Source: an uncultured Pseudomonadota bacterium (lineage in GTDB: Bacteria; Babelota; Babeliae; Babelales; JACPOV01). From it: a stretch of DNA of 58,055 nt. A program made the translations under genes and the position numbers. Positions 1-58,055 of the stretch are shown in pieces. The notes beneath the pieces were generated by a model. It saw only the letters and a program-made list of their open reading frames with translations, made no database searches and had not been told where the DNA came from. The number at the start of each line of letters is the position of its first letter. Position 1 is the first letter of the stretch. The stretch is taken from assembly GCA_964620245.1 (NCBI GenBank), contig CAZUJC010000004.1, positions 1 to 58,055 on the forward strand, in the 5' to 3' direction.

Positions 1-195
1 AATGAAGCAGAAAACAGGAAAATACATACGCAAGTGGCGGTACTTAAGGCTCAATCAGAAAAAGAAAATAGAGAACTAAAGACTCAAGTGGCAACACTGG
101 AAATAAAAAATAGCATTCTTTCAGAAGCATTTGATGCTCTACAGACAAATAATTCAAATGCTTTAGTGAAATTGCTCATTCAGCAAAAAAAATAA
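1..195 (+). CDS. 3' end of a coiled-coil hypothetical protein (partial)
   Basis: Frame 1 is open from base 1 to TAA at 193-195 (NEAENRKIHTQVAVL...LIQQKK*), with an 18-aa internal repeat ENRKIHTQVAVL/ENRELKTQVATL. Confidence 0.7.
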   Translation, partial: NEAENRKIHTQVAVLKAQSEKENRELKTQVATLEIKNSILSEAFDALQTNNSNALVKLLIQQKK

Positions 196-420
196 CTATT
201 CAGGTTTGTGGCGGTTGCGGCCTTTTTCGCGTGATCCCCAGAGTTGTTTATTGCCCCATTTTGCATGAACTTTCCTCATGCGATAAATATCTGAAGCACC
301 ACGGCTCATTTTGCGACGAATATGAGAAAGGCGTGTTGAAACATGCTGCTTAATACTCATATTATGTTCAATTTTTTTTTGGTTTTCGTTGGAATTCATC
401 CATTTTTTAATGAATTTCAT
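196..420 (-). CDS. small basic (K/R/H-rich) hypothetical protein, 74 aa
   Basis: Strong SD (GAGGAG) upstream of the ATG; putative extended -10 TGcTAAAGT at 441-449. Confidence 0.65.
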   Translation of the reverse strand: MKFIKKWMNSNENQKKIEHNMSIKQHVSTRLSHIRRKMSRGASDIYRMRKVHAKWGNKQLWGSREKGRNRHKPE

Positions 421-504
421 GCCTTCTCCTCTTTGTTCTCACTTTAGCACTGTGTTGTGCCAAAAAACAAGAATTGACGCATGTAATGCCCAATTTTAAA
501 GAAA

Positions 505-534
505 TATCGCCGTTAGTTAATGATAACGGCGATA
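505..534 (-). terminator. intrinsic terminator after the RING gene
   Basis: 11-bp inverted repeat TATCGCCGTTA/TAACGGCGATA followed by TTTCTTT on the minus strand. Confidence 0.7.
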
Positions 535-549
535 ACTACCGTTTATCCC

Positions 550-1569
550 TTAAAAGCCAAAGAGTCTGCGTATTTTTTCGTGCATACGAGGAAATAGGTG
601 TTTAAGTTCAACGCTATTGATAAATTTGCGCAGAAATTGTGCCGAAAACTCTTCTTTTCGTATTTCTTGCCGGCATGTTGGACAATCACGTTTTTCATTA
701 ATATGAATGTGACCAGCCAAGCAGGTGGCACACAAAGAATGACCACAAAATAAATTAACGCGCGCACGTTGCACATCAAAATCTTCTTTGCACACTGGAC
801 ATTCATTCGCTCGAAATTGTTTTACCTTTTCAAAAAATGGTCCGAAAAACTTTTCATTTCTCTCAAGCCCTTCTTTTGTTTTTTCATTAAATTGTGGATA
901 CAGTTCATGAATGTTGTCACTGGGTGCTCCTGCTGGTTGATCAACTCCCGCAGGCAATTGCGCCGTGTAATTTTGGCTCGACGGTTTATCTAAATTAGGA
1001 TACAACCCAGTGTTTGAGGAACTTGCTGGCGCCCCTCCAGCTTGCACACCATAATTTTTATCAAATTGCTTAATAATTTCTTTGAGTGCAGCTAATTTCA
1101 AAAATGGCGTTACATCTTTGTTTTTTCTAAATGCATCGTCAACTTGATTTGCAAGTTCTTCTTTGACACGTTGTTCAAACTGTTGTGGATTATATGGTGG
1201 GCGGCCACTGTAGTACATTCCAATTTCTTGTCTAACTTTTTCGGCACCAAGATCAACAATAAAATGTTTGATAGCTGGCTTAACTGCTGCAATAGCTTGA
1301 GCGCGCGCCTCTTCTTGTGAATCATATTTACATTCTCTCACATGATCCACAATTCCTTTGCTCAATTTATAACGCGCAAGCATCATTTCTTGCGAGACAT
1401 ATTCCAACCTATTAAACACCACACGATCTAGTTCATCTTTTACATCACTTTGCAACTGAGCATAATCAACCGACGATTGAGACCATTCCCAAAATTTCCA
1501 TGCATGAACAGTGCTATTGATGCACACAATACCGCAGAAAAAACTGTACAACAGTAAACGCATTTTCAT
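550..1569 (-). CDS. secreted RING-finger (C3HC4) protein, candidate E3 ubiquitin ligase effector
   Basis: Signal peptide (STVHA|W); CPVC...CGHSLCATC...CPTCR at 673-801; SD GGAG. Confidence 0.85.
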   Translation of the reverse strand: MKMRLLLYSFFCGIVCINSTVHAWKFWEWSQSSVDYAQLQSDVKDELDRVVFNRLEYVSQEMMLARYKLSKGIVDHVRECKYDSQEEARAQAIAAVKPAIKHFIVDLGAEKVRQEIGMYYSGRPPYNPQQFEQRVKEELANQVDDAFRKNKDVTPFLKLAALKEIIKQFDKNYGVQAGGAPASSSNTGLYPNLDKPSSQNYTAQLPAGVDQPAGAPSDNIHELYPQFNEKTKEGLERNEKFFGPFFEKVKQFRANECPVCKEDFDVQRARVNLFCGHSLCATCLAGHIHINEKRDCPTCRQEIRKEEFSAQFLRKFINSVELKHLFPRMHEKIRRLFGF

Positions 1570-1626
1570 AATTACTCCTATTAATAATTAACTATTCACT
1601 GCAAGTATATCAGTTTTTTATTCAAA

Positions 1627-3033
1627 CTATTCTTGCTTTGATCTTTTTTCACTAGAAATAGTGTTGTTATTATTGTCCTCTAAAACACGCTTGTTGTTTT
1701 TTAAGTCTCTAAAATATTGTTTGTATTCATTGCCCGGTTCCCACACGTTAGCAATTTCTATTGCCAGATCCTCCGGAAAAGGTGGATTCGCACGTTGAAG
1801 TTGACGCTTCAGACATTGTTTCAGCTTATTTTTTTGCATAACCGGCTTTACCGTTGCATTGAACATTTTTTCATTATTTTCATCGTCACACAGTTTTTTC
1901 AACAGTTTTCGTCCAGTTTGATAGTATGCCAAGAGATCTACCATTGAATCATAAACATTTTTGAACTCGTTATTTTTTCCATCTTGGCTATACCTTAAGC
2001 TGAGTGTTAATAAATTGGCCACGAATTTTTCACTTTTAGGCAGTTTACAAGTTTTTTGATCTCTTATTACGTGCCAAGAAAAATCTGCCAAATTTGTGGT
2101 TCTTAACATGAGCGGTTCGTTGGGATAGGCACATACCAGCTCACTTAACGATTGCAGCACCTGCTCCATCAATAATTCGTGCTCTTTCCACTCATTGAAA
2201 CGAGTAAGCAGCAAATCTCCTTCTTTTTCTTTTAATGCAATCATCGTTGCACACTCTTTGCCCAAGCTAACGAGGTCACTTAGATCGGACTGCGGTTTTC
2301 CTGAAAATTCTTGCATAAATTGAGTCAAAAAAGCAGGTACTGACTTTATTTCATTTTTCGCGCGATCTAAATAGTCCACCACTTTTTTTCTATCCTCATC
2401 GGCAAGATTAAAATGAACCGGATCGTTAATTATTTGTTCCAAAATATCAATTTTGCGATCACCCCACGCATACTGGAACGCATTACGCCCAAACCAATCC
2501 CAAGGAGATGGCGCAATGGAAGGTTCTTTGCTCCATACTAAAGAACCTGGCACAAGACCATGTTTATCGAACGTTTCTTTGGTCATTATCAAGCCATCTG
2601 ACTGCTGCTTTATATTCAACAGCCGTTGCCAGCGCAGATCTTTAATCGAAAGATAGTCTGTAATTGATTCACCAATAGATAATTGGCTGTTTTTGAATTC
2701 TTCACGGTTGCCAGTTTTTGCTGCCTCAAGAAGGCGATAATAGTTACCCAATTTTTCATGAAATTCCTCCCCAATAAAAGAAAAAACCATATTTCCATTT
2801 CTATCTGAAGATAGGTAAAAGTTGTGTATAAAATTTTCATCTTGATCATGAAAATTCACAGTAAGTATATTGTCGATTATTCTGTGCCCTCTTATTCGCT
2901 TATCAACTAGCTTATTCTCGATTTTTTTATTAATATCTGCTTTTGTTTCTTTTTGTTCCATGCCAAAACCAATTGCAGATAAACAGAATAAAGAAATAGT
3001 AACAATGTGTTGTAAACAATAAAAAATACTCAT
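1627..3033 (-). CDS. secreted ankyrin-like hypothetical protein (paralog of 3175-4581)
   Basis: Signal peptide ending FG|MEQ; ankyrin-like LLEAAKTGN and GRNAFQYA; start moved to ATG 3033 behind a GGGGG SD. Confidence 0.75.
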   Translation of the reverse strand: MSIFYCLQHIVTISLFCLSAIGFGMEQKETKADINKKIENKLVDKRIRGHRIIDNILTVNFHDQDENFIHNFYLSSDRNGNMVFSFIGEEFHEKLGNYYRLLEAAKTGNREEFKNSQLSIGESITDYLSIKDLRWQRLLNIKQQSDGLIMTKETFDKHGLVPGSLVWSKEPSIAPSPWDWFGRNAFQYAWGDRKIDILEQIINDPVHFNLADEDRKKVVDYLDRAKNEIKSVPAFLTQFMQEFSGKPQSDLSDLVSLGKECATMIALKEKEGDLLLTRFNEWKEHELLMEQVLQSLSELVCAYPNEPLMLRTTNLADFSWHVIRDQKTCKLPKSEKFVANLLTLSLRYSQDGKNNEFKNVYDSMVDLLAYYQTGRKLLKKLCDDENNEKMFNATVKPVMQKNKLKQCLKRQLQRANPPFPEDLAIEIANVWEPGNEYKQYFRDLKNNKRVLEDNNNNTISSEKRSKQE

Positions 3034-3057
3034 ATGCACCCCCGCTAAAACATACTG

Positions 3058-4666
3058 AAAAAAATAAAGAAGTAGTTATTGTAGATCTATTTTTAATAAA
3101 TTCAAACTAAAATAATCATACGATTCTGTTTATTAATAAAAGCATTTTAATTTCGTATCGCGATTCCATAATTTTCAATCACAATCGTTTTCATGCTTTT
3201 GCTTTTTTTCGAGGCCTTGATCGCTCTTGTCTTCCAATTTCCGTTTTAGATCTGGCAATTTTCGAAAATAGTTTTTATATTCTTCATCCGGTTGCCAATG
3301 AGCGGCAATCGATGCGGCGATATCTTTGACAAATGGAGGATTTGCACACGTCAATTGCCTTGCAAGAGCGTTCTGGAACAATATTTTTTGCATAAATGGT
3401 TTTATTGTCGACACAAAGACGTTATTGTTGTTTTTGTCATCACACAGTGCCCTAAGCAACACTTTGCCATCGCCATTGCGTACCAATAAATCGAGCATAT
3501 CATAATAGATTTTATTGAATTCTTTATGAGTAAGATTTTCTGAATGAAACAAACTAAGCGCTATTACATTTGCAAAAAACTCTTGCGCTTTATTTAATGA
3601 ACGCAATTTTTCGTCTTGTGCAATTCTGTATGAAAAGTGCACTATATTTTTAGGCAGAAACGGTTTTTTTAAATGTGGGTACAAACGCATTGCTTCGCAG
3701 AGTGTCTGCACAATGTTCACCGTTAACATTTCATATCGCTTCCATTCATTAAAACGACCAATAAGAGCCTCCCCTTCTTTTTCTTTAAAAGCAATGAGCG
3801 ATGCATATTCTTTACCCAAACTACCAATACCCAGCTTATCCAATTGATCACATTGAGAAATATCACGAACTGTGTCACGCATGTTTGACAGAAACGCTTC
3901 TTCCTCCTTCACTCTTACCAAAAGGTCTTCTATTTCTTTTTTTTGCTGCGAGTCGATAGCAAAAACAGAAGGGTGCTCGATCATTATTTGTAAAATATGG
4001 TGTTTATAGTTGCGCAATGCATAGTCAACTGGAGCAAAGCCAACAGTGTTATTGTATGGAAATGGTGCAAGGATAGGATTTACGCTCCGTGCAAGCCTAA
4101 ATTGGTTGCCAGGCATTAGATCTTCCAATCTACATATTTTTTGATCAGAAGAGCGCAGAATATTAAAACAAACTAAAAACAAACGATTATCTTTTATATT
4201 TCCTTCTATTTGCTCATCGATCAACAAACTCTTAAAATCTTCCCACCTGCCATCGCGTGCAGCATCAAAAAGAGAATAATGTCTTGATAACTTTTTAAGT
4301 TCATCAATGGTATCGACCGGAGTTAGAACTAAACAATGATCTTTGTTCTTACTCACACAAAATCTTAATGCCAAAGCAGGATTGAATCCATTATCTACCA
4401 TAATCAACATTGAATTTTCCAAGCCTTGAAAGCTCAATATCTGTCGATTATCTATCAAATCAGCAAATTCTTCGTTTCGCTGTCTGAATGATTTATTTGG
4501 CTGTTCCATGCCAAAAGAAAAAACATGCAGAAAAAAAATAAAAACGGTAGCAATTCGCTGTACGTAAAAATAACTATTCATGAGCCCCACCAAAAAAATT
4601 GTCAAAAAAATAAAGAGGAGCTTAGTGTAAATTTATTTTAAATAAATTCAAATTAAAAATAACATG
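3058..4666. repeat. duplicated ~60-bp upstream element (3058-3118 and 4604-4666) of the two tandem paralogs
   Basis: aaaaaaataaaga...tgta.at.tatttt.aataaattcaaa.taaaa is present in both intergenic regions. Confidence 0.7.
3175..4581 (-). CDS. secreted ankyrin-like hypothetical protein (paralog of 1627-3033)
   Basis: Shares SLGKE.A..IA.KEKEG..L..RFNEWK, LCDD.NN and ANPPF with its neighbour; signal peptide ending FG|MEQ. Confidence 0.75.
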   Translation of the reverse strand: MNSYFYVQRIATVFIFFLHVFSFGMEQPNKSFRQRNEEFADLIDNRQILSFQGLENSMLIMVDNGFNPALALRFCVSKNKDHCLVLTPVDTIDELKKLSRHYSLFDAARDGRWEDFKSLLIDEQIEGNIKDNRLFLVCFNILRSSDQKICRLEDLMPGNQFRLARSVNPILAPFPYNNTVGFAPVDYALRNYKHHILQIMIEHPSVFAIDSQQKKEIEDLLVRVKEEEAFLSNMRDTVRDISQCDQLDKLGIGSLGKEYASLIAFKEKEGEALIGRFNEWKRYEMLTVNIVQTLCEAMRLYPHLKKPFLPKNIVHFSYRIAQDEKLRSLNKAQEFFANVIALSLFHSENLTHKEFNKIYYDMLDLLVRNGDGKVLLRALCDDKNNNNVFVSTIKPFMQKILFQNALARQLTCANPPFVKDIAASIAAHWQPDEEYKNYFRKLPDLKRKLEDKSDQGLEKKQKHENDCD

Positions 4667-4693
4667 AAAAACACGCCACAAATAAAGCGTTCT

Positions 4694-7255
4694 TTATTTG
4701 TGAATCACAATTGCATCGTTTTTCATAACAATAGTTACTTTTTGCGCTTCAGGATGCTCAAGTAAATAGCGAGAAAGTGGAACGGTGATATATTGCCCAA
4801 TTGCTCGTTTTAATGGACGAGCGCCGAATTCTTTTACGTAACCGCGCTGCGCAACTTCCTGTACAACCGAATCGTCGATTTTTAGGCTGATATTTTTTTC
4901 TGCCAACCGTTTTTCAATGTCATCGAGCTGCAAGAGCGCAATCTTTTGTACATCTTCTTGGGTTAACATTTTAAAGAAGACAATCGAATCAATGCGATTG
5001 AGAAACTCTGGTCTAAACGTTTTGTGCAACAATTGCTCAATTGATTCTTTTACGTGTGGTGTCAAATCTTTTGCTTGCAAGATTAAATCTGCACCAATAT
5101 TTGAAGTCATAATGATAATGCAATTTTTAAACGAAACGGTTCTTCCTTGACTATCGGTCAGATGCCCTTCATCTAAAATTTGTAGAAAAATATTAAATAC
5201 ATCGGGATGCGCTTTTTCAATTTCATCAAACAGAATAACACTATACGGATGTTGACGCACTTGTTCAGTTAATTGACCACCTTCTTCATAGCCAACATAT
5301 CCTGGCGGCGCACCAATTAAGCGTGCAACAGCATGTTTTTCCATATACTCAGACATATCGATTCTGATCAACCGATTTGGATTATTAAAAAGAAAATCTG
5401 CCAACGTTTTTGCAACTTCAGTCTTACCAACACCGGTCGGTCCTAAAAATAAAAACGAACCAATTGGTTTTCGTGGATCGGTAAGACCAGCACGGTGAAC
5501 CTGAATTGCATGCGCAACGGCTGAAATTGCCTCATCTTGGCCAATAACACGTTTTTTGAGTGTATCTTCCATGCGCAACAGTTTTTGCGTTTCGGTTGTT
5601 TGCAATTTTTCAATGGGAATTCCTGTCCAGCGAGAAAGAACTGCTGCAACATCACGCTCATCAACCTCTTCTTTGATCAAATGCGTTTTTAATTTTTTGA
5701 GTTTTTCTTGTTCAGTTACTAACTCTTTTTCTAATTTTGCAATTTTTCCGTACTTAATTTCAGACGCTTTTGCATAATCACCTTCACGCTCAGCTTGCGC
5801 AAATTCGTAATTTGCTTGTTCGATTTTTTCTTTTACCTTACTGATTGTCTCTAGCGGTTTCTTTTCCGCTTGCCACTGACTTTCAAGCGTTTGTCGCTTT
5901 TCTTTATAATCAGCAAGTTCTTTTTCCAGAATTGCTAATCGTTTTTGAGCGTGATCTTCTTTTTCTTTTTGCAACGCAACTTTTTCAATCTCAAGTTGAC
6001 GAATTTTGCGCTCTAGTTGATCAATTTCGGGCGGATATGAATCAATTGACATGCGAACCATTGCTGCAGCTTCATCGATTAAATCGATTGCTTTATCTGG
6101 TAAAAAACGGTCAGGAATATTTTTATCTGCAAGCATTACCGCATCAACAAGTGCTTGATCTTTGATATGAATTCCATGATGTAATTCATAGCGCTCTTTC
6201 AATCCGCGCAAAATTGAGATTGCATCTTCAACTGATGGTTCTTCAACAAGCACTTTTTGAAAACGGCGTTCAAGGGCTGCATCTTTTTCAATATATTTTT
6301 TATATTCTTTAATGGTTGTTGCACCAATACAATGCAACAATCCGCGAGCAAGCGCTGGTTTGAGTAAATTTGATGCATCCATGCCACCACCCGTTGCCCC
6401 CGCGCCAACAAGCATATGAAGTTCATCAATGAACAGAATAATATTATCGCCACTTTCTTCGATCTGTTTCAAAATGCCTTTGAGACGTTCTTCAAACTCA
6501 CCTTGATATTTTGCACCGGCAATCAACAAACCTAAATCGAGCGCGTAAATTTGTTTGTTGCGCAATCCTTCAGGGACATCATTATTTATGATGCGCTGCG
6601 CAATACCTTCAACAATAGCCGTTTTACCAACACCCGGTTCACCAATAAGTACCGGATTGTTTTTTGTGCGACGCGATAAAATTTGAATTACGCGCCGAAT
6701 TTCATCATGCCTACCGATAACCGGATCAAGTTTTCCTTGTTTTGCCATCTGGGTGATGTTTTGGCAATATTTTTCCAGGAGCTGATATTGTTTTTCAGCA
6801 TTTTTTTCTTGAACAGTTCTTCCTTTTCGCAACGTTTTGATGTGATTCAAAATGCGATCATAGGCAAAACTATGTTGTTTGAAAAATTGTTGAACCTGGG
6901 AAGGTAATAGTGCTGTTTTTGACCAACAAAGCAAAAAATGTTCAACGCTAATATAAGCATCGCCAAGCGAATCTGCTTCTTTTTTTAATTCTTGTGTAAA
7001 AGTGTCAAATGAATAATCGGTGCTTAATTTTCCACCTTCAACATGCGGTAATTTGCTTAACTGTTCAGTAACAAGTAACCGTAATTGATCAAGCGGTAAT
7101 GCAAGCGCATTAAAAACCGAAACACACAATTCATCTTCAACCCCTGCTGCTAACGTATGCAATGGGAGCAGTGTTGGATTTTTTTCCGATTGTGCAAGCG
7201 TGACGCTTCGTTGTAAAAGTTCACTTGAAGCATGAGTAAATTGTTCTAAATTCAT
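4694..7255 (-). CDS. clpB: ATP-dependent chaperone ClpB
   Basis: Two AAA+ modules ([16 protein letters not shown]), long middle coiled coil, GARPLKR, 853 aa. Confidence 0.96.
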
Positions 7256-8532
7256 AATGCACCTTCCAATTTTTTTGAACGTTTTTTGCGATGATATGAA
7301 ATTGCAAAATGATGTGCATAATCTCGCAACGCTATTAATAGTCTGCCAACTTCTGTTTGTAGATCAAGTACAATGCCCTGTGGATACTGTTGACTAAAAA
7401 GTCGCTCTTCTCTTTTTGCTAAACTTACAATTGACGCACCTGGAAATAACGATGCAACTGAGTTGAGTTGTCCTTTGCCGCCATCAATCAAAATTAAATC
7501 GGGCATTTCATCAGGATTGCGATAACGTCGAGCAACAATTTCTTGCAATGCTGCACAATCGTTTTGCTGTTGTAATGTTTTTATCGCAAATCGTCTAAAA
7601 TTATTTTTATCCGGAACTCCATCAACAAAACGAACGCATGAACCAACAATCTCATTGCTTTGAAAATGCGAAATATCAAAACAGTCGATTGATGAGGGAG
7701 CATGTGGCAGTTGCAATAGTTGCTGCAATTGAACTCCCAAATCTTTATTTGGTGAGCGTGAAAATTTTACGGGAGCGGTTGCAAGCGAAACTTCTTTTTC
7801 ATATTTTTTTTCTGAAAATTTAAGTTTTAATGTTGCAAAAATCATATCGAGATTTTGTAAATAGTTTGCTAAACGTTGTGCTTTTTCAAATTCAAAACGT
7901 GCTGCGCACCATGCAATCGATTTTTTTAATTCATATAACGATTCTTTATAATGGCCTCGCAGCGCATTCATTGCCAACTGCAACCGCAACATATAATTAT
8001 CTTTATCAAATTCGTCGCGACACGAACCTGCACATAAGCCAATGTGATATTTTAAACAACCATCTTTAATTTTGTGATTGCAGAACTCAAGGCGAAATGT
8101 TTTCATTAAATATTCGTAACCAGCGCGAGCAGGGCGTTTAAACAAAAATGGACCAAAATGCGTTCCCTTGCCTTTTTTGTTGCGCACCAAAAGCATGCGC
8201 GGTAACTCTTCATTGGTAACTTGTATGTACAAAAATGGTTGGCCGGATTTAAGAAGTACATTAAATTTGGGTTGATGTTCTTTAATGAGTTGTGCTTCCA
8301 AAAGCAACGCTTCGGTTTCTGAATGCGTTACAACATGCTCAATAATAGCATGTTCATCAATCAGTGCTTTTACTTTCCAATCAATGTGCTGTTTTTGAAA
8401 ATAGTTTGAAACCCTTTTGCGCAGTACTTTTGCTTTGCCAACATAAATTATGGCATTGTCTTTGTCTTTAAACAAATACACACCTGGCAACAACGGTAAT
8501 GCTTGAACTTTGGGTTCCATAGACTTGCTCAT
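7252..8532 (-). CDS. uvrC: excinuclease ABC subunit C (lacks C-terminal HhH domain)
   Basis: GIY-YIG PGVY...IYVGKAK, UVR motif FEKAQRL, RNase H-like FDISH and DGGKGQ. Confidence 0.92.
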   Translation of the reverse strand: MSKSMEPKVQALPLLPGVYLFKDKDNAIIYVGKAKVLRKRVSNYFQKQHIDWKVKALIDEHAIIEHVVTHSETEALLLEAQLIKEHQPKFNVLLKSGQPFLYIQVTNEELPRMLLVRNKKGKGTHFGPFLFKRPARAGYEYLMKTFRLEFCNHKIKDGCLKYHIGLCAGSCRDEFDKDNYMLRLQLAMNALRGHYKESLYELKKSIAWCAARFEFEKAQRLANYLQNLDMIFATLKLKFSEKKYEKEVSLATAPVKFSRSPNKDLGVQLQQLLQLPHAPSSIDCFDISHFQSNEIVGSCVRFVDGVPDKNNFRRFAIKTLQQQNDCAALQEIVARRYRNPDEMPDLILIDGGKGQLNSVASLFPGASIVSLAKREERLFSQQYPQGIVLDLQTEVGRLLIALRDYAHHFAISYHRKKRSKKLEGAL

Positions 8533-8632
8533 CTCTAGCTTTTTTAACCATTAAAAACACGCTCTTTAGTGAGCATATCAAAATAAACGCAATTTGTAAA
8601 AAACAGCAGAGTAAATAACTGCTGGATTTTCC

Positions 8633-9538
8633 CTATTTTATGGTCTTTTTTGTTCCCAATGGATGGCCACCAAATGCATGCCTCATGAGCGCAACCAACT
8701 TGGTAGCATAATTACCCCCAGTTTCTCGAGATCGCGCACGAATTTCGAGCGAATCTTCTATCAATTTAACGGGCACCTTTTGCTTGCGCGCTTCCTGGAC
8801 AGTCCATGCTCCAGTGCCACTTTCGGCAATTGAGCCCGAAACAGCCTCTAATTGTTGATCTTTTTTGAGAATTTCGTGAGTAAGTTCCAAAATCCATGAA
8901 CGAATAATCGATCCATGCTGCCAAATTGTAGTAATTTTGGCCAAATCAAGCTCTTTAAATTCACCTTCATGCAATAATTGCAGTCCTTCAGCATAGGCTT
9001 GCAAGAGAGCATATTCAATGCCATTATGAACCATTTTTACATAATGCCCAGATCCTGATGGCCCAACAAGTCCATACCCTTCGGGTGCTGCTACTGCTTT
9101 GAAAATTGGCTCTGCAAAATCGAATGCTTTTTTACTGCCACCAATCATTAATGAAAAACCGATTTCTTTGCCATGCAAACCACCAGAAGTGCCACAATCC
9201 AAAAATGAAATGCCGGTACGCGCAAATTCTTGTGAACGGCGAATTGAATCGGTAAATTTACTATTTCCACCATCAATAATAATTGCTTGAGCGTTTAAAT
9301 GCTCCATTAGTTCTTTCAATACCTGATCAACAATTGGTCCCGCTGGCACCATTAACCATACTATTTGTGCATGATGCGCACATTCTTCAATCGTTGCAAC
9401 AATTGTTGCACCTAATGTTGCAGCTTCTTGTCGCGCCTGGGCACTCGGATCGTAGCCAATAACTTCGTGCCCCGCTTTATGTAAACGGTACACAATTGCA
9501 CTTCCCATCCGCCCTAAACCAACTACAGCACATTTCAT
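8633..9538 (-). CDS. gnd: 6-phosphogluconate dehydrogenase, short (YqeC-like) form
   Basis: GLGRMG, IDGGN, KMVHNGIEY, FGGH; start at ATG 9538 overlaps the zwf stop (ATGA). Confidence 0.93.
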   Translation of the reverse strand: MKCAVVGLGRMGSAIVYRLHKAGHEVIGYDPSAQARQEAATLGATIVATIEECAHHAQIVWLMVPAGPIVDQVLKELMEHLNAQAIIIDGGNSKFTDSIRRSQEFARTGISFLDCGTSGGLHGKEIGFSLMIGGSKKAFDFAEPIFKAVAAPEGYGLVGPSGSGHYVKMVHNGIEYALLQAYAEGLQLLHEGEFKELDLAKITTIWQHGSIIRSWILELTHEILKKDQQLEAVSGSIAESGTGAWTVQEARKQKVPVKLIEDSLEIRARSRETGGNYATKLVALMRHAFGGHPLGTKKTIK

Positions 9539-10938
9539 ACACGCCACCTCATTTTATATTTTTGCGCAAATGCATTTAATGCTTCAGGACCACTGCTCAT
9601 TTGTTGATACTGATAAAACGGTAACTGTAATTTTTCAATCGAATCGATTACCGACCACGCATATTCAATTTCATCAAATCGCACCGAAACCGATTGGTCA
9701 CCGAGCATAATTTGTTCAAGCAGTATTTCATACGCTTCTGGAGTTGCTGTTCTAAAAACATAATTGTGGTTGAACGCAAGCGATACCGGCGTTACTTCGT
9801 ACATTGAACCTGGCTGCTTGGTATTCAATTGCAATGAAAAAATTGCTTCCGGTTCAATTTGAATCGTTAAATAATCTGATTCGTACACACAACTTTCTTT
9901 GAGTGTACAATCGACATTTTTAAATTTAATGTGGACCGATGTATCTTTTCTATCTAATCGTTTGCCTGCCTTAATATAAAACGGCACACCGTGCCACCGT
10001 GGTGTATCAATTGATAGTTTTAAACAGGCAAAAGTGGGAATATGCGATTGTTGATTAACATCAGCTTCATCATGATAATCTGCATATTGTCCCAAAAACC
10101 CATCTTCTACTTTTACTTTTTTCAGCACGGCAGTTTTTTGATCTTGTATTCCAGATGCACTTAATTTTTGCGGCAGCTCCATTGCAATTAATGAAAGAAG
10201 TTGCATGCCATGATTTTGGACAACATCGCGAAGCACTCCGTATTGATCATAATAGCGCCCCCTTCCTTCAAGCCCGAGCGTTTCACTTAAAATAATTTCA
10301 ACATAATCAATATAATTATGATTCCATAAAGGCTCGAAAATAATATTAGTAAAACGCACAAGAACTATGCTGCTCACAAGTTCTTTAGTTAAATAGTGAT
10401 CGATTCTAAAAATCTGATTTTCATTGAACCATTTTGTGATACATGCGTTAATTTGATGCGCAGTTTTTTGATCAAGACCAAATGGTTTTTCGTAAACAAT
10501 GCGTTGCCACACTTTCCCGCAAAAACCATCTGCATCGGCTCGCTTAATTAAACCGCTGCTTCCAAGAGCGTTGCTAACATCGCAAAAAAACGCGGACGCG
10601 GTAGCAAGATATGCAAGGCGATTTCCGTTTAATTTGTTTTCTTGTTCCTGTTTTATAACATGCTGATGCAAGAGTTCAAAATCTTGTTCATTGCGAAAAT
10701 CAATTCGTTGATAAGTAGTTGCCTGTTCAATTTTTGACCATAATTTTTCATCAAGTGACGAAATAAACGGTTTTGCGCGCGATAAAAATTCGTGCGGTGT
10801 TACATCTTCAAATGCTGCACCAACAATAATAAATTTCTCAATTCTTTTATCTCGCACCAATTTATACAGCGCAGGAATTAATTTGCGTTTTGTTAAGTCG
10901 CCGGTTGCACCAAGAATTATAAAAGTACACTCATTCAT
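9535..10938 (-). CDS. zwf: glucose-6-phosphate 1-dehydrogenase
   Basis: GATGDL, EKPFG, RIDHYL, RDVVQNH. Confidence 0.95.
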   Translation of the reverse strand: MNECTFIILGATGDLTKRKLIPALYKLVRDKRIEKFIIVGAAFEDVTPHEFLSRAKPFISSLDEKLWSKIEQATTYQRIDFRNEQDFELLHQHVIKQEQENKLNGNRLAYLATASAFFCDVSNALGSSGLIKRADADGFCGKVWQRIVYEKPFGLDQKTAHQINACITKWFNENQIFRIDHYLTKELVSSIVLVRFTNIIFEPLWNHNYIDYVEIILSETLGLEGRGRYYDQYGVLRDVVQNHGMQLLSLIAMELPQKLSASGIQDQKTAVLKKVKVEDGFLGQYADYHDEADVNQQSHIPTFACLKLSIDTPRWHGVPFYIKAGKRLDRKDTSVHIKFKNVDCTLKESCVYESDYLTIQIEPEAIFSLQLNTKQPGSMYEVTPVSLAFNHNYVFRTATPEAYEILLEQIMLGDQSVSVRFDEIEYAWSVIDSIEKLQLPFYQYQQMSSGPEALNAFAQKYKMRWRV

Positions 10939-12244
10939 CAGCTAATATCTTTCGTGTTTCTTTTTTATACAATTCAACATGTGGCTGATCAAATGCGTTA
11001 ATATTTAACAAATTGCCAAGATACATGATTTCTAGCATAGCATATTGCAATAACTGGCCAACATAAAATGGAGATCGCTCCGGTAAAGTAATCGAGCAAA
11101 ATGGCAACTGTTCTTTTTTGTACGCTTCTTTTACCCCCAAAATTATTGCATTCATAATATGCAGCAATGATTTTTTTTGAATATTTTTGACGCACGAATC
11201 AAATTCATCAAATTTTGGAACATCTATTTCCGTTTTATTTTTTTCCACTGTAACAAATGTGGTGAAAAAATTTCGCGGACCGCCCAAATATAACTGCCCA
11301 ACTGAATGTAAGTCGATACTACCGATCGAAACGGTTGGCACAATGCCAACTCTGACAATCTTGCCATCACGATCATGCTCTTTTCCTAAACTTTCCCCCA
11401 CTAACTGGCGGTACCACTTACCAACACCTTCAAGAGAAACCGAAAACAAAAAAAGATCGTTGATATAAATTTGCTTTTTTTGCCAATACCAAAATTTAAC
11501 TGCAGCACTCACTGCCGCACTATTATTTTCAATTGCAAGCATTTCATCGATCGCTGATCGTGCACCTGCAAATAATGAATGCACATCAACCCCCATCAAC
11601 CCAAGTGGAAATAGACCAACTGCAGAAAATACTGAAAATCTACCGCCAACCAATTTGGGAATATAGAGGACTGAAAATTTTTTCTGTTGAGCAATGAGCG
11701 CCAATGGAGAATTTTCATCGGTAATTATGGTAACATATTCATGATAATTTTTTGTGCGGTAGCGCATGAGCACCTCAAGAAAAATCTCAAAATTAGCAAT
11801 TGTTTCAGTCGTTGCACCAGATTTTGTAACAACAACCAAGTAAATTTGATTTTCCCTTTTCAGTTCCTCTTCAACGCACCATTTTATTTGACCAATGTTA
11901 TCGCTATCAACCGTATCGGCATAATACACGTTCAATTTATTTGTTTCATTTGGTAAAAAACCAAAAAGCGCTTGTGCAATTGCTTCTGTTCCTAAGTTTG
12001 AGCCACCAATTCCCACAACAACAAGTACGGTGGGTTTTAATGATTGTGCCCGCTTAACTTCTTGATTAATTTGATGCAACATTTGATCATCATGCGATAA
12101 ATATAATGATGCATAAACTGAGTCATATTTTTTTTTAAAGTTTTCTCGCATCAATTTATTTTCAATTTCCAAAAGCTTTAACTGTCTCTGCAAATCGGCC
12201 TGAGAAATTAATGCATCAGCAAATTCAAGTTCAATTTTTTCCAC
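10931..12244 (-). CDS. pgi: glucose-6-phosphate isomerase
   Basis: GIGGSNLG, KSGATTET, VGGRFS, ESLGK, FDQPHVE; likely GTG start at 12244 behind AAAGGA. Confidence 0.93.
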   Translation of the reverse strand: MEKIELEFADALISQADLQRQLKLLEIENKLMRENFKKKYDSVYASLYLSHDDQMLHQINQEVKRAQSLKPTVLVVVGIGGSNLGTEAIAQALFGFLPNETNKLNVYYADTVDSDNIGQIKWCVEEELKRENQIYLVVVTKSGATTETIANFEIFLEVLMRYRTKNYHEYVTIITDENSPLALIAQQKKFSVLYIPKLVGGRFSVFSAVGLFPLGLMGVDVHSLFAGARSAIDEMLAIENNSAAVSAAVKFWYWQKKQIYINDLFLFSVSLEGVGKWYRQLVGESLGKEHDRDGKIVRVGIVPTVSIGSIDLHSVGQLYLGGPRNFFTTFVTVEKNKTEIDVPKFDEFDSCVKNIQKKSLLHIMNAIILGVKEAYKKEQLPFCSITLPERSPFYVGQLLQYAMLEIMYLGNLLNINAFDQPHVELYKKETRKILADE

Positions 12245-12360
12245 CTTTTGATTTCCTTTTTTTTCTATGTGAATTCTGTTGACAATTGACAAATCATTGC
12301 ATTAGAGCCATATTTTTCAAGCAACATTCAATTATATAAAATTACAATACTGGGACATTT

Positions 12361-13245
12361 ATGAGAAAAATAATATTTTTATTAACGTTAATGATGAGTT
12401 TAGCACAATATAAAAATGCTAATGCAATGGAAAATGAGCAAGAAAACAAGACAAATAATGTAAACTTGCCTTCATTATTACTCTGCAGCGAAACTCTTGA
12501 GGGTTCACCATTTAAGCCTAACCAAGGCCATCAATCACCGGGAAAAACAAAAATAGAAAATCCTGTAACCAGATCCACGAAGGCCAAAGCTCGCTTGTTT
12601 GAACCAGACAACGAAGTAAATGCTATCTTTCCTGGCGGAAAATTTAATGACGAACTTCAACACAAAAAAAGAAAGCGTCTCTACACTTTTGCTGAAAAAA
12701 TTGAGCGAAATGAACAAACCGTACATCAAATTCTAAAAGATCTTGCAGAAAATGCGGAGTATGAAACTGCTATAAGCGTCCTCGCTACTATTGAAAACAA
12801 AAAACGAAATGATAAATTTATTAATGAAATCAAAAAATTTATCGGTGGAAGTGACACAAAAAATGGAACAGCAGGCAATAAAATTAAACAAGTGCTCAAT
12901 AAAGAAGAATATAAAGACCTCGATGTAAATAAAATAATCCTTCATGTTTGTAATTCTAAAACGCAAACTGCATCTAACGAAAGCCTTCTTAATATTGCGG
13001 TACATCTAAAAGCAAAAAATCTATTTCAATATTTGGTTCAAGAGCGCGATGCTGATATTTCACCAAGCACTATAGTTCTTGCAGAGCAAAATCCCGGGAA
13101 TCATATTCTTCGAATTCTCTATGAAAAAGGGCTAACATCAGTTGCCCCGGCACATCCCAACTCCGTCACAAAAAAATGGAGCTCTGATAAATCAAGAAAG
13201 CGCGCTGAGTCAATTCCATTATTTACGCTCGTTGATCGAAGATAG
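12361..13245 (+). CDS. secreted hypothetical protein with NLS-like and ankyrin-like segments
   Basis: Signal peptide NANA|MEN; HKKRKR; SLLNIAVHL...YLVQERDADI. Confidence 0.75.
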   Translation: MRKIIFLLTLMMSLAQYKNANAMENEQENKTNNVNLPSLLLCSETLEGSPFKPNQGHQSPGKTKIENPVTRSTKAKARLFEPDNEVNAIFPGGKFNDELQHKKRKRLYTFAEKIERNEQTVHQILKDLAENAEYETAISVLATIENKKRNDKFINEIKKFIGGSDTKNGTAGNKIKQVLNKEEYKDLDVNKIILHVCNSKTQTASNESLLNIAVHLKAKNLFQYLVQERDADISPSTIVLAEQNPGNHILRILYEKGLTSVAPAHPNSVTKKWSSDKSRKRAESIPLFTLVDRR

Positions 13246-13319
13246 TTAAGAGCGCATAAAAAATATGAAAGCCGCGTATCGCGTGAAATTCTGGTAAAAT
13301 AGAATAAAAAAACATAAAA

Positions 13320-13354
13320 ATAAAGAGCGGAATTTTATAGTTTCCGCTCTTTAT
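13320..13354. terminator. bidirectional terminator between convergent genes
   Basis: 13-bp inverted repeat ATAAAGAGCGGAA/TTCCGCTCTTTAT. Confidence 0.75.
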
Positions 13355-13383
13355 CTAAACAAACAGTTTTTTGTAGAAAATAA

Positions 13384-14004
13384 TTATTGAGCTTCTAATT
13401 CATCAAAAGTTTTATCAAGAAGCGCATAGTTTTCCCAACCTTGGTAATCAAAATGCCACCATTCTGTTGGTAAACCAATAAAACCATTTTTTTTCATAAT
13501 TTCTTCTAATTTATCACGATTTGATTTCACATTTTCTGAAATATTCATATAATCGCGATGTGCTTTTTCTATAAAATCATCAAACGGCGTTGGCATTTCC
13601 AATTCTTTGCCATCTTTCAAGCAAATAAGCGTACAATCTACTGCGCAACCACGGTTGTGTCTTGATCCCTTTTTTGGATCGGCAACATAACGTTCATCTG
13701 GTACCAGTTGCCAAAACTTTACCTGCACACTCAATGGGCGATAGCCATCAAAAACTTTCAATCCAAGTCCTTCTTCGTTTAGCTCTTCTTGAACTTTACA
13801 AAGAGCCTGAGCCGCTTCTTTGACTAAATATGCTTTTGCTGCAGGATATACAACTTTATGAGTAAAATTGTCTTCAGTCGCATATTTAATATCAAGAACA
13901 ACATTCGGAATTTTCTTTTCTAAATCAACTAATTTTTGATTTTGCATAGCATATAGAGAAACCGAAAATATTGAAAGCACGTATATTAATTTAACTCTTT
14001 TCAT
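13384..14004 (-). CDS. ddpX: D-alanyl-D-alanine dipeptidase (M15D, VanX/DdpX family), exported
   Basis: DGYRP, SRHNRGCAVD, EWWHF; signal peptide SLYA|MQ. Confidence 0.9.
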   Translation of the reverse strand: MKRVKLIYVLSIFSVSLYAMQNQKLVDLEKKIPNVVLDIKYATEDNFTHKVVYPAAKAYLVKEAAQALCKVQEELNEEGLGLKVFDGYRPLSVQVKFWQLVPDERYVADPKKGSRHNRGCAVDCTLICLKDGKELEMPTPFDDFIEKAHRDYMNISENVKSNRDKLEEIMKKNGFIGLPTEWWHFDYQGWENYALLDKTFDELEAQ

Positions 14005-14147
14005 AAACACCCTTTCTCTCTAATTTTATTTTTTCGTTACATGATATCACGTAAATTATTTTTTTCAAAGTTGACACTCCTTGTTTTTCTCACCGAGCTA
14101 TCCTAAACTTGAACAAAATGAGCGATATTAAAAAAAGGACGTCACTA

Positions 14148-15602
14148 ATGAATAGACGCATAGTAGTAATGATATTTCTCATCCTTTATTGGTTTAGGGC
14201 TTTCCCCATAGACGATTGCTTTGAATTTATGTCACGTTGCGATCCAATCGTTGATGAAAAATCATCACAATCATTTATCTTTCCTCGACCTGTGTATCAT
14301 AACCTCATGTCTCAATTAGCAACCGGTTGGGTTGATTTAGTATACGAAAAAGATCACTGCATGCTTGCAAGCATAGAAGCTGTTGGTGTTTATCAAAAAT
14401 CAAGCTCACTTGATAAATTAAAGCGCTACTTTTTAATTAATCATCGTGATGCGCTTGTGGTCAAAGGTGACTCAGCTCCTCAACCAACGTTACGTGATGT
14501 GCGCGCAGAATGGGTTGGATTGCCAGCAAATTTTAGTGGAACACTGCAGATTGATCCCCGTCAAACACAAGCATCTGTTTGGTTTGAATACAACCAAGAT
14601 ATTAAAAAATTTATTAATTGCAGTTTTTTAGATTCGCTTTGGGTTGCAATTTCGATGCCCATTCAATTTGTTGAAAACGATTTAGGATTTACCCAAGCAA
14701 ATGTTCAAAATTCTGGACCAAATAATTTTGATATTATTGCTGCATTTAGCCAAGGATTATGGCGATTTGGCAAATTAAATCCAAAAAAAGAGCATCGTGT
14801 TGGAGCTGCAGAAATTAATGTTAAACTTGGTGCAACATTTATGGCACAAAAAGGGTTTCAAATTGGGTACTATAGTTCCATTTTTGTGCCGTTAACTGGT
14901 GGCCAAAATCCTGAATTTATTTTTGATCCTTTTTTAGGTAATAACCGTCATTTTGGGTTTAGCGTTGGTGTTCATTTTCAACTACCTCTCAACGATGATA
15001 CTCAATGCAAACTAATTGCCTTCTTTTTTGACATTGAAAATATTTATCTAATCCGAAATGGTCAATACAGAACACTTGATTTAATAGATAAACCATGGAG
15101 TCGATTTTTATTATTCAACAGAACAAATGGAGAAAGTAACATTCCAGGAGTAAATGTTCTTACCAGAAAAGTTACGGTCAGACCATTTAACATGGCCGAT
15201 TTATCAACAGGATTTCGTTTCAATATTGGCAAATTTGATATGGAAATTGCTTACAATTTATGGGTTCACCCTGACGAAAAATTAGACCTTCATGATCGCG
15301 AATTTCCCAAAGACTTAGGAATTGCAGGAACTGTACCATTCACAACTGCAAGTGGTAGCACAATTAATTTTCGTGCACTCAACGACCCTTTTTTCATTCC
15401 AATTGACGAATTTGATCTAAATCTACTTTCTGGAGCTGCTCAAGCAGCGGTTGTTCATAGGCCAAGTATTTCAGTAGGAGCAATTCTCGATCGTGAATGC
15501 TACACTGTGTTATTTGGTTTTGGTGCGTTTATTGAATTTCCTCAGCAAAATACTGCATTTAACAATGCTGGTGTGTGGGGCAAGATTGGTGCCTCTTTCT
15601 AG
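14148..15602 (+). CDS. probable outer-membrane beta-barrel protein
   Basis: Signal peptide, many amphipathic beta-strands, C-terminal GVWGKIGASF ending in Phe; start at ATG 14148 behind AAGGA. Confidence 0.65.
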   Translation: MNRRIVVMIFLILYWFRAFPIDDCFEFMSRCDPIVDEKSSQSFIFPRPVYHNLMSQLATGWVDLVYEKDHCMLASIEAVGVYQKSSSLDKLKRYFLINHRDALVVKGDSAPQPTLRDVRAEWVGLPANFSGTLQIDPRQTQASVWFEYNQDIKKFINCSFLDSLWVAISMPIQFVENDLGFTQANVQNSGPNNFDIIAAFSQGLWRFGKLNPKKEHRVGAAEINVKLGATFMAQKGFQIGYYSSIFVPLTGGQNPEFIFDPFLGNNRHFGFSVGVHFQLPLNDDTQCKLIAFFFDIENIYLIRNGQYRTLDLIDKPWSRFLLFNRTNGESNIPGVNVLTRKVTVRPFNMADLSTGFRFNIGKFDMEIAYNLWVHPDEKLDLHDREFPKDLGIAGTVPFTTASGSTINFRALNDPFFIPIDEFDLNLLSGAAQAAVVHRPSISVGAILDRECYTVLFGFGAFIEFPQQNTAFNNAGVWGKIGASF

Positions 15603-15682
15603 AAACGACAATTTCTATTAGATTGCAAGAGCGCTCAGCACTATAGTACTCTGAAAGAAGCATATCAAAGGGGGATGAGATT

Positions 15683-16696
15683 ATGAATGCTTCATTCAAT
15701 AAATTGAGGGCTTTTTTTATTACGCTGTCAGCACTGAGCTTTATTATTTTTTTTCACGAACTAGGACATTTTGTTTCATGTCAGGTTTTTAATGTACCAA
15801 CACCAACATTTTCAATTGGCTTTGGCCCAGCTTTACTCAAATACAAAACAACGGCAACTACATTCCAATTAGCTCTTTTGCCACTTGGCGGTTATGTGAG
15901 CATTGCAGCCGATGTATTAAATCAAAAACCATATTGGCAAAAAATGATTATTACTTTAGCCGGTATTTTTAATAATATTTTACTTAGTTTTATTTTGATA
16001 TTCGCTGTATTTATGCGCAACCGTCGACCACTTACGTGTGAAATTGCATCAGTCAACCCTGATTGTCCAGCTGCCAATGCAAATTTGCAACCTGGAGATA
16101 AAATTGTAGCATACAATGAACATTCAACCGAGAAAGACATTATTCCTTTCATACAATTTTTACAAACAGCGGGTGGCCAAGAGGTCGCACTTACCATTGA
16201 GCGAAATCATGAAATTATTCACACAAAGATGAAAATTGACTCACAACAACTCGCCGGGAATCAAATCGGCTATGCCGGATTCTCATTAAAAATTGATAAA
16301 AAAAAGCAATTTTCGATTGTAAATATCGCACAAAAAACAACTTTATTCATGAAAACATTAATTCAGGATTTTGGTGGTCTATTTAGTCCTGCGCAAAAAA
16401 AAAATAAAGCAAAGATTATTGGACCGCTCGGTATTATTTCAATTACGGGTGAGACATTCACTCAGGGTTGGTCTACATTTTTATTTTGGATTGCTTTGTT
16501 GAGCACTCAAATTGGGCTCTTTAACTTATTACCACTTCCATTCCTCGACGGAGGTCAAGCAACTCAGTTTACGGCACAAGCATTGCTTGGACGTCCACTC
16601 ACCCCACAAGAAACAGCACTCATGAATTATGCATTTATCATGCTCTGCATAATTCTTATTTTGCTTGCTGGAAAAAAAAAGAAAGCCGCACATTAA
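15683..16696 (+). CDS. rseP: site-2 (M50) membrane metalloprotease with PDZ domain
   Basis: HELGH, LPLGGY, PDZ-like LQPGDKI, NLLPLPFLDGG. Confidence 0.9.
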   Translation: MNASFNKLRAFFITLSALSFIIFFHELGHFVSCQVFNVPTPTFSIGFGPALLKYKTTATTFQLALLPLGGYVSIAADVLNQKPYWQKMIITLAGIFNNILLSFILIFAVFMRNRRPLTCEIASVNPDCPAANANLQPGDKIVAYNEHSTEKDIIPFIQFLQTAGGQEVALTIERNHEIIHTKMKIDSQQLAGNQIGYAGFSLKIDKKKQFSIVNIAQKTTLFMKTLIQDFGGLFSPAQKKNKAKIIGPLGIISITGETFTQGWSTFLFWIALLSTQIGLFNLLPLPFLDGGQATQFTAQALLGRPLTPQETALMNYAFIMLCIILILLAGKKKKAAH

Positions 16697-16704
16697 ATGC
16701 GGCT
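16684..16704 (-). terminator. intrinsic terminator after nrdB
   Basis: AGCCGCA/TGCGGCT stem followed by TTCTTTTTTTT on the minus strand. Confidence 0.7.
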
Positions 16705-16728
16705 CCCAAAAAAATTATGTAATAAAAA

Positions 16729-17736
16729 CTATTCCCACTCGAGTGAGCCTGCTGACTGATATTCAGTTACCCGCGTTTCAAAGAAATTCTTTTCTTTGCT
16801 TAAATCGGTAACTTGCGACATCCATGGTAGCGGATTTTCTTTAAAATAAAGACGTTGTAAACCGATTCGTTCAAGGCGACGATCTGCAATATATTCAACA
16901 TAATCCATAAACTGTTGCGCATTTATGCCCAATAGCCCTTCTGGACATGCATCATAGGCATATCTTTTTTCAAGTGTTACTGCTTTTTTGATAAGCTCAA
17001 CAACCTCTTCCTGAAATTCTGTTGTCCAAATATCAGGATTTTCTGCTTTTATTGTATTAATCAAATCACAGCCAAACGCTAAATGAACACTTTCATCACG
17101 CATTATAAACTCAAATTGTTCACCAATGCCAATCATTTTATTTTGTCGTTTGAGTGCAAGCATCATTGCAAAGCCAGCGTAGAAAAAAATACCTTCCATG
17201 ATCACATAGTAACCAATTAGGTCACGAACGAAACGACGAATGTCTTCAACGCCACCTTCGGTGCTAAAGTTTGGATCGAAGATTGTTTTGGTCAATTCGA
17301 TAACAAACGTATCTTTTTCAGCAATAGATGGAATTGTGTTATACATATTGTAAATTTCATCCGGATCTAAGCCGAGAGAGTCACAACAATAAATAAATGT
17401 ATCGGTATGAATTGCTTCTTCAAATGCTTGCCGCAACAAATATTGGCGACATTCTGGATTTGTTACATGGCGGTATACCGCTAAAACTAAATTATTTGCT
17501 GTTAATGATTCAGCTGTTGAGAAAAAACCGAGATTCCATAAAATCAAACGTCGCTCTCGCTCCGTAAGTGAATGCGAAGATCGCCATTGCTCAATATCTT
17601 GTTGCATGGAAATTTCTTCTGGAGACCAGTTATTCGCGATTCCATTTTTATAATGTTCACGCGCCCAATGATAAGTCATTGGTAAGATTTTATTAGGATC
17701 AGTTTGCGAGTTGTTGATAATTCTTTTTTTTGCCAT
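16729..17736 (-). CDS. nrdB: ribonucleotide reductase beta subunit, class Ic type
   Basis: FSTAESL, EAIHTDTF, EGIFFY, RDESVH, NFFETRVTEY. Confidence 0.95.
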   Translation of the reverse strand: MAKKRIINNSQTDPNKILPMTYHWAREHYKNGIANNWSPEEISMQQDIEQWRSSHSLTERERRLILWNLGFFSTAESLTANNLVLAVYRHVTNPECRQYLLRQAFEEAIHTDTFIYCCDSLGLDPDEIYNMYNTIPSIAEKDTFVIELTKTIFDPNFSTEGGVEDIRRFVRDLIGYYVIMEGIFFYAGFAMMLALKRQNKMIGIGEQFEFIMRDESVHLAFGCDLINTIKAENPDIWTTEFQEEVVELIKKAVTLEKRYAYDACPEGLLGINAQQFMDYVEYIADRRLERIGLQRLYFKENPLPWMSQVTDLSKEKNFFETRVTEYQSAGSLEWE

Positions 17737-17748
17737 AAGTCCTCCTTG

Positions 17749-20274
17749 TTATTGGCAAGATTCACATTCGTTACCAAAAGGATTACATGTCACGCCACTT
17801 GCAACAAATTTTTGCTCTTCGATTTGTTCTCCAAGCGGCTGTTCCATTTTTGGCGAAACAATATCTACATCAGAATATTGTCTTTTTTGAGTAAAACCAT
17901 ATTCAGTGCCAAGTGTTGATTTTTCAATTTGTGTTGCACCAAGAGTCCGCAAATAGTACATTGTTTTCAATCCACATTGCCACGCAGTCATGTAAATATC
18001 GTTCAATTTCTTACCCGAAACACCTTTCATGAACACATTATGTGATTGACTTTGATCAATCCACTTACCGCGAGCGGCAGTAATTTTAATCAACCAGATT
18101 GGATCTAATTCAAACGCACCACGATATTTTTCTTTCAAATATTCAGGAATTGAATTTACGCGCAAAATATCGCCATCAAAATATTTGAGTTGTTCTAAAA
18201 TTGATTTGCTCCACAAGCCAATTTTTTTCAAATCATTTACTAAGTAACGATTTACTACGGTAAATTCACCAGCAATATTCGATTTTACATACATGTTTTT
18301 GTAAATCGGTTCAATGCTTGGATAACAGCCCGCAATATTTGCAATAGTTGCCGTTGGTGCAATTGCCATCACATTTGAATTACGCATGCCATTTTCTTTA
18401 ATATGATCGCGAATAAAACGCCAATCGAGCGAAGATGATTTTGATACCTCAATTGGCATGCCACGTTCTTGTTCAAGCAACGCAACGGTATCGAGTGGTA
18501 AAATACCTCGATCCCATTTTGAACCTTTGTAGGTTGGATAGGCGCCACGTTCTCGCGCTAATTCAGATGATGCAAGTATTGCATAGTACGAAATTAATTC
18601 TTGAGAATAATCGGCAAACCATGCAGCTTTTTCTGATGAAAACGAAATATCAAGCTTATAAAGTGCATCTTGAAAGCCCATCACACCCATTCCAATAGGG
18701 CGATGGCGCATATTTGAATTGCGAGCTTCTACCGTTGGATAAAAATTTGAATCAATAACATTATCAAGCATGCGAATCGCATTGCGCACTGTTTTTGCAA
18801 GTAATTCTTTATCAAGACTTCCGTTAATAACGTGCTCAGATAAATTAATCGAGCCAAGATTACATACGGCAGTTTCTTCGGCAGACGTATTGAGTGTAAT
18901 TTCTGTACACAAATTCGAACTATGTACAACACCCACATGATCTTGCGGCGAACGAACATTGCATGGATCTTTAAATGTAATCCATGGATGGCCAGTTTCA
19001 AAAAGTCGACTGAGCATTTTACGCCATAATTTTGGCGCAGATAGTACTTTGAAAAGCTTAATTTGGCCGTTACGTGCTTTTTCTTCATATTCCTCATAGC
19101 GTTTTTCGAACGCTTTGCCATATAAATCGTGTAAATCAGGCACTTCTTCTGGAGAAAAAAGCGTCCAATCTTGATCAAGCATCACACGCTTCATAAAAAG
19201 ATCTGGAATCCAATTTGCAGTATTCATATCATGTGTGCGACGGCGTTCATCACCCGTATTTTTACGTAAATCAAGAAAATCTTCAATATCGATGTGCCAT
19301 GTTTCTAAATAGGCACAGGTGCCACCGCGCCTGATTCCACTGCGTGTAATTGCAACAACAACATCGTTTACAATTTTAAGATAAGGAACAACACCCTGGC
19401 TTGTTGCATGAATGCTTTTAATCATTGCACCAGTGCCGCGAATATTTGTCCAATCGTTGCCAATACCACCAGCCCATTTTGCCAATTGTGCATTATCGCC
19501 AATGACTTTGAAAATATGGCCTAAATCATCATTTGCTGTTGATAAATAACATGAACTGAGCTGAGCTATTTTGTAGCCAGAATGAAAAAGTGTTGGCGTG
19601 GAAGAAACATACCGCAACGTTGAAAATGTTTCATAAAACTCAAGTGCTTTTTCTTCTTTATTTGCTTCATTGAGTGCTAATCCCATTGCAACGCGCATCC
19701 AAAAAGCTTGTGGAAGCTCATACCGTTTTTTATCAATTTTATAAAAGTAACGATCATAGAGCGTTTGTAAACCAAGATACATAAACAAGCTATCACGTTC
19801 AGAACGCAACTGTTTTGCTAAATATTCTAAATCAAATTCAAGCAATTTTTGATTGAGAATATCTCCTTTTACGCCTTGATAAATACTATTAATGAAAGCA
19901 GCTTGATAATCATTTGTAAATGTTGCTTGCTCAACGCTGTGACCAATAACTTCACGGTATACTTTTTGCAAAAGCAACCGCGTTGCAACTTTATCATATG
20001 AGGGATCTTGTTCAATAAATGCAACCGCTGAAAAAATAAGCGCCGATTCAAGTTCTTGCGTGTTTATTTTGTCATAAATATTGCGAATTGTTTCTGCAAT
20101 AAGAGAATCAATAGCAACATCACCAGCACAATCGTATGCAGCGCGTTCAAAACATGAACGAAGTTTTTCAAACAACAATTGCTCAACGCGACCATCACGT
20201 TTTGTAACGAACAAATCGTTATTTTCTTTGCCACTCGCGATCGTTGACAATCCCTTATTGAGTAATTTTTCCAT
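17749..20274 (-). CDS. nrdA: ribonucleotide reductase alpha subunit with ATP cone
   Basis: VTKRDG ATP cone, SSC, SNLCTE, VCNL, APTAT, YYLR, C-terminal CESCQ. Confidence 0.96.
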   Translation of the reverse strand: MEKLLNKGLSTIASGKENNDLFVTKRDGRVEQLLFEKLRSCFERAAYDCAGDVAIDSLIAETIRNIYDKINTQELESALIFSAVAFIEQDPSYDKVATRLLLQKVYREVIGHSVEQATFTNDYQAAFINSIYQGVKGDILNQKLLEFDLEYLAKQLRSERDSLFMYLGLQTLYDRYFYKIDKKRYELPQAFWMRVAMGLALNEANKEEKALEFYETFSTLRYVSSTPTLFHSGYKIAQLSSCYLSTANDDLGHIFKVIGDNAQLAKWAGGIGNDWTNIRGTGAMIKSIHATSQGVVPYLKIVNDVVVAITRSGIRRGGTCAYLETWHIDIEDFLDLRKNTGDERRRTHDMNTANWIPDLFMKRVMLDQDWTLFSPEEVPDLHDLYGKAFEKRYEEYEEKARNGQIKLFKVLSAPKLWRKMLSRLFETGHPWITFKDPCNVRSPQDHVGVVHSSNLCTEITLNTSAEETAVCNLGSINLSEHVINGSLDKELLAKTVRNAIRMLDNVIDSNFYPTVEARNSNMRHRPIGMGVMGFQDALYKLDISFSSEKAAWFADYSQELISYYAILASSELARERGAYPTYKGSKWDRGILPLDTVALLEQERGMPIEVSKSSSLDWRFIRDHIKENGMRNSNVMAIAPTATIANIAGCYPSIEPIYKNMYVKSNIAGEFTVVNRYLVNDLKKIGLWSKSILEQLKYFDGDILRVNSIPEYLKEKYRGAFELDPIWLIKITAARGKWIDQSQSHNVFMKGVSGKKLNDIYMTAWQCGLKTMYYLRTLGATQIEKSTLGTEYGFTQKRQYSDVDIVSPKMEQPLGEQIEEQKFVASGVTCNPFGNECESCQ

Positions 20275-20496
20275 AAATCCCTCTTTGCAACAACGTTTTT
20301 AAAAATTTCCAGCCATAACTACCCGCAATTTTTACTCCTCCTTCTTTTTTTATACAAAGATGCACTCATGCCTTTGAGAGGCACTTTTATGAGCACTCAA
20401 CACATTATGTTAATAAAAAAATGTGGCAACTAGAAAAAGCTACCAGAGCGTTAATACATTTTGAGTATTTTTTTCGTGAATGATTTCATAAAGATA

Positions 20497-20525
20497 CTTT
20501 AACATGACCATCGCACTCACGCAAA
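20497..20525 (-). promoter_or_regulatory. sigma70-type promoter for nrdAB
   Basis: Minus strand TTGCGT-N17-TAAAGT with an extended -10 TG. Confidence 0.5.
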
Positions 20526-20702
20526 GGAAATTCACTCTTTTTTTTATGAAAATATATTCTTAATTTTTTTGCAAAAAACATTCATAAATATTTCAAAAAA
20601 TTAATTTTTATTTTTAATTTTTTGAAATGATTGACGATTTTTTCCGTTCTGATCTAAGCTCAATCAAAATTATTCACCCTTTTTTATTAATAAGGAGTTT
20701 TA

Positions 20703-21437
20703 ATGAAAAAAATTATTTTAAGAGTATCTACTCTTCTCGCGTTTACTTTAATCAGCTCACTTTCACTCGATGCTGTTGCAATTAAAGGAATGACAAAAAT
20801 CACCAGCAAGCAACATCATGATGAAATTCTGGCTAAAGGTAAACCGGTTGTTATTATGTTTACCGCAGATTGGTGCGGTGCGTGTAAAATAGCAGCACCT
20901 GATTTTGAAAATGAATTGATTGCCGCTTATCCAGGCATTATTTTTACTTTTGTTGACGCAGATGTAGAAGCAACAAAAAGCTTAAAATCTCAATATGGGA
21001 TCCAAGCACTTCCAACATTTATTTTCATTGACTCAAAAGGAAATATAGTAAACTCAGTTCGCGGTTATCCAGGAAAAGATGCTATTAATGGTCATCTTGG
21101 TAGTTTGAATGGTGGTCGCGCTGCAATTACACCAATGAAAGATAAAATGCACGAAGAACCAATGCGCGAAGAAAAGCCGATGCAGAAAAAATCATCTCCA
21201 AAAAAAATGTCAAAAAAGGAAATGGCTGAGCCAATGAGCATGCCAGCTGCAAAACCATCGCGAAAAACAATGAAAACAAGTGAAATGATGGGTGAAGCTC
21301 CTGCTGCACAAACACGAAGAGAACGTAGCAAGTTATCAGGAAGAGAAGTAAGCGCAAAACGAGGCAAAATGGAATACGTTGATGCACAATCAATTCCAGC
21401 GGAACATAGAGGCTCATGCCCAATTTATGTGCCATAA
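20703..21437 (+). CDS. exported thioredoxin-domain protein with a K/M/P-rich C-terminal tail
   Basis: Signal peptide, FTADWCGAC, ALPTF; strong SD AAGGAG. Confidence 0.88.
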   Translation: MKKIILRVSTLLAFTLISSLSLDAVAIKGMTKITSKQHHDEILAKGKPVVIMFTADWCGACKIAAPDFENELIAAYPGIIFTFVDADVEATKSLKSQYGIQALPTFIFIDSKGNIVNSVRGYPGKDAINGHLGSLNGGRAAITPMKDKMHEEPMREEKPMQKKSSPKKMSKKEMAEPMSMPAAKPSRKTMKTSEMMGEAPAAQTRRERSKLSGREVSAKRGKMEYVDAQSIPAEHRGSCPIYVP

Positions 21438-21445
21438 TATAAAAT

Positions 21446-21502
21446 AACTTCAGTAATAAAAAAAGCCTGGCGAATAACCAGGCTTTTTTTATTACTGAAG
21501 TT
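21446..21502. terminator. bidirectional terminator (25-bp perfect inverted repeat)
   Basis: AACTTCAGTAATAAAAAAAGCCTGG-N7-CCAGGCTTTTTTTATTACTGAAGTT. Confidence 0.9.
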
Positions 21503-21511
21503 TGTGATTAA

Positions 21512-21808
21512 TTATTTTTGTGAACCGCGCTCTTGCATTTCTCTGAGCACCTTACATATAATTTGCTCATTAGCTCGAAATTTTAACAGTCCCCACGAAT
21601 CGATAAATTTTCTTGAGCCATTACAATATTCTTTCAAATTTTTTAAAAGAATTACTGCTTCTTCATTACCAAGTTCTGCTGTTTCTTCCAATATTTCAAA
21701 CATTTCTTCATAATTTCGTTGAATTTCTAATCGTACATTATTATTAGAAAAAACATTAAAACTACATACCAAAAGCAAAGCGAAAAACAAAATCGTTTTT
21801 TTAAACAT
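21512..21808 (-). CDS. small secreted hypothetical protein
   Basis: Signal peptide MFKKTILFFALLLVCSFNVFS; lies directly downstream of hppA. Confidence 0.65.
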   Translation of the reverse strand: MFKKTILFFALLLVCSFNVFSNNNVRLEIQRNYEEMFEILEETAELGNEEAVILLKNLKEYCNGSRKFIDSWGLLKFRANEQIICKVLREMQERGSQK

Positions 21809-21827
21809 TATCTCGTCCCATCAATAA

Positions 21828-23810
21828 TCAACGTGATACCAATAACAATGAAACGATCGACATTAATTTAATTAAAATATTAAGCGATGGACCTGAAGTA
21901 TCTTTAAATGGGTCGCCTACCGTATCACCAATAACAGCAGCTTTGTGCGCATCAGAACCTTTGCCACCAACATTGCCTGCTTCAATATATTTTTTTGCAT
22001 TATCCCACGCACCACCACCATTGGACATCATCAGTGCAAGCATAATACCTACAACTGTTGCACCAACAAGTAATCCACCAACAGCAGCTTTGCCCATTAA
22101 GAAATTGATAATTAAAGGCAATGTGAGGGTAATTAAACCGGGCCACAACATCTCACGAAGTGATGCTTTTGTACTGATTGCAATGCAACGTTTATAGTCA
22201 GGTTGTGCGCGGCCTTCCATAAGACCTGGAATTTCTTTAAATTGACGGCGCACTTCTATTACCATTTGCAATGCTGCTTTACCAACTGAACGCATAGTAA
22301 GCGCAGAAATTAAGAATGGCAATGTGCCACCAATAAACATTCCCGCGAGAACAAATGGATCAATAATATTAAGAACATCATTTAAATTCGCTTCTTTTGC
22401 ATACGCTGAAAAGAGCGCAAGGGCAGTTAAAAGAGCTGAGCCAATTGCAAATCCTTTACCCATTGCCGCTGTCGTATTGCCGAGCGCATCGAGATGGTCA
22501 GTAATTTTGCGTACTTCATGACCAAGGCCAGCCATTTCTGCTATACCACCAGCATTATCAGCAATCGGCCCATATGCATCCACCGTCATAGAGATTCCAA
22601 CTGTTGCAAGCATCGCCAATGCAGCCAATGAAACGCCGTAAACGCCACCGCCAAAGAAAAACGAAAGTAGTACAGCAAGAACCAGAATTATCACGGGTGC
22701 AACTACCGATTCCATGCCAACCGAAAGACCATATATCAAGTTAGTTGCTGCACCAGAGCGCGAAATGTCGGCCAACCTTCTAATTGGCGCACCACCAGTG
22801 TAATATTCAGTGATGGTACCAATAACCATGCCACACAAGCAACCAATAATAATTGACCCAAGCAAATACATGTCCATATGAGCAAAATACAAATAGAGCC
22901 CAACAAGGAGTACCAGTACCGCGGAGGCAACAAAATTTGCATTGCGCAATTTTGCCGCAGGATGCAATGATGAAAACGAATTAACTACCAAGCCAACTAC
23001 CGAACCTATTAATCCAAACGAAATAACTAAAAGGGGGAAAATTAAATAGGTAAAGTTATTATACGCAGGAGTTGTTGTTGCTAAAATAATTGCTGAAACA
23101 GTCGCACCTACATATGACTCGTAAATATCGGCACCCATTCCTGCAGTATCACCCACATTATCACCAACGTTGTCAGCAATAACGGCTGGATTACGTGGGT
23201 CATCTTCAGGAATTCCTGCTTCAACTTTACCAACAAGATCGGCGCCAACATCGGCAGATTTAGTGAAAATACCACCACCAACTCGTGCAAAAAAAGCAAC
23301 CAAGCTCGCTCCAAGCGCAAAACTTGTCAGAAGCTGCAACAGCAAAATAGTATTGCCGACATAAAAATAAAAAATGGCACCCAATCCCAAAAGGCCAAAA
23401 CTTGCTACAGCAAATCCCATAACACCGCCACCAAAAAAAGCGATCATAAAGGCTGCAGATTCGCCACTGTTTTTTGCCGCCATCGTTGTGCGAACGTTAG
23501 CAAGAGTTGCAGCGCGCATACCTATAAAACCTGTAGAAAGTGACAAAAGTGCACCAAAAATAAACGCGCCTGCTGCCAAAGGAGATAGGAAATAACCAAG
23601 AACTACCGCAACAATAAGAGCAACTACCGCAATAATTTTGTATTCCTCAATTAGAAAAGTCATTGCACCATCACGGATTGCTTTCGCAATTGATGTTGCT
23701 TTTTCATGATCGACCGAAATCGACGTAATTTTGTTGAATAAATAAAGCATAACGCCGATACCAAGTAACCCAGACGCGGCAATTATCCCGTAATAGCCAA
23801 GATATTCCAT
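21828..23810 (-). CDS. hppA: membrane-integral ion-pumping pyrophosphatase, K+-dependent type
   Basis: [22 protein letters not shown] (Ala form), [15 protein letters not shown]. Confidence 0.95.
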
Positions 23811-24121
23811 ATAATTTGTTCTCCTACATCAAGAATAGAAAGTGCAAAATGATGATTATTTATCGTAATTGCAAATCGATTTTTTGTAAAGATGATCCCA
23901 GCAGCGGCTCATTTTTATCAATTTGTAGGTTATAAAAGAGCATTAGTATCATCGCAACAAATGCATATTTGAATTTTTTGTTATGGATTGATTTGAAATT
24001 ATTTATTTATAATCATCAAAGAGCATATTTAATTTTCATATATTCAACAAAGCTGGTGTATACTTTTTACAAATCTGTTATGTTGGATAATTGTTTAGGG
24101 ACACATAATTTAATTTTTCTT

Positions 24122-25300
24122 ATGCTTCATTTTGCTCGTTTATATTCACTGTTTTTTTTCACACCGCCATTGCTCTGGATTTCGTGCGCGTACATTGGTG
24201 GTATTTTACTCATCTATTATTTCAACTCGATCCTTTTTTTATCGTTAATGTCTTCAATTTTATGCGTAGGTACTCTGGCCGCATTCAAAATCATTAACGA
24301 TTTACGTCCGTATATTATTTTATTATTAATCGGTCCCGCATTTTTTTGCGGAGGCATTCTTTATCAACGACAAATAAATTCGTATGAACAGTTTTTAAAA
24401 CAAATGAGCGCACAACTAATCAATTGCACCGTGACTATTAATGATATTAATACAATTGACCACCCACGTTTCCGCAATCTGGTAAGTGCAACAATTGAAA
24501 ATGCACAATTTGCCGAAACGCAAAAATGTATTGCGACAAATAATCAATCATTATTGATTTATACCGCGCAACACGTTCCATTTTGCATTGGTGATAGCAT
24601 TTCATTGAGTAATATAAAAATTAAAAATGCCTCATCTCATTCGTTGTTGCATTTTTTTATTAAAGAAGGAATCGTTGGAACAATTGTTGCAAATTTTGAT
24701 GAAGCAAAACTAGTAATGCATCCAAAGATATCGTTCTCTCGGATGCTTTTTGAAAAAAAGATTAACAATTTTCGCATGTTGCAAAAAAAACTTTCGCGTT
24801 CCAGTTTTACTTTTTTTTCGTCATTTTTTTTAGGCAATCGCCGAATAAACAAAAAAGAAAACGATGAATTAAAGTATCAGTGCAAATATTGGGGGATTTC
24901 ACACTATCTAGCACGATCGGGACTTCATTTAGTGATTTTTATTATGGCGTGGGAATATATTCTTCGATTTCTTCCTATTTTTTTTCTCTTAAAACAAATA
25001 CTGCTGATAGTAATCACTGTGATTTATTTTATTCTTACCTGGAACAGCGTTTCATTTTTCCGCGCATTTTTAACATTTATGCTTTATAAATTGTACCTTT
25101 TTAGAAATGTACAAATTCATACAGTGCATGCAATCGTATTAATTACATTTGTTGTTCTTGTTGCAAATCCTGCTCAACTTTTTTTTCTCGATTTTCAGCT
25201 CAGCTTTGGCATTACGTTCTTATTAGCGTGGATAAATCACTTCAAAAAAATTATGCGAACACAGCAGCTGCAAAACTCTTCCATTATCAAACCATATTAA
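24122..25300 (+). CDS. comEC: ComEC/Rec2 competence channel (no metallo-beta-lactamase domain)
   Basis: GISHYLARSGLH, RA motif, NP...FQLSF; start probably ATG 24122 (24080 is the alternative). Confidence 0.85.
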   Translation: MLHFARLYSLFFFTPPLLWISCAYIGGILLIYYFNSILFLSLMSSILCVGTLAAFKIINDLRPYIILLLIGPAFFCGGILYQRQINSYEQFLKQMSAQLINCTVTINDINTIDHPRFRNLVSATIENAQFAETQKCIATNNQSLLIYTAQHVPFCIGDSISLSNIKIKNASSHSLLHFFIKEGIVGTIVANFDEAKLVMHPKISFSRMLFEKKINNFRMLQKKLSRSSFTFFSSFFLGNRRINKKENDELKYQCKYWGISHYLARSGLHLVIFIMAWEYILRFLPIFFLLKQILLIVITVIYFILTWNSVSFFRAFLTFMLYKLYLFRNVQIHTVHAIVLITFVVLVANPAQLFFLDFQLSFGITFLLAWINHFKKIMRTQQLQNSSIIKPY

Positions 25301-25340
25301 ACTATTCTTATTTATATACGAGCTTTAAGGGGGTGTCATA

Positions 25341-26774
25341 ATGATGGGAATTACACGATTTTTATTGTATATACTCTGTACCTTTTTTTTGTATGCAACA
25401 AACGCAACAACGGTCAATCATCTTGCCAGTGCACTTGAAAACCAAATAGAAAACCCTGAAACGCTTCATGTTGTTCCAGCCGACATTCAACCAACAAAAC
25501 TAGTAACTCACGAAAAAGAGTGGACAATTCTCACGTATATGGCAGCCGACAACGATCTTGCACCCTATGCTCGCAAAAACTTAAAACAACAAGCAGATGT
25601 AGGATCAAACAATCGCATCAACATAGTTACACAACTTGATACACGAATCGGGCCACATAACAAAATAACCAAACGTTATTATATTGAAAAAGACAAATTA
25701 ATCGTTAAAAATCTCAACGATCCTGCGACGCAACGAATGGACAGTGGTTCTCCGGAAACACTCATCGATTTTTGTGGGTGGGCGATTAAGCATTTCCCCG
25801 CTCGTTATTATATGCTTGTACTCTGGAATCACGGCACAGGCATTATTGATATTGGCAGACCGCGAAGCATTAATCCAGTGCAGCTTTTCTTTTTTAATCC
25901 CGAAACACATTTGATTGAACTCGACAGAACCATTCCTTTTCTTGATTTTGTCCAAGCTATTCAAGACAACGATCCGCGCGCTATTTGTTTTGACGACACA
26001 ACCGGACACTATATTTCAAATCAAGGCCTTGATCGTGCTCTGCGCGAAATTACGCAACGATTTTTAGGAGGGAAAAAATTAACCATTGTTGCGTTTGATG
26101 CATGCTTGATGTCGATGGTAGAAATTGCAAATATCGTAAAAGATTACGCAGAAATTATGGTCAGCTCTCAAGAAGTCGAGCTCGGGCCTGGTTACGATTA
26201 TCGCCGAGCATTAACACCTGTTGCAGAGCGTTTGCTTAAACCGGCCGAATTTGCTCGCTCACTCGTTAGCTCTTTTGAGCAAACATATTTCAATATTACA
26301 AACGACTTCACCCAGTCAGCAATTGATCTAGAATATATGGGTGCACTAGAAAAAAACATTAATGCGATTGGCAATCTTCTTAATGAATCACTCAGCTTGC
26401 AATACGCAACTACAATTCGAGACATTATCAAATCGTGCAGGCACAAAATGCTCTGCACTCATTTTGATGAGCCAGCCTACCTTGACCTTCATCATCTTTA
26501 TAGCAATATTCTTTCAAATCTAGTGCACTTTAAATTTAATGATGCCAACAAGGGAAACATGATTGTTATGAACCTACGAGAGCATTTACAACTAGGCCTC
26601 AAATTGATTGAAAAAATGGTTATTGCGAATGCGACTGGTAAAAATCTGGCTCGCGCAAAAGGTATTTCAATATATTTTCCAGAACGAGCTCTCCACTCTT
26701 CATACCACCGCACAAAATTCTCAACAAGCAACAACTGGTACAATTTTTTGATTACCTACTTATCACTTCCCTGA
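25341..26774 (+). CDS. secreted clostripain-family (C11) cysteine peptidase
   Basis: EWT...YMAADNDL, WNHG, FDACLM, GISIYFP; signal peptide. Confidence 0.9.
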   Translation: MMGITRFLLYILCTFFLYATNATTVNHLASALENQIENPETLHVVPADIQPTKLVTHEKEWTILTYMAADNDLAPYARKNLKQQADVGSNNRINIVTQLDTRIGPHNKITKRYYIEKDKLIVKNLNDPATQRMDSGSPETLIDFCGWAIKHFPARYYMLVLWNHGTGIIDIGRPRSINPVQLFFFNPETHLIELDRTIPFLDFVQAIQDNDPRAICFDDTTGHYISNQGLDRALREITQRFLGGKKLTIVAFDACLMSMVEIANIVKDYAEIMVSSQEVELGPGYDYRRALTPVAERLLKPAEFARSLVSSFEQTYFNITNDFTQSAIDLEYMGALEKNINAIGNLLNESLSLQYATTIRDIIKSCRHKMLCTHFDEPAYLDLHHLYSNILSNLVHFKFNDANKGNMIVMNLREHLQLGLKLIEKMVIANATGKNLARAKGISIYFPERALHSSYHRTKFSTSNNWYNFLITYLSLP

Positions 26775-26801
26775 GAATTTAATAGACCTATTAAAACAAA
26801 T

Positions 26802-26838
26802 AAAAAAAGTGTTGCCCAAATCAAGCAGCACTTTTTTT
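26802..26838 (+). terminator. intrinsic terminator
   Basis: AAAAAAAGTGTTGC/GCAGCACTTTTTTT stem with a U-tract. Confidence 0.75.
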
Positions 26839-26890
26839 GCAATTTTGTTAAACTGCATACCAAGTAACACTTTTTACATAACAGGCAATT

Positions 26891-27478
26891 ATGGATCCTA
26901 AATCGTATAAACAAACACTTCTCAATCAACTTTATGAACCATACAAAAACTGCACAATGTGCCCGCTTGGCACATTGGGACGCAAATCGGTCGTATTTGG
27001 CGAAGGCGACCCAGATGCAAACTTAATGTTTATTGGTGAAGGACCGGGACGGGATGAAGATGAGCAAGGGCGACCTTTTGTTGGAAGGTCCGGACAGCTT
27101 TTGACACGCACATTAGCTGCGCACAATACAAAACGAGAAAATGTTTTTATTTCTAATATTGTTAAATGTCGCCCCCCTGACAACCGAACCCCGACAGAGT
27201 TAGAAAGCACTACCTGCAAAAAACTTTTGCTCGAAAAACAAATTAAAATCATACGGCCTGCCGTTATTTGCACTCTTGGCTCAACCGCACTTACTCATTT
27301 AACTGGAAAACAGTTTAAAATTACGAGCACCAGAGGTAAAATACTCGAACAAGATGGAGTTATGGTCATTCCCACCTATCATCCAGCATACATCTTGAGA
27401 AACCCATCAGAAATTTCAACATTTTCCAATGATATTAAATTTGCTCTTGAACAAGCCCAAACTAGACAAATAAAATAA
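26891..27478 (+). CDS. uracil-DNA glycosylase, family 4 (Fe-S)
   Basis: CTMC, GEGPG, GRPFVG, NIVKCRPP, YHPAY. Confidence 0.93.
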   Translation: MDPKSYKQTLLNQLYEPYKNCTMCPLGTLGRKSVVFGEGDPDANLMFIGEGPGRDEDEQGRPFVGRSGQLLTRTLAAHNTKRENVFISNIVKCRPPDNRTPTELESTTCKKLLLEKQIKIIRPAVICTLGSTALTHLTGKQFKITSTRGKILEQDGVMVIPTYHPAYILRNPSEISTFSNDIKFALEQAQTRQIK

Positions 27479-27491
27479 TTCACATAGAAAT

Positions 27492-27810
27492 TGTGGATAA
27501 CCTGTGGATAACCTGTGGATAACCTGTGGATAACTTTGTCTAGATTTTAATAAAAACTGACTAGGTCAAAGATTAAGCGCCCCCGAGATATCAATACAAT
27601 GATCTATTAATCACTTTGGCAAGAAAAAAATATTCTTAAAAAAAGATGTCCACAATCTGTCCACAAGTTATCCACAGGTTATCCACAATTGCATGGCGCT
27701 CTAAAAGAATTAACTACTCATTGTTTTCTGATATTTTATGCCAAGTTATCCACAATTTTGAGCTCACCTATTACTACTAGTTTAAAGAAAGAGAAATATA
27801 ATAAGTATGA
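27492..27810. other. probable chromosomal replication origin (oriC)
   Basis: TGTGGATAA at 27492, 27503, 27514 and 27525; inverted boxes at 27646 and 27657 (degenerate) and 27668, 27679, 27746 (TTATCCACA); DnaA-trio-like CTATTACTACTA at 27768-27779; AT-rich tract after. Confidence 0.88.
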
Positions 27811-27914
27811 TAATAGGCATTCTTGCTTTGCGATGGCACATCTTCTTTTATTTATTTAATTTTTTGCTACACTTATATAAAGTCTTATTTAATTTTTCGA
27901 TCATAAGGAACCCT

Positions 27915-28985
27915 GTGAAACTTGCACAAGTAATCGAGGAACTCATAGAAGAGAGAGGCCTTGATCGTTCTCTTTTAAGTTCTATTATTTGCGAAGGACT
28001 GATGGCTGCATATACCAAGCGGTTCCCTGAGCTTACATTTGACATTTCATACAACAAAAAAAGTGATGAAATTGAAATAAAAGTACGCAAGACGGTTGTT
28101 GCGTCTGTCAGCGACGAAGACATAGAAATTTCTCTGAGAAAAGCTCGCACCCTTGATCCTAGTGTTGAAGTGGGCGGCGAGGTATGGGTTCCATTTGAAG
28201 GAAAGATTGGACGCATAGAAATTTTGCGCGCAAAACAAGTAATAGCAACAAAAATCCGTGGCGTTGAAGCTGCCGCTATTTATAATCAATACAAAGACAG
28301 AAAAGATACCATCGTCCATGGTACCATTCATAAATGCGAACGCAATGGAATGTCGCTTAAGATTGATGAAACTTTAGCTTTTCTGCCACATTCGCTCTCT
28401 TTACCCACAGATAAATGTGTTGTTGGTTATTCTATTCGTGCACTACTCAAAGAAGTTTTGACAGAACCACGCAACGATTATCAGCTTATTCTTGATCGCG
28501 CATCGGTTGATTTTGTACGAATATTATTTGAGCTAGAAATTCCCGAAATTTTTGAAAAAATTGTTGAAATCAAAAAAATTGTGCGCATTCCTGGGTATAA
28601 AACCAAGGTTGCCGTTGTTTCGCACGAAAAAAATATTGACCCTGTTGGAACTTGCGTAGGAGTTGGTGGGGTGCGTATTAAGCCAATTTTAAAAGAGCTG
28701 GGTGGTGAGAAAATAGACGTGATCCCTTGGCGCGAATCAGTGGAAGATATGATTGCAGATGCACTTAAGCCCGCTATCATTAGCAGGGTTGAGCTTGTGG
28801 GCATAGCCGCAGCGCAAGTTTGGCTTGATGAAGATCAGCGATCGTTAGCAATAGGTAAAATGGGACAAAATATAGCACTTGCGTCTCAGTTGGTTGGTTT
28901 GAATATTAATCTTGTACAGAGTGAAAAAACCACACAACAACGTGATGCTGAGCTAGACGAACAGATTGATGAAGCAGTTGAATAA
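27915..28985 (+). CDS. nusA: transcription termination factor NusA
   Basis: GRIEILRAKQ, ELEIPEI, DPVGTCVG, GEKID, AIGKMGQN; GTG start at 27915 behind AAGGA. Confidence 0.94.
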   Translation: MKLAQVIEELIEERGLDRSLLSSIICEGLMAAYTKRFPELTFDISYNKKSDEIEIKVRKTVVASVSDEDIEISLRKARTLDPSVEVGGEVWVPFEGKIGRIEILRAKQVIATKIRGVEAAAIYNQYKDRKDTIVHGTIHKCERNGMSLKIDETLAFLPHSLSLPTDKCVVGYSIRALLKEVLTEPRNDYQLILDRASVDFVRILFELEIPEIFEKIVEIKKIVRIPGYKTKVAVVSHEKNIDPVGTCVGVGGVRIKPILKELGGEKIDVIPWRESVEDMIADALKPAIISRVELVGIAAAQVWLDEDQRSLAIGKMGQNIALASQLVGLNINLVQSEKTTQQRDAELDEQIDEAVE

Positions 28986-29013
28986 GTTATTATGTTGAGG
29001 ATACAATACATCT

Positions 29014-31098
29014 ATGCGTGTTTATGAATTTGCAAAATTGCTCAACGTTACAAATAAAGATTTGCTTACGCTTCTTGCCCAAAACGGCTTTGAGGTAAAA
29101 AGTCATATGGCTGCACTATCGTCAGAAGCTACAGAGTTTTTGAATAAAAAGCTGGAAGAGTCTAAAGCGCCAAAAAAACCAACGCATGAGTCGCTTAAAC
29201 AAGAGAAAAAAATCGAGACACAGCCTGCAGCGGTTGTTGCAGGTAAACCATCACCCCAAAAAGATTTTACTGTTAAAACAACAGAGCCCGCAAAAAAAAT
29301 GGAAATGAAAGAAGCAATCCAAGAGTTCAGGCATAAAGAGCATGCTGAAATAAAATCATCTCCTCAACCAAAAGAAATCATCAAAGAAGAAAAACCAATG
29401 GTTATTGAAATTTCCGCACAGCCGATGACTGTTGGACAATTAGCAGATAAATTCGGAAAAACATCAAGTGAATTAATTCTTGCACTTTTACGGCAAGGGG
29501 TTGTTTGTGCAAAAAACCAAACACTTTCTGAGAAAATGGTTGAATCGCTTGCTAAACAATTTGGCGTTGCATTAGTACATCAACAAGTTCACAAGCAAGA
29601 AATGCAGCCACGTGTTTCTGGTTCAACTGGAGAACAGGTGCGCAAGCCAATAGTTGTTGTCATAGGTCATGTTGACCATGGAAAAACAACATTGCTTGAT
29701 TTTATTCGGAAAACGCGTGTTGCTTCTCGCGAAAAAGGTGGCATTACTCAGCATTTGGGCGCATATCAAGCAGAAACTTCTCAGGGCAGTTTGGTGTTTT
29801 TAGATACGCCTGGGCACGAAGCTTTCAAAAATATTCGTGGGCGTGGACTTAATATTGCTGACATAGCAATTCTTGTTGTTGCAGCTGACGACAGCGTGAT
29901 GCCTCAAACAGTAGAAGCTATAAAAACTGCGCAGGCAGCGCACGTTCCTATTATTGTAGCTATTAATAAAGTAGATAAAGTTGAAAAGCAGCGACTAGAA
30001 GTTGTTAAGCGTGATTTAGCTCGCTATGAGCTTGTTTCGGAAGAATGGGGCGGGCAAACAATTTGTGTTCCGATTTCGGCAAAAACTGGTCAAGGTGTTG
30101 ATCAACTTCTAGAAATGATCGTATTGCAATCTCAAATGATGGATCTAAGAGCAAATGAAAATCAGTCGGCAGATGGATTTGTTTTAGAATCAAAAATTGA
30201 AAAAGGACGCGGGCCTGTTGCAACAATTATTTGTCGCCACGGAACACTGCGCATTGGTGATTTTTTTGTTTCGGGGACTGTTGCTGGAAAAGTGACATCT
30301 ATCACGAGCTCGAATGGGCAACAGTTAAAACAGGTGGGGCCTTCAATTCCTGTACAAGTGTCAGGTATTGCCGAGCTAGCGCAGGCTGGTGAGATCTTTA
30401 AGGTTATCTCTGAGCAAGATTATAGAAAAGCCAGGGATTCTCATTCGGCGATATCTCAGTTGATCTTGCCCAAAAAAGTGTTTGGTGTCGAAGGTTTAAA
30501 TATTATTGTTAAAACTGACAGTGTGTTGACCCAGGAAGCTTTGGTCGATTCGCTCATAAAAATGGCGGATAAAAATAAGCAACCTTTCAATGTTATTGCT
30601 GCCGGCGTTGGTGATATTTCTGAAAGCGATGTTACTTTAGCGAGTGATACTGGCGCTGAAATTATCGGATTGCACGTAAAAGTTGAATCAAATGCGTCAA
30701 CCCAAGCTCAAAAATTAGCGATCACAATTCATCTTTATGACATTATTTACAAACTTTTGGAAGCGTTGGAAGAAAGACTTGAAAAAGCAGCGCCAATAAA
30801 AATGGTGGCAAAAAAAATTGGCGAAGCCGTAGTACGAAAAGTATTTGATATCAAGAACATTGGTATTATCGCTGGTTCGTATGTCAGAGAAGGGCGCTTT
30901 GTTCGTGATGCACGTGTTATTGTGTGGCGCGGCAAAAGAAAGATCGGTGAAGGAAAAATAAAAGGCCTTGAACGTGACCGTAAATCGGTAAAAGAAGTAC
31001 ATGCAGGGTTCGAATTTGCCTTTTTAGCTGACGGAATTGAAACGTGGGAAGTTGACGATCGCGTTGAATGCTTTATCGAAGTTCCAGAAAATAAATAA
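29014..31098 (+). CDS. infB: translation initiation factor IF-2
   Basis: MRVYEFAK, GHVDHGKT, GGITQH, DTPGHEAF, NKVD. Confidence 0.97.
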   Translation: MRVYEFAKLLNVTNKDLLTLLAQNGFEVKSHMAALSSEATEFLNKKLEESKAPKKPTHESLKQEKKIETQPAAVVAGKPSPQKDFTVKTTEPAKKMEMKEAIQEFRHKEHAEIKSSPQPKEIIKEEKPMVIEISAQPMTVGQLADKFGKTSSELILALLRQGVVCAKNQTLSEKMVESLAKQFGVALVHQQVHKQEMQPRVSGSTGEQVRKPIVVVIGHVDHGKTTLLDFIRKTRVASREKGGITQHLGAYQAETSQGSLVFLDTPGHEAFKNIRGRGLNIADIAILVVAADDSVMPQTVEAIKTAQAAHVPIIVAINKVDKVEKQRLEVVKRDLARYELVSEEWGGQTICVPISAKTGQGVDQLLEMIVLQSQMMDLRANENQSADGFVLESKIEKGRGPVATIICRHGTLRIGDFFVSGTVAGKVTSITSSNGQQLKQVGPSIPVQVSGIAELAQAGEIFKVISEQDYRKARDSHSAISQLILPKKVFGVEGLNIIVKTDSVLTQEALVDSLIKMADKNKQPFNVIAAGVGDISESDVTLASDTGAEIIGLHVKVESNASTQAQKLAITIHLYDIIYKLLEALEERLEKAAPIKMVAKKIGEAVVRKVFDIKNIGIIAGSYVREGRFVRDARVIVWRGKRKIGEGKIKGLERDRKSVKEVHAGFEFAFLADGIETWEVDDRVECFIEVPENK

Positions 31099-31200
31099 AA
31101 AAATCTAATAAACCTATCTCTGGTGTCTAGGTATTTTTTTTCATTTTTGGTATGATTTTTAACCAAAAATGAGAATCTGTTCCTGCAAAAAAAGGGCACC

Positions 31201-32244
31201 ATGGAACTCATAGTAATTAAGCTTATCTTTGCATTAACTATTTCATTTTTAATTACCTTATATTTGATTCCGCTAATTTCGACAATTGCGCATCGACTAA
31301 ATGAATTTGGTTTGGGTACGCTTGATATTCCCGATGGAACAATTAAGAAGCATGAAAAACCGATTCCCTATTTGGGTGGTGTTGCAATTTTTGTAGGGTT
31401 TATTGTTTCGCTCTCTTTCACTCTCTCGTTTGAAAACCAATTAATGCTTTTTTTAATTGGTACAACACTTTTGTTATTTATTGGGTTGGTTGACGATTTG
31501 GTTGTTCTTAAGCCATATCAAAAATTTTCTGGTCAGTTTATTGCTGCCTTTTGTTTGGTACGTTCTGGTTTTTATTTAAAAGAAAGCTTCTTTCTTAATA
31601 ATTTTTGGAGCGTGCCGCTCTCTCTCTTTTGGATTTTGTCGGTTGTTAACGCTTTTAATTTAGTAGATATTATGGATGGGCTTGCCTCGACGATTGCAGT
31701 GGGGGCATCTGCAGCTTTTTTGATAATTGCCTGCCTTAATCAACAGTGGCAAGTAGCGTTGTTGCTGAGCTCCTTTTTAGGACCGTTGGTCGCTTTTTTG
31801 TGGTATAACAAACCACCTGCTCATATTTATCTAGGCGATGCGGGCTCGCTCTTTATTGGTGGTATATTGGCCACAGTTCCTTTTTTACTCAAATGGAGTA
31901 TTCATAATTTCTATGGTTTTGTGGTTCCGGCGATTGTTTTGGCAATTCCACTCTTAGAGGTGGCATCGTTGATACTCGTAAGAAGCTATAAACGCATTCC
32001 ATTTTACAAGGCCAGCCCAGATCATTTTGCACTCTATCTGAGAAACAATGGTTGGAGCAAAAATTTAATTCTTATCTATATTTTTACCCTTTCTTTAGGC
32101 CTTTTTTGCTGGTCGTATTTGTTATTTTACAATGAAATGTCATTTATTCAATTTGTTGTTTTATCGCTGCTCTTTCTTTTTGTATGGCTATTTTTTCTCG
32201 GTTTTAATTTCATATTGTGTACCTTTAAGTTATTTTGGTTTTGA
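31201..32244 (+). CDS. MraY/WecA-family polyprenyl-phosphate sugar-1-phosphate transferase
   Basis: PYLGG, GLVDD, NAFNLVDIMDGLA, YLGDAGS; multi-pass membrane protein. Confidence 0.9.
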   Translation: MELIVIKLIFALTISFLITLYLIPLISTIAHRLNEFGLGTLDIPDGTIKKHEKPIPYLGGVAIFVGFIVSLSFTLSFENQLMLFLIGTTLLLFIGLVDDLVVLKPYQKFSGQFIAAFCLVRSGFYLKESFFLNNFWSVPLSLFWILSVVNAFNLVDIMDGLASTIAVGASAAFLIIACLNQQWQVALLLSSFLGPLVAFLWYNKPPAHIYLGDAGSLFIGGILATVPFLLKWSIHNFYGFVVPAIVLAIPLLEVASLILVRSYKRIPFYKASPDHFALYLRNNGWSKNLILIYIFTLSLGLFCWSYLLFYNEMSFIQFVVLSLLFLFVWLFFLGFNFILCTFKLFWF

Positions 32245-32465
32245 TTAATTAAATTGTTGTCTTGCGGTTGCTTTTGTTTAAAATATCGGGCAACATATGA
32301 AATATGCCTTTTGTTGCAGCATTTTTTGTTGTTGCAGAAATTGTTACTGAGATTTTATTGTTTTTGTTATCAAATATATAAAACTAGATGTTGATATCTT
32401 TGAAAAAGATTAAAGGCACTTCCTATGGCAGTTTTGCTTCTAAAGGTAGTATGGTTAGACGCACT

Positions 32466-32568
32466 GCTATGTTGAGAGGGCATTAGTTCACGATAATTAT
32501 TTACTACAATTCCTTCTTAGCGGTAGGGAAAAAAGTCATGAGCTAATGTCTTCTCACGCTTAAATAGT
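32466..32568 (+). ncRNA. candidate structured RNA (long stem with internal loop and apical hairpin)
   Basis: 32473-32493 pairs with 32536-32556 (21 bp, three G-U pairs, one mismatch), enclosing a 32510-32530 hairpin. Confidence 0.4.
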
Positions 32569-32600
32569 TTCTTATCGTAATCAATTTTGATCTCTATTAT

Positions 32601-35600
32601 TTATCCGCCAAATGAAATATCGCCGCTGCTTGCTTGCTCGGTTCGATCCTGTATGCTTTGATCGGCAGGATTATTGGGGTCGATTTGTTGTTGATTGCCA
32701 CCACTTCCACTATATCCCCCATCTGGGTTTGATATATTTCCGCCGCCAACTGGTTGTGTTGTGGTTGTATCAGGCTGAGTTTGGTCTACTGCTTGCTCTT
32801 GTTTGACCGCTTGCTGGTAAAAAGTGGTTGATGAGTTAATTGCATTTAAGAGTGATGTGGTTAATGATCCGGTATTCTTTTGATATACATTGAGTGTAGT
32901 TTGAGCACTGTAGCGGATTGACAGTGGGGTGTTGTTGTTTCTCTTATATTCATATCCTGTTACCAAGCTTCGCATGGTGGAGATTGTTGCATCATGTGGT
33001 GCACCAAGAATTCCATCGTTTGTCTTCATTAAGAAATAATCGTAAAGCTGATTTCCAGCGCTATCTTTTATTGGATTCCCTTGGTTATCATGTAGCTCAG
33101 CAGTGGGTGATGTTGTTTTATAGATAAAGTGACCGTCAATTACATCTTGTGTGCTTGTTGCTTGTAATGAGATGGTGCCGAAACTAAATGGTCCGATAAG
33201 GGTTGAGGCGTAAGAATTTCTGAGTGCATTGATAGTTTTGGTTGTGCCATCTGGAAGTTGTCCGTGAGTTTGAACGAATGATTCAAGAACATTGGGGCAC
33301 ATAGCAATCTGTTTTGCATTCTGATCGTATGCTCTTTGCGAAATTAAGCTTACCAGTGAAGGAGATGGTGCGCCTGGAGAAAGTGCAATCAGAGGAGAAA
33401 TGCCGATTTGATTTATTATTGTTGATCCTTGTGTTCCCACCGAGGCTTGCCCAAGTGCTACATAATCAACTATTGGTTTCTTTTGTGAATCAGTTAATCC
33501 TGTTGCGCTTGTTGCATAAATATATTGTCCTTTAAGAATTGATGGTTTGTTGATTGCTTGTAGATTAAATGATCCAACTGTTGGGTTGGTCAATTGTTGC
33601 ATTTTTTTGCGCGCATCAATTTCACGCTGTTTTTCTGTAGGAATGCCAAGCGCACCAGTTGGCCGCAATTTTTGATTGGCTTGTGGTTGAACTTGTGGGC
33701 TAATTATTTCATATTCAATAGATGCGCCGGCTGAAATCATACCAACAGTTCGTTGCTTTGTTGGTGAAATGGTAAATGATTGTGCAGCAGGAGGGGTTGT
33801 TCCTTCTTGCCATATTTGCACAGTCAATGTGCTATCGTTCAGTTGGAGACGCATGTGGTACCACTGACCAATTGCAAATTCGGGGCCAGTTGGTTGTGCA
33901 AACCAGCCTTTACCTTCATGTTCATAGAGATTAAGAGTTGTTGGTTGATCTTTGGCGTCTTTTTTATACACAAGCATTTTTGCTAAATGACTTACATCAA
34001 GTGGCGCGGAGCCAGATTTTCTGATGGCATCAAGATCGATACTATCACCACCAAAATAAACACCTATTGAAAAACTATTTAAGGTATAGAGCGCGCGCCA
34101 TTTTATTTCTACAATTGGTGTATCCTGAGCAAGTGGCACTGTTTCTTTTTGATTGAACCAAAATTTACGTGGTGTTGATGAAGTAATAGATTGCCCATCG
34201 GAAGCAATTGCTAATGCTGGCGAAACAGCAATTTCCTGACTAAATGCTTTTCTGCCATTATTATACAACGGGAACCCTTGAGATGGGTTCAGGTTTAAAA
34301 CGCCCGTGTTGAAACCATATATTGAACCAACATCTGCGCTCATTAGGCCAAACGTTGGGTCGGGAGTAATTTGTGGGGTGAGTGATTGCCCTAAATAGTA
34401 TGACATTTGACTTTCCATATTACTAAAATAAGTTTGAACAAAATCTTGATAAAATCCTAATTCACGTTCTTGATTGGTAATCTGAGCTTGATATTTTTTG
34501 CTCAGTTCATCTGCCCATGCATCCTTTGCATTCGCAGAAATAATTTTATTATTTGCAACGTATGTTTGATAGTCGCTGACAAATTGTTTTTGTTCCGCTT
34601 TTTTCTCAACCGCTCTTTCATCTGCTTGATACCCACCAGCAATCTGAAAAAGCTGTGGACCAACAGTCATTGCAAGCACTGGAAGTGCCAAGCCGTCTGT
34701 TGCAACAACGGCTGCAACTAGTAAGCCGGTAGTAACGGTCGCTTCTATGAGACGTCGATGATTTTGAACCCAGTCGGACGCGGTTTGCATAGCTTGTTGA
34801 CCACCTTGCCAACCAAATGCCGAGAATGCGCTTGATAACCCATTAAACACTGCTTTGAATGTATCAATAGTCAAATCAGTAATGATACTTACTATATAGC
34901 CTGCGAACTTAACAAGTGCTTTAATTTGATCAACAATTTGTTGCACAACAAAAGTACCAACAGAAATAATAGAACTTACAACATCATAAGCTATGGTTTT
35001 GAGTCCATTGAGAGCATCTTGACCCAACCCTTGCCAGTCACCAGATTTAACTGCAACTACTGTATCGGCAACAATTGTTGTTGCATAATTTACCGCATCA
35101 GTAGTTAAGCGGACAATGCCTCCTTCATAGGCAACAACAATATGTTGCATGTCAGCATAAAAATCTATAACACGATCTGCTACCGCATCAAGAGCGCCTT
35201 CTATATCTTTTCCAAGTTTGTCATCTATTTTTGAGAATACGGTACCTACTAATGATGCAGCACCTGAGGCGACATCTTTGGCTGCTTGTGCTGTATCATT
35301 AATAACATTTTGTGCATCCTGAATGGTATTGGTAATATCATTAGAAACGTCTTGCTGGAGTTGTTTTGATTTTTGAACAAAATCTTTTGCTTTGTTTGGA
35401 TCAATTGCGCCAACAAAAGCTCCTGCGATTCCATAGCCCAGTGCTTCAGCTTCATCGGCGACTGTCTTGCCAAAATCTTGCATTCCTTGCCAGATATCTT
35501 GGCCTGTTTGTTTAATATCATTCCATAAACCACTGATCCATGATCCAAAATCTTGAACTGTTACCAATTCATTGTTTGTGGAATTTGTGGGTGAATTCAT

Positions 35601-36875
35601 TACGATCTGTAAAGCGGCAGAAGGATTTGCTGCTTCTTGTGCAGCGGTATCCTTAAAATTTGTTAGCAAGCGATCTAAATCTTCAAGATAGACATAATCA
35701 TCGGTGGTATAAAGAAGAAATGCAGGAGAAGGAAGATTGGCGAAATTGGTTAGTGCCTTCATTGTTTGATCAAGATGCGTTGCATCAAATAAATAATAGG
35801 TCTGAGCTTGAATATTTTTCAACATTGCCAAACATTGTAGTTTTTCTTGGACCAATGGTTGTTTTACATAATTAGGATCAATTGGTAGTTGCTTTTGCAG
35901 CCCTTGTTGCGTGAGATCGCCTAAACTTGATGAATTAGCGATTGAAATAAGTTGGTAAAAACCAGTTTTTTGATAAATAGTTGCTTGATCATTAATTTTA
36001 ACCAAATCGAATTGTTTTGTTGTTGGATTTATTATCGTCGCCCAATCTTTTGTTTGTTTTAGTAAGCGATTGCGCACTTCATCTGTTAAAACTAAATGTA
36101 AGCGATGAAATTCTGCAGCATTTCTTAGTTGTGAAAAGTCGGGGTGATAATAAGCAACTTCAATATTAGGAATGAATCGAAAAATTGATTGATCTGTTTC
36201 GTAAATTGATTCCAAAATTGATGCATCTTGTAAAAACGAGCGCGTAATCGTATATTTGCAAAAATCTTGCCAAAAAGATGAATTTATTATCATTGTAGGT
36301 GTAATAGAGATTGCTTTCCAAAATGGTGTATTAACAACATCTTTCCAAGAAGAAACAACAATACTTCCTTGTACTTCTTGCCAATCTGGTGTGAGAGTTC
36401 CTGAGCCAATGATGACAACGAGATTTGCCCAAGATCCAGCTTTTTTTACAAGTGCATCAACAAACTCAATCCATGTTGATTTTTCAAGTAATGTAGTTAC
36501 ATCAATATTTTGTTGGTGTCCATAGGCTGCTAGTAATGCCGCGCATTCTAACTTAGTTACATATTCAAGATAAAAATAGAAATTTTTAATGTAGCGCAAC
36601 AAATCTGCATCAACATTTAATCCGGCGCTACCAAACAATGCTGTAACCGCATTTTCATTGATGGAAGTTGTTGGATATGGGTTTGGTGACGGAGGTGTGC
36701 TATTTGGAAATACTGGATTAAAAAGAGCCTGCGCAACAATTTTTACGTCGGAATATTTTCCTTGTAAGTTATCAACAGCTTGTGATGGTGTAATTTGTGG
36801 CGATGGTTGTTGTGCCAGTGTTGTACATGACACAAGTAAAATCTTCAATACTAAAATATGTTTCAATATTTTCAT
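32601..36875 (-). CDS. giant secreted hypothetical protein (amphipathic/hydrophobic helices, coiled coil, beta-sandwich, 2 C-terminal repeats)
   Basis: 1424-aa ORF; signal peptide CTTLA|Q; SD GGAG; third gene of a 3-gene operon. Confidence 0.85.
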   Translation of the reverse strand: MKILKHILVLKILLVSCTTLAQQPSPQITPSQAVDNLQGKYSDVKIVAQALFNPVFPNSTPPSPNPYPTTSINENAVTALFGSAGLNVDADLLRYIKNFYFYLEYVTKLECAALLAAYGHQQNIDVTTLLEKSTWIEFVDALVKKAGSWANLVVIIGSGTLTPDWQEVQGSIVVSSWKDVVNTPFWKAISITPTMIINSSFWQDFCKYTITRSFLQDASILESIYETDQSIFRFIPNIEVAYYHPDFSQLRNAAEFHRLHLVLTDEVRNRLLKQTKDWATIINPTTKQFDLVKINDQATIYQKTGFYQLISIANSSSLGDLTQQGLQKQLPIDPNYVKQPLVQEKLQCLAMLKNIQAQTYYLFDATHLDQTMKALTNFANLPSPAFLLYTTDDYVYLEDLDRLLTNFKDTAAQEAANPSAALQIVMNSPTNSTNNELVTVQDFGSWISGLWNDIKQTGQDIWQGMQDFGKTVADEAEALGYGIAGAFVGAIDPNKAKDFVQKSKQLQQDVSNDITNTIQDAQNVINDTAQAAKDVASGAASLVGTVFSKIDDKLGKDIEGALDAVADRVIDFYADMQHIVVAYEGGIVRLTTDAVNYATTIVADTVVAVKSGDWQGLGQDALNGLKTIAYDVVSSIISVGTFVVQQIVDQIKALVKFAGYIVSIITDLTIDTFKAVFNGLSSAFSAFGWQGGQQAMQTASDWVQNHRRLIEATVTTGLLVAAVVATDGLALPVLAMTVGPQLFQIAGGYQADERAVEKKAEQKQFVSDYQTYVANNKIISANAKDAWADELSKKYQAQITNQERELGFYQDFVQTYFSNMESQMSYYLGQSLTPQITPDPTFGLMSADVGSIYGFNTGVLNLNPSQGFPLYNNGRKAFSQEIAVSPALAIASDGQSITSSTPRKFWFNQKETVPLAQDTPIVEIKWRALYTLNSFSIGVYFGGDSIDLDAIRKSGSAPLDVSHLAKMLVYKKDAKDQPTTLNLYEHEGKGWFAQPTGPEFAIGQWYHMRLQLNDSTLTVQIWQEGTTPPAAQSFTISPTKQRTVGMISAGASIEYEIISPQVQPQANQKLRPTGALGIPTEKQREIDARKKMQQLTNPTVGSFNLQAINKPSILKGQYIYATSATGLTDSQKKPIVDYVALGQASVGTQGSTIINQIGISPLIALSPGAPSPSLVSLISQRAYDQNAKQIAMCPNVLESFVQTHGQLPDGTTKTINALRNSYASTLIGPFSFGTISLQATSTQDVIDGHFIYKTTSPTAELHDNQGNPIKDSAGNQLYDYFLMKTNDGILGAPHDATISTMRSLVTGYEYKRNNNTPLSIRYSAQTTLNVYQKNTGSLTTSLLNAINSSTTFYQQAVKQEQAVDQTQPDTTTTQPVGGGNISNPDGGYSGSGGNQQQIDPNNPADQSIQDRTEQASSGDISFGG

Positions 36876-36899
36876 TACTGCTCCACCTATTTGTGCTCA

Positions 36900-38732
36900 T
36901 TATTTCATGAGCGCAGCTACCTGTTGAGAAATTTCAGTAAGTTGATCTTGTGAATAAACAAGATCAGTTGGCTGTTTAATCTTAAATTCTGCTTGGCATC
37001 CCGAAGCCATAAAGCCAATGCCACCAAATATAAAAAGATAATTATCTAACTGACTAATTGTTTTACTAAATAGCGGTGTTTGTGTTGCGTCAGCATTAAT
37101 TTTTGCAAAAAAACATGCAGCAATTGTTGGTGATGTAGTAATTTTAAAGATATAAGTAATTGGATTGTTCACCAGAAAATCTACATCTTGTTTATCTAAT
37201 TGATATAAATGAGTCGATCCTTGTGTTGCAATTTGTTCAAGAGGAGAAATGATGCGTTCCTTAGTTTGTCCCTGTTTTTTGTTAATTATTTGTTGCGCAA
37301 AGCAGAGATCAACTTTGCGAGATTTTGGATCGCCTTTTGTTATTTCAACACCGTAAAGCCCAAAGAGACGGTATTGCCAGATTCTTTCCGGGTCACCTGA
37401 AATCCAATGTCCTCGATTGCAAATGATACCTACAAAAAATGGATATGTTGCATTTACCAGCGTACATTCAACTTCAATGTCGTAGGTAGAGCTTCCGGTT
37501 GCATATTCAGTAAAAATTGAATTGGCAGCAGGATCATCGGTAAAAATTGAAGCAGTTTTGTCGGTGCGTTTCTGCCAGATAGGTTTTGGAAATAGTGCAA
37601 GACCATTTTGCCAGAAACTGTTGCGATTAAAATCGAATTCCCAATCGCCTTGAGCTACTTGATAAATATTGTACCATTGCAACCCGCTTGGTGGTGTGAG
37701 CATAACGCCATTTTCAAAATAAAGATCATATTGAATAGGTGATACGAGGCTTTTGATAATTGGCGCATCTAAATTGATCGATCGGTTCAGATAAATCACT
37801 TCTTCTTGAAGTTGTTGATTAGTTTTTGCATACAAATCAGTTACTTGTTTTTGCGATTTACCAAATGCGTTTGTGATTGAACCCATTGTTGCTGTTTGAT
37901 CATTGGCTATCTGTTTTTGGAACAGTTTCCAATCATCAGTAATTGCGTTTTGTTGTTTAGTTGCTTCATCAAACGCTTGCTTGTCTGTATCATCTTCCCA
38001 TTGAATTGCGAGCGAACCACCAGCCATAATAATGGCTTGGATAGCGATATTAGCGAGCATTTCAACAAACTGTACTTTAGGCGGTGAGAATTTTTTTGCT
38101 CGTTTTTTTACTCGTTCTTGTAAATCAGCCGTATTCCAAAAATCAATAATTGTTGGCATTATCATTTTTTTGCGCAACACGAAAAAAAGCAATAGTTGTT
38201 GATAATCAAAAAGAATAAATTCTCGTTCAATATCAATATATTTCAAAATTAGCTTGGCTAATTGATTTGATAATTGTTGCGTAGGAGTATTGTTTTGTGT
38301 TGTTTCAAACCAACGGGTTGCATTAGAATAGAGTTCCCCGATTTTTTTTGCTACCTGTTGCCAGAGTGAGCTATTTGAATCTGTGTATTTAATAAAATTT
38401 TTAAAATGATTGATCTGATTTTCTAACAAAAAATCTTTAAAAAAAAGTTCTTGAGGAACAAGTTGGTTGTGTTCCTGTAACTTTTTAATTTCAGAACGGA
38501 GTTGTGTATGTTGCGATTGTAATTTATTGAGTACCAATTGTGCTGCTTGTGACAATTCTTCCTGAGTTGCTTCTTTTAATGCATCAAAAAGTTTGGTTAC
38601 ATCTTCAAAAATGTTCTGCTCTAAATGAACTCCTGTTTTGCCATAAAGGAGATCTGGATTTACACCCTCCTTTTGTGCAACAAGAGTTGATGCGGCAATA
38701 AAAAAACAAATAATTAATTTTTTCATGTGCAT
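36900..38732 (-). CDS. secreted hypothetical protein sharing a module with 32601-36875
   Basis: Signal peptide TLVA|Q; hydrophobic helix, coiled coil and beta-rich C-terminal domain. Confidence 0.85.
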   Translation of the reverse strand: MHMKKLIICFFIAASTLVAQKEGVNPDLLYGKTGVHLEQNIFEDVTKLFDALKEATQEELSQAAQLVLNKLQSQHTQLRSEIKKLQEHNQLVPQELFFKDFLLENQINHFKNFIKYTDSNSSLWQQVAKKIGELYSNATRWFETTQNNTPTQQLSNQLAKLILKYIDIEREFILFDYQQLLLFFVLRKKMIMPTIIDFWNTADLQERVKKRAKKFSPPKVQFVEMLANIAIQAIIMAGGSLAIQWEDDTDKQAFDEATKQQNAITDDWKLFQKQIANDQTATMGSITNAFGKSQKQVTDLYAKTNQQLQEEVIYLNRSINLDAPIIKSLVSPIQYDLYFENGVMLTPPSGLQWYNIYQVAQGDWEFDFNRNSFWQNGLALFPKPIWQKRTDKTASIFTDDPAANSIFTEYATGSSTYDIEVECTLVNATYPFFVGIICNRGHWISGDPERIWQYRLFGLYGVEITKGDPKSRKVDLCFAQQIINKKQGQTKERIISPLEQIATQGSTHLYQLDKQDVDFLVNNPITYIFKITTSPTIAACFFAKINADATQTPLFSKTISQLDNYLFIFGGIGFMASGCQAEFKIKQPTDLVYSQDQLTEISQQVAALMK

Positions 38733-38736
38733 CTTC

Positions 38737-40239
38737 CTATGGTGGTCCTTGTGAAAGATCTGGCGGAGGTGGCGGTGGTCCCTGTTGTGATTGCTGTTGT
38801 TGCGAAATAAGTTTGCGCAAACTACTTAAATAGTCTTGGCATTCTTGGCAGATTTGTGCAGATTGCGTTGAAGACATGATTCCTGCTTTAACAGCGCTAT
38901 TGATAATAATGCATCGCATGCATGGATCTAATATGAGCTCATCTTTAAAGATTGGATCAAAGAGGGCAGTAAAATCGCCAAGACATGCGCGCAACATCAA
39001 CATAACCCCTTCATATGAATTGAGCCATGTTGGTTGTTGCAAGATTTGCTGTGTGTACATGTTTTGCAATGTTGGAATATTTACATACAAACGTGCGGCA
39101 GCGGCAACATTTGTTACTCGATTACCCTGCGCGTCAACAAAGTATGCTGGAGGCAATTGACTGATAACAATGCCATTTTTATCCACAATTGGCTTTGGAT
39201 TTTGTGCATCTTGTACAACTTTTGCTGGCCAGCCAACTTTTTGAATATTTGGACCAAAGCTCAAAGCTGTTTTTGGGATAACTTTTAAGCTTCTGATTGT
39301 TTCATCATCATAAAAAAAGAGAGGAGGATTAATAAGTTGAATTTGACGCAAGGTTGTTGCGCGCTGACTAAGTGGTGTATTTTGATCAATAGTTGGCGTT
39401 GCTGCGGCCATAACTTTTTGAATTTCTATTGCATGCCGTACAAAAATAGAACCGTAGGTCGGATCCGGTTGCTCTAAAGAGCTTGTATACATTTTAAAAA
39501 ATTGAAGATAGTTACCAAAAATAGTTAAATAGGCAGATCGCATATCGCGAATACCTTGTTGCACGAGGGGATCACTTACAACATTGAGTTCTTGATTTTC
39601 AATTAATAAATTAAGGTCTGCGCCATAATCATGGTTAAGAAGAAGGGTGTTGCCAGTATATGTTGCTAAATGTTTTGGTAAAGCAGGCATACGTGAAGTG
39701 ATTGCTTGATTGGATTGAGCTTCAATAATATTTAAAAAATGATTAATAATATGTGTTTTGCGATTGAGAGCTTGAAGTGGTTCATTTGCTAAATAGTCTT
39801 TCAATTCTCGAGTGACATTCATATTAAATGTGGTATAAATTTTCATTAAATATGAATAGAGCTCATGCAAAATTACTAAATGTATGCGACTAAAATAAAC
39901 AAGAAAGTAGTTATTATTATCGATGCTGGAAAGAAAATTATTAAGTGAAGCTGCAAATGCACTATTTGTTGGAAACAATGTTTGCCCACTCGGGTGATTT
40001 TTTATTGTTGCAAGACGCAAGTGACTCAAATTGAATTTACGCGCACATGCCATAGTACCTAAGGGGGTATTGTACTTATTTTGCGAAGTTATTTGTAGTG
40101 GATTGCCAGATTTATCTTGCCACGTGTGAAAAAGTTGGCACGAATTAAGTGTTGCTGTTGGTACGCAGGTATCACTGCTTACTGGCAGATCAATAAAAAG
40201 AGCTACGAATATAAGGAAAAAGCACCGACAATAATGCAT
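38737..40239 (-). CDS. secreted hypothetical protein with a C-terminal poly-Gln/poly-Pro tail
   Basis: Signal peptide; SD AAGGA; 4 bp from the next gene. Confidence 0.82.
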   Translation of the reverse strand: MHYCRCFFLIFVALFIDLPVSSDTCVPTATLNSCQLFHTWQDKSGNPLQITSQNKYNTPLGTMACARKFNLSHLRLATIKNHPSGQTLFPTNSAFAASLNNFLSSIDNNNYFLVYFSRIHLVILHELYSYLMKIYTTFNMNVTRELKDYLANEPLQALNRKTHIINHFLNIIEAQSNQAITSRMPALPKHLATYTGNTLLLNHDYGADLNLLIENQELNVVSDPLVQQGIRDMRSAYLTIFGNYLQFFKMYTSSLEQPDPTYGSIFVRHAIEIQKVMAAATPTIDQNTPLSQRATTLRQIQLINPPLFFYDDETIRSLKVIPKTALSFGPNIQKVGWPAKVVQDAQNPKPIVDKNGIVISQLPPAYFVDAQGNRVTNVAAAARLYVNIPTLQNMYTQQILQQPTWLNSYEGVMLMLRACLGDFTALFDPIFKDELILDPCMRCIIINSAVKAGIMSSTQSAQICQECQDYLSSLRKLISQQQQSQQGPPPPPPDLSQGPP

Positions 40240-40418
40240 ATTTCTTCCTTGGGTTAACTGATTGGTTGAATTTTAGTGAACTGACAATACTGATAGCAAG
40301 GTTTTGTTAATTTTTTTAGAAAATGAGCTTTTCTCCCTGACAAAAAAGAATTATATTAAATGCCAACATGCAAAAAGATGTTCTTCATAAATACACTTTA
40401 ATAAATCAAGGTATACCT

Positions 40419-41627
40419 ATGCGCATAAAAATTTTATCAACTACCGCATTGCTGGTAGTTGCAGGTTTGATCGGTTGGAGCGGATACCATTATTTTTTTG
40501 ATCTAAATGCCCCGGAGTGTTTTTTGACAGGAATAGAATCTGGTCACTATTATGCTGGAGATGTTTATTGTATTTTGGCTGGTAACGACGGATACAAAGT
40601 ATCAGACATTTCTGTTTGGCTTGATGGAACACCATTGCTGACAAAGTATAAAATAAACAGTCGTCGCTTTGAGCATCCATTTACGGTACCAACTAAAACA
40701 TTGCCAAATGGTAAGCATGTATTAAAAGTTGAAGTTGCCAATGGTACCTACGCAAAAAAGAAAATCACTCAGGAGCGATCATTCTTTGTGGATAACGATC
40801 CATTACAGGTAGCATTTGTGCGTCCTGAATCGGAATTAAAAGTATTTCAGGGAAGAACATTGCATGTTCAATTTCAGGTCAACAAAGAAATTGATCGTGC
40901 AGTGGTGAATGCACTGTCAAATAGTTTTGAATGTTTTGCCGAATCAAAAAATTCTCGTATTTATGAATGTTTTATTCCTATATCATGCGAAGAAGTAGCG
41001 AGTGAATATGTTGCGTCGGTCGAAGTTTTTGACAAAACAGGGCATTCAACTCGGCTTGATGGTAAATTTCAAGTAATTATGTTTCCATTTAAAAAACAAC
41101 AATTGCATGTTAGTGCTGAAAAAATAAAAATCGAAAAAGAGATGGGAATTAGTAACGATCAGCTTGAGTCGGAACTCGAAGCAATGGCTAAACAATCTCC
41201 TAAAGAAAAACTTTGGCAAGGAACTTTTTATCCACCGATAGAAATTCAAACCGTTTCGACCGACTTTGGTACAATTCGTACTACGCAAGAAAAAGGGCGT
41301 TATGTTCACAAGGCTGTTGATGTTCTTAATACGCCACGAAGTGTTGTGTGGGCGCCGCAAGATGGCATTGTTGTATTAAAAAATAGATATGCATACAGTG
41401 GAAACACTGTTGTGATCGATCACGGCTGCGGTATTTTATCACTTTTTTATCATTTAGATGATTTTGCCGATATTACGCCTGGGAAAAAAATTAAACGAGG
41501 AATGCCGCTCGGAACATTGGGAAAAACCGGTTATGCAAGCGGGTACCATTTACATTGGGAAATGAGAATTAGTAATATTCCTGTAGATCCATTGCAATGG
41601 ATAAAGCCAAATTTTTTACTTAATTAA
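40419..41627 (+). CDS. M23 family metallopeptidase with N-terminal membrane anchor
   Basis: HKAVD, GNTVVIDHG, YHLHWE; start at ATG 40419. Confidence 0.9.
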   Translation: MRIKILSTTALLVVAGLIGWSGYHYFFDLNAPECFLTGIESGHYYAGDVYCILAGNDGYKVSDISVWLDGTPLLTKYKINSRRFEHPFTVPTKTLPNGKHVLKVEVANGTYAKKKITQERSFFVDNDPLQVAFVRPESELKVFQGRTLHVQFQVNKEIDRAVVNALSNSFECFAESKNSRIYECFIPISCEEVASEYVASVEVFDKTGHSTRLDGKFQVIMFPFKKQQLHVSAEKIKIEKEMGISNDQLESELEAMAKQSPKEKLWQGTFYPPIEIQTVSTDFGTIRTTQEKGRYVHKAVDVLNTPRSVVWAPQDGIVVLKNRYAYSGNTVVIDHGCGILSLFYHLDDFADITPGKKIKRGMPLGTLGKTGYASGYHLHWEMRISNIPVDPLQWIKPNFLLN

Positions 41628-41640
41628 ATAAGGCAGAAAA

Positions 41641-42216
41641 ATGCAGGTGTTTCTTGGTGTGAATAAATTGTGCACAGTTGTTGCTTCCTATTCGCCGATT
41701 GTGCGGTATTGTTTAACTATTCTTGTGCTTTCAGTTGTTGTTTTTTCTTGGTTCAAAGGACCATATCAATGGTTGAACAACTATAAGCAACAGATTGATA
41801 CTGATAGAATACATATACAAAAGATCATTCAATCAGGTGATCAAGATGAGCATTGTTTGCAAGAATTACATGCATCATGTTCATCACTTAAGCGAGAAAT
41901 GAAAGAATTCAATTATCTTGCCAACAAACAATCGGTCGATTGTTTGTTGGCAATTTTAAATTGTGCACAAGTTAACGGGCTAACAGTTGAATCATGCTCA
42001 AAACAGTATGAAAAAGAAAAAGTTTGGTGTCAAAAAAAGGGTTATTCATACATGTTGAAAGGAAATTTTGCCCAGTTTTTTAATTTTTTTAATACGCTTA
42101 ACGAGCAAAAAAAATTAGTTCGTTGCAAAGAATTTTCGCTTGAAAAAACGGGAGATCTCTTAAGAGCGCATGTAGTTTTTGAAACAATGATAATTAAAGA
42201 TGAAGCATATGCTTAA
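41641..42216 (+). CDS. pilO: PilO-like type IV pilus assembly protein
   Basis: TM helix, coiled coil and LKGNFAQFFNFFNTL motif; overlaps a PilP-like gene. Confidence 0.65.
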   Translation: MQVFLGVNKLCTVVASYSPIVRYCLTILVLSVVVFSWFKGPYQWLNNYKQQIDTDRIHIQKIIQSGDQDEHCLQELHASCSSLKREMKEFNYLANKQSVDCLLAILNCAQVNGLTVESCSKQYEKEKVWCQKKGYSYMLKGNFAQFFNFFNTLNEQKKLVRCKEFSLEKTGDLLRAHVVFETMIIKDEAYA

Positions 42217-42460
42217 ATTTTCTGCAATTATTCTTGCACACTTTTTTTTTGCTTTGTGCGTAGCTGAATCGTTACGTGATCCTTTTTCGCTTCCAGTGAT
42301 GATGAATGAAGAGAAATTAGTAGTGCAACACACGCAAATTGAAACAGCAGAAAAAAAGCTGGAAGTTAAAGCAACTCAATGGGAAATCATCAAACAATTA
42401 GAAGACGGAACTACAATTATCAAGAAACAAGATGGATCAATTTGTAAAGTTAAAATTTAA
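42200..42460 (+). CDS. small PilP-like exported protein
   Basis: Signal peptide followed by LRDPF; lies downstream of the pilO-like gene. Confidence 0.5.
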   Translation: MKHMLKFSAIILAHFFFALCVAESLRDPFSLPVMMNEEKLVVQHTQIETAEKKLEVKATQWEIIKQLEDGTTIIKKQDGSICKVKI

Positions 42461-42472
42461 GATTATCCAAAT

Positions 42473-42506
42473 AAAAAACCCTCCAACTTTGTTATAAGCT
42501 GAAGGG
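42473..42506 (-). terminator. minus-strand intrinsic terminator of the candidate sRNA
   Basis: CCCUUCAGCUU/AAGUUGGAGGG (11 bp; the two G-U pairs form only on the minus strand) followed by U6. Confidence 0.8.
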
Positions 42507-42575
42507 CTAGGGGGGTGAACAATACATAAGATTGTATTGTTCGTTTAGGGACACTTATTAAATTTCTTCAATTCA
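42473..42575 (-). ncRNA. candidate ~100-nt small RNA
   Basis: Bounded by a consensus promoter (42582-42610) and a terminator (42473-42506); perfect 10-bp internal hairpin; no ATG-initiated ORF of useful length. Confidence 0.75.
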
Positions 42576-42581
42576 ACGCTG

Positions 42582-42610
42582 ATCGTAGCAGCCCAAAAAA
42601 GGGTTGTCAA
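42582..42610 (-). promoter_or_regulatory. sigma70 promoter of the candidate sRNA
   Basis: TTGACA-N17-TACGAT with an extended -10 TG. Confidence 0.8.
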
Positions 42611-42740
42611 GAAATTTTTTTCTGCTATAGAAAGGCAGCCTTGAGCTACAAATAATGCTCAATTAACAGGAAACTTGCACCAATAAAAGCAACGCCAGTA
42701 GGATGATTTTGTTTTAGTATTTTTTCAGCAAGGAGATTTT

Positions 42741-43460
42741 ATGAATAATCGATTTTCAATTAAACAAGCCCTCTGGTTTGGATTTTCTACTGTAATTGAT
42801 CATTTTGCTTTTTTTATCGCACTGATGCTTTCTTATTTGGGCATAATTGTTTTTGGTTCGTTTATTGGATTGGCAATTTTGTGTTTACCTTTTTCATATA
42901 ATATTGTTCAAATTGGTAAAACACTTAATACGATTGGCTTAACTAATAGCGAAGTTGTTAAAGATTTTTTAACAAGCAGCGGACCAGCATTTACTGTCTG
43001 TTTAAGTGTACTTATTTTGTTAATTTATTTTTTGTACCGATTACTTTCACTCGGTATGGTTAAAATAGCACTCGATTTTTATGATAATGGTGAAAGTAAG
43101 ATACAAAAAATATTTTCTTGTTGGCGCTTAGTAGTACGTGATGTTGTTGCCACATCTCTTTATTGGCTTATGTGTGCAATTGGATTTAGTTTGCTGATTG
43201 TTCCTGGAGTTTATATTGCAATCACGTTTGGCTTCTACCAATATGCCATTGTTGATGAAGACGCCGGTGTGTTTGATTCGTTTAAAAGAAGTGCACAATT
43301 AACAAGTGGCTATAAAATGGATCTTTTTGGATTAATGTTTTTAATGGGCATCATTAAATGGGCGGCACTTTCACTTTTTGGTATTGCATTAATTATTGTG
43401 GTACCTGCATTTGCACTTATTTATGCCTATGTTTATCGCAAACTGCTTGCGCGGGTGTAA
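42741..43460 (+). CDS. integral membrane protein (DUF975/YciC-like)
   Basis: Several TM helices, LLIVPG, DSFKRS...G.K motif; SD AAGGAG. Confidence 0.75.
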   Translation: MNNRFSIKQALWFGFSTVIDHFAFFIALMLSYLGIIVFGSFIGLAILCLPFSYNIVQIGKTLNTIGLTNSEVVKDFLTSSGPAFTVCLSVLILLIYFLYRLLSLGMVKIALDFYDNGESKIQKIFSCWRLVVRDVVATSLYWLMCAIGFSLLIVPGVYIAITFGFYQYAIVDEDAGVFDSFKRSAQLTSGYKMDLFGLMFLMGIIKWAALSLFGIALIIVVPAFALIYAYVYRKLLARV

Positions 43461-43464
43461 TTGA

Positions 43465-45273
43465 TTAGAGTTTTCGCTTAAATTTCTTTTCAATCTCATA
43501 CAAACTGATCAACCATCGCGTTGGTCGGCCGTGAGGACATGCAATTTGATTTTCACACTCTGAAAGTTGTGTGATGAGTTCTTGTTGCTGTTGAACCGAG
43601 AGGTTATCTCCCGCTTTAACTGCCGCTTTGCAGGCCATTTGTGCATGCATTTTTTCATGTGCTTTTTTGAAAAAATCTTCGCGTGGCAATTCTTGATGTT
43701 CAACTATGAGTGCGATTGTTTCTTTTATTAACTGAGTGTGTGAACAATTTTTTAAATGTATCGGAACAGAGTGTACCGCCACATGTGTCTGGCTTATTTG
43801 ATCAAGTAGAATACCGTGTTGTGAAAAAAAATCTTTATACTCAAGAATAAGCGCAATATCATTCATCGACAATGCAATTAACTCAGGAAATAAAAGTTGA
43901 ATGGTTGGTAATTGCCCAAATCGTTTCTTAAATTGCTCATAAAGGATGCGCTCATGTGCTGCATGTTGATCAATAAGCATAAGTCCATCATGACGTTCAA
44001 CCAGCAAATAGGTTGAAGCATATGATCCAAGTAGATGCCAATTATGTTCAGGATCTGAAATTGGTTGTTGTTTTTCTTCAATAAAATCAGTAAATGGCAA
44101 TTGGGTTCTAGTGTTTGTATCAAAATTGATAAGCGCGTTGTGTGTAGGTAGCGTTTGAAATATTTCTGTCGCAGGGCTTTGTATCTGTGTGCTCGGTTTA
44201 TCTTCTAGTGAAATTGATGCAAATTGCTTAACTTGATTAACTGGCGAATGCTGGTATGCATGAACTGCTTTTTTTTCAGGCATAACAGAATGTGTGAGTG
44301 TATTTTTTATAGCTTCTTGTAATGCGATTTCAATTTTTCGTTGATGCAAAAAAGATACTTCTTCTTTTCGAGGATGAACATTAATATCAACTTCTTGCGG
44401 ATTGACCCTTAAGTTAAATAGAGCAACAGGAAATCGATCCGGAGGTAAAATATTTAAATAGCCTTTCATGATCGCTTTTGAAAGTGAACCGTTTTTTACC
44501 CAACGATTATTTACAAAAAAGAAAAGCAGGCTGCGATCATAACGAAATACATGGTGATTAGAAACAATTCCCGCTATTTCTACTGAATCATTTTTAAACT
44601 CAATGAGTTGAATCATCGATTGTGCAATTGACGATTCAATGAGCTGCTCGCAGCGATTAATGAGAGAATGTGTTGGTGGGCAATTATATGAAAGGGTTTC
44701 ATCATTGTACAATTTAAAATGAATTTTCGGATACGAAAAACAAAAAGCTTGAAATAGTTGAACTATGTGCCGCCACTCGGTCTGATCGGCTTTTAAAAAT
44801 TTTTTTCGTGCGGGAACATTATAAAAAAGATCGTGAACCGAAATGTCAGTTCCTGTTTGGCATGAAACATGTGCGATCGAATTAATATTATTTTCTCGTT
44901 CAACTTTTATGCCATGAACAGCTAGAGATTCTTTTGTTTGTAATACTAATTTACTCACGGCACTAATGCTTGTCAGTGCTTCACCACGAAAACCAAAACT
45001 TGTAACTTGCTGTAGCTCATCGAAAGAATTTAGCTTGCTAGTGGCATGATGTGCAAAACAGAGAGCGGCATCATCTTGATCCATGCCGCAACCGTTATCA
45101 ACAATGCGAATTAATTGCTTGCCAGCTTGCTGAATATAAATTGAAATAGTTGTCGCACCTGCATCAACCGCATTTTCGACTAATTCTTTAATAACACTTG
45201 CAGGTCTTTCGACTACTTCACCTGCTGCAATTTTATGTGCCTCGTGAGGCGGCAATTGTTTGATTTTTCCCAT
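43465..45273 (-). CDS. mutL: DNA mismatch repair endonuclease MutL
   Basis: IAAGEVVERPASVIKELVEN, GFRGEAL, DQHAAHER, CPHGRP; start at ATG 45273. Confidence 0.97.
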   Translation of the reverse strand: MGKIKQLPPHEAHKIAAGEVVERPASVIKELVENAVDAGATTISIYIQQAGKQLIRIVDNGCGMDQDDAALCFAHHATSKLNSFDELQQVTSFGFRGEALTSISAVSKLVLQTKESLAVHGIKVERENNINSIAHVSCQTGTDISVHDLFYNVPARKKFLKADQTEWRHIVQLFQAFCFSYPKIHFKLYNDETLSYNCPPTHSLINRCEQLIESSIAQSMIQLIEFKNDSVEIAGIVSNHHVFRYDRSLLFFFVNNRWVKNGSLSKAIMKGYLNILPPDRFPVALFNLRVNPQEVDINVHPRKEEVSFLHQRKIEIALQEAIKNTLTHSVMPEKKAVHAYQHSPVNQVKQFASISLEDKPSTQIQSPATEIFQTLPTHNALINFDTNTRTQLPFTDFIEEKQQPISDPEHNWHLLGSYASTYLLVERHDGLMLIDQHAAHERILYEQFKKRFGQLPTIQLLFPELIALSMNDIALILEYKDFFSQHGILLDQISQTHVAVHSVPIHLKNCSHTQLIKETIALIVEHQELPREDFFKKAHEKMHAQMACKAAVKAGDNLSVQQQQELITQLSECENQIACPHGRPTRWLISLYEIEKKFKRKL

Positions 45274-45314
45274 GATGATTCCGCCCAAATTAAATTTTTC
45301 TCAGTGTAACAAAT

Positions 45315-45863
45315 TTAATTTAATGAAGCCATCAGTTTAAAATGGAGTACAGGAATATTTTTTTCTGAATCGAGCGTCTGATTAAGCGAATCAATTAGTG
45401 CTAGTTTTAATCTATTATCGGTTTGCAAATTATTAATAAAATTTGTAAGCGATTGCAGGTGGTAGCTATTACCCTCGAGTTGTAGCTGTTGATTATAGTG
45501 ATACGAAAAACGAGTTAATACAACATCAGCCGGAATAGTTTGCGAAAGTAATTTTAAAAGAGCGAGTGAAGCAGAGCATGAAGATTCGTATGAATGCAGA
45601 ACGGTAAGTTGTTGCTGTAATTTTTTTTCTTGTTGTTCAAGTGAACTAATTGATTGATGTACGGTAGTAACCATCGATTTTTTGGCAAGCAACTGTTTTT
45701 TATTTTGTAGTGAAGACATGATTTGTATTGATTGATATATATTGGTTGAAATAAGAAGAGCAACTGTTAAAAAGAATGCACAACATGAAAAAAAGTACCA
45801 CGCATTAAGCGATTCACATTGTTGTGCGCGCATTAGTAATAAAAAATTAGTAACCTTCTTCAT
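45315..45863 (-). CDS. pilN: PilN-like type IV pilus assembly protein
   Basis: N-terminal NFL motif, TM helix, coiled coil, LSQTIPADVVLT...LEG...FINNL. Confidence 0.75.
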   Translation of the reverse strand: MKKVTNFLLLMRAQQCESLNAWYFFSCCAFFLTVALLISTNIYQSIQIMSSLQNKKQLLAKKSMVTTVHQSISSLEQQEKKLQQQLTVLHSYESSCSASLALLKLLSQTIPADVVLTRFSYHYNQQLQLEGNSYHLQSLTNFINNLQTDNRLKLALIDSLNQTLDSEKNIPVLHFKLMASLN

Positions 45864-46383
45864 AGCTTTGTTTTCCTATGGCAAAAAGTCCGATAGCTTC
45901 AAGTAAAAGTGATTGTGAAATATGATTTTTATCTTCAATCAATTCATCGAGCCGCATTTGTTGTTGATGAATAGTACTGTAAAACATCTCTGCACTATTT
46001 AGTGCACCTTTGTGGGTGGTGAGCGCGATACATTTCAGTTTATGTGCAATGGCAAAAAGTGAAAAATGGAAAAGAATGTGCGGTGCACAATGAAAATGGC
46101 GACCATTTTCATTGTTTTTTGCTAATGAATCATCACACGAAATAACTATGTAACTTTCGTGCTGATTGTAGGAGTGAATAAATTGCCAAATAATAGAATT
46201 TATTTTTTTATGATTAAAAATGCGACCGTTAACTACTTCATAGCTAGTAAGTGGTATCGACTCAATAGCAACACACTTTAATTGTTGATGTTCAGATTGT
46301 TCGATAATGCTGCATTTTATAGAATTGTCGGAAATCCGTATGCCAACAAACGAAGGCGATTTTTTGCTCCATAACTTGAACAT
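45847..46383 (-). CDS. short PilM-like protein (178 aa)
   Basis: FVGIRISDNSIK resembles the PilM phosphate-1 region; C-terminal AIGLF; overlaps pilN. Confidence 0.6.
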   Translation of the reverse strand: MFKLWSKKSPSFVGIRISDNSIKCSIIEQSEHQQLKCVAIESIPLTSYEVVNGRIFNHKKINSIIWQFIHSYNQHESYIVISCDDSLAKNNENGRHFHCAPHILFHFSLFAIAHKLKCIALTTHKGALNSAEMFYSTIHQQQMRLDELIEDKNHISQSLLLEAIGLFAIGKQSYEEGY

Positions 46384-46387
46384 TTTT

Positions 46388-47281
46388 TTATGGCATCCTT
46401 CCGCATGCGACTCGATCTTTTCCTTCCAGGTCTTTTATTATTTCAACATGCTCAAAAAGTGCATCTCTCATCAACTGTTTTACTTGGTTTCCTTGTCGGC
46501 AACCAATTTCAATGAAAATTTGAGGCAATTGGAGCATTTTCATGTCTTGGTTTTGGCGAATAAAAAGGGGTGCTTTTGCAACTATTTTTTCAATATGTGC
46601 TAATCCATTGTGTTCAGAAAAAAGTGCTCCGCGATCTTCCCATTCTGTTACCATGGGGTCAAGTGTTTTCCACTCTTTAGAACCAATATAGGGAGGATTG
46701 CTGACAATCAAATCATATTGAAAAAGAGAAGGATCAAGTGATTCAAACAGATCTGATTTGATAAAACGAACATTATTGATTTTATTATGTTGAGCATTTT
46801 CTTGTGCGCAGGCAATGGCTGCATCTGAAATATCGGTAGCAACTAGTTGTGATTTTTCAAAATATTTGGCGAGCAGTAACGCAATACAGCCGCTTCCTGT
46901 GCATAAATCAAGAATATGCAGTGGTTTATTTTTTAATTGTGCAAAATTTTGGCACAAATTAACACACCATTCTTCAGTTTCGGGTCGCGGAATTAAAATT
47001 GGTGGTTTCACCAGAATATCAAGCGATGCAAATGGAACTGAACCAAGAATATATTGCAGGGGTTCATGTTTATTAACATGCGCATCGATCCACTCTGCTA
47101 ATTGTTTTTCTTGTGAATCATCCAATTTTATTTCTTTAGTAATAATTAAATGTGCTTGATCAAGATTTGTTAATTTCTCAAGTAACCACCAAGCGGCTTG
47201 TTGTTGTTCAGCTGGATGATCGTAAATTGGTTGTAGTTGTTTGGCAATTTGTGTAATAAGCGTTGTTGGTTGATGCTTCAT
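46388..47281 (-). CDS. prmC: release factor glutamine methyltransferase
   Basis: EPLQYILG, LIPRPETE, DLCTGSGCI, SNPPY. Confidence 0.95.
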   Translation of the reverse strand: MKHQPTTLITQIAKQLQPIYDHPAEQQQAAWWLLEKLTNLDQAHLIITKEIKLDDSQEKQLAEWIDAHVNKHEPLQYILGSVPFASLDILVKPPILIPRPETEEWCVNLCQNFAQLKNKPLHILDLCTGSGCIALLLAKYFEKSQLVATDISDAAIACAQENAQHNKINNVRFIKSDLFESLDPSLFQYDLIVSNPPYIGSKEWKTLDPMVTEWEDRGALFSEHNGLAHIEKIVAKAPLFIRQNQDMKMLQLPQIFIEIGCRQGNQVKQLMRDALFEHVEIIKDLEGKDRVACGRMP

Positions 47282-47354
47282 CCAGCACCTTTCACAATAA
47301 AACTATTTTTATAGATAGCCTATTATGAATCATATTATTTTGACAATTTAATTG

Positions 47355-48242
47355 TTATTCGCTCAGTACTGAATGTACATATTCTTCACAATTAAATAGT
47401 TTTAATTGATCAATTTGTTCGCCGTAGGAAAGATAGGCAACGGGGATATTAAGTTCATGGTTAATAGCAAATACAATACCACCTTTGCCGGTACCATCCA
47501 TTTTGGTGAGCACAATTGCATCGATCGTGGTTGCTTCATGAAATAATTTTGCTTGTTGGAATGAATTTTGACCAAGCATGCCATCAATAGTAAGTAGGGT
47601 GATAATTTTATGTTCAGGCAACTGTTTAACAATTGAACGTTTTATTTTTGCAAGCTCGTTCATGAGGTTTGTTTTTGTTTGCAAGCGGCCTGCGGTGTCA
47701 ATAATTAAACAATCGGCATGTTCATTTTTAAATTGCTGACAACCAGCAAAAACGACCGATGCAGGATCTTGCCCTGCATTACCCTGAATTAATGTAGCGC
47801 CACTTTTTGCTGCCCATGCATTCAATTGCTCGGGAGCTGCTGCGCGGAATGTATCGGCCGCAACCAACAGAGTTTTTTTATGATTTTTTACGAAAGAATG
47901 AGCGAGTTTGCCAGCGAATGTTGTTTTACCACTGCCATTGATGCCTACCAAAAGATAAATAATTTTGTTGTCTTGAGGGTTAGGAAACGGTTTGAGCAAA
48001 TTTTGCAGAATTGTACATAAAAGATTTTTTAAATCTTTTCCTGATAGCGGTTGTGGTTCATTGTTCTTTTGGAGTTCAGCAAGAATAAATCGAGCAGTTG
48101 CTACCCCCGTATCCGCTTCGATTAATAATTGTTCAAGCTCATTTAGTGTTGCTTGATCGATGGTAGATTTTTTAAACAAACCTGCAATACGAGAAAATTG
48201 AGTGTATATTTTTTGAAACTGTGTTTTGATGAAATTAAACAT
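47355..48242 (-). CDS. ftsY: signal recognition particle receptor FtsY
   Basis: GINGSGKTT, DTFRAAA, DTAGR, TKMDGTGKGG. Confidence 0.96.
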   Translation of the reverse strand: MFNFIKTQFQKIYTQFSRIAGLFKKSTIDQATLNELEQLLIEADTGVATARFILAELQKNNEPQPLSGKDLKNLLCTILQNLLKPFPNPQDNKIIYLLVGINGSGKTTFAGKLAHSFVKNHKKTLLVAADTFRAAAPEQLNAWAAKSGATLIQGNAGQDPASVVFAGCQQFKNEHADCLIIDTAGRLQTKTNLMNELAKIKRSIVKQLPEHKIITLLTIDGMLGQNSFQQAKLFHEATTIDAIVLTKMDGTGKGGIVFAINHELNIPVAYLSYGEQIDQLKLFNCEEYVHSVLSE

Positions 48243-48266
48243 TGTTGTCCATGCAAAAAATTATTT

Positions 48267-49190
48267 TTAATCGATCCATCCAGTAACACGCGTTTTAGCA
48301 ATTCGTTCACCCATTTTAATTGGTGTTGGTTGGCTCGTAGTGAACGTAGGATCAATTGTAATCGTATTTTTTTCAAAAAGCATTACGATTGTTGATCCAC
48401 CAAAACAAAAATAGCCAGCTTCATAACCTTTTTGTACTGCATTATTAGGCTTGAATGTTTCAACAATTTTACCAACGCATAGTGCGCCCACTGGGATATA
48501 AGCAATTTTGCCTAAAGTTGGGTGATTGAGCATAATTAAATGCCGTTCATTTTCTGTCAATGGTTGAATGCCCGATGTATAGACAAAACTATTTACCGAT
48601 TCATAGCGACCGTTGATGGAAATTGGCTGGGTTGGAGTGCAATCTATAGGGAAATGGAAACGATGATAATTATGTGGTGCTAAGTAGACAACAATCATGG
48701 TGCCACCAAGATAATTTTGGGCTAATGATTTGTTGCCAAGTAATTTTTCAAGATTAAATGGTTTGTTTTTTACCAAAAATTCTGTGTTAGTATTTAAGTT
48801 TTGAATAACATAGAGTTGGCCATCCGCAGGACTGATGATTGAGTTTTGATCTTGATCAATAGGGCGAGAACCGTCTTTTAATTTTCTAATAAAAAATTCA
48901 TTAAATGAACTGTATTTTGAAATATCTGATGGTTCAGCTTCATCGATATTAATTTCGTATTTTTTTATAAAGGGATTAATTGCATATGAACTGAGCGAAC
49001 GATTTGCGCACCAGCCAACTAAACCGCTAAAATAGCGATTTCCGGTAAATAAAGAGCGAACAGTTTTGCCGATCCTGTTTTGATACAAGAAACCAAGCAT
49101 TGAAGTAGTAAAATTAGCTTCTGCCGCAATTGGTTGGACACATTGTATACCGAATAATAAAATTAGACCCCAAAATAACATTTTTTTCAT
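48267..49190 (-). CDS. psd: phosphatidylserine decarboxylase with an N-terminal signal-like peptide
   Basis: FNEFFIR, SPADG, YHRFHFP, NER, FGGST self-cleavage site. Confidence 0.92.
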   Translation of the reverse strand: MKKMLFWGLILLFGIQCVQPIAAEANFTTSMLGFLYQNRIGKTVRSLFTGNRYFSGLVGWCANRSLSSYAINPFIKKYEINIDEAEPSDISKYSSFNEFFIRKLKDGSRPIDQDQNSIISPADGQLYVIQNLNTNTEFLVKNKPFNLEKLLGNKSLAQNYLGGTMIVVYLAPHNYHRFHFPIDCTPTQPISINGRYESVNSFVYTSGIQPLTENERHLIMLNHPTLGKIAYIPVGALCVGKIVETFKPNNAVQKGYEAGYFCFGGSTIVMLFEKNTITIDPTFTTSQPTPIKMGERIAKTRVTGWID

Positions 49191-49356
49191 GTTTTAGAAC
49201 TCCTATTAATACTATCCTATCAAATTATAAATGATTGTCAATTTGAAATAAGATCATTTTTTTATTTTGAAAAAGTGCGTGAAGATACTGCAAACAAAGC
49301 AAACATTCACGTCACTATCATTGGCGTCTACTCATAAAAAATATAAACTTAATGCT

Positions 49357-49683
49357 ATGATAACTTTATTAAGTGCATTTCTTTCGCAACTTAAATTATT
49401 TTTATTTGTAAGCACATTTTTGTTGCTACGTTGTATAATCAGCGGTGATAATCGCGATGTTATTGAAATGCTTCCAGATGCATTTACGAACAAATATTTT
49501 ATTCTTTATTTATTGGTTTTGTGGTTTGTCTTTTTTTCGTGGTTTAGATATTATTATCAGTTTCCTGAGTATGGCATTTGGAGTCATCTTCTTACGTCGA
49601 ATGTAGGTTATGTAATATTAGCAATTGTTGTATTACTTGCTATCGCGCAGCTTGTAGTATTGTATAGTGAAAGACAGCGGTAA
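49357..49683 (+). CDS. small membrane hypothetical protein
   Basis: Three hydrophobic segments; probable ATG at 49357. Confidence 0.55.
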   Translation: MITLLSAFLSQLKLFLFVSTFLLLRCIISGDNRDVIEMLPDAFTNKYFILYLLVLWFVFFSWFRYYYQFPEYGIWSHLLTSNVGYVILAIVVLLAIAQLVVLYSERQR

Positions 49684-49771
49684 AGTCTAATTTTGTGTAT
49701 TTCAAAGTTATTTTGCTATTGAATATGTGAATATGCTAATCATAGAACAGCTATTTAACAGTTTGCATTCA

Positions 49772-50410
49772 TCAGTTTGTTAATCGTTCAATGGTGTTTA
49801 CCCATTTATCAAATAATTTCAGATTTAACCATTTATGTACAACAAGCTGAAGACCAAGAGTTGCACATATTGAACCGACGCCCACAACGAAGGCAAATTT
49901 TTTCGGATTTCGTGCAATCCATGATGAAGGCCTGTTAGTTTTTGTAAAAATAGCTCGACGGATTATTGGTGCATAGGTGAAAGATGTTTGAGTGCTTACT
50001 TCAATCGTATGAACAGTATGTTTGTGGTATGCAGCAATAATTGCGTTTTCAATTCCGGTTAAAAATAATATACCCTGCTTGGGATTATAGGTGATACCCT
50101 TAAGTACGTCGTTTAGGTAATTTTTTTGTTCAGTTGGATTTTCAATGTGAATAGAAGAAATCACATGAAGAGGTTTAGCTTTCGGTGTAAAATTTTCATG
50201 GAGGTGGGGAAATAACGTTAGTTTGTCTGGAAGTTTATCATTGGGGATGGAGAAGCATTTAAATTTGCCATTCAAGGTATATGGTTCAAGATCAGGCTCA
50301 GGGGATTTGCTGCTGTTGCTTCGAGTAAGTGGGTTAAAGGTAGATTCATTTTCCATAAGATAGGTGGGTAATGAGATGAAACAAACGCATAGTAAAATTT
50401 TGATAGTCAT
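49772..50410 (-). CDS. secreted hypothetical protein with a C-terminal TM segment
   Basis: Signal-like peptide ending TYL|MEN; KKFAFVVGVGSICATLGLQLVV near the C-terminus. Confidence 0.7.
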   Translation of the reverse strand: MTIKILLCVCFISLPTYLMENESTFNPLTRSNSSKSPEPDLEPYTLNGKFKCFSIPNDKLPDKLTLFPHLHENFTPKAKPLHVISSIHIENPTEQKNYLNDVLKGITYNPKQGILFLTGIENAIIAAYHKHTVHTIEVSTQTSFTYAPIIRRAIFTKTNRPSSWIARNPKKFAFVVGVGSICATLGLQLVVHKWLNLKLFDKWVNTIERLTN

Positions 50411-50440
50411 GCGTCAGTGCCTGCCCGTAGATTAATCATT

Positions 50441-58055: not shown

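Follow-up and report, generated by a model that had tools for sequence, protein, structure and literature searches.

In type III translocator pairs of the SctE/SctB kind (IpaB/IpaC, YopB/YopD, SseC), the larger partner carries a two-helix hairpin and the smaller one a single helix, each located beside a coiled coil. The alpha-pore-forming toxins of the ClyA family with two or three components (YaxAB, XaxAB, AhlABC, Nhe and Hbl) are encoded by adjacent genes, display long helices with a hydrophobic hairpin, likely assemble from a heterodimer block and keep their hydrophobic part hidden until use, as described in an excerpt of PMC6602965. Adenovirus protein VI is trimmed by a protease and ruptures the uptake vesicle with an N-terminal amphipathic helix; its precursor is also lytic, so that cleavage need not be the trigger (both points from an excerpt of PMC4113798).

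The unit described here lies in a window of 58,055 nucleotides (the whole stretch of DNA that was analysed) from a Ca. Babeliales genome and consists of three minus-strand ORFs, named A, B and C (500, 610 and 1424 aa), which are separated by 4 and 24 bp. Its components are neighbours, as are the two or three component genes of ClyA-family members. It differs from these in the ConA-like heads of B and C, in a separate N-domain that would act as a mask and is followed by a VxxQ motif, in place of a beta-tongue, and in its third gene, A being neither related to B and C nor hydrophobic. The disposition of translocators, with a hydrophobic hairpin in the large partner (C) and a single helix in the small one (B), was also encountered, the helix of B being weak, but B and C display signal peptides and lectin-fold heads and no export-gate gene was matched in the genome (94% complete). 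The likeness to protein VI is one of analogy only, and the helix in question sits here in what is modelled as a large bacterial two-chain stalk.

The first-pass annotation of the window had been reminded of ClyA, Nhe and YaxAB or of type III translocators. Membership of these groups found no backing: no profile matched at E<=1, neither SseC/SctE nor the ClyA-family profiles of Pfam (Bacillus_HBL and others), the latter being compared also with 32 segments of C homologues. The type III export gate (FHIPEP) was not matched in the genome itself (G000, 94% complete); rings were found in four of 14 control genomes. A tripartite toxin of related components had to be abandoned as well, since A lacked a hydrophobic segment in its window copy and matched neither B nor C in profile-profile comparisons (E 0.09-0.34). 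None of ClyA, YaxAB, Nhe and IpaB figured among the fold matches listed, but the lists were filled by the lectin domain and the helical middle of C was of low confidence, so that they say little about the five-helix tail bundle with alpha3-alpha4 hairpin of the ClyA family. No sequence match of the unit to pore-forming or translocator families was encountered. Searches of A, B and C against Pfam, NCBIfam and PHROGs gave nothing above cut-off, only weak rows for tape-measure and unknown families; PDB sequence searches returned compositional matches only (designed bundles, tape measure, apolipophorin and alpha-synuclein at E>0.1); in the ESM Atlas, A was without match and the matches of B, below 0.9, were leads only; a viral structure library added nothing.

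Ca. Babelota live as obligate parasites of protists and are widespread. Excerpts of PMC4378268, PMC4776705 and PMC6561590 report no secretion other than Sec and type II for them and name no means of crossing the vacuole membrane. The reading favoured here, whose chances we consider to be about even, is that a B-C stalk, cut by a protease after VxxQ, inserts in the membrane of the host food vacuole and breaches or permeabilises it, with A as an accessory. The unit is a specific and testable candidate for vacuole crossing: cleavage sites and an interface are predicted for it, and families divide clearly into those with and those without it. If it does open membranes, it would represent a structural class of multi-component membrane-inserting proteins whose sequences are related neither to ClyA toxins nor to type III translocators.

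Gene order, distribution and composition

Gene A (38737..40239, minus strand) encodes 500 aa with a signal-peptide-like start, has no family match and is an accessory subunit candidate. Gene B (36900..38732, minus) comprises a signal peptide, a helical N-domain, VxxQ, a hydrophobic helix, a long helix and an L-lectin-fold head. Gene C (32601..36875, minus) displays a signal peptide, a helical N-domain, VxxQ, an amphipathic region and a hydrophobic hairpin, followed by a long helix, an L-lectin-fold head, two C-terminal repeats and a low-complexity tail. The tight linkage reported by the first-pass annotation was borne out, ORFs and gaps included, and the motifs it quoted lay where it had placed them (from the translations, VEIKW at residue 922 of C, about position 34112, and IEVEC at residue 419 of B, about 37478).

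Among 201 genomes of the phylum, A was detected in 44, B in the same 44 and C in 46, all three being present together in 44. The order A-B-C and the strand were kept in all 38 loci with the three genes, most gaps being shorter than 25 bp. In ~80% of the genomes of the phylum neither A nor B was found, and A was found in none of the 80 genomes of the largest family. The unit was mostly single-copy at a fixed chromosomal site, unlike many toxins. The three genes are a unit conserved in some Babeliales, with products that are likely exported by Sec. An apparent A-B fusion in one genome (L062) was rejected, being an assembly gap of N; promoter and terminator scans gave chance level only. For RNA, no data set was listed, and one run with a small share yielded seven short contigs that say nothing about expression.

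A divergent M23 peptidase gene (40368..41627, plus strand) neighboured the unit in 37 of 38 loci. Because M23 genes were found in 190 of 201 genomes, against 44 for the unit, this gene was rejected as a component and is regarded as a landmark. The same figures bear, for and against, on a highly improbable reading of the unit as an envelope machine, in which C would sit in the inner membrane via its helix H1 (and H2), B and A would be periplasmic, and the wall or the division site would be remodelled together with M23.

Signal peptides, judged by eye and with a crude rule, were likely present on all three products, as first described, and on homologues of A (30/38), B (22/40) and C (32/41). The supposed richness in Gln and Thr held for Gln in A, B and C (96th to 99th percentile of 501 genome ORFs), but for Thr only in C (96th percentile, against 83rd for B and 79th for A). 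In A, residues K161, Q175, G196, P305, P403, W405 and G421 were invariant, and C419 (87/90 sequences) and H167 (86/90) nearly so; C440 was kept in 75 of 90, which makes a disulfide possible. A is a candidate chaperone or processing protease, C419 and H167 being a putative Cys-His pair of a cysteine protease. It is an obligate partner of the unit, with an accessory role if the food vacuole is indeed the target.

Domain anatomy and the VxxQ junction

Pairwise BLASTP between B and C was not significant (best E 4.7). Profile-profile comparison aligned residues 198-595 of B to 693-1067 of C (P 90.5%, E 1.3e-6, 339 columns), and deeper alignments gave P 89.2% and E 2.2e-6, while a control with reversed columns gave 0.3%. 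Judged by these profiles, B and C are paralogues. The alignment paired exactly the segments that had been put forward as homologous beta-rich domains. The ordered plan earlier seen in both proteins stood for the long helix and the beta head, but the N-domains shared just 36 columns (P 51%); its hydrophobic and amphipathic helices were found in C (hairpin and amphipathic region), while the helix of B was weak across the family.

In B, the helical N-domain (about residues 20-217; 38082..38675, minus strand as for all features of B and C) is a predicted pro-domain, and is dispensable, being absent from many homologues. It is followed by PKVQ (218-221; 38070..38081), with a predicted cleavage site after Gln221, by a hydrophobic helix (222-243; 38004..38069) that is K/R-poor, slightly acidic and of low pLDDT in the monomer model, by a long helix (244-319; 37776..38003) that runs parallel to a helix of C in the coiled coil of the complex model, and by the ConA-like L-lectin-fold domain (335-590; 36963..37730), assigned from structure matches.

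C starts with a confidently modelled helical N-domain (22-420; 35616..36812), also a predicted pro-domain, and VTVQ (438-441; 35553..35564), with a predicted cleavage site after Gln441. Then come an amphipathic helical region (442-705; 34761..35552) with a net charge of -15, a hydrophobic moment peaking at 98 degrees and pLDDT <50, and a hydrophobic hairpin H1-TGG-H2 (706-752; 34620..34760) with HRR just before it. The long helix (753-836; 34368..34619), the counterpart of the long B helix in the modelled parallel coiled coil, leads to the ConA-like L-lectin-fold domain (837-1061; 33693..34367), again assigned from structure matches, and to tandem alpha/beta domains of ~130 aa (1097-1227 and 1229-1358; 32802..33587; P 99.7%). 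Residues 399-744 were of low confidence in the structure model. By sequence, the hairpin and amphipathic helices of C are consistent with membrane insertion. In one family, 115-506 extra residues, mostly acidic, separate H1 from H2, and such a long insert is hard to reconcile with spontaneous insertion of the hairpin through a bilayer.

The VxxQ junction, absent from the first-pass annotation, is new here. VxxQ stood directly before the hydrophobic segment of B in 106 of 123 anchored sequences (10.6% of background windows) and directly before the amphipathic segment of C in 48 of 64 (13.2% of background windows), in counts that are not independent, since the sequences are related and the pattern was defined after the alignments were viewed. 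These counts use profile anchors; earlier regex anchors (B 50/67, C 17/25) anchored poorly. The N-domain anchor is missing from 50 B sequences; in 12 of these the signal peptide runs straight into the helix in Gln register, and four keep just a short linker still ending in VxxQ. Motif and register point to a pro-domain cleavage that would arm a membrane-inserting end.

Behind the Gln, B exceeded the 95th percentile of hydrophobicity, was nearly K/R-free and was net negative in 93 of 106 sequences; C lay at the 95th percentile of amphipathicity. On a crude insertion scale, the B helix (median 4.9) scored like soluble controls (4.3-5.9) and unlike true anchors (-1.0 to 0.2), as would suit an insertion that is conditional and not constitutive. 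Medians for C were 1.1 for H1 (range -2.4 to 4.4) and 3.2 for H2. In several homologues H1 is hydrophobic enough for an ordinary anchor, and this counts against a breaching of the vacuole. It would favour the envelope machine, in which the long H1-H2 insert would suit a cytoplasmic loop; such a topology, however, would turn the basic HRR towards the periplasm, would depend on H2 and a B helix that are both poor anchors by their medians, and leaves masking and cleavage unexplained.

Lectin-fold heads and the modelled B-C pair

Both beta domains displayed, in their models, the ConA/L-lectin jelly-roll fold that had been suspected, and both had the same top structure matches. The thrombospondin-1 C-terminal domain was matched by B with Z 13.8 (rmsd 3.4, 179 aligned) and by C with Z 13.5 (rmsd 3.4, 166 aligned), and CBM66 with Z 13.6 (rmsd 3.0, 157 aligned) and Z 13.5 (rmsd 3.2, 157 aligned), respectively. 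Over the ConA-like L-type lectins, ERGIC-53 included, B reached Z values of 12-14 and C of 11-13.5; the heads differ from them in sequence (7-13% identity) and their sugar binding is putative. The catalytic motifs of GH16 (ExDxE or ExDxxE) were displayed by none of 173 B and two of 65 C sequences, and that of PL7 (QIH) by four of 173 and one of 65, so that neither catalytic motif is conserved in the heads. Ranked by E-value, the first Foldseek rows for B were clostridial neurotoxins, at a TM-score of 0.15 and an rmsd of 26-28 A; they were rejected as relatives. In their heavy chain, too, a ConA-like jelly roll comes after a helical part, but only the lectin fold is in common, the unit being without protease chain or sequence similarity.

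The complex was modelled from segments of B (222-604) and C (700-1067), with A outside the model. Its score was 0.73, against 0.00 for the best of three controls; of 157 solved complexes 116 attained the mark set for this score, as did two of 215 mismatched pairs, in counts that hold roughly here since own alignments were used. Runs had at least 37% of contacts in common, with a partner pLDDT of at least 70. The model displayed a parallel coiled coil with the heads together and the hydrophobic helices at the opposite end. The modelled interface joins near-invariant residues (D336 of B with Y853 of C, and 442-445 of B with E881 of C), and its conservation exceeded that of the rest of the stalk in B (0.48 vs 0.33) and C (0.51 vs 0.42), being weak for the head interface of B (p 0.08); this is not independent support, because the model was made from the same alignments. 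The predicted assembly of B and C is a heterodimer in which the coiled coil is parallel and the lectin-fold heads are paired; a model may also bring paralogous coiled coils together on generic grounds.

A long stalk that carries lectin-fold heads, as modelled, would also befit a self-anchored adhesin, with the cleaved ends embedded in the outer membrane or vesicles of the bacterium itself, the heads shown to host glycans or to an organelle (e.g. the mitochondrion) and host membranes left unopened. The single copy and fixed site favour such an adhesin and count against vacuole breaching, long variable loops are tolerated near the membrane end, and vesicles and mitochondrial wrapping are described for one isolate in an excerpt of PMC6561590. 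An anchor, however, needs neither ~260 residues of acidic amphipathic helix nor a masking domain; no conserved lipobox or beta-barrel anchor was seen by eye in homologue ends; and the most conserved residues of the B head lie in the modelled B-C interface and not in an evident sugar site. We regard the adhesin as unlikely.

A proposed route out of the food vacuole

In the breaching of the food vacuole proposed here, B and C would be exported by Sec and would then cross the outer membrane by a type II system or in vesicles (two secretins were found in the genome), their helical N-domains masking the membrane-active ends in transit. Cleavage would take place after Gln221 in B and after Gln441 in C, the candidate enzymes being A, a protease of the periplasm or one of the host. 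The two chains would pair via stalk and heads, as modelled, and the heads would bind a putative glycan or protein on the target membrane. The amphipathic helices of C would spread on the bilayer, the C hairpin and the B helix would insert, and oligomers would open the membrane. Acidification of the vacuole possibly aids insertion, since the inserting segments are net acidic. Chromulinavorax enters via food vacuoles and is in the cytoplasm by 3 h, according to an excerpt of PMC6561590.

A bolder version, which seems rather doubtful to us, would see in the unit a new class of entry machine, whose lectin-headed B-C stalk is cleaved after Gln by A itself and whose acid-responsive helices rupture the food vacuole as non-enveloped viruses do. 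If true, the family-wise presence of the unit would explain why some Babeliales lineages are cytoplasmic and others vacuole-bound.

The first-pass annotation had pictured a translocon that delivers the Sec-exported effectors across a host membrane; in this reading an inserted B-C oligomer would conduct them through the vacuole membrane. The pairing of a hydrophobic partner that bears a hairpin with one that bears a single helix recalls by analogy major and minor translocators; signal-peptide proteins are many (a crude rule picked 291 among 878 ORFs) and no type III gate was found. Yet among the signal-peptide proteins of ten genomes (80 kb sampled per genome), post-signal M-E/Q/D/N starts were displayed by 19 of 124 without the operon and nine of 112 with it. 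As genomes without the unit display this commonest effector-type N-terminus too, and as A and B were not found in ~80% of genomes, general effector delivery by B-C is weakened; moreover, the unit includes no secreted ATPase or unfoldase and has no SseC match. A translocon therefore appears very unlikely.

The anatomy that would breach a vacuole would serve identically a free cytolysin acting late, which bursts the host for exit or kills other cells rather than acting at entry. Fast host lysis is described for two isolates in an excerpt of PMC12172432, but is not tied to the unit, and the acidic membrane-active segments and the strict retention of three genes suit entry at least as well; this reading was given the slimmest chance of all.

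Ten B homologues looked up by name were listed as 'hypothetical protein' or were nameless, with no cultured species among them. A B homologue was detected in L080, a Chromulinivoraceae record.

Conservation of the three-gene unit

Genes A, B and C are a real conserved unit encoding three new protein families, for which a heterodimer has been modelled and an arming site predicted. The three linked reading frames, the gaps between them and the motifs quoted in the first-pass annotation were all recovered from translations of the window. Letters follow transcription order on the minus strand: A (38737-40239, 500 aa), B (36900-38732, 610 aa) and C (32601-36875, 1424 aa). Family-profile searches with the three products yielded no match above cut-off, and source records label their homologues Ca. 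Dependentiae or Babeliales. Among 1.84 billion representatives, profile scanning picked up 164 matches (134 at <1e-30); the 150 of these that were listed appear to be members or fragments of one family. A literature search, whose coverage stopped short of subscription journals, returned no paper on the unit, and supplements may list its genes as orthologues.

Single-protein searches of 201 genomes of the phylum detected A, B and C in 44, 44 and 46 genomes, respectively, A and B in an identical set. Profile searches of 261 genomes detected A in 48 and B in 50 (one being a weak N-terminal match). By family, A was encountered in 14/14, 14/16, 7/9 and 4/5 genomes versus 0/80 and 0/35, absence meaning not found among the genomes searched. 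Besides the window, 45 genomes were positive, and loci from 38 of them were compared. All 38 loci with the three genes displayed the order A-B-C on a single strand, which bears out the synteny looked for across the lineage. Among the compared loci, C was truncated by a contig end in two, A and B lay across an N gap in one, and a stop codon split B in one (L041, 8940-10739). In one genome with 7% contamination (G203 C1), A and B were each matched twice, as two sets.

A divergent M23 gene was rejected as a component and kept as a landmark only, because it was present in 190 of the 201 genomes. Downstream of C, uvrC-like (27 loci) and clpB-like (17 loci) genes, named from their translations, were often encountered in loci L034-L070; the clpB-like neighbour has no signal peptide and therefore probably reflects old gene order.

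Paralogy and modelled pairing of B and C

BLASTP detected no link between B and C, and profile comparison found A unrelated to either. Family profiles paired B198-595 with C693-1067 (P 90.5%, E 1.3e-6), taking in exactly the segments quoted in the first-pass annotation. With deeper alignments P was 89.2%, whereas a reversed control reached 0.3%. For B, the model (pLDDT 85, pTM 0.53) predicted a helical N-domain, then residues 220-251 at low confidence, a single helix (250-319) and a beta domain. In that of C22-1200 (pLDDT 69), the N-domain was helical and confidently predicted, confidence was low in the middle (~420-780), and a long helix and a beta domain followed. Both modelled beta domains shared the thrombospondin-1 C-terminal domain and CBM66 as best fold matches (Z 13.5-13.8), in agreement with the ConA-like fold proposed earlier. 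Neurotoxin matches of B were discarded, having only the ConA-like fold in common (TM 0.15). No catalytic motif was conserved in these domains among the homologues examined. At its C-terminal end, C carries a ~130-aa domain twice. Large family-specific insertions occupied fixed sites: 115-506 aa between the two helices of the C hairpin (L045-L050, L061-L065), 167-358 aa after the Gln in B (L051-L060, L070) and 518-652 aa near residue 200-250 of A (L051-L060).

A complex model of B222-604 and C700-1067 scored 0.73 (runs 0.73, 0.77 and 0.72), whereas none of three controls exceeded 0.00. The mark applied was reached by 116/157 solved complexes and 2/215 mismatched pairs, counts that are approximate for our own alignments. 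Runs had at least 37% of contacts in common, with partner pLDDT of at least 70. The modelled interface comprised a parallel coiled coil (B244-297/C755-813) plus neck and head contacts connecting near-invariant residues, a geometry that would bring the hydrophobic segments together at one end and the heads at the other. This model, of B and C alone, supports their binding. In its action such a pair would resemble either an alpha-pore former of two components or a membrane-lytic entry protein matured by a protease. The unit gave no profile match to ClyA-family toxins or to type III translocators and is not counted among them; in the fold searches the lectin domain took up the lists of matches, and the helical middle of C was modelled at low confidence. 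That B and C form a late cytolysin is highly improbable.

Junction motif and putative membrane-active segments

In both families, V/I/P/A-x-(small or aliphatic)-Q closes the N-domain linker directly upstream of the putative membrane-active segment (Gln221 in B, Gln441 in C). The pattern was set only after the motif had been noticed in alignments, and counts used profile anchors independent of it: it was present in 106 of 123 anchored B sequences (background windows, 10.6%) and, for C, in 48 of the 64 counted from a set of 65 (background windows, 13.2%). The B set comprised 173 sequences at <90% identity, 50 without an N-domain anchor. Twelve of these 50 had no N-domain, the signal peptide joining the helix in unchanged register, and four kept only a short, still motif-terminated linker (signal-peptide ends judged by eye). 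The simplest reading of the sequences is that the mature N-terminus is important and would be generated by signal peptidase or a predicted Gln-specific cut. The motif suggests predicted proteolytic arming of B and C.

After the Gln, B is K/R-poor, hydrophobic and mostly acidic; C continues as a strongly amphipathic helix, then as amphipathic helix with a net acidic charge over ~260 residues, and finally as a hydrophobic hairpin (706-752). Medians on a crude insertion scale were 1.1 for the first hairpin helix (borderline), 3.2 for the second (marginal) and 4.9 for the B helix (222-243; like soluble windows). A self-anchored adhesin made of B and C is unlikely, and an inner-membrane envelope complex of all three proteins very unlikely.

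Cys419 and His167 of A were near-invariant; they are candidate protease residues, a Cys419-Cys440 disulfide being as likely. The gene at 25341-26774, 6 kb from the unit, encodes a protease of the clostripain family (C11) whose start resembles a signal peptide.

Possible role and surrounding genes

The likeliest reading, at about even odds, is that the secreted B-C pair breaches or permeabilises the host vacuole membrane after cleavage. A, B and C would be exported through Sec and then either in vesicles or by a type II system; the genome (94% complete) encodes two secretins, and no type III gate gene was found there. The N-domains would mask the membrane-active ends of B and C until removed by cleavage; B would pair with C, the heads would bind the target, and the ends would insert into the vacuole membrane and breach or permeabilise it. 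Against this reading, no sequence similarity ties the unit to known pore families, the C hairpin of one family is interrupted by loops reaching 506 residues, and the first hairpin helix of C is a borderline anchor. Babela has been described as growing in a single vacuole (PMC4378268) and Chromulinavorax as reaching host cytoplasm (PMC6561590).

The first-pass annotation saw in the unit a possible translocon for Sec-exported effectors, which now seems improbable. Signal-peptide proteins starting with Met-Glu/Gln/Asp/Asn occur without the unit too (19/124 in five genomes without it versus 9/112 in five with it; 80 kb each, crude signal-peptide rule), which weakens general delivery. Genome-wide, this start directly followed the signal hydrophobic stretch in 68/291 signal-peptide proteins versus 28/546 without a signal (crude rule); it may mark proteins for export or for processing by the host throughout the phylum. 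Window examples lie at 1627-4605, 12361-13245, 13384-14010 and 55003-57547. The product of 550-1569, a signal-peptide protein with a C-terminal Cys/His-rich RING-like stretch, is likely a putative ubiquitin-ligase effector.

PilO-, PilN- and weak PilM-like genes lie near the unit (41641-42216, 45315-46383); two Omp85 genes, like the two secretins, lie elsewhere in the genome. Cumulative GC skew displayed its minimum and a sign change at ~26000-28000 of the window, as expected close to a replication origin.

Follow-up and report, generated by a model that had tools for sequence, protein, structure and literature searches.

The small RNA gene and its surroundings

The window, meaning the whole stretch of 58,055 nucleotides analysed here, belongs to Ca. 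Babelota (TM6/Dependentiae), and its minus strand carries a predicted small RNA of ~104 nt (42473..42576), defined by its fold, its homologs and a covariance model. Along that strand the order of elements is promoter, AU-rich leader, seed 1, hairpin, linker, terminator and U6, and all of the following coordinates refer to it. The sigma-70-type promoter (42582..42610), recognized from its letters and from the homolog loci, has an extended -10 element of the form TTGACA-N14-TG-N-TACGAT, in which TTGACA (42610-42605) and TACGAT (42587-42582) are separated by a 17-nt spacer carrying the TG; the 1.04-Mb genome contains just two instances of the strict pattern. Seed 1, GUCCCUAA (42545..42552), is single-stranded, and its predicted partner is an AGGGA/AGGGG site close to the 5' end of lon's leader. 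It is followed by hairpin 1 (42517..42542), which has 10 bp here, a 9-bp core in the family and a variable loop. The linker after the hairpin, a C-run, is seed 2, ACCCCCCUA (42508..42516), and its predicted partners are the poly-G Shine-Dalgarno (SD) sequences of lon, ftsA and amiC. The gene closes with an intrinsic terminator of unusually conserved sequence (42473..42506), composed of an 11-bp stem (42479-42506) and the U6 tract (42473-42478).

An earlier note, made from the letters of this DNA, had described a minus-strand unit with a promoter, a hairpin, a terminator with U6 and two unpaired C-rich motifs flanking the hairpin. Our analysis found each element at the positions claimed, and both motifs were computed to be unpaired (p 0.92-1.0, the last linker base excepted). 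The fold of the ~104-nt RNA has a z of -4.7, and none of 200 shuffled sequences was equally stable. Rfam 15 gave no match in the window at the gathering threshold, and by E-value the best local match was PyrR (23.3 bits against a cut-off of 54, E 0.33). No second copy was found in the genome.

The gene sits between a divergent membrane protein gene and a convergent pilP-like ORF of 83 aa (42209..42460, plus strand), which is context only and closes an M23 peptidase-pilO cluster. The pilP label is inferred from position, and Pfam returned no match for the ORF, the end of which lies 12 nt from the U tail of the RNA. The pilM/pilN-like genes are found 3-4 kb from the RNA, and in some relatives a secretin gene follows the M23-pilO cluster.

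Conservation of the RNA across Babelota

A homolog search in relatives, which the earlier note had proposed as a check, recovered the RNA widely. BLAST at E<=0.1 found homologs in 54 of 61 relatives, 52 of which proved real on inspection, and a covariance model detected the RNA in 143 of the 151 phylum genomes that were at least 90% complete, with one strong copy each, recovering five that BLAST had missed. The homologs are 89-157 nt long, the variable part being the AU-rich 5' leader. A pattern scan of GTDB genomes yielded at least 120 loci; the informative titles among the matches listed were Dependentiae, Babeliales, TM6, Babelota and Vermiphilus, the others being generic labels. One of the 120 loci, L137, was rejected as a chance match. 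The cultured Vermiphilus pyriformis (CP074345.1) carries the linker-terminator motif of the RNA, while viral contigs gave no matches. The range of the RNA, as far as the pattern scan goes, is drawn from these at least 120 loci and may extend beyond Babelota.

The alignment of 51 homologs argues for a selected structure. In total, 97.4% of the stem cells are paired, as compared with 34-49% in slid controls, and 10 pairs are altered on both sides, which none of 500 shuffles matched. Hairpin 1 shows compensatory changes in seven of its nine pairs, with 99.1% of the cells paired, and RNAalifold recovers the same two stems. The many G-U pairs, together with the U tail for the terminator, assign the RNA to the minus strand. 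The strict promoter precedes 51 of the 52 homologs and, in an independent set, 114 of the 120 pattern loci. In a further independent set, 116 metagenome loci picked on the 5' half alone and counted only where the flank sufficed, the promoter was present in 102/109 and the terminator in 112/113.

Seed 1 is kept in 113 of the 120 pattern loci, and the C-run of the linker is invariant among the aligned homologs. Three homologs (L049 in genome G011, L172 and L098) have lost seed 1 while keeping the hairpin, the C-run and the terminator. The lon gene of G011 has a G6 run plus an upstream AGGGG. Because these homologs keep the C-run and the lon gene of G011 keeps its G-runs, seed 2 appears to be the indispensable seed.

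The genes next to the RNA do not suggest a regulatory leader. The next downstream gene is convergent in all 51 loci having an ORF (in a second set, short loci included, in 104/113), and its kind varies among pilO/pilP, M23, secretin, clostripain, atpA and exonuclease genes. Since the downstream gene is convergent and of differing kind, the RNA is not a leader, and a cis-regulatory leader or riboswitch was rejected for want of a co-oriented downstream gene of consistent function.

We also considered known housekeeping RNAs and chaperones. The Rfam 6S model (RF00013) found nothing in five genomes (G000, G001, G020, G027 and G053), and a 6S identity was rejected, as the RNA forms two local hairpins over ~100 nt and not a ~180-nt rod with a central bubble. 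Replacement of tmRNA or SRP RNA was rejected because both are encoded elsewhere; the tmRNA at G000 C29:6443-6811 was found by Rfam and missed by ARAGORN. The earlier note had also proposed a look for ProQ/RocC or Hfq. Pfam detected neither Hfq nor ProQ in any of five genomes, with positive controls.

The RNA thus shows what characterizes the C-rich, chaperone-independent small RNAs: its own promoter with an intrinsic terminator, a conserved unpaired C-rich seed, conserved G-rich sites at the ribosome-binding regions of the predicted targets, and a host in which Pfam found no Hfq or ProQ (five genomes). As for expression, one metatranscriptome contig (X20, 42396-42577), the only one of five lying wholly on a 19.9-kb stretch, ends 1-2 nt from the predicted RNA start; this contig is unstranded, has a depth of 3 and overruns the terminator by 77 nt, into pilP. 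In RNA run X19 the neighbouring genes were covered and the RNA itself was not. The X20 contig is a weak hint of expression.

Taken together, it is nearly certain that this is a real, new and phylum-wide family of small RNAs. The Babelota RNA is a core, single-copy gene of the phylum.

Poly-G Shine-Dalgarno sequences of lon, ftsA and amiC

Predicted targets were screened in this genome, G020 (main contig) and G143, representing three families, over 346-354 reciprocal-best ortholog sets. Genes were called with a simple home-made script and mRNA accessibility was ignored; the long-C-run branch was covered by targeted gene starts only, outside this screen. For the linker, lon ranked first among 346 sets (p 1.6e-5), ftsA second and amiC seventh, their identities coming from Pfam, and none of 40 shuffled seeds did as well. 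No gene other than lon has a G5 SD in each of the three genomes.

We then assembled 55 lon leaders (50 of 60 matched genomes and 5 more), of which 46, from 21 families, belong to RNA-bearing genomes. In these the G-run is the SD itself, 2-10 nt ahead of the start codon, with at least four G in 46/46 and at least five in 42/46, or 40/44 when the two discovery genomes are set aside. The G5 background is 37/940, 7/685 and 11/989 genes (3.9, 1.0 and 1.1%), and the G4 background 5-9%. A G4 run was found in none of eight second Lon paralogs (three from RNA-bearing genomes), and G5 in none of the lon genes of eight unrelated bacteria outside the phylum. Nearly every Babelota genome searched has two Lon paralogs, as in G000 (C7:4451-6808 and C13:7221-9665), and the poly-G SD belongs to the first only.

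The other two predicted targets show the same tendency. In 17 RNA-bearing genomes from which ftsA was fetched by position, G4 or longer occurs in 14 and G5 or longer in 9; for amiC in RNA-bearing genomes the counts are 10/12 and 5/12. Extra ftsA and amiC cases found through the G6 pattern were left out of these counts because they are biased. The ftsA of our own genome has G3 only (rank 112/948), and the amiC of G143 has G2. At L303:5615-8262 (G143) and in L197 (G020), dnaA is immediately preceded, in the same orientation, by the amiC-like amidase gene, and this one in turn by a C39-like peptidase gene that also ranks high for the linker (3/346).

A seed-1 partner (AGGGA/AGGGG/TGGGAY) is present upstream in 25 of the 46 lon leaders, as compared with a background of 6-9%. 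In many lineages it lies at the very 5' end, often just (~10 nt) after the putative -10 box. On the lon mRNA of our genome, seed 1 is computed to pair at the upstream site with -13.5 kcal/mol and seed 2 at the SD with -16.1. Though seed 1 is near-invariant, its screen revealed no target conserved in all three genomes, and when 61 genomes were searched with its pattern, none of the families among the 30 loci inspected came up in more than one genus. The seed-1 screens, run over three search windows, gave only matches of the rplT type, which were rejected as coding-constrained. The ktrB/trkH genes, which had looked conserved in two genomes, were also rejected, with AGGGA(C/U) in 5/30 leaders (four of them AGGGAC), as was a tolA/tonB-like gene, the G5 of which stems from the Gly-Gly codons of an overlapping upstream gene and is not preserved among 20 loci.

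Two further observations concern promoters and sigma factors. Many lon promoters (L387-L416) have CTTGTTTTT ~15 nt before a TACACT/TAGAAT/TAGACT box; this -35 variant, unlike the TTGACA of the RNA, is possibly a regulator site or a sigma preference. An rpoD-like sigma factor gene (G000 C8:10524-12668) has the SD AGGGG in two of the three genomes and is first in the seed-1 ranking for the -25..0 window.

Co-variation of the G-runs with the RNA

The G-runs tend to be shorter where the RNA was undetected. On lon, G5 or longer occurs in 4/9 RNA-undetected genomes versus 42/46 RNA-bearing ones, and on ftsA, G4 or longer in 2/8 versus 16/20 (G022, with G3, is outside this tally); Fisher tests overstate such contrasts, since related genomes are not independent. 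The amiC genes of five RNA-undetected genomes have G5, G4, G2, G2 and G1. On a quick Lon tree, the reduced G-runs form three lineages, G084/G093, G064/G126 and G030/G046. The four genomes that have G5 on lon without a detected RNA are G025 (96% complete), G064, G151 and G002. Of these, G025 retains the G-runs of lon, ftsA and amiC alike, G064 has G5 on lon alone, and the genera of G002, G151 and G025 also hold RNA-bearing members. Assembly gaps are a plausible cause of the missing RNA in G002 and G151; in G025, where the RNA was undetected, the stretch read stops just short of the expected site. Lon sites with G7 are found only together with a longer, U-less C-run linker (6/14 versus 0/32), a C7/G7 match that corresponds to a single change on the quick Lon tree.

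The RNA-undetected genomes were searched by model, pattern, promoter and synteny, and these searches gave only one weak candidate, in G126. This look-alike (L447, G126 C1:135414-135505) is diverged and has the family layout. The lon SD of G126 is AAAUGGAGG, a non-poly-G sequence, and the linker of the look-alike is its perfect 9-nt complement, with a computed -13.1 kcal/mol versus -4.9 for the consensus linker on the same site. The model E-value is 0.59, which is not significant, there is no synteny support and no match to the ftsA of G126, and the pairing with its own lon is only narrowly ahead of that with other lon leaders (-13.1 vs -12.8). A co-varying partner in G126 is therefore suggestive only, as judged from the sequences.

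Targets proposed in the earlier note

The earlier note had described a trans-acting repressor coordinating competence with secreted effectors, seed 1 pairing with the comEC leader and with the genes at 12361 and 55923, and seed 2 with the clostripain gene and the gene at 3033. The pairings exist. Seed 1 matches comEC over 12 bp (24093-24104) and the 12361 gene with one G-U pair (-16.3 kcal/mol), and the 55923, clostripain and 3033 pairings are of 7 bp each. Among 948 genes of the genome, the seed-1 ranks are 1 for comEC, 8 for the 12361 gene and 48 for the 55923 gene, and the seed-2 ranks are 3 for the 3033 gene and 12 for clostripain.

The proposed regulon, however, is not supported. The comEC site is found in 2 of 30 comEC loci, both from the same genus as the source genome, and matches of that length also arise with 17 of 500 shuffled seeds. 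Homologs of the 12361, 55923 and 3033 genes are absent from two other Babelota genomes, and the best clostripain matches in both of these genomes lack the G-run. The trans-acting, stand-alone nature of the RNA, with C-rich motifs that most likely pair with G-rich ribosome-binding sites, is the part of the proposal that we retain; competence and effectors as its regulon are not.

Within the window, 1627-3033, 3175-4581, 12361-13245 and 55003-55923 encode proteins that are specific to the lineage and whose signal-peptide-like start ends in 'ME'; for the three proteins of this type that were checked, neither of the two other genomes has a homolog. As orphan genes carry G5 SDs about twice as often as the others, it is possible that secreted proteins were recruited locally into the regulon. 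The comEC gene was found in 60/61 genomes, indicating that these parasites retain DNA-uptake genes, and competence control would be at most a lineage-specific addition.

Discussion

Given the position of the conserved G-runs at the SD, where pairing is assumed to repress, we consider it reasonably probable that the Babelota RNA is a chaperone-independent, anti-SD small RNA that represses lon, ftsA and amiC. The 3' end of the 16S rRNA is canonical, CACCUCCUUU, and the linker CACCCCCCUA corresponds to the anti-SD sequence of 16S with C replacing U. The computed pairings differ accordingly. On a poly-G site, the linker reaches -13.2 kcal/mol versus -9.8 for 16S; on a canonical site, it reaches -5.8 versus -11.6. 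The unpaired C-run would thus pair with the poly-G SD and block translation of lon, ftsA and amiC, outcompeting the ribosome on GGGGG while sparing canonical AGGAGG. The ribosome could still read GGGGG through a G-U pair, so that poly-G SDs would be translatable and yet tagged for competition. The hairpin may hold both seeds exposed, and in roughly half of the lineages seed 1 would make a further contact, close to the 5' end of lon's leader. Strong G-C pairing could replace a chaperone, which would make the latter dispensable, as reported for 6C (PMC6486639) and RsaE (PMC2790875).

Among the alternatives, the one that fares best is a protein-binding or decoy RNA, which would engage a ribosome component or a factor that binds C-rich RNA, with the poly-G of lon, ftsA and amiC maintained for some other reason such as strong or specially tuned initiation. 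The terminator stem is conserved in sequence beyond the needs of termination, the RNA has three CCCU repeats, 6S RNA was undetected by Rfam in 5/5 genomes, and lon has retained G5 in four genomes in which the RNA was undetected, all of which would agree with such a role. However, canonical GGAGG is the stronger SD, yet lon has poly-G over 21 families, and the G-runs are reduced in genomes with no detected RNA. Moreover, the fold is unlike the long rod of 6S, and tmRNA and SRP RNA are encoded elsewhere. We regard this explanation as rather unlikely.

The RNA may instead pair with the same G-runs and protect or activate the mRNAs, for instance if it kept an exonuclease away from the 5' end of lon's leader. 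The seed-1 partner of lon lies at the very 5' end, ~10 nt past the putative -10 box, in many lineages, and 5'-end protection has a precedent in the C-rich RoxS, for which it has reportedly been described. On the other hand, the conserved G-run coincides with the SD, 2-10 nt ahead of the start codon, a position at which pairing normally prevents initiation, and the data on ftsA and amiC cover the SD site only. This possibility seems to us a minor one, and somewhat less probable than the decoy.

It is quite improbable that the locus is a cis element, either the terminator or an antisense RNA of the convergent operon. The neighbour is convergent in 51/51 loci, often ending within 30 nt, and the X20 contig reaches into pilP, as such an element would predict; but the neighbours change while the RNA sequence does not, the G-U pairs and the U tail place the terminator on the RNA's own strand, and a mere terminator would require no promoter of its own and no invariant single-stranded seeds. 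Finally, a RocR-like repressor tying competence to secreted effectors, as the earlier note proposed, is scarcely credible: the 12-bp comEC match does rank first of 948 for seed 1, the RNA often has pil genes as neighbours (in one family comEC-clostripain), and G5 sites are commoner on orphan genes in our genome (21/358 vs 16/582), but the comEC site is confined to 2/30 loci, the G-runs of pilin and clostripain are absent from the other screened genomes, and no ProQ/FinO protein was found.

The repressor that we favour resembles several known RNAs. RepG of Helicobacter pylori is said to be a small RNA targeting a G-repeat that is variable and lies within the tlpB mRNA leader. The Babelota RNA would likewise read a leader G-repeat, whereas its G-run is the conserved SD of a housekeeping gene over 21 families, and Rfam gave no match between RepG and the Babelota RNA. 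RsaE/RoxS of Staphylococcaceae and Bacillaceae is also ~100 nt long and Hfq-independent, and its unpaired UCCC, a motif contained in seed 1 as well, blocks ribosome binding; it differs in having metabolic targets and no sequence or Rfam match (PMC2790875). In Babelota, by contrast, a non-canonical poly-G SD appears to be what selection rests on. The actinobacterial 6C RNA shares conservation over a wide clade, C-rich single-stranded seeds and Hfq/ProQ-free G-C pairing, and its targets include core cell-cycle genes (dnaB), as predicted here for division genes, while its C-runs are in hairpin loops and those of the Babelota RNA flank a hairpin (PMC6486639). The two further differ in phylum and predicted targets, and Rfam gave no 6C match. 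RocR of Legionella is a short small RNA of an amoeba-associated bacterium, also with a seed and a terminator hairpin, but it depends on RocC, a ProQ-domain protein, and its repression is directed at DNA-uptake genes (PMC9674577). Babelota have no ProQ domain by Pfam (0/5 genomes) and no ProQ/FinO-domain partner was found, nor a conserved seed box in DNA-uptake mRNAs as judged from comEC, which has no conserved site. The Babelota RNA would work like 6C, RsaE/RoxS and RepG and belongs to none of these families by Rfam score.

Our literature search, with subscription papers and supplementary motif tables outside its scope, found no small RNA of Babeliae, Dependentiae, Babelota or TM6, and a term look-up in PMC4378268 and PMC12172432 found none either. 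In PMC9577009, small RNA control of lon is a computational prediction in Actinobacillus, the only such case that we found.

Base-pairing small RNAs are usually confined to narrow clades. That this one is kept by ~95% of the surveyed genomes of a phylum made up of reduced parasites of ~1 Mb is out of the ordinary and points to a regulatory role that is essential. The covariance model, in addition, doubles as a phylum marker. The conserved predicted targets belong to proteolysis and cell division, not to competence. If the RNA were abundant, less Lon, FtsA and septal amidase would be made, in keeping with a replication body that grows without dividing; a lower Lon level may fit too, for example by sparing replication factors, as known from other bacteria.

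Late division, after growth as large bodies or filaments, is described for Babelota (PMC4378268, PMC6561590). The Babela study reports ftsA mRNA at all stages of the cycle, with ftsZ appearing late, and no gene that would explain the cycle (PMC4378268); delayed division is a named open problem. It is tempting, if still speculative, to propose a phylum-wide 'poly-G Shine-Dalgarno code', in which a single core RNA mimicking the 16S anti-SD, with one U-to-C change, would silence lon, ftsA and amiC in a coordinated way and thereby serve as a developmental switch delaying septation to the end of the intracellular cycle. Should the repression prove true, the RNA would offer a handle on why the protist-parasitic Babelota grow large before dividing.
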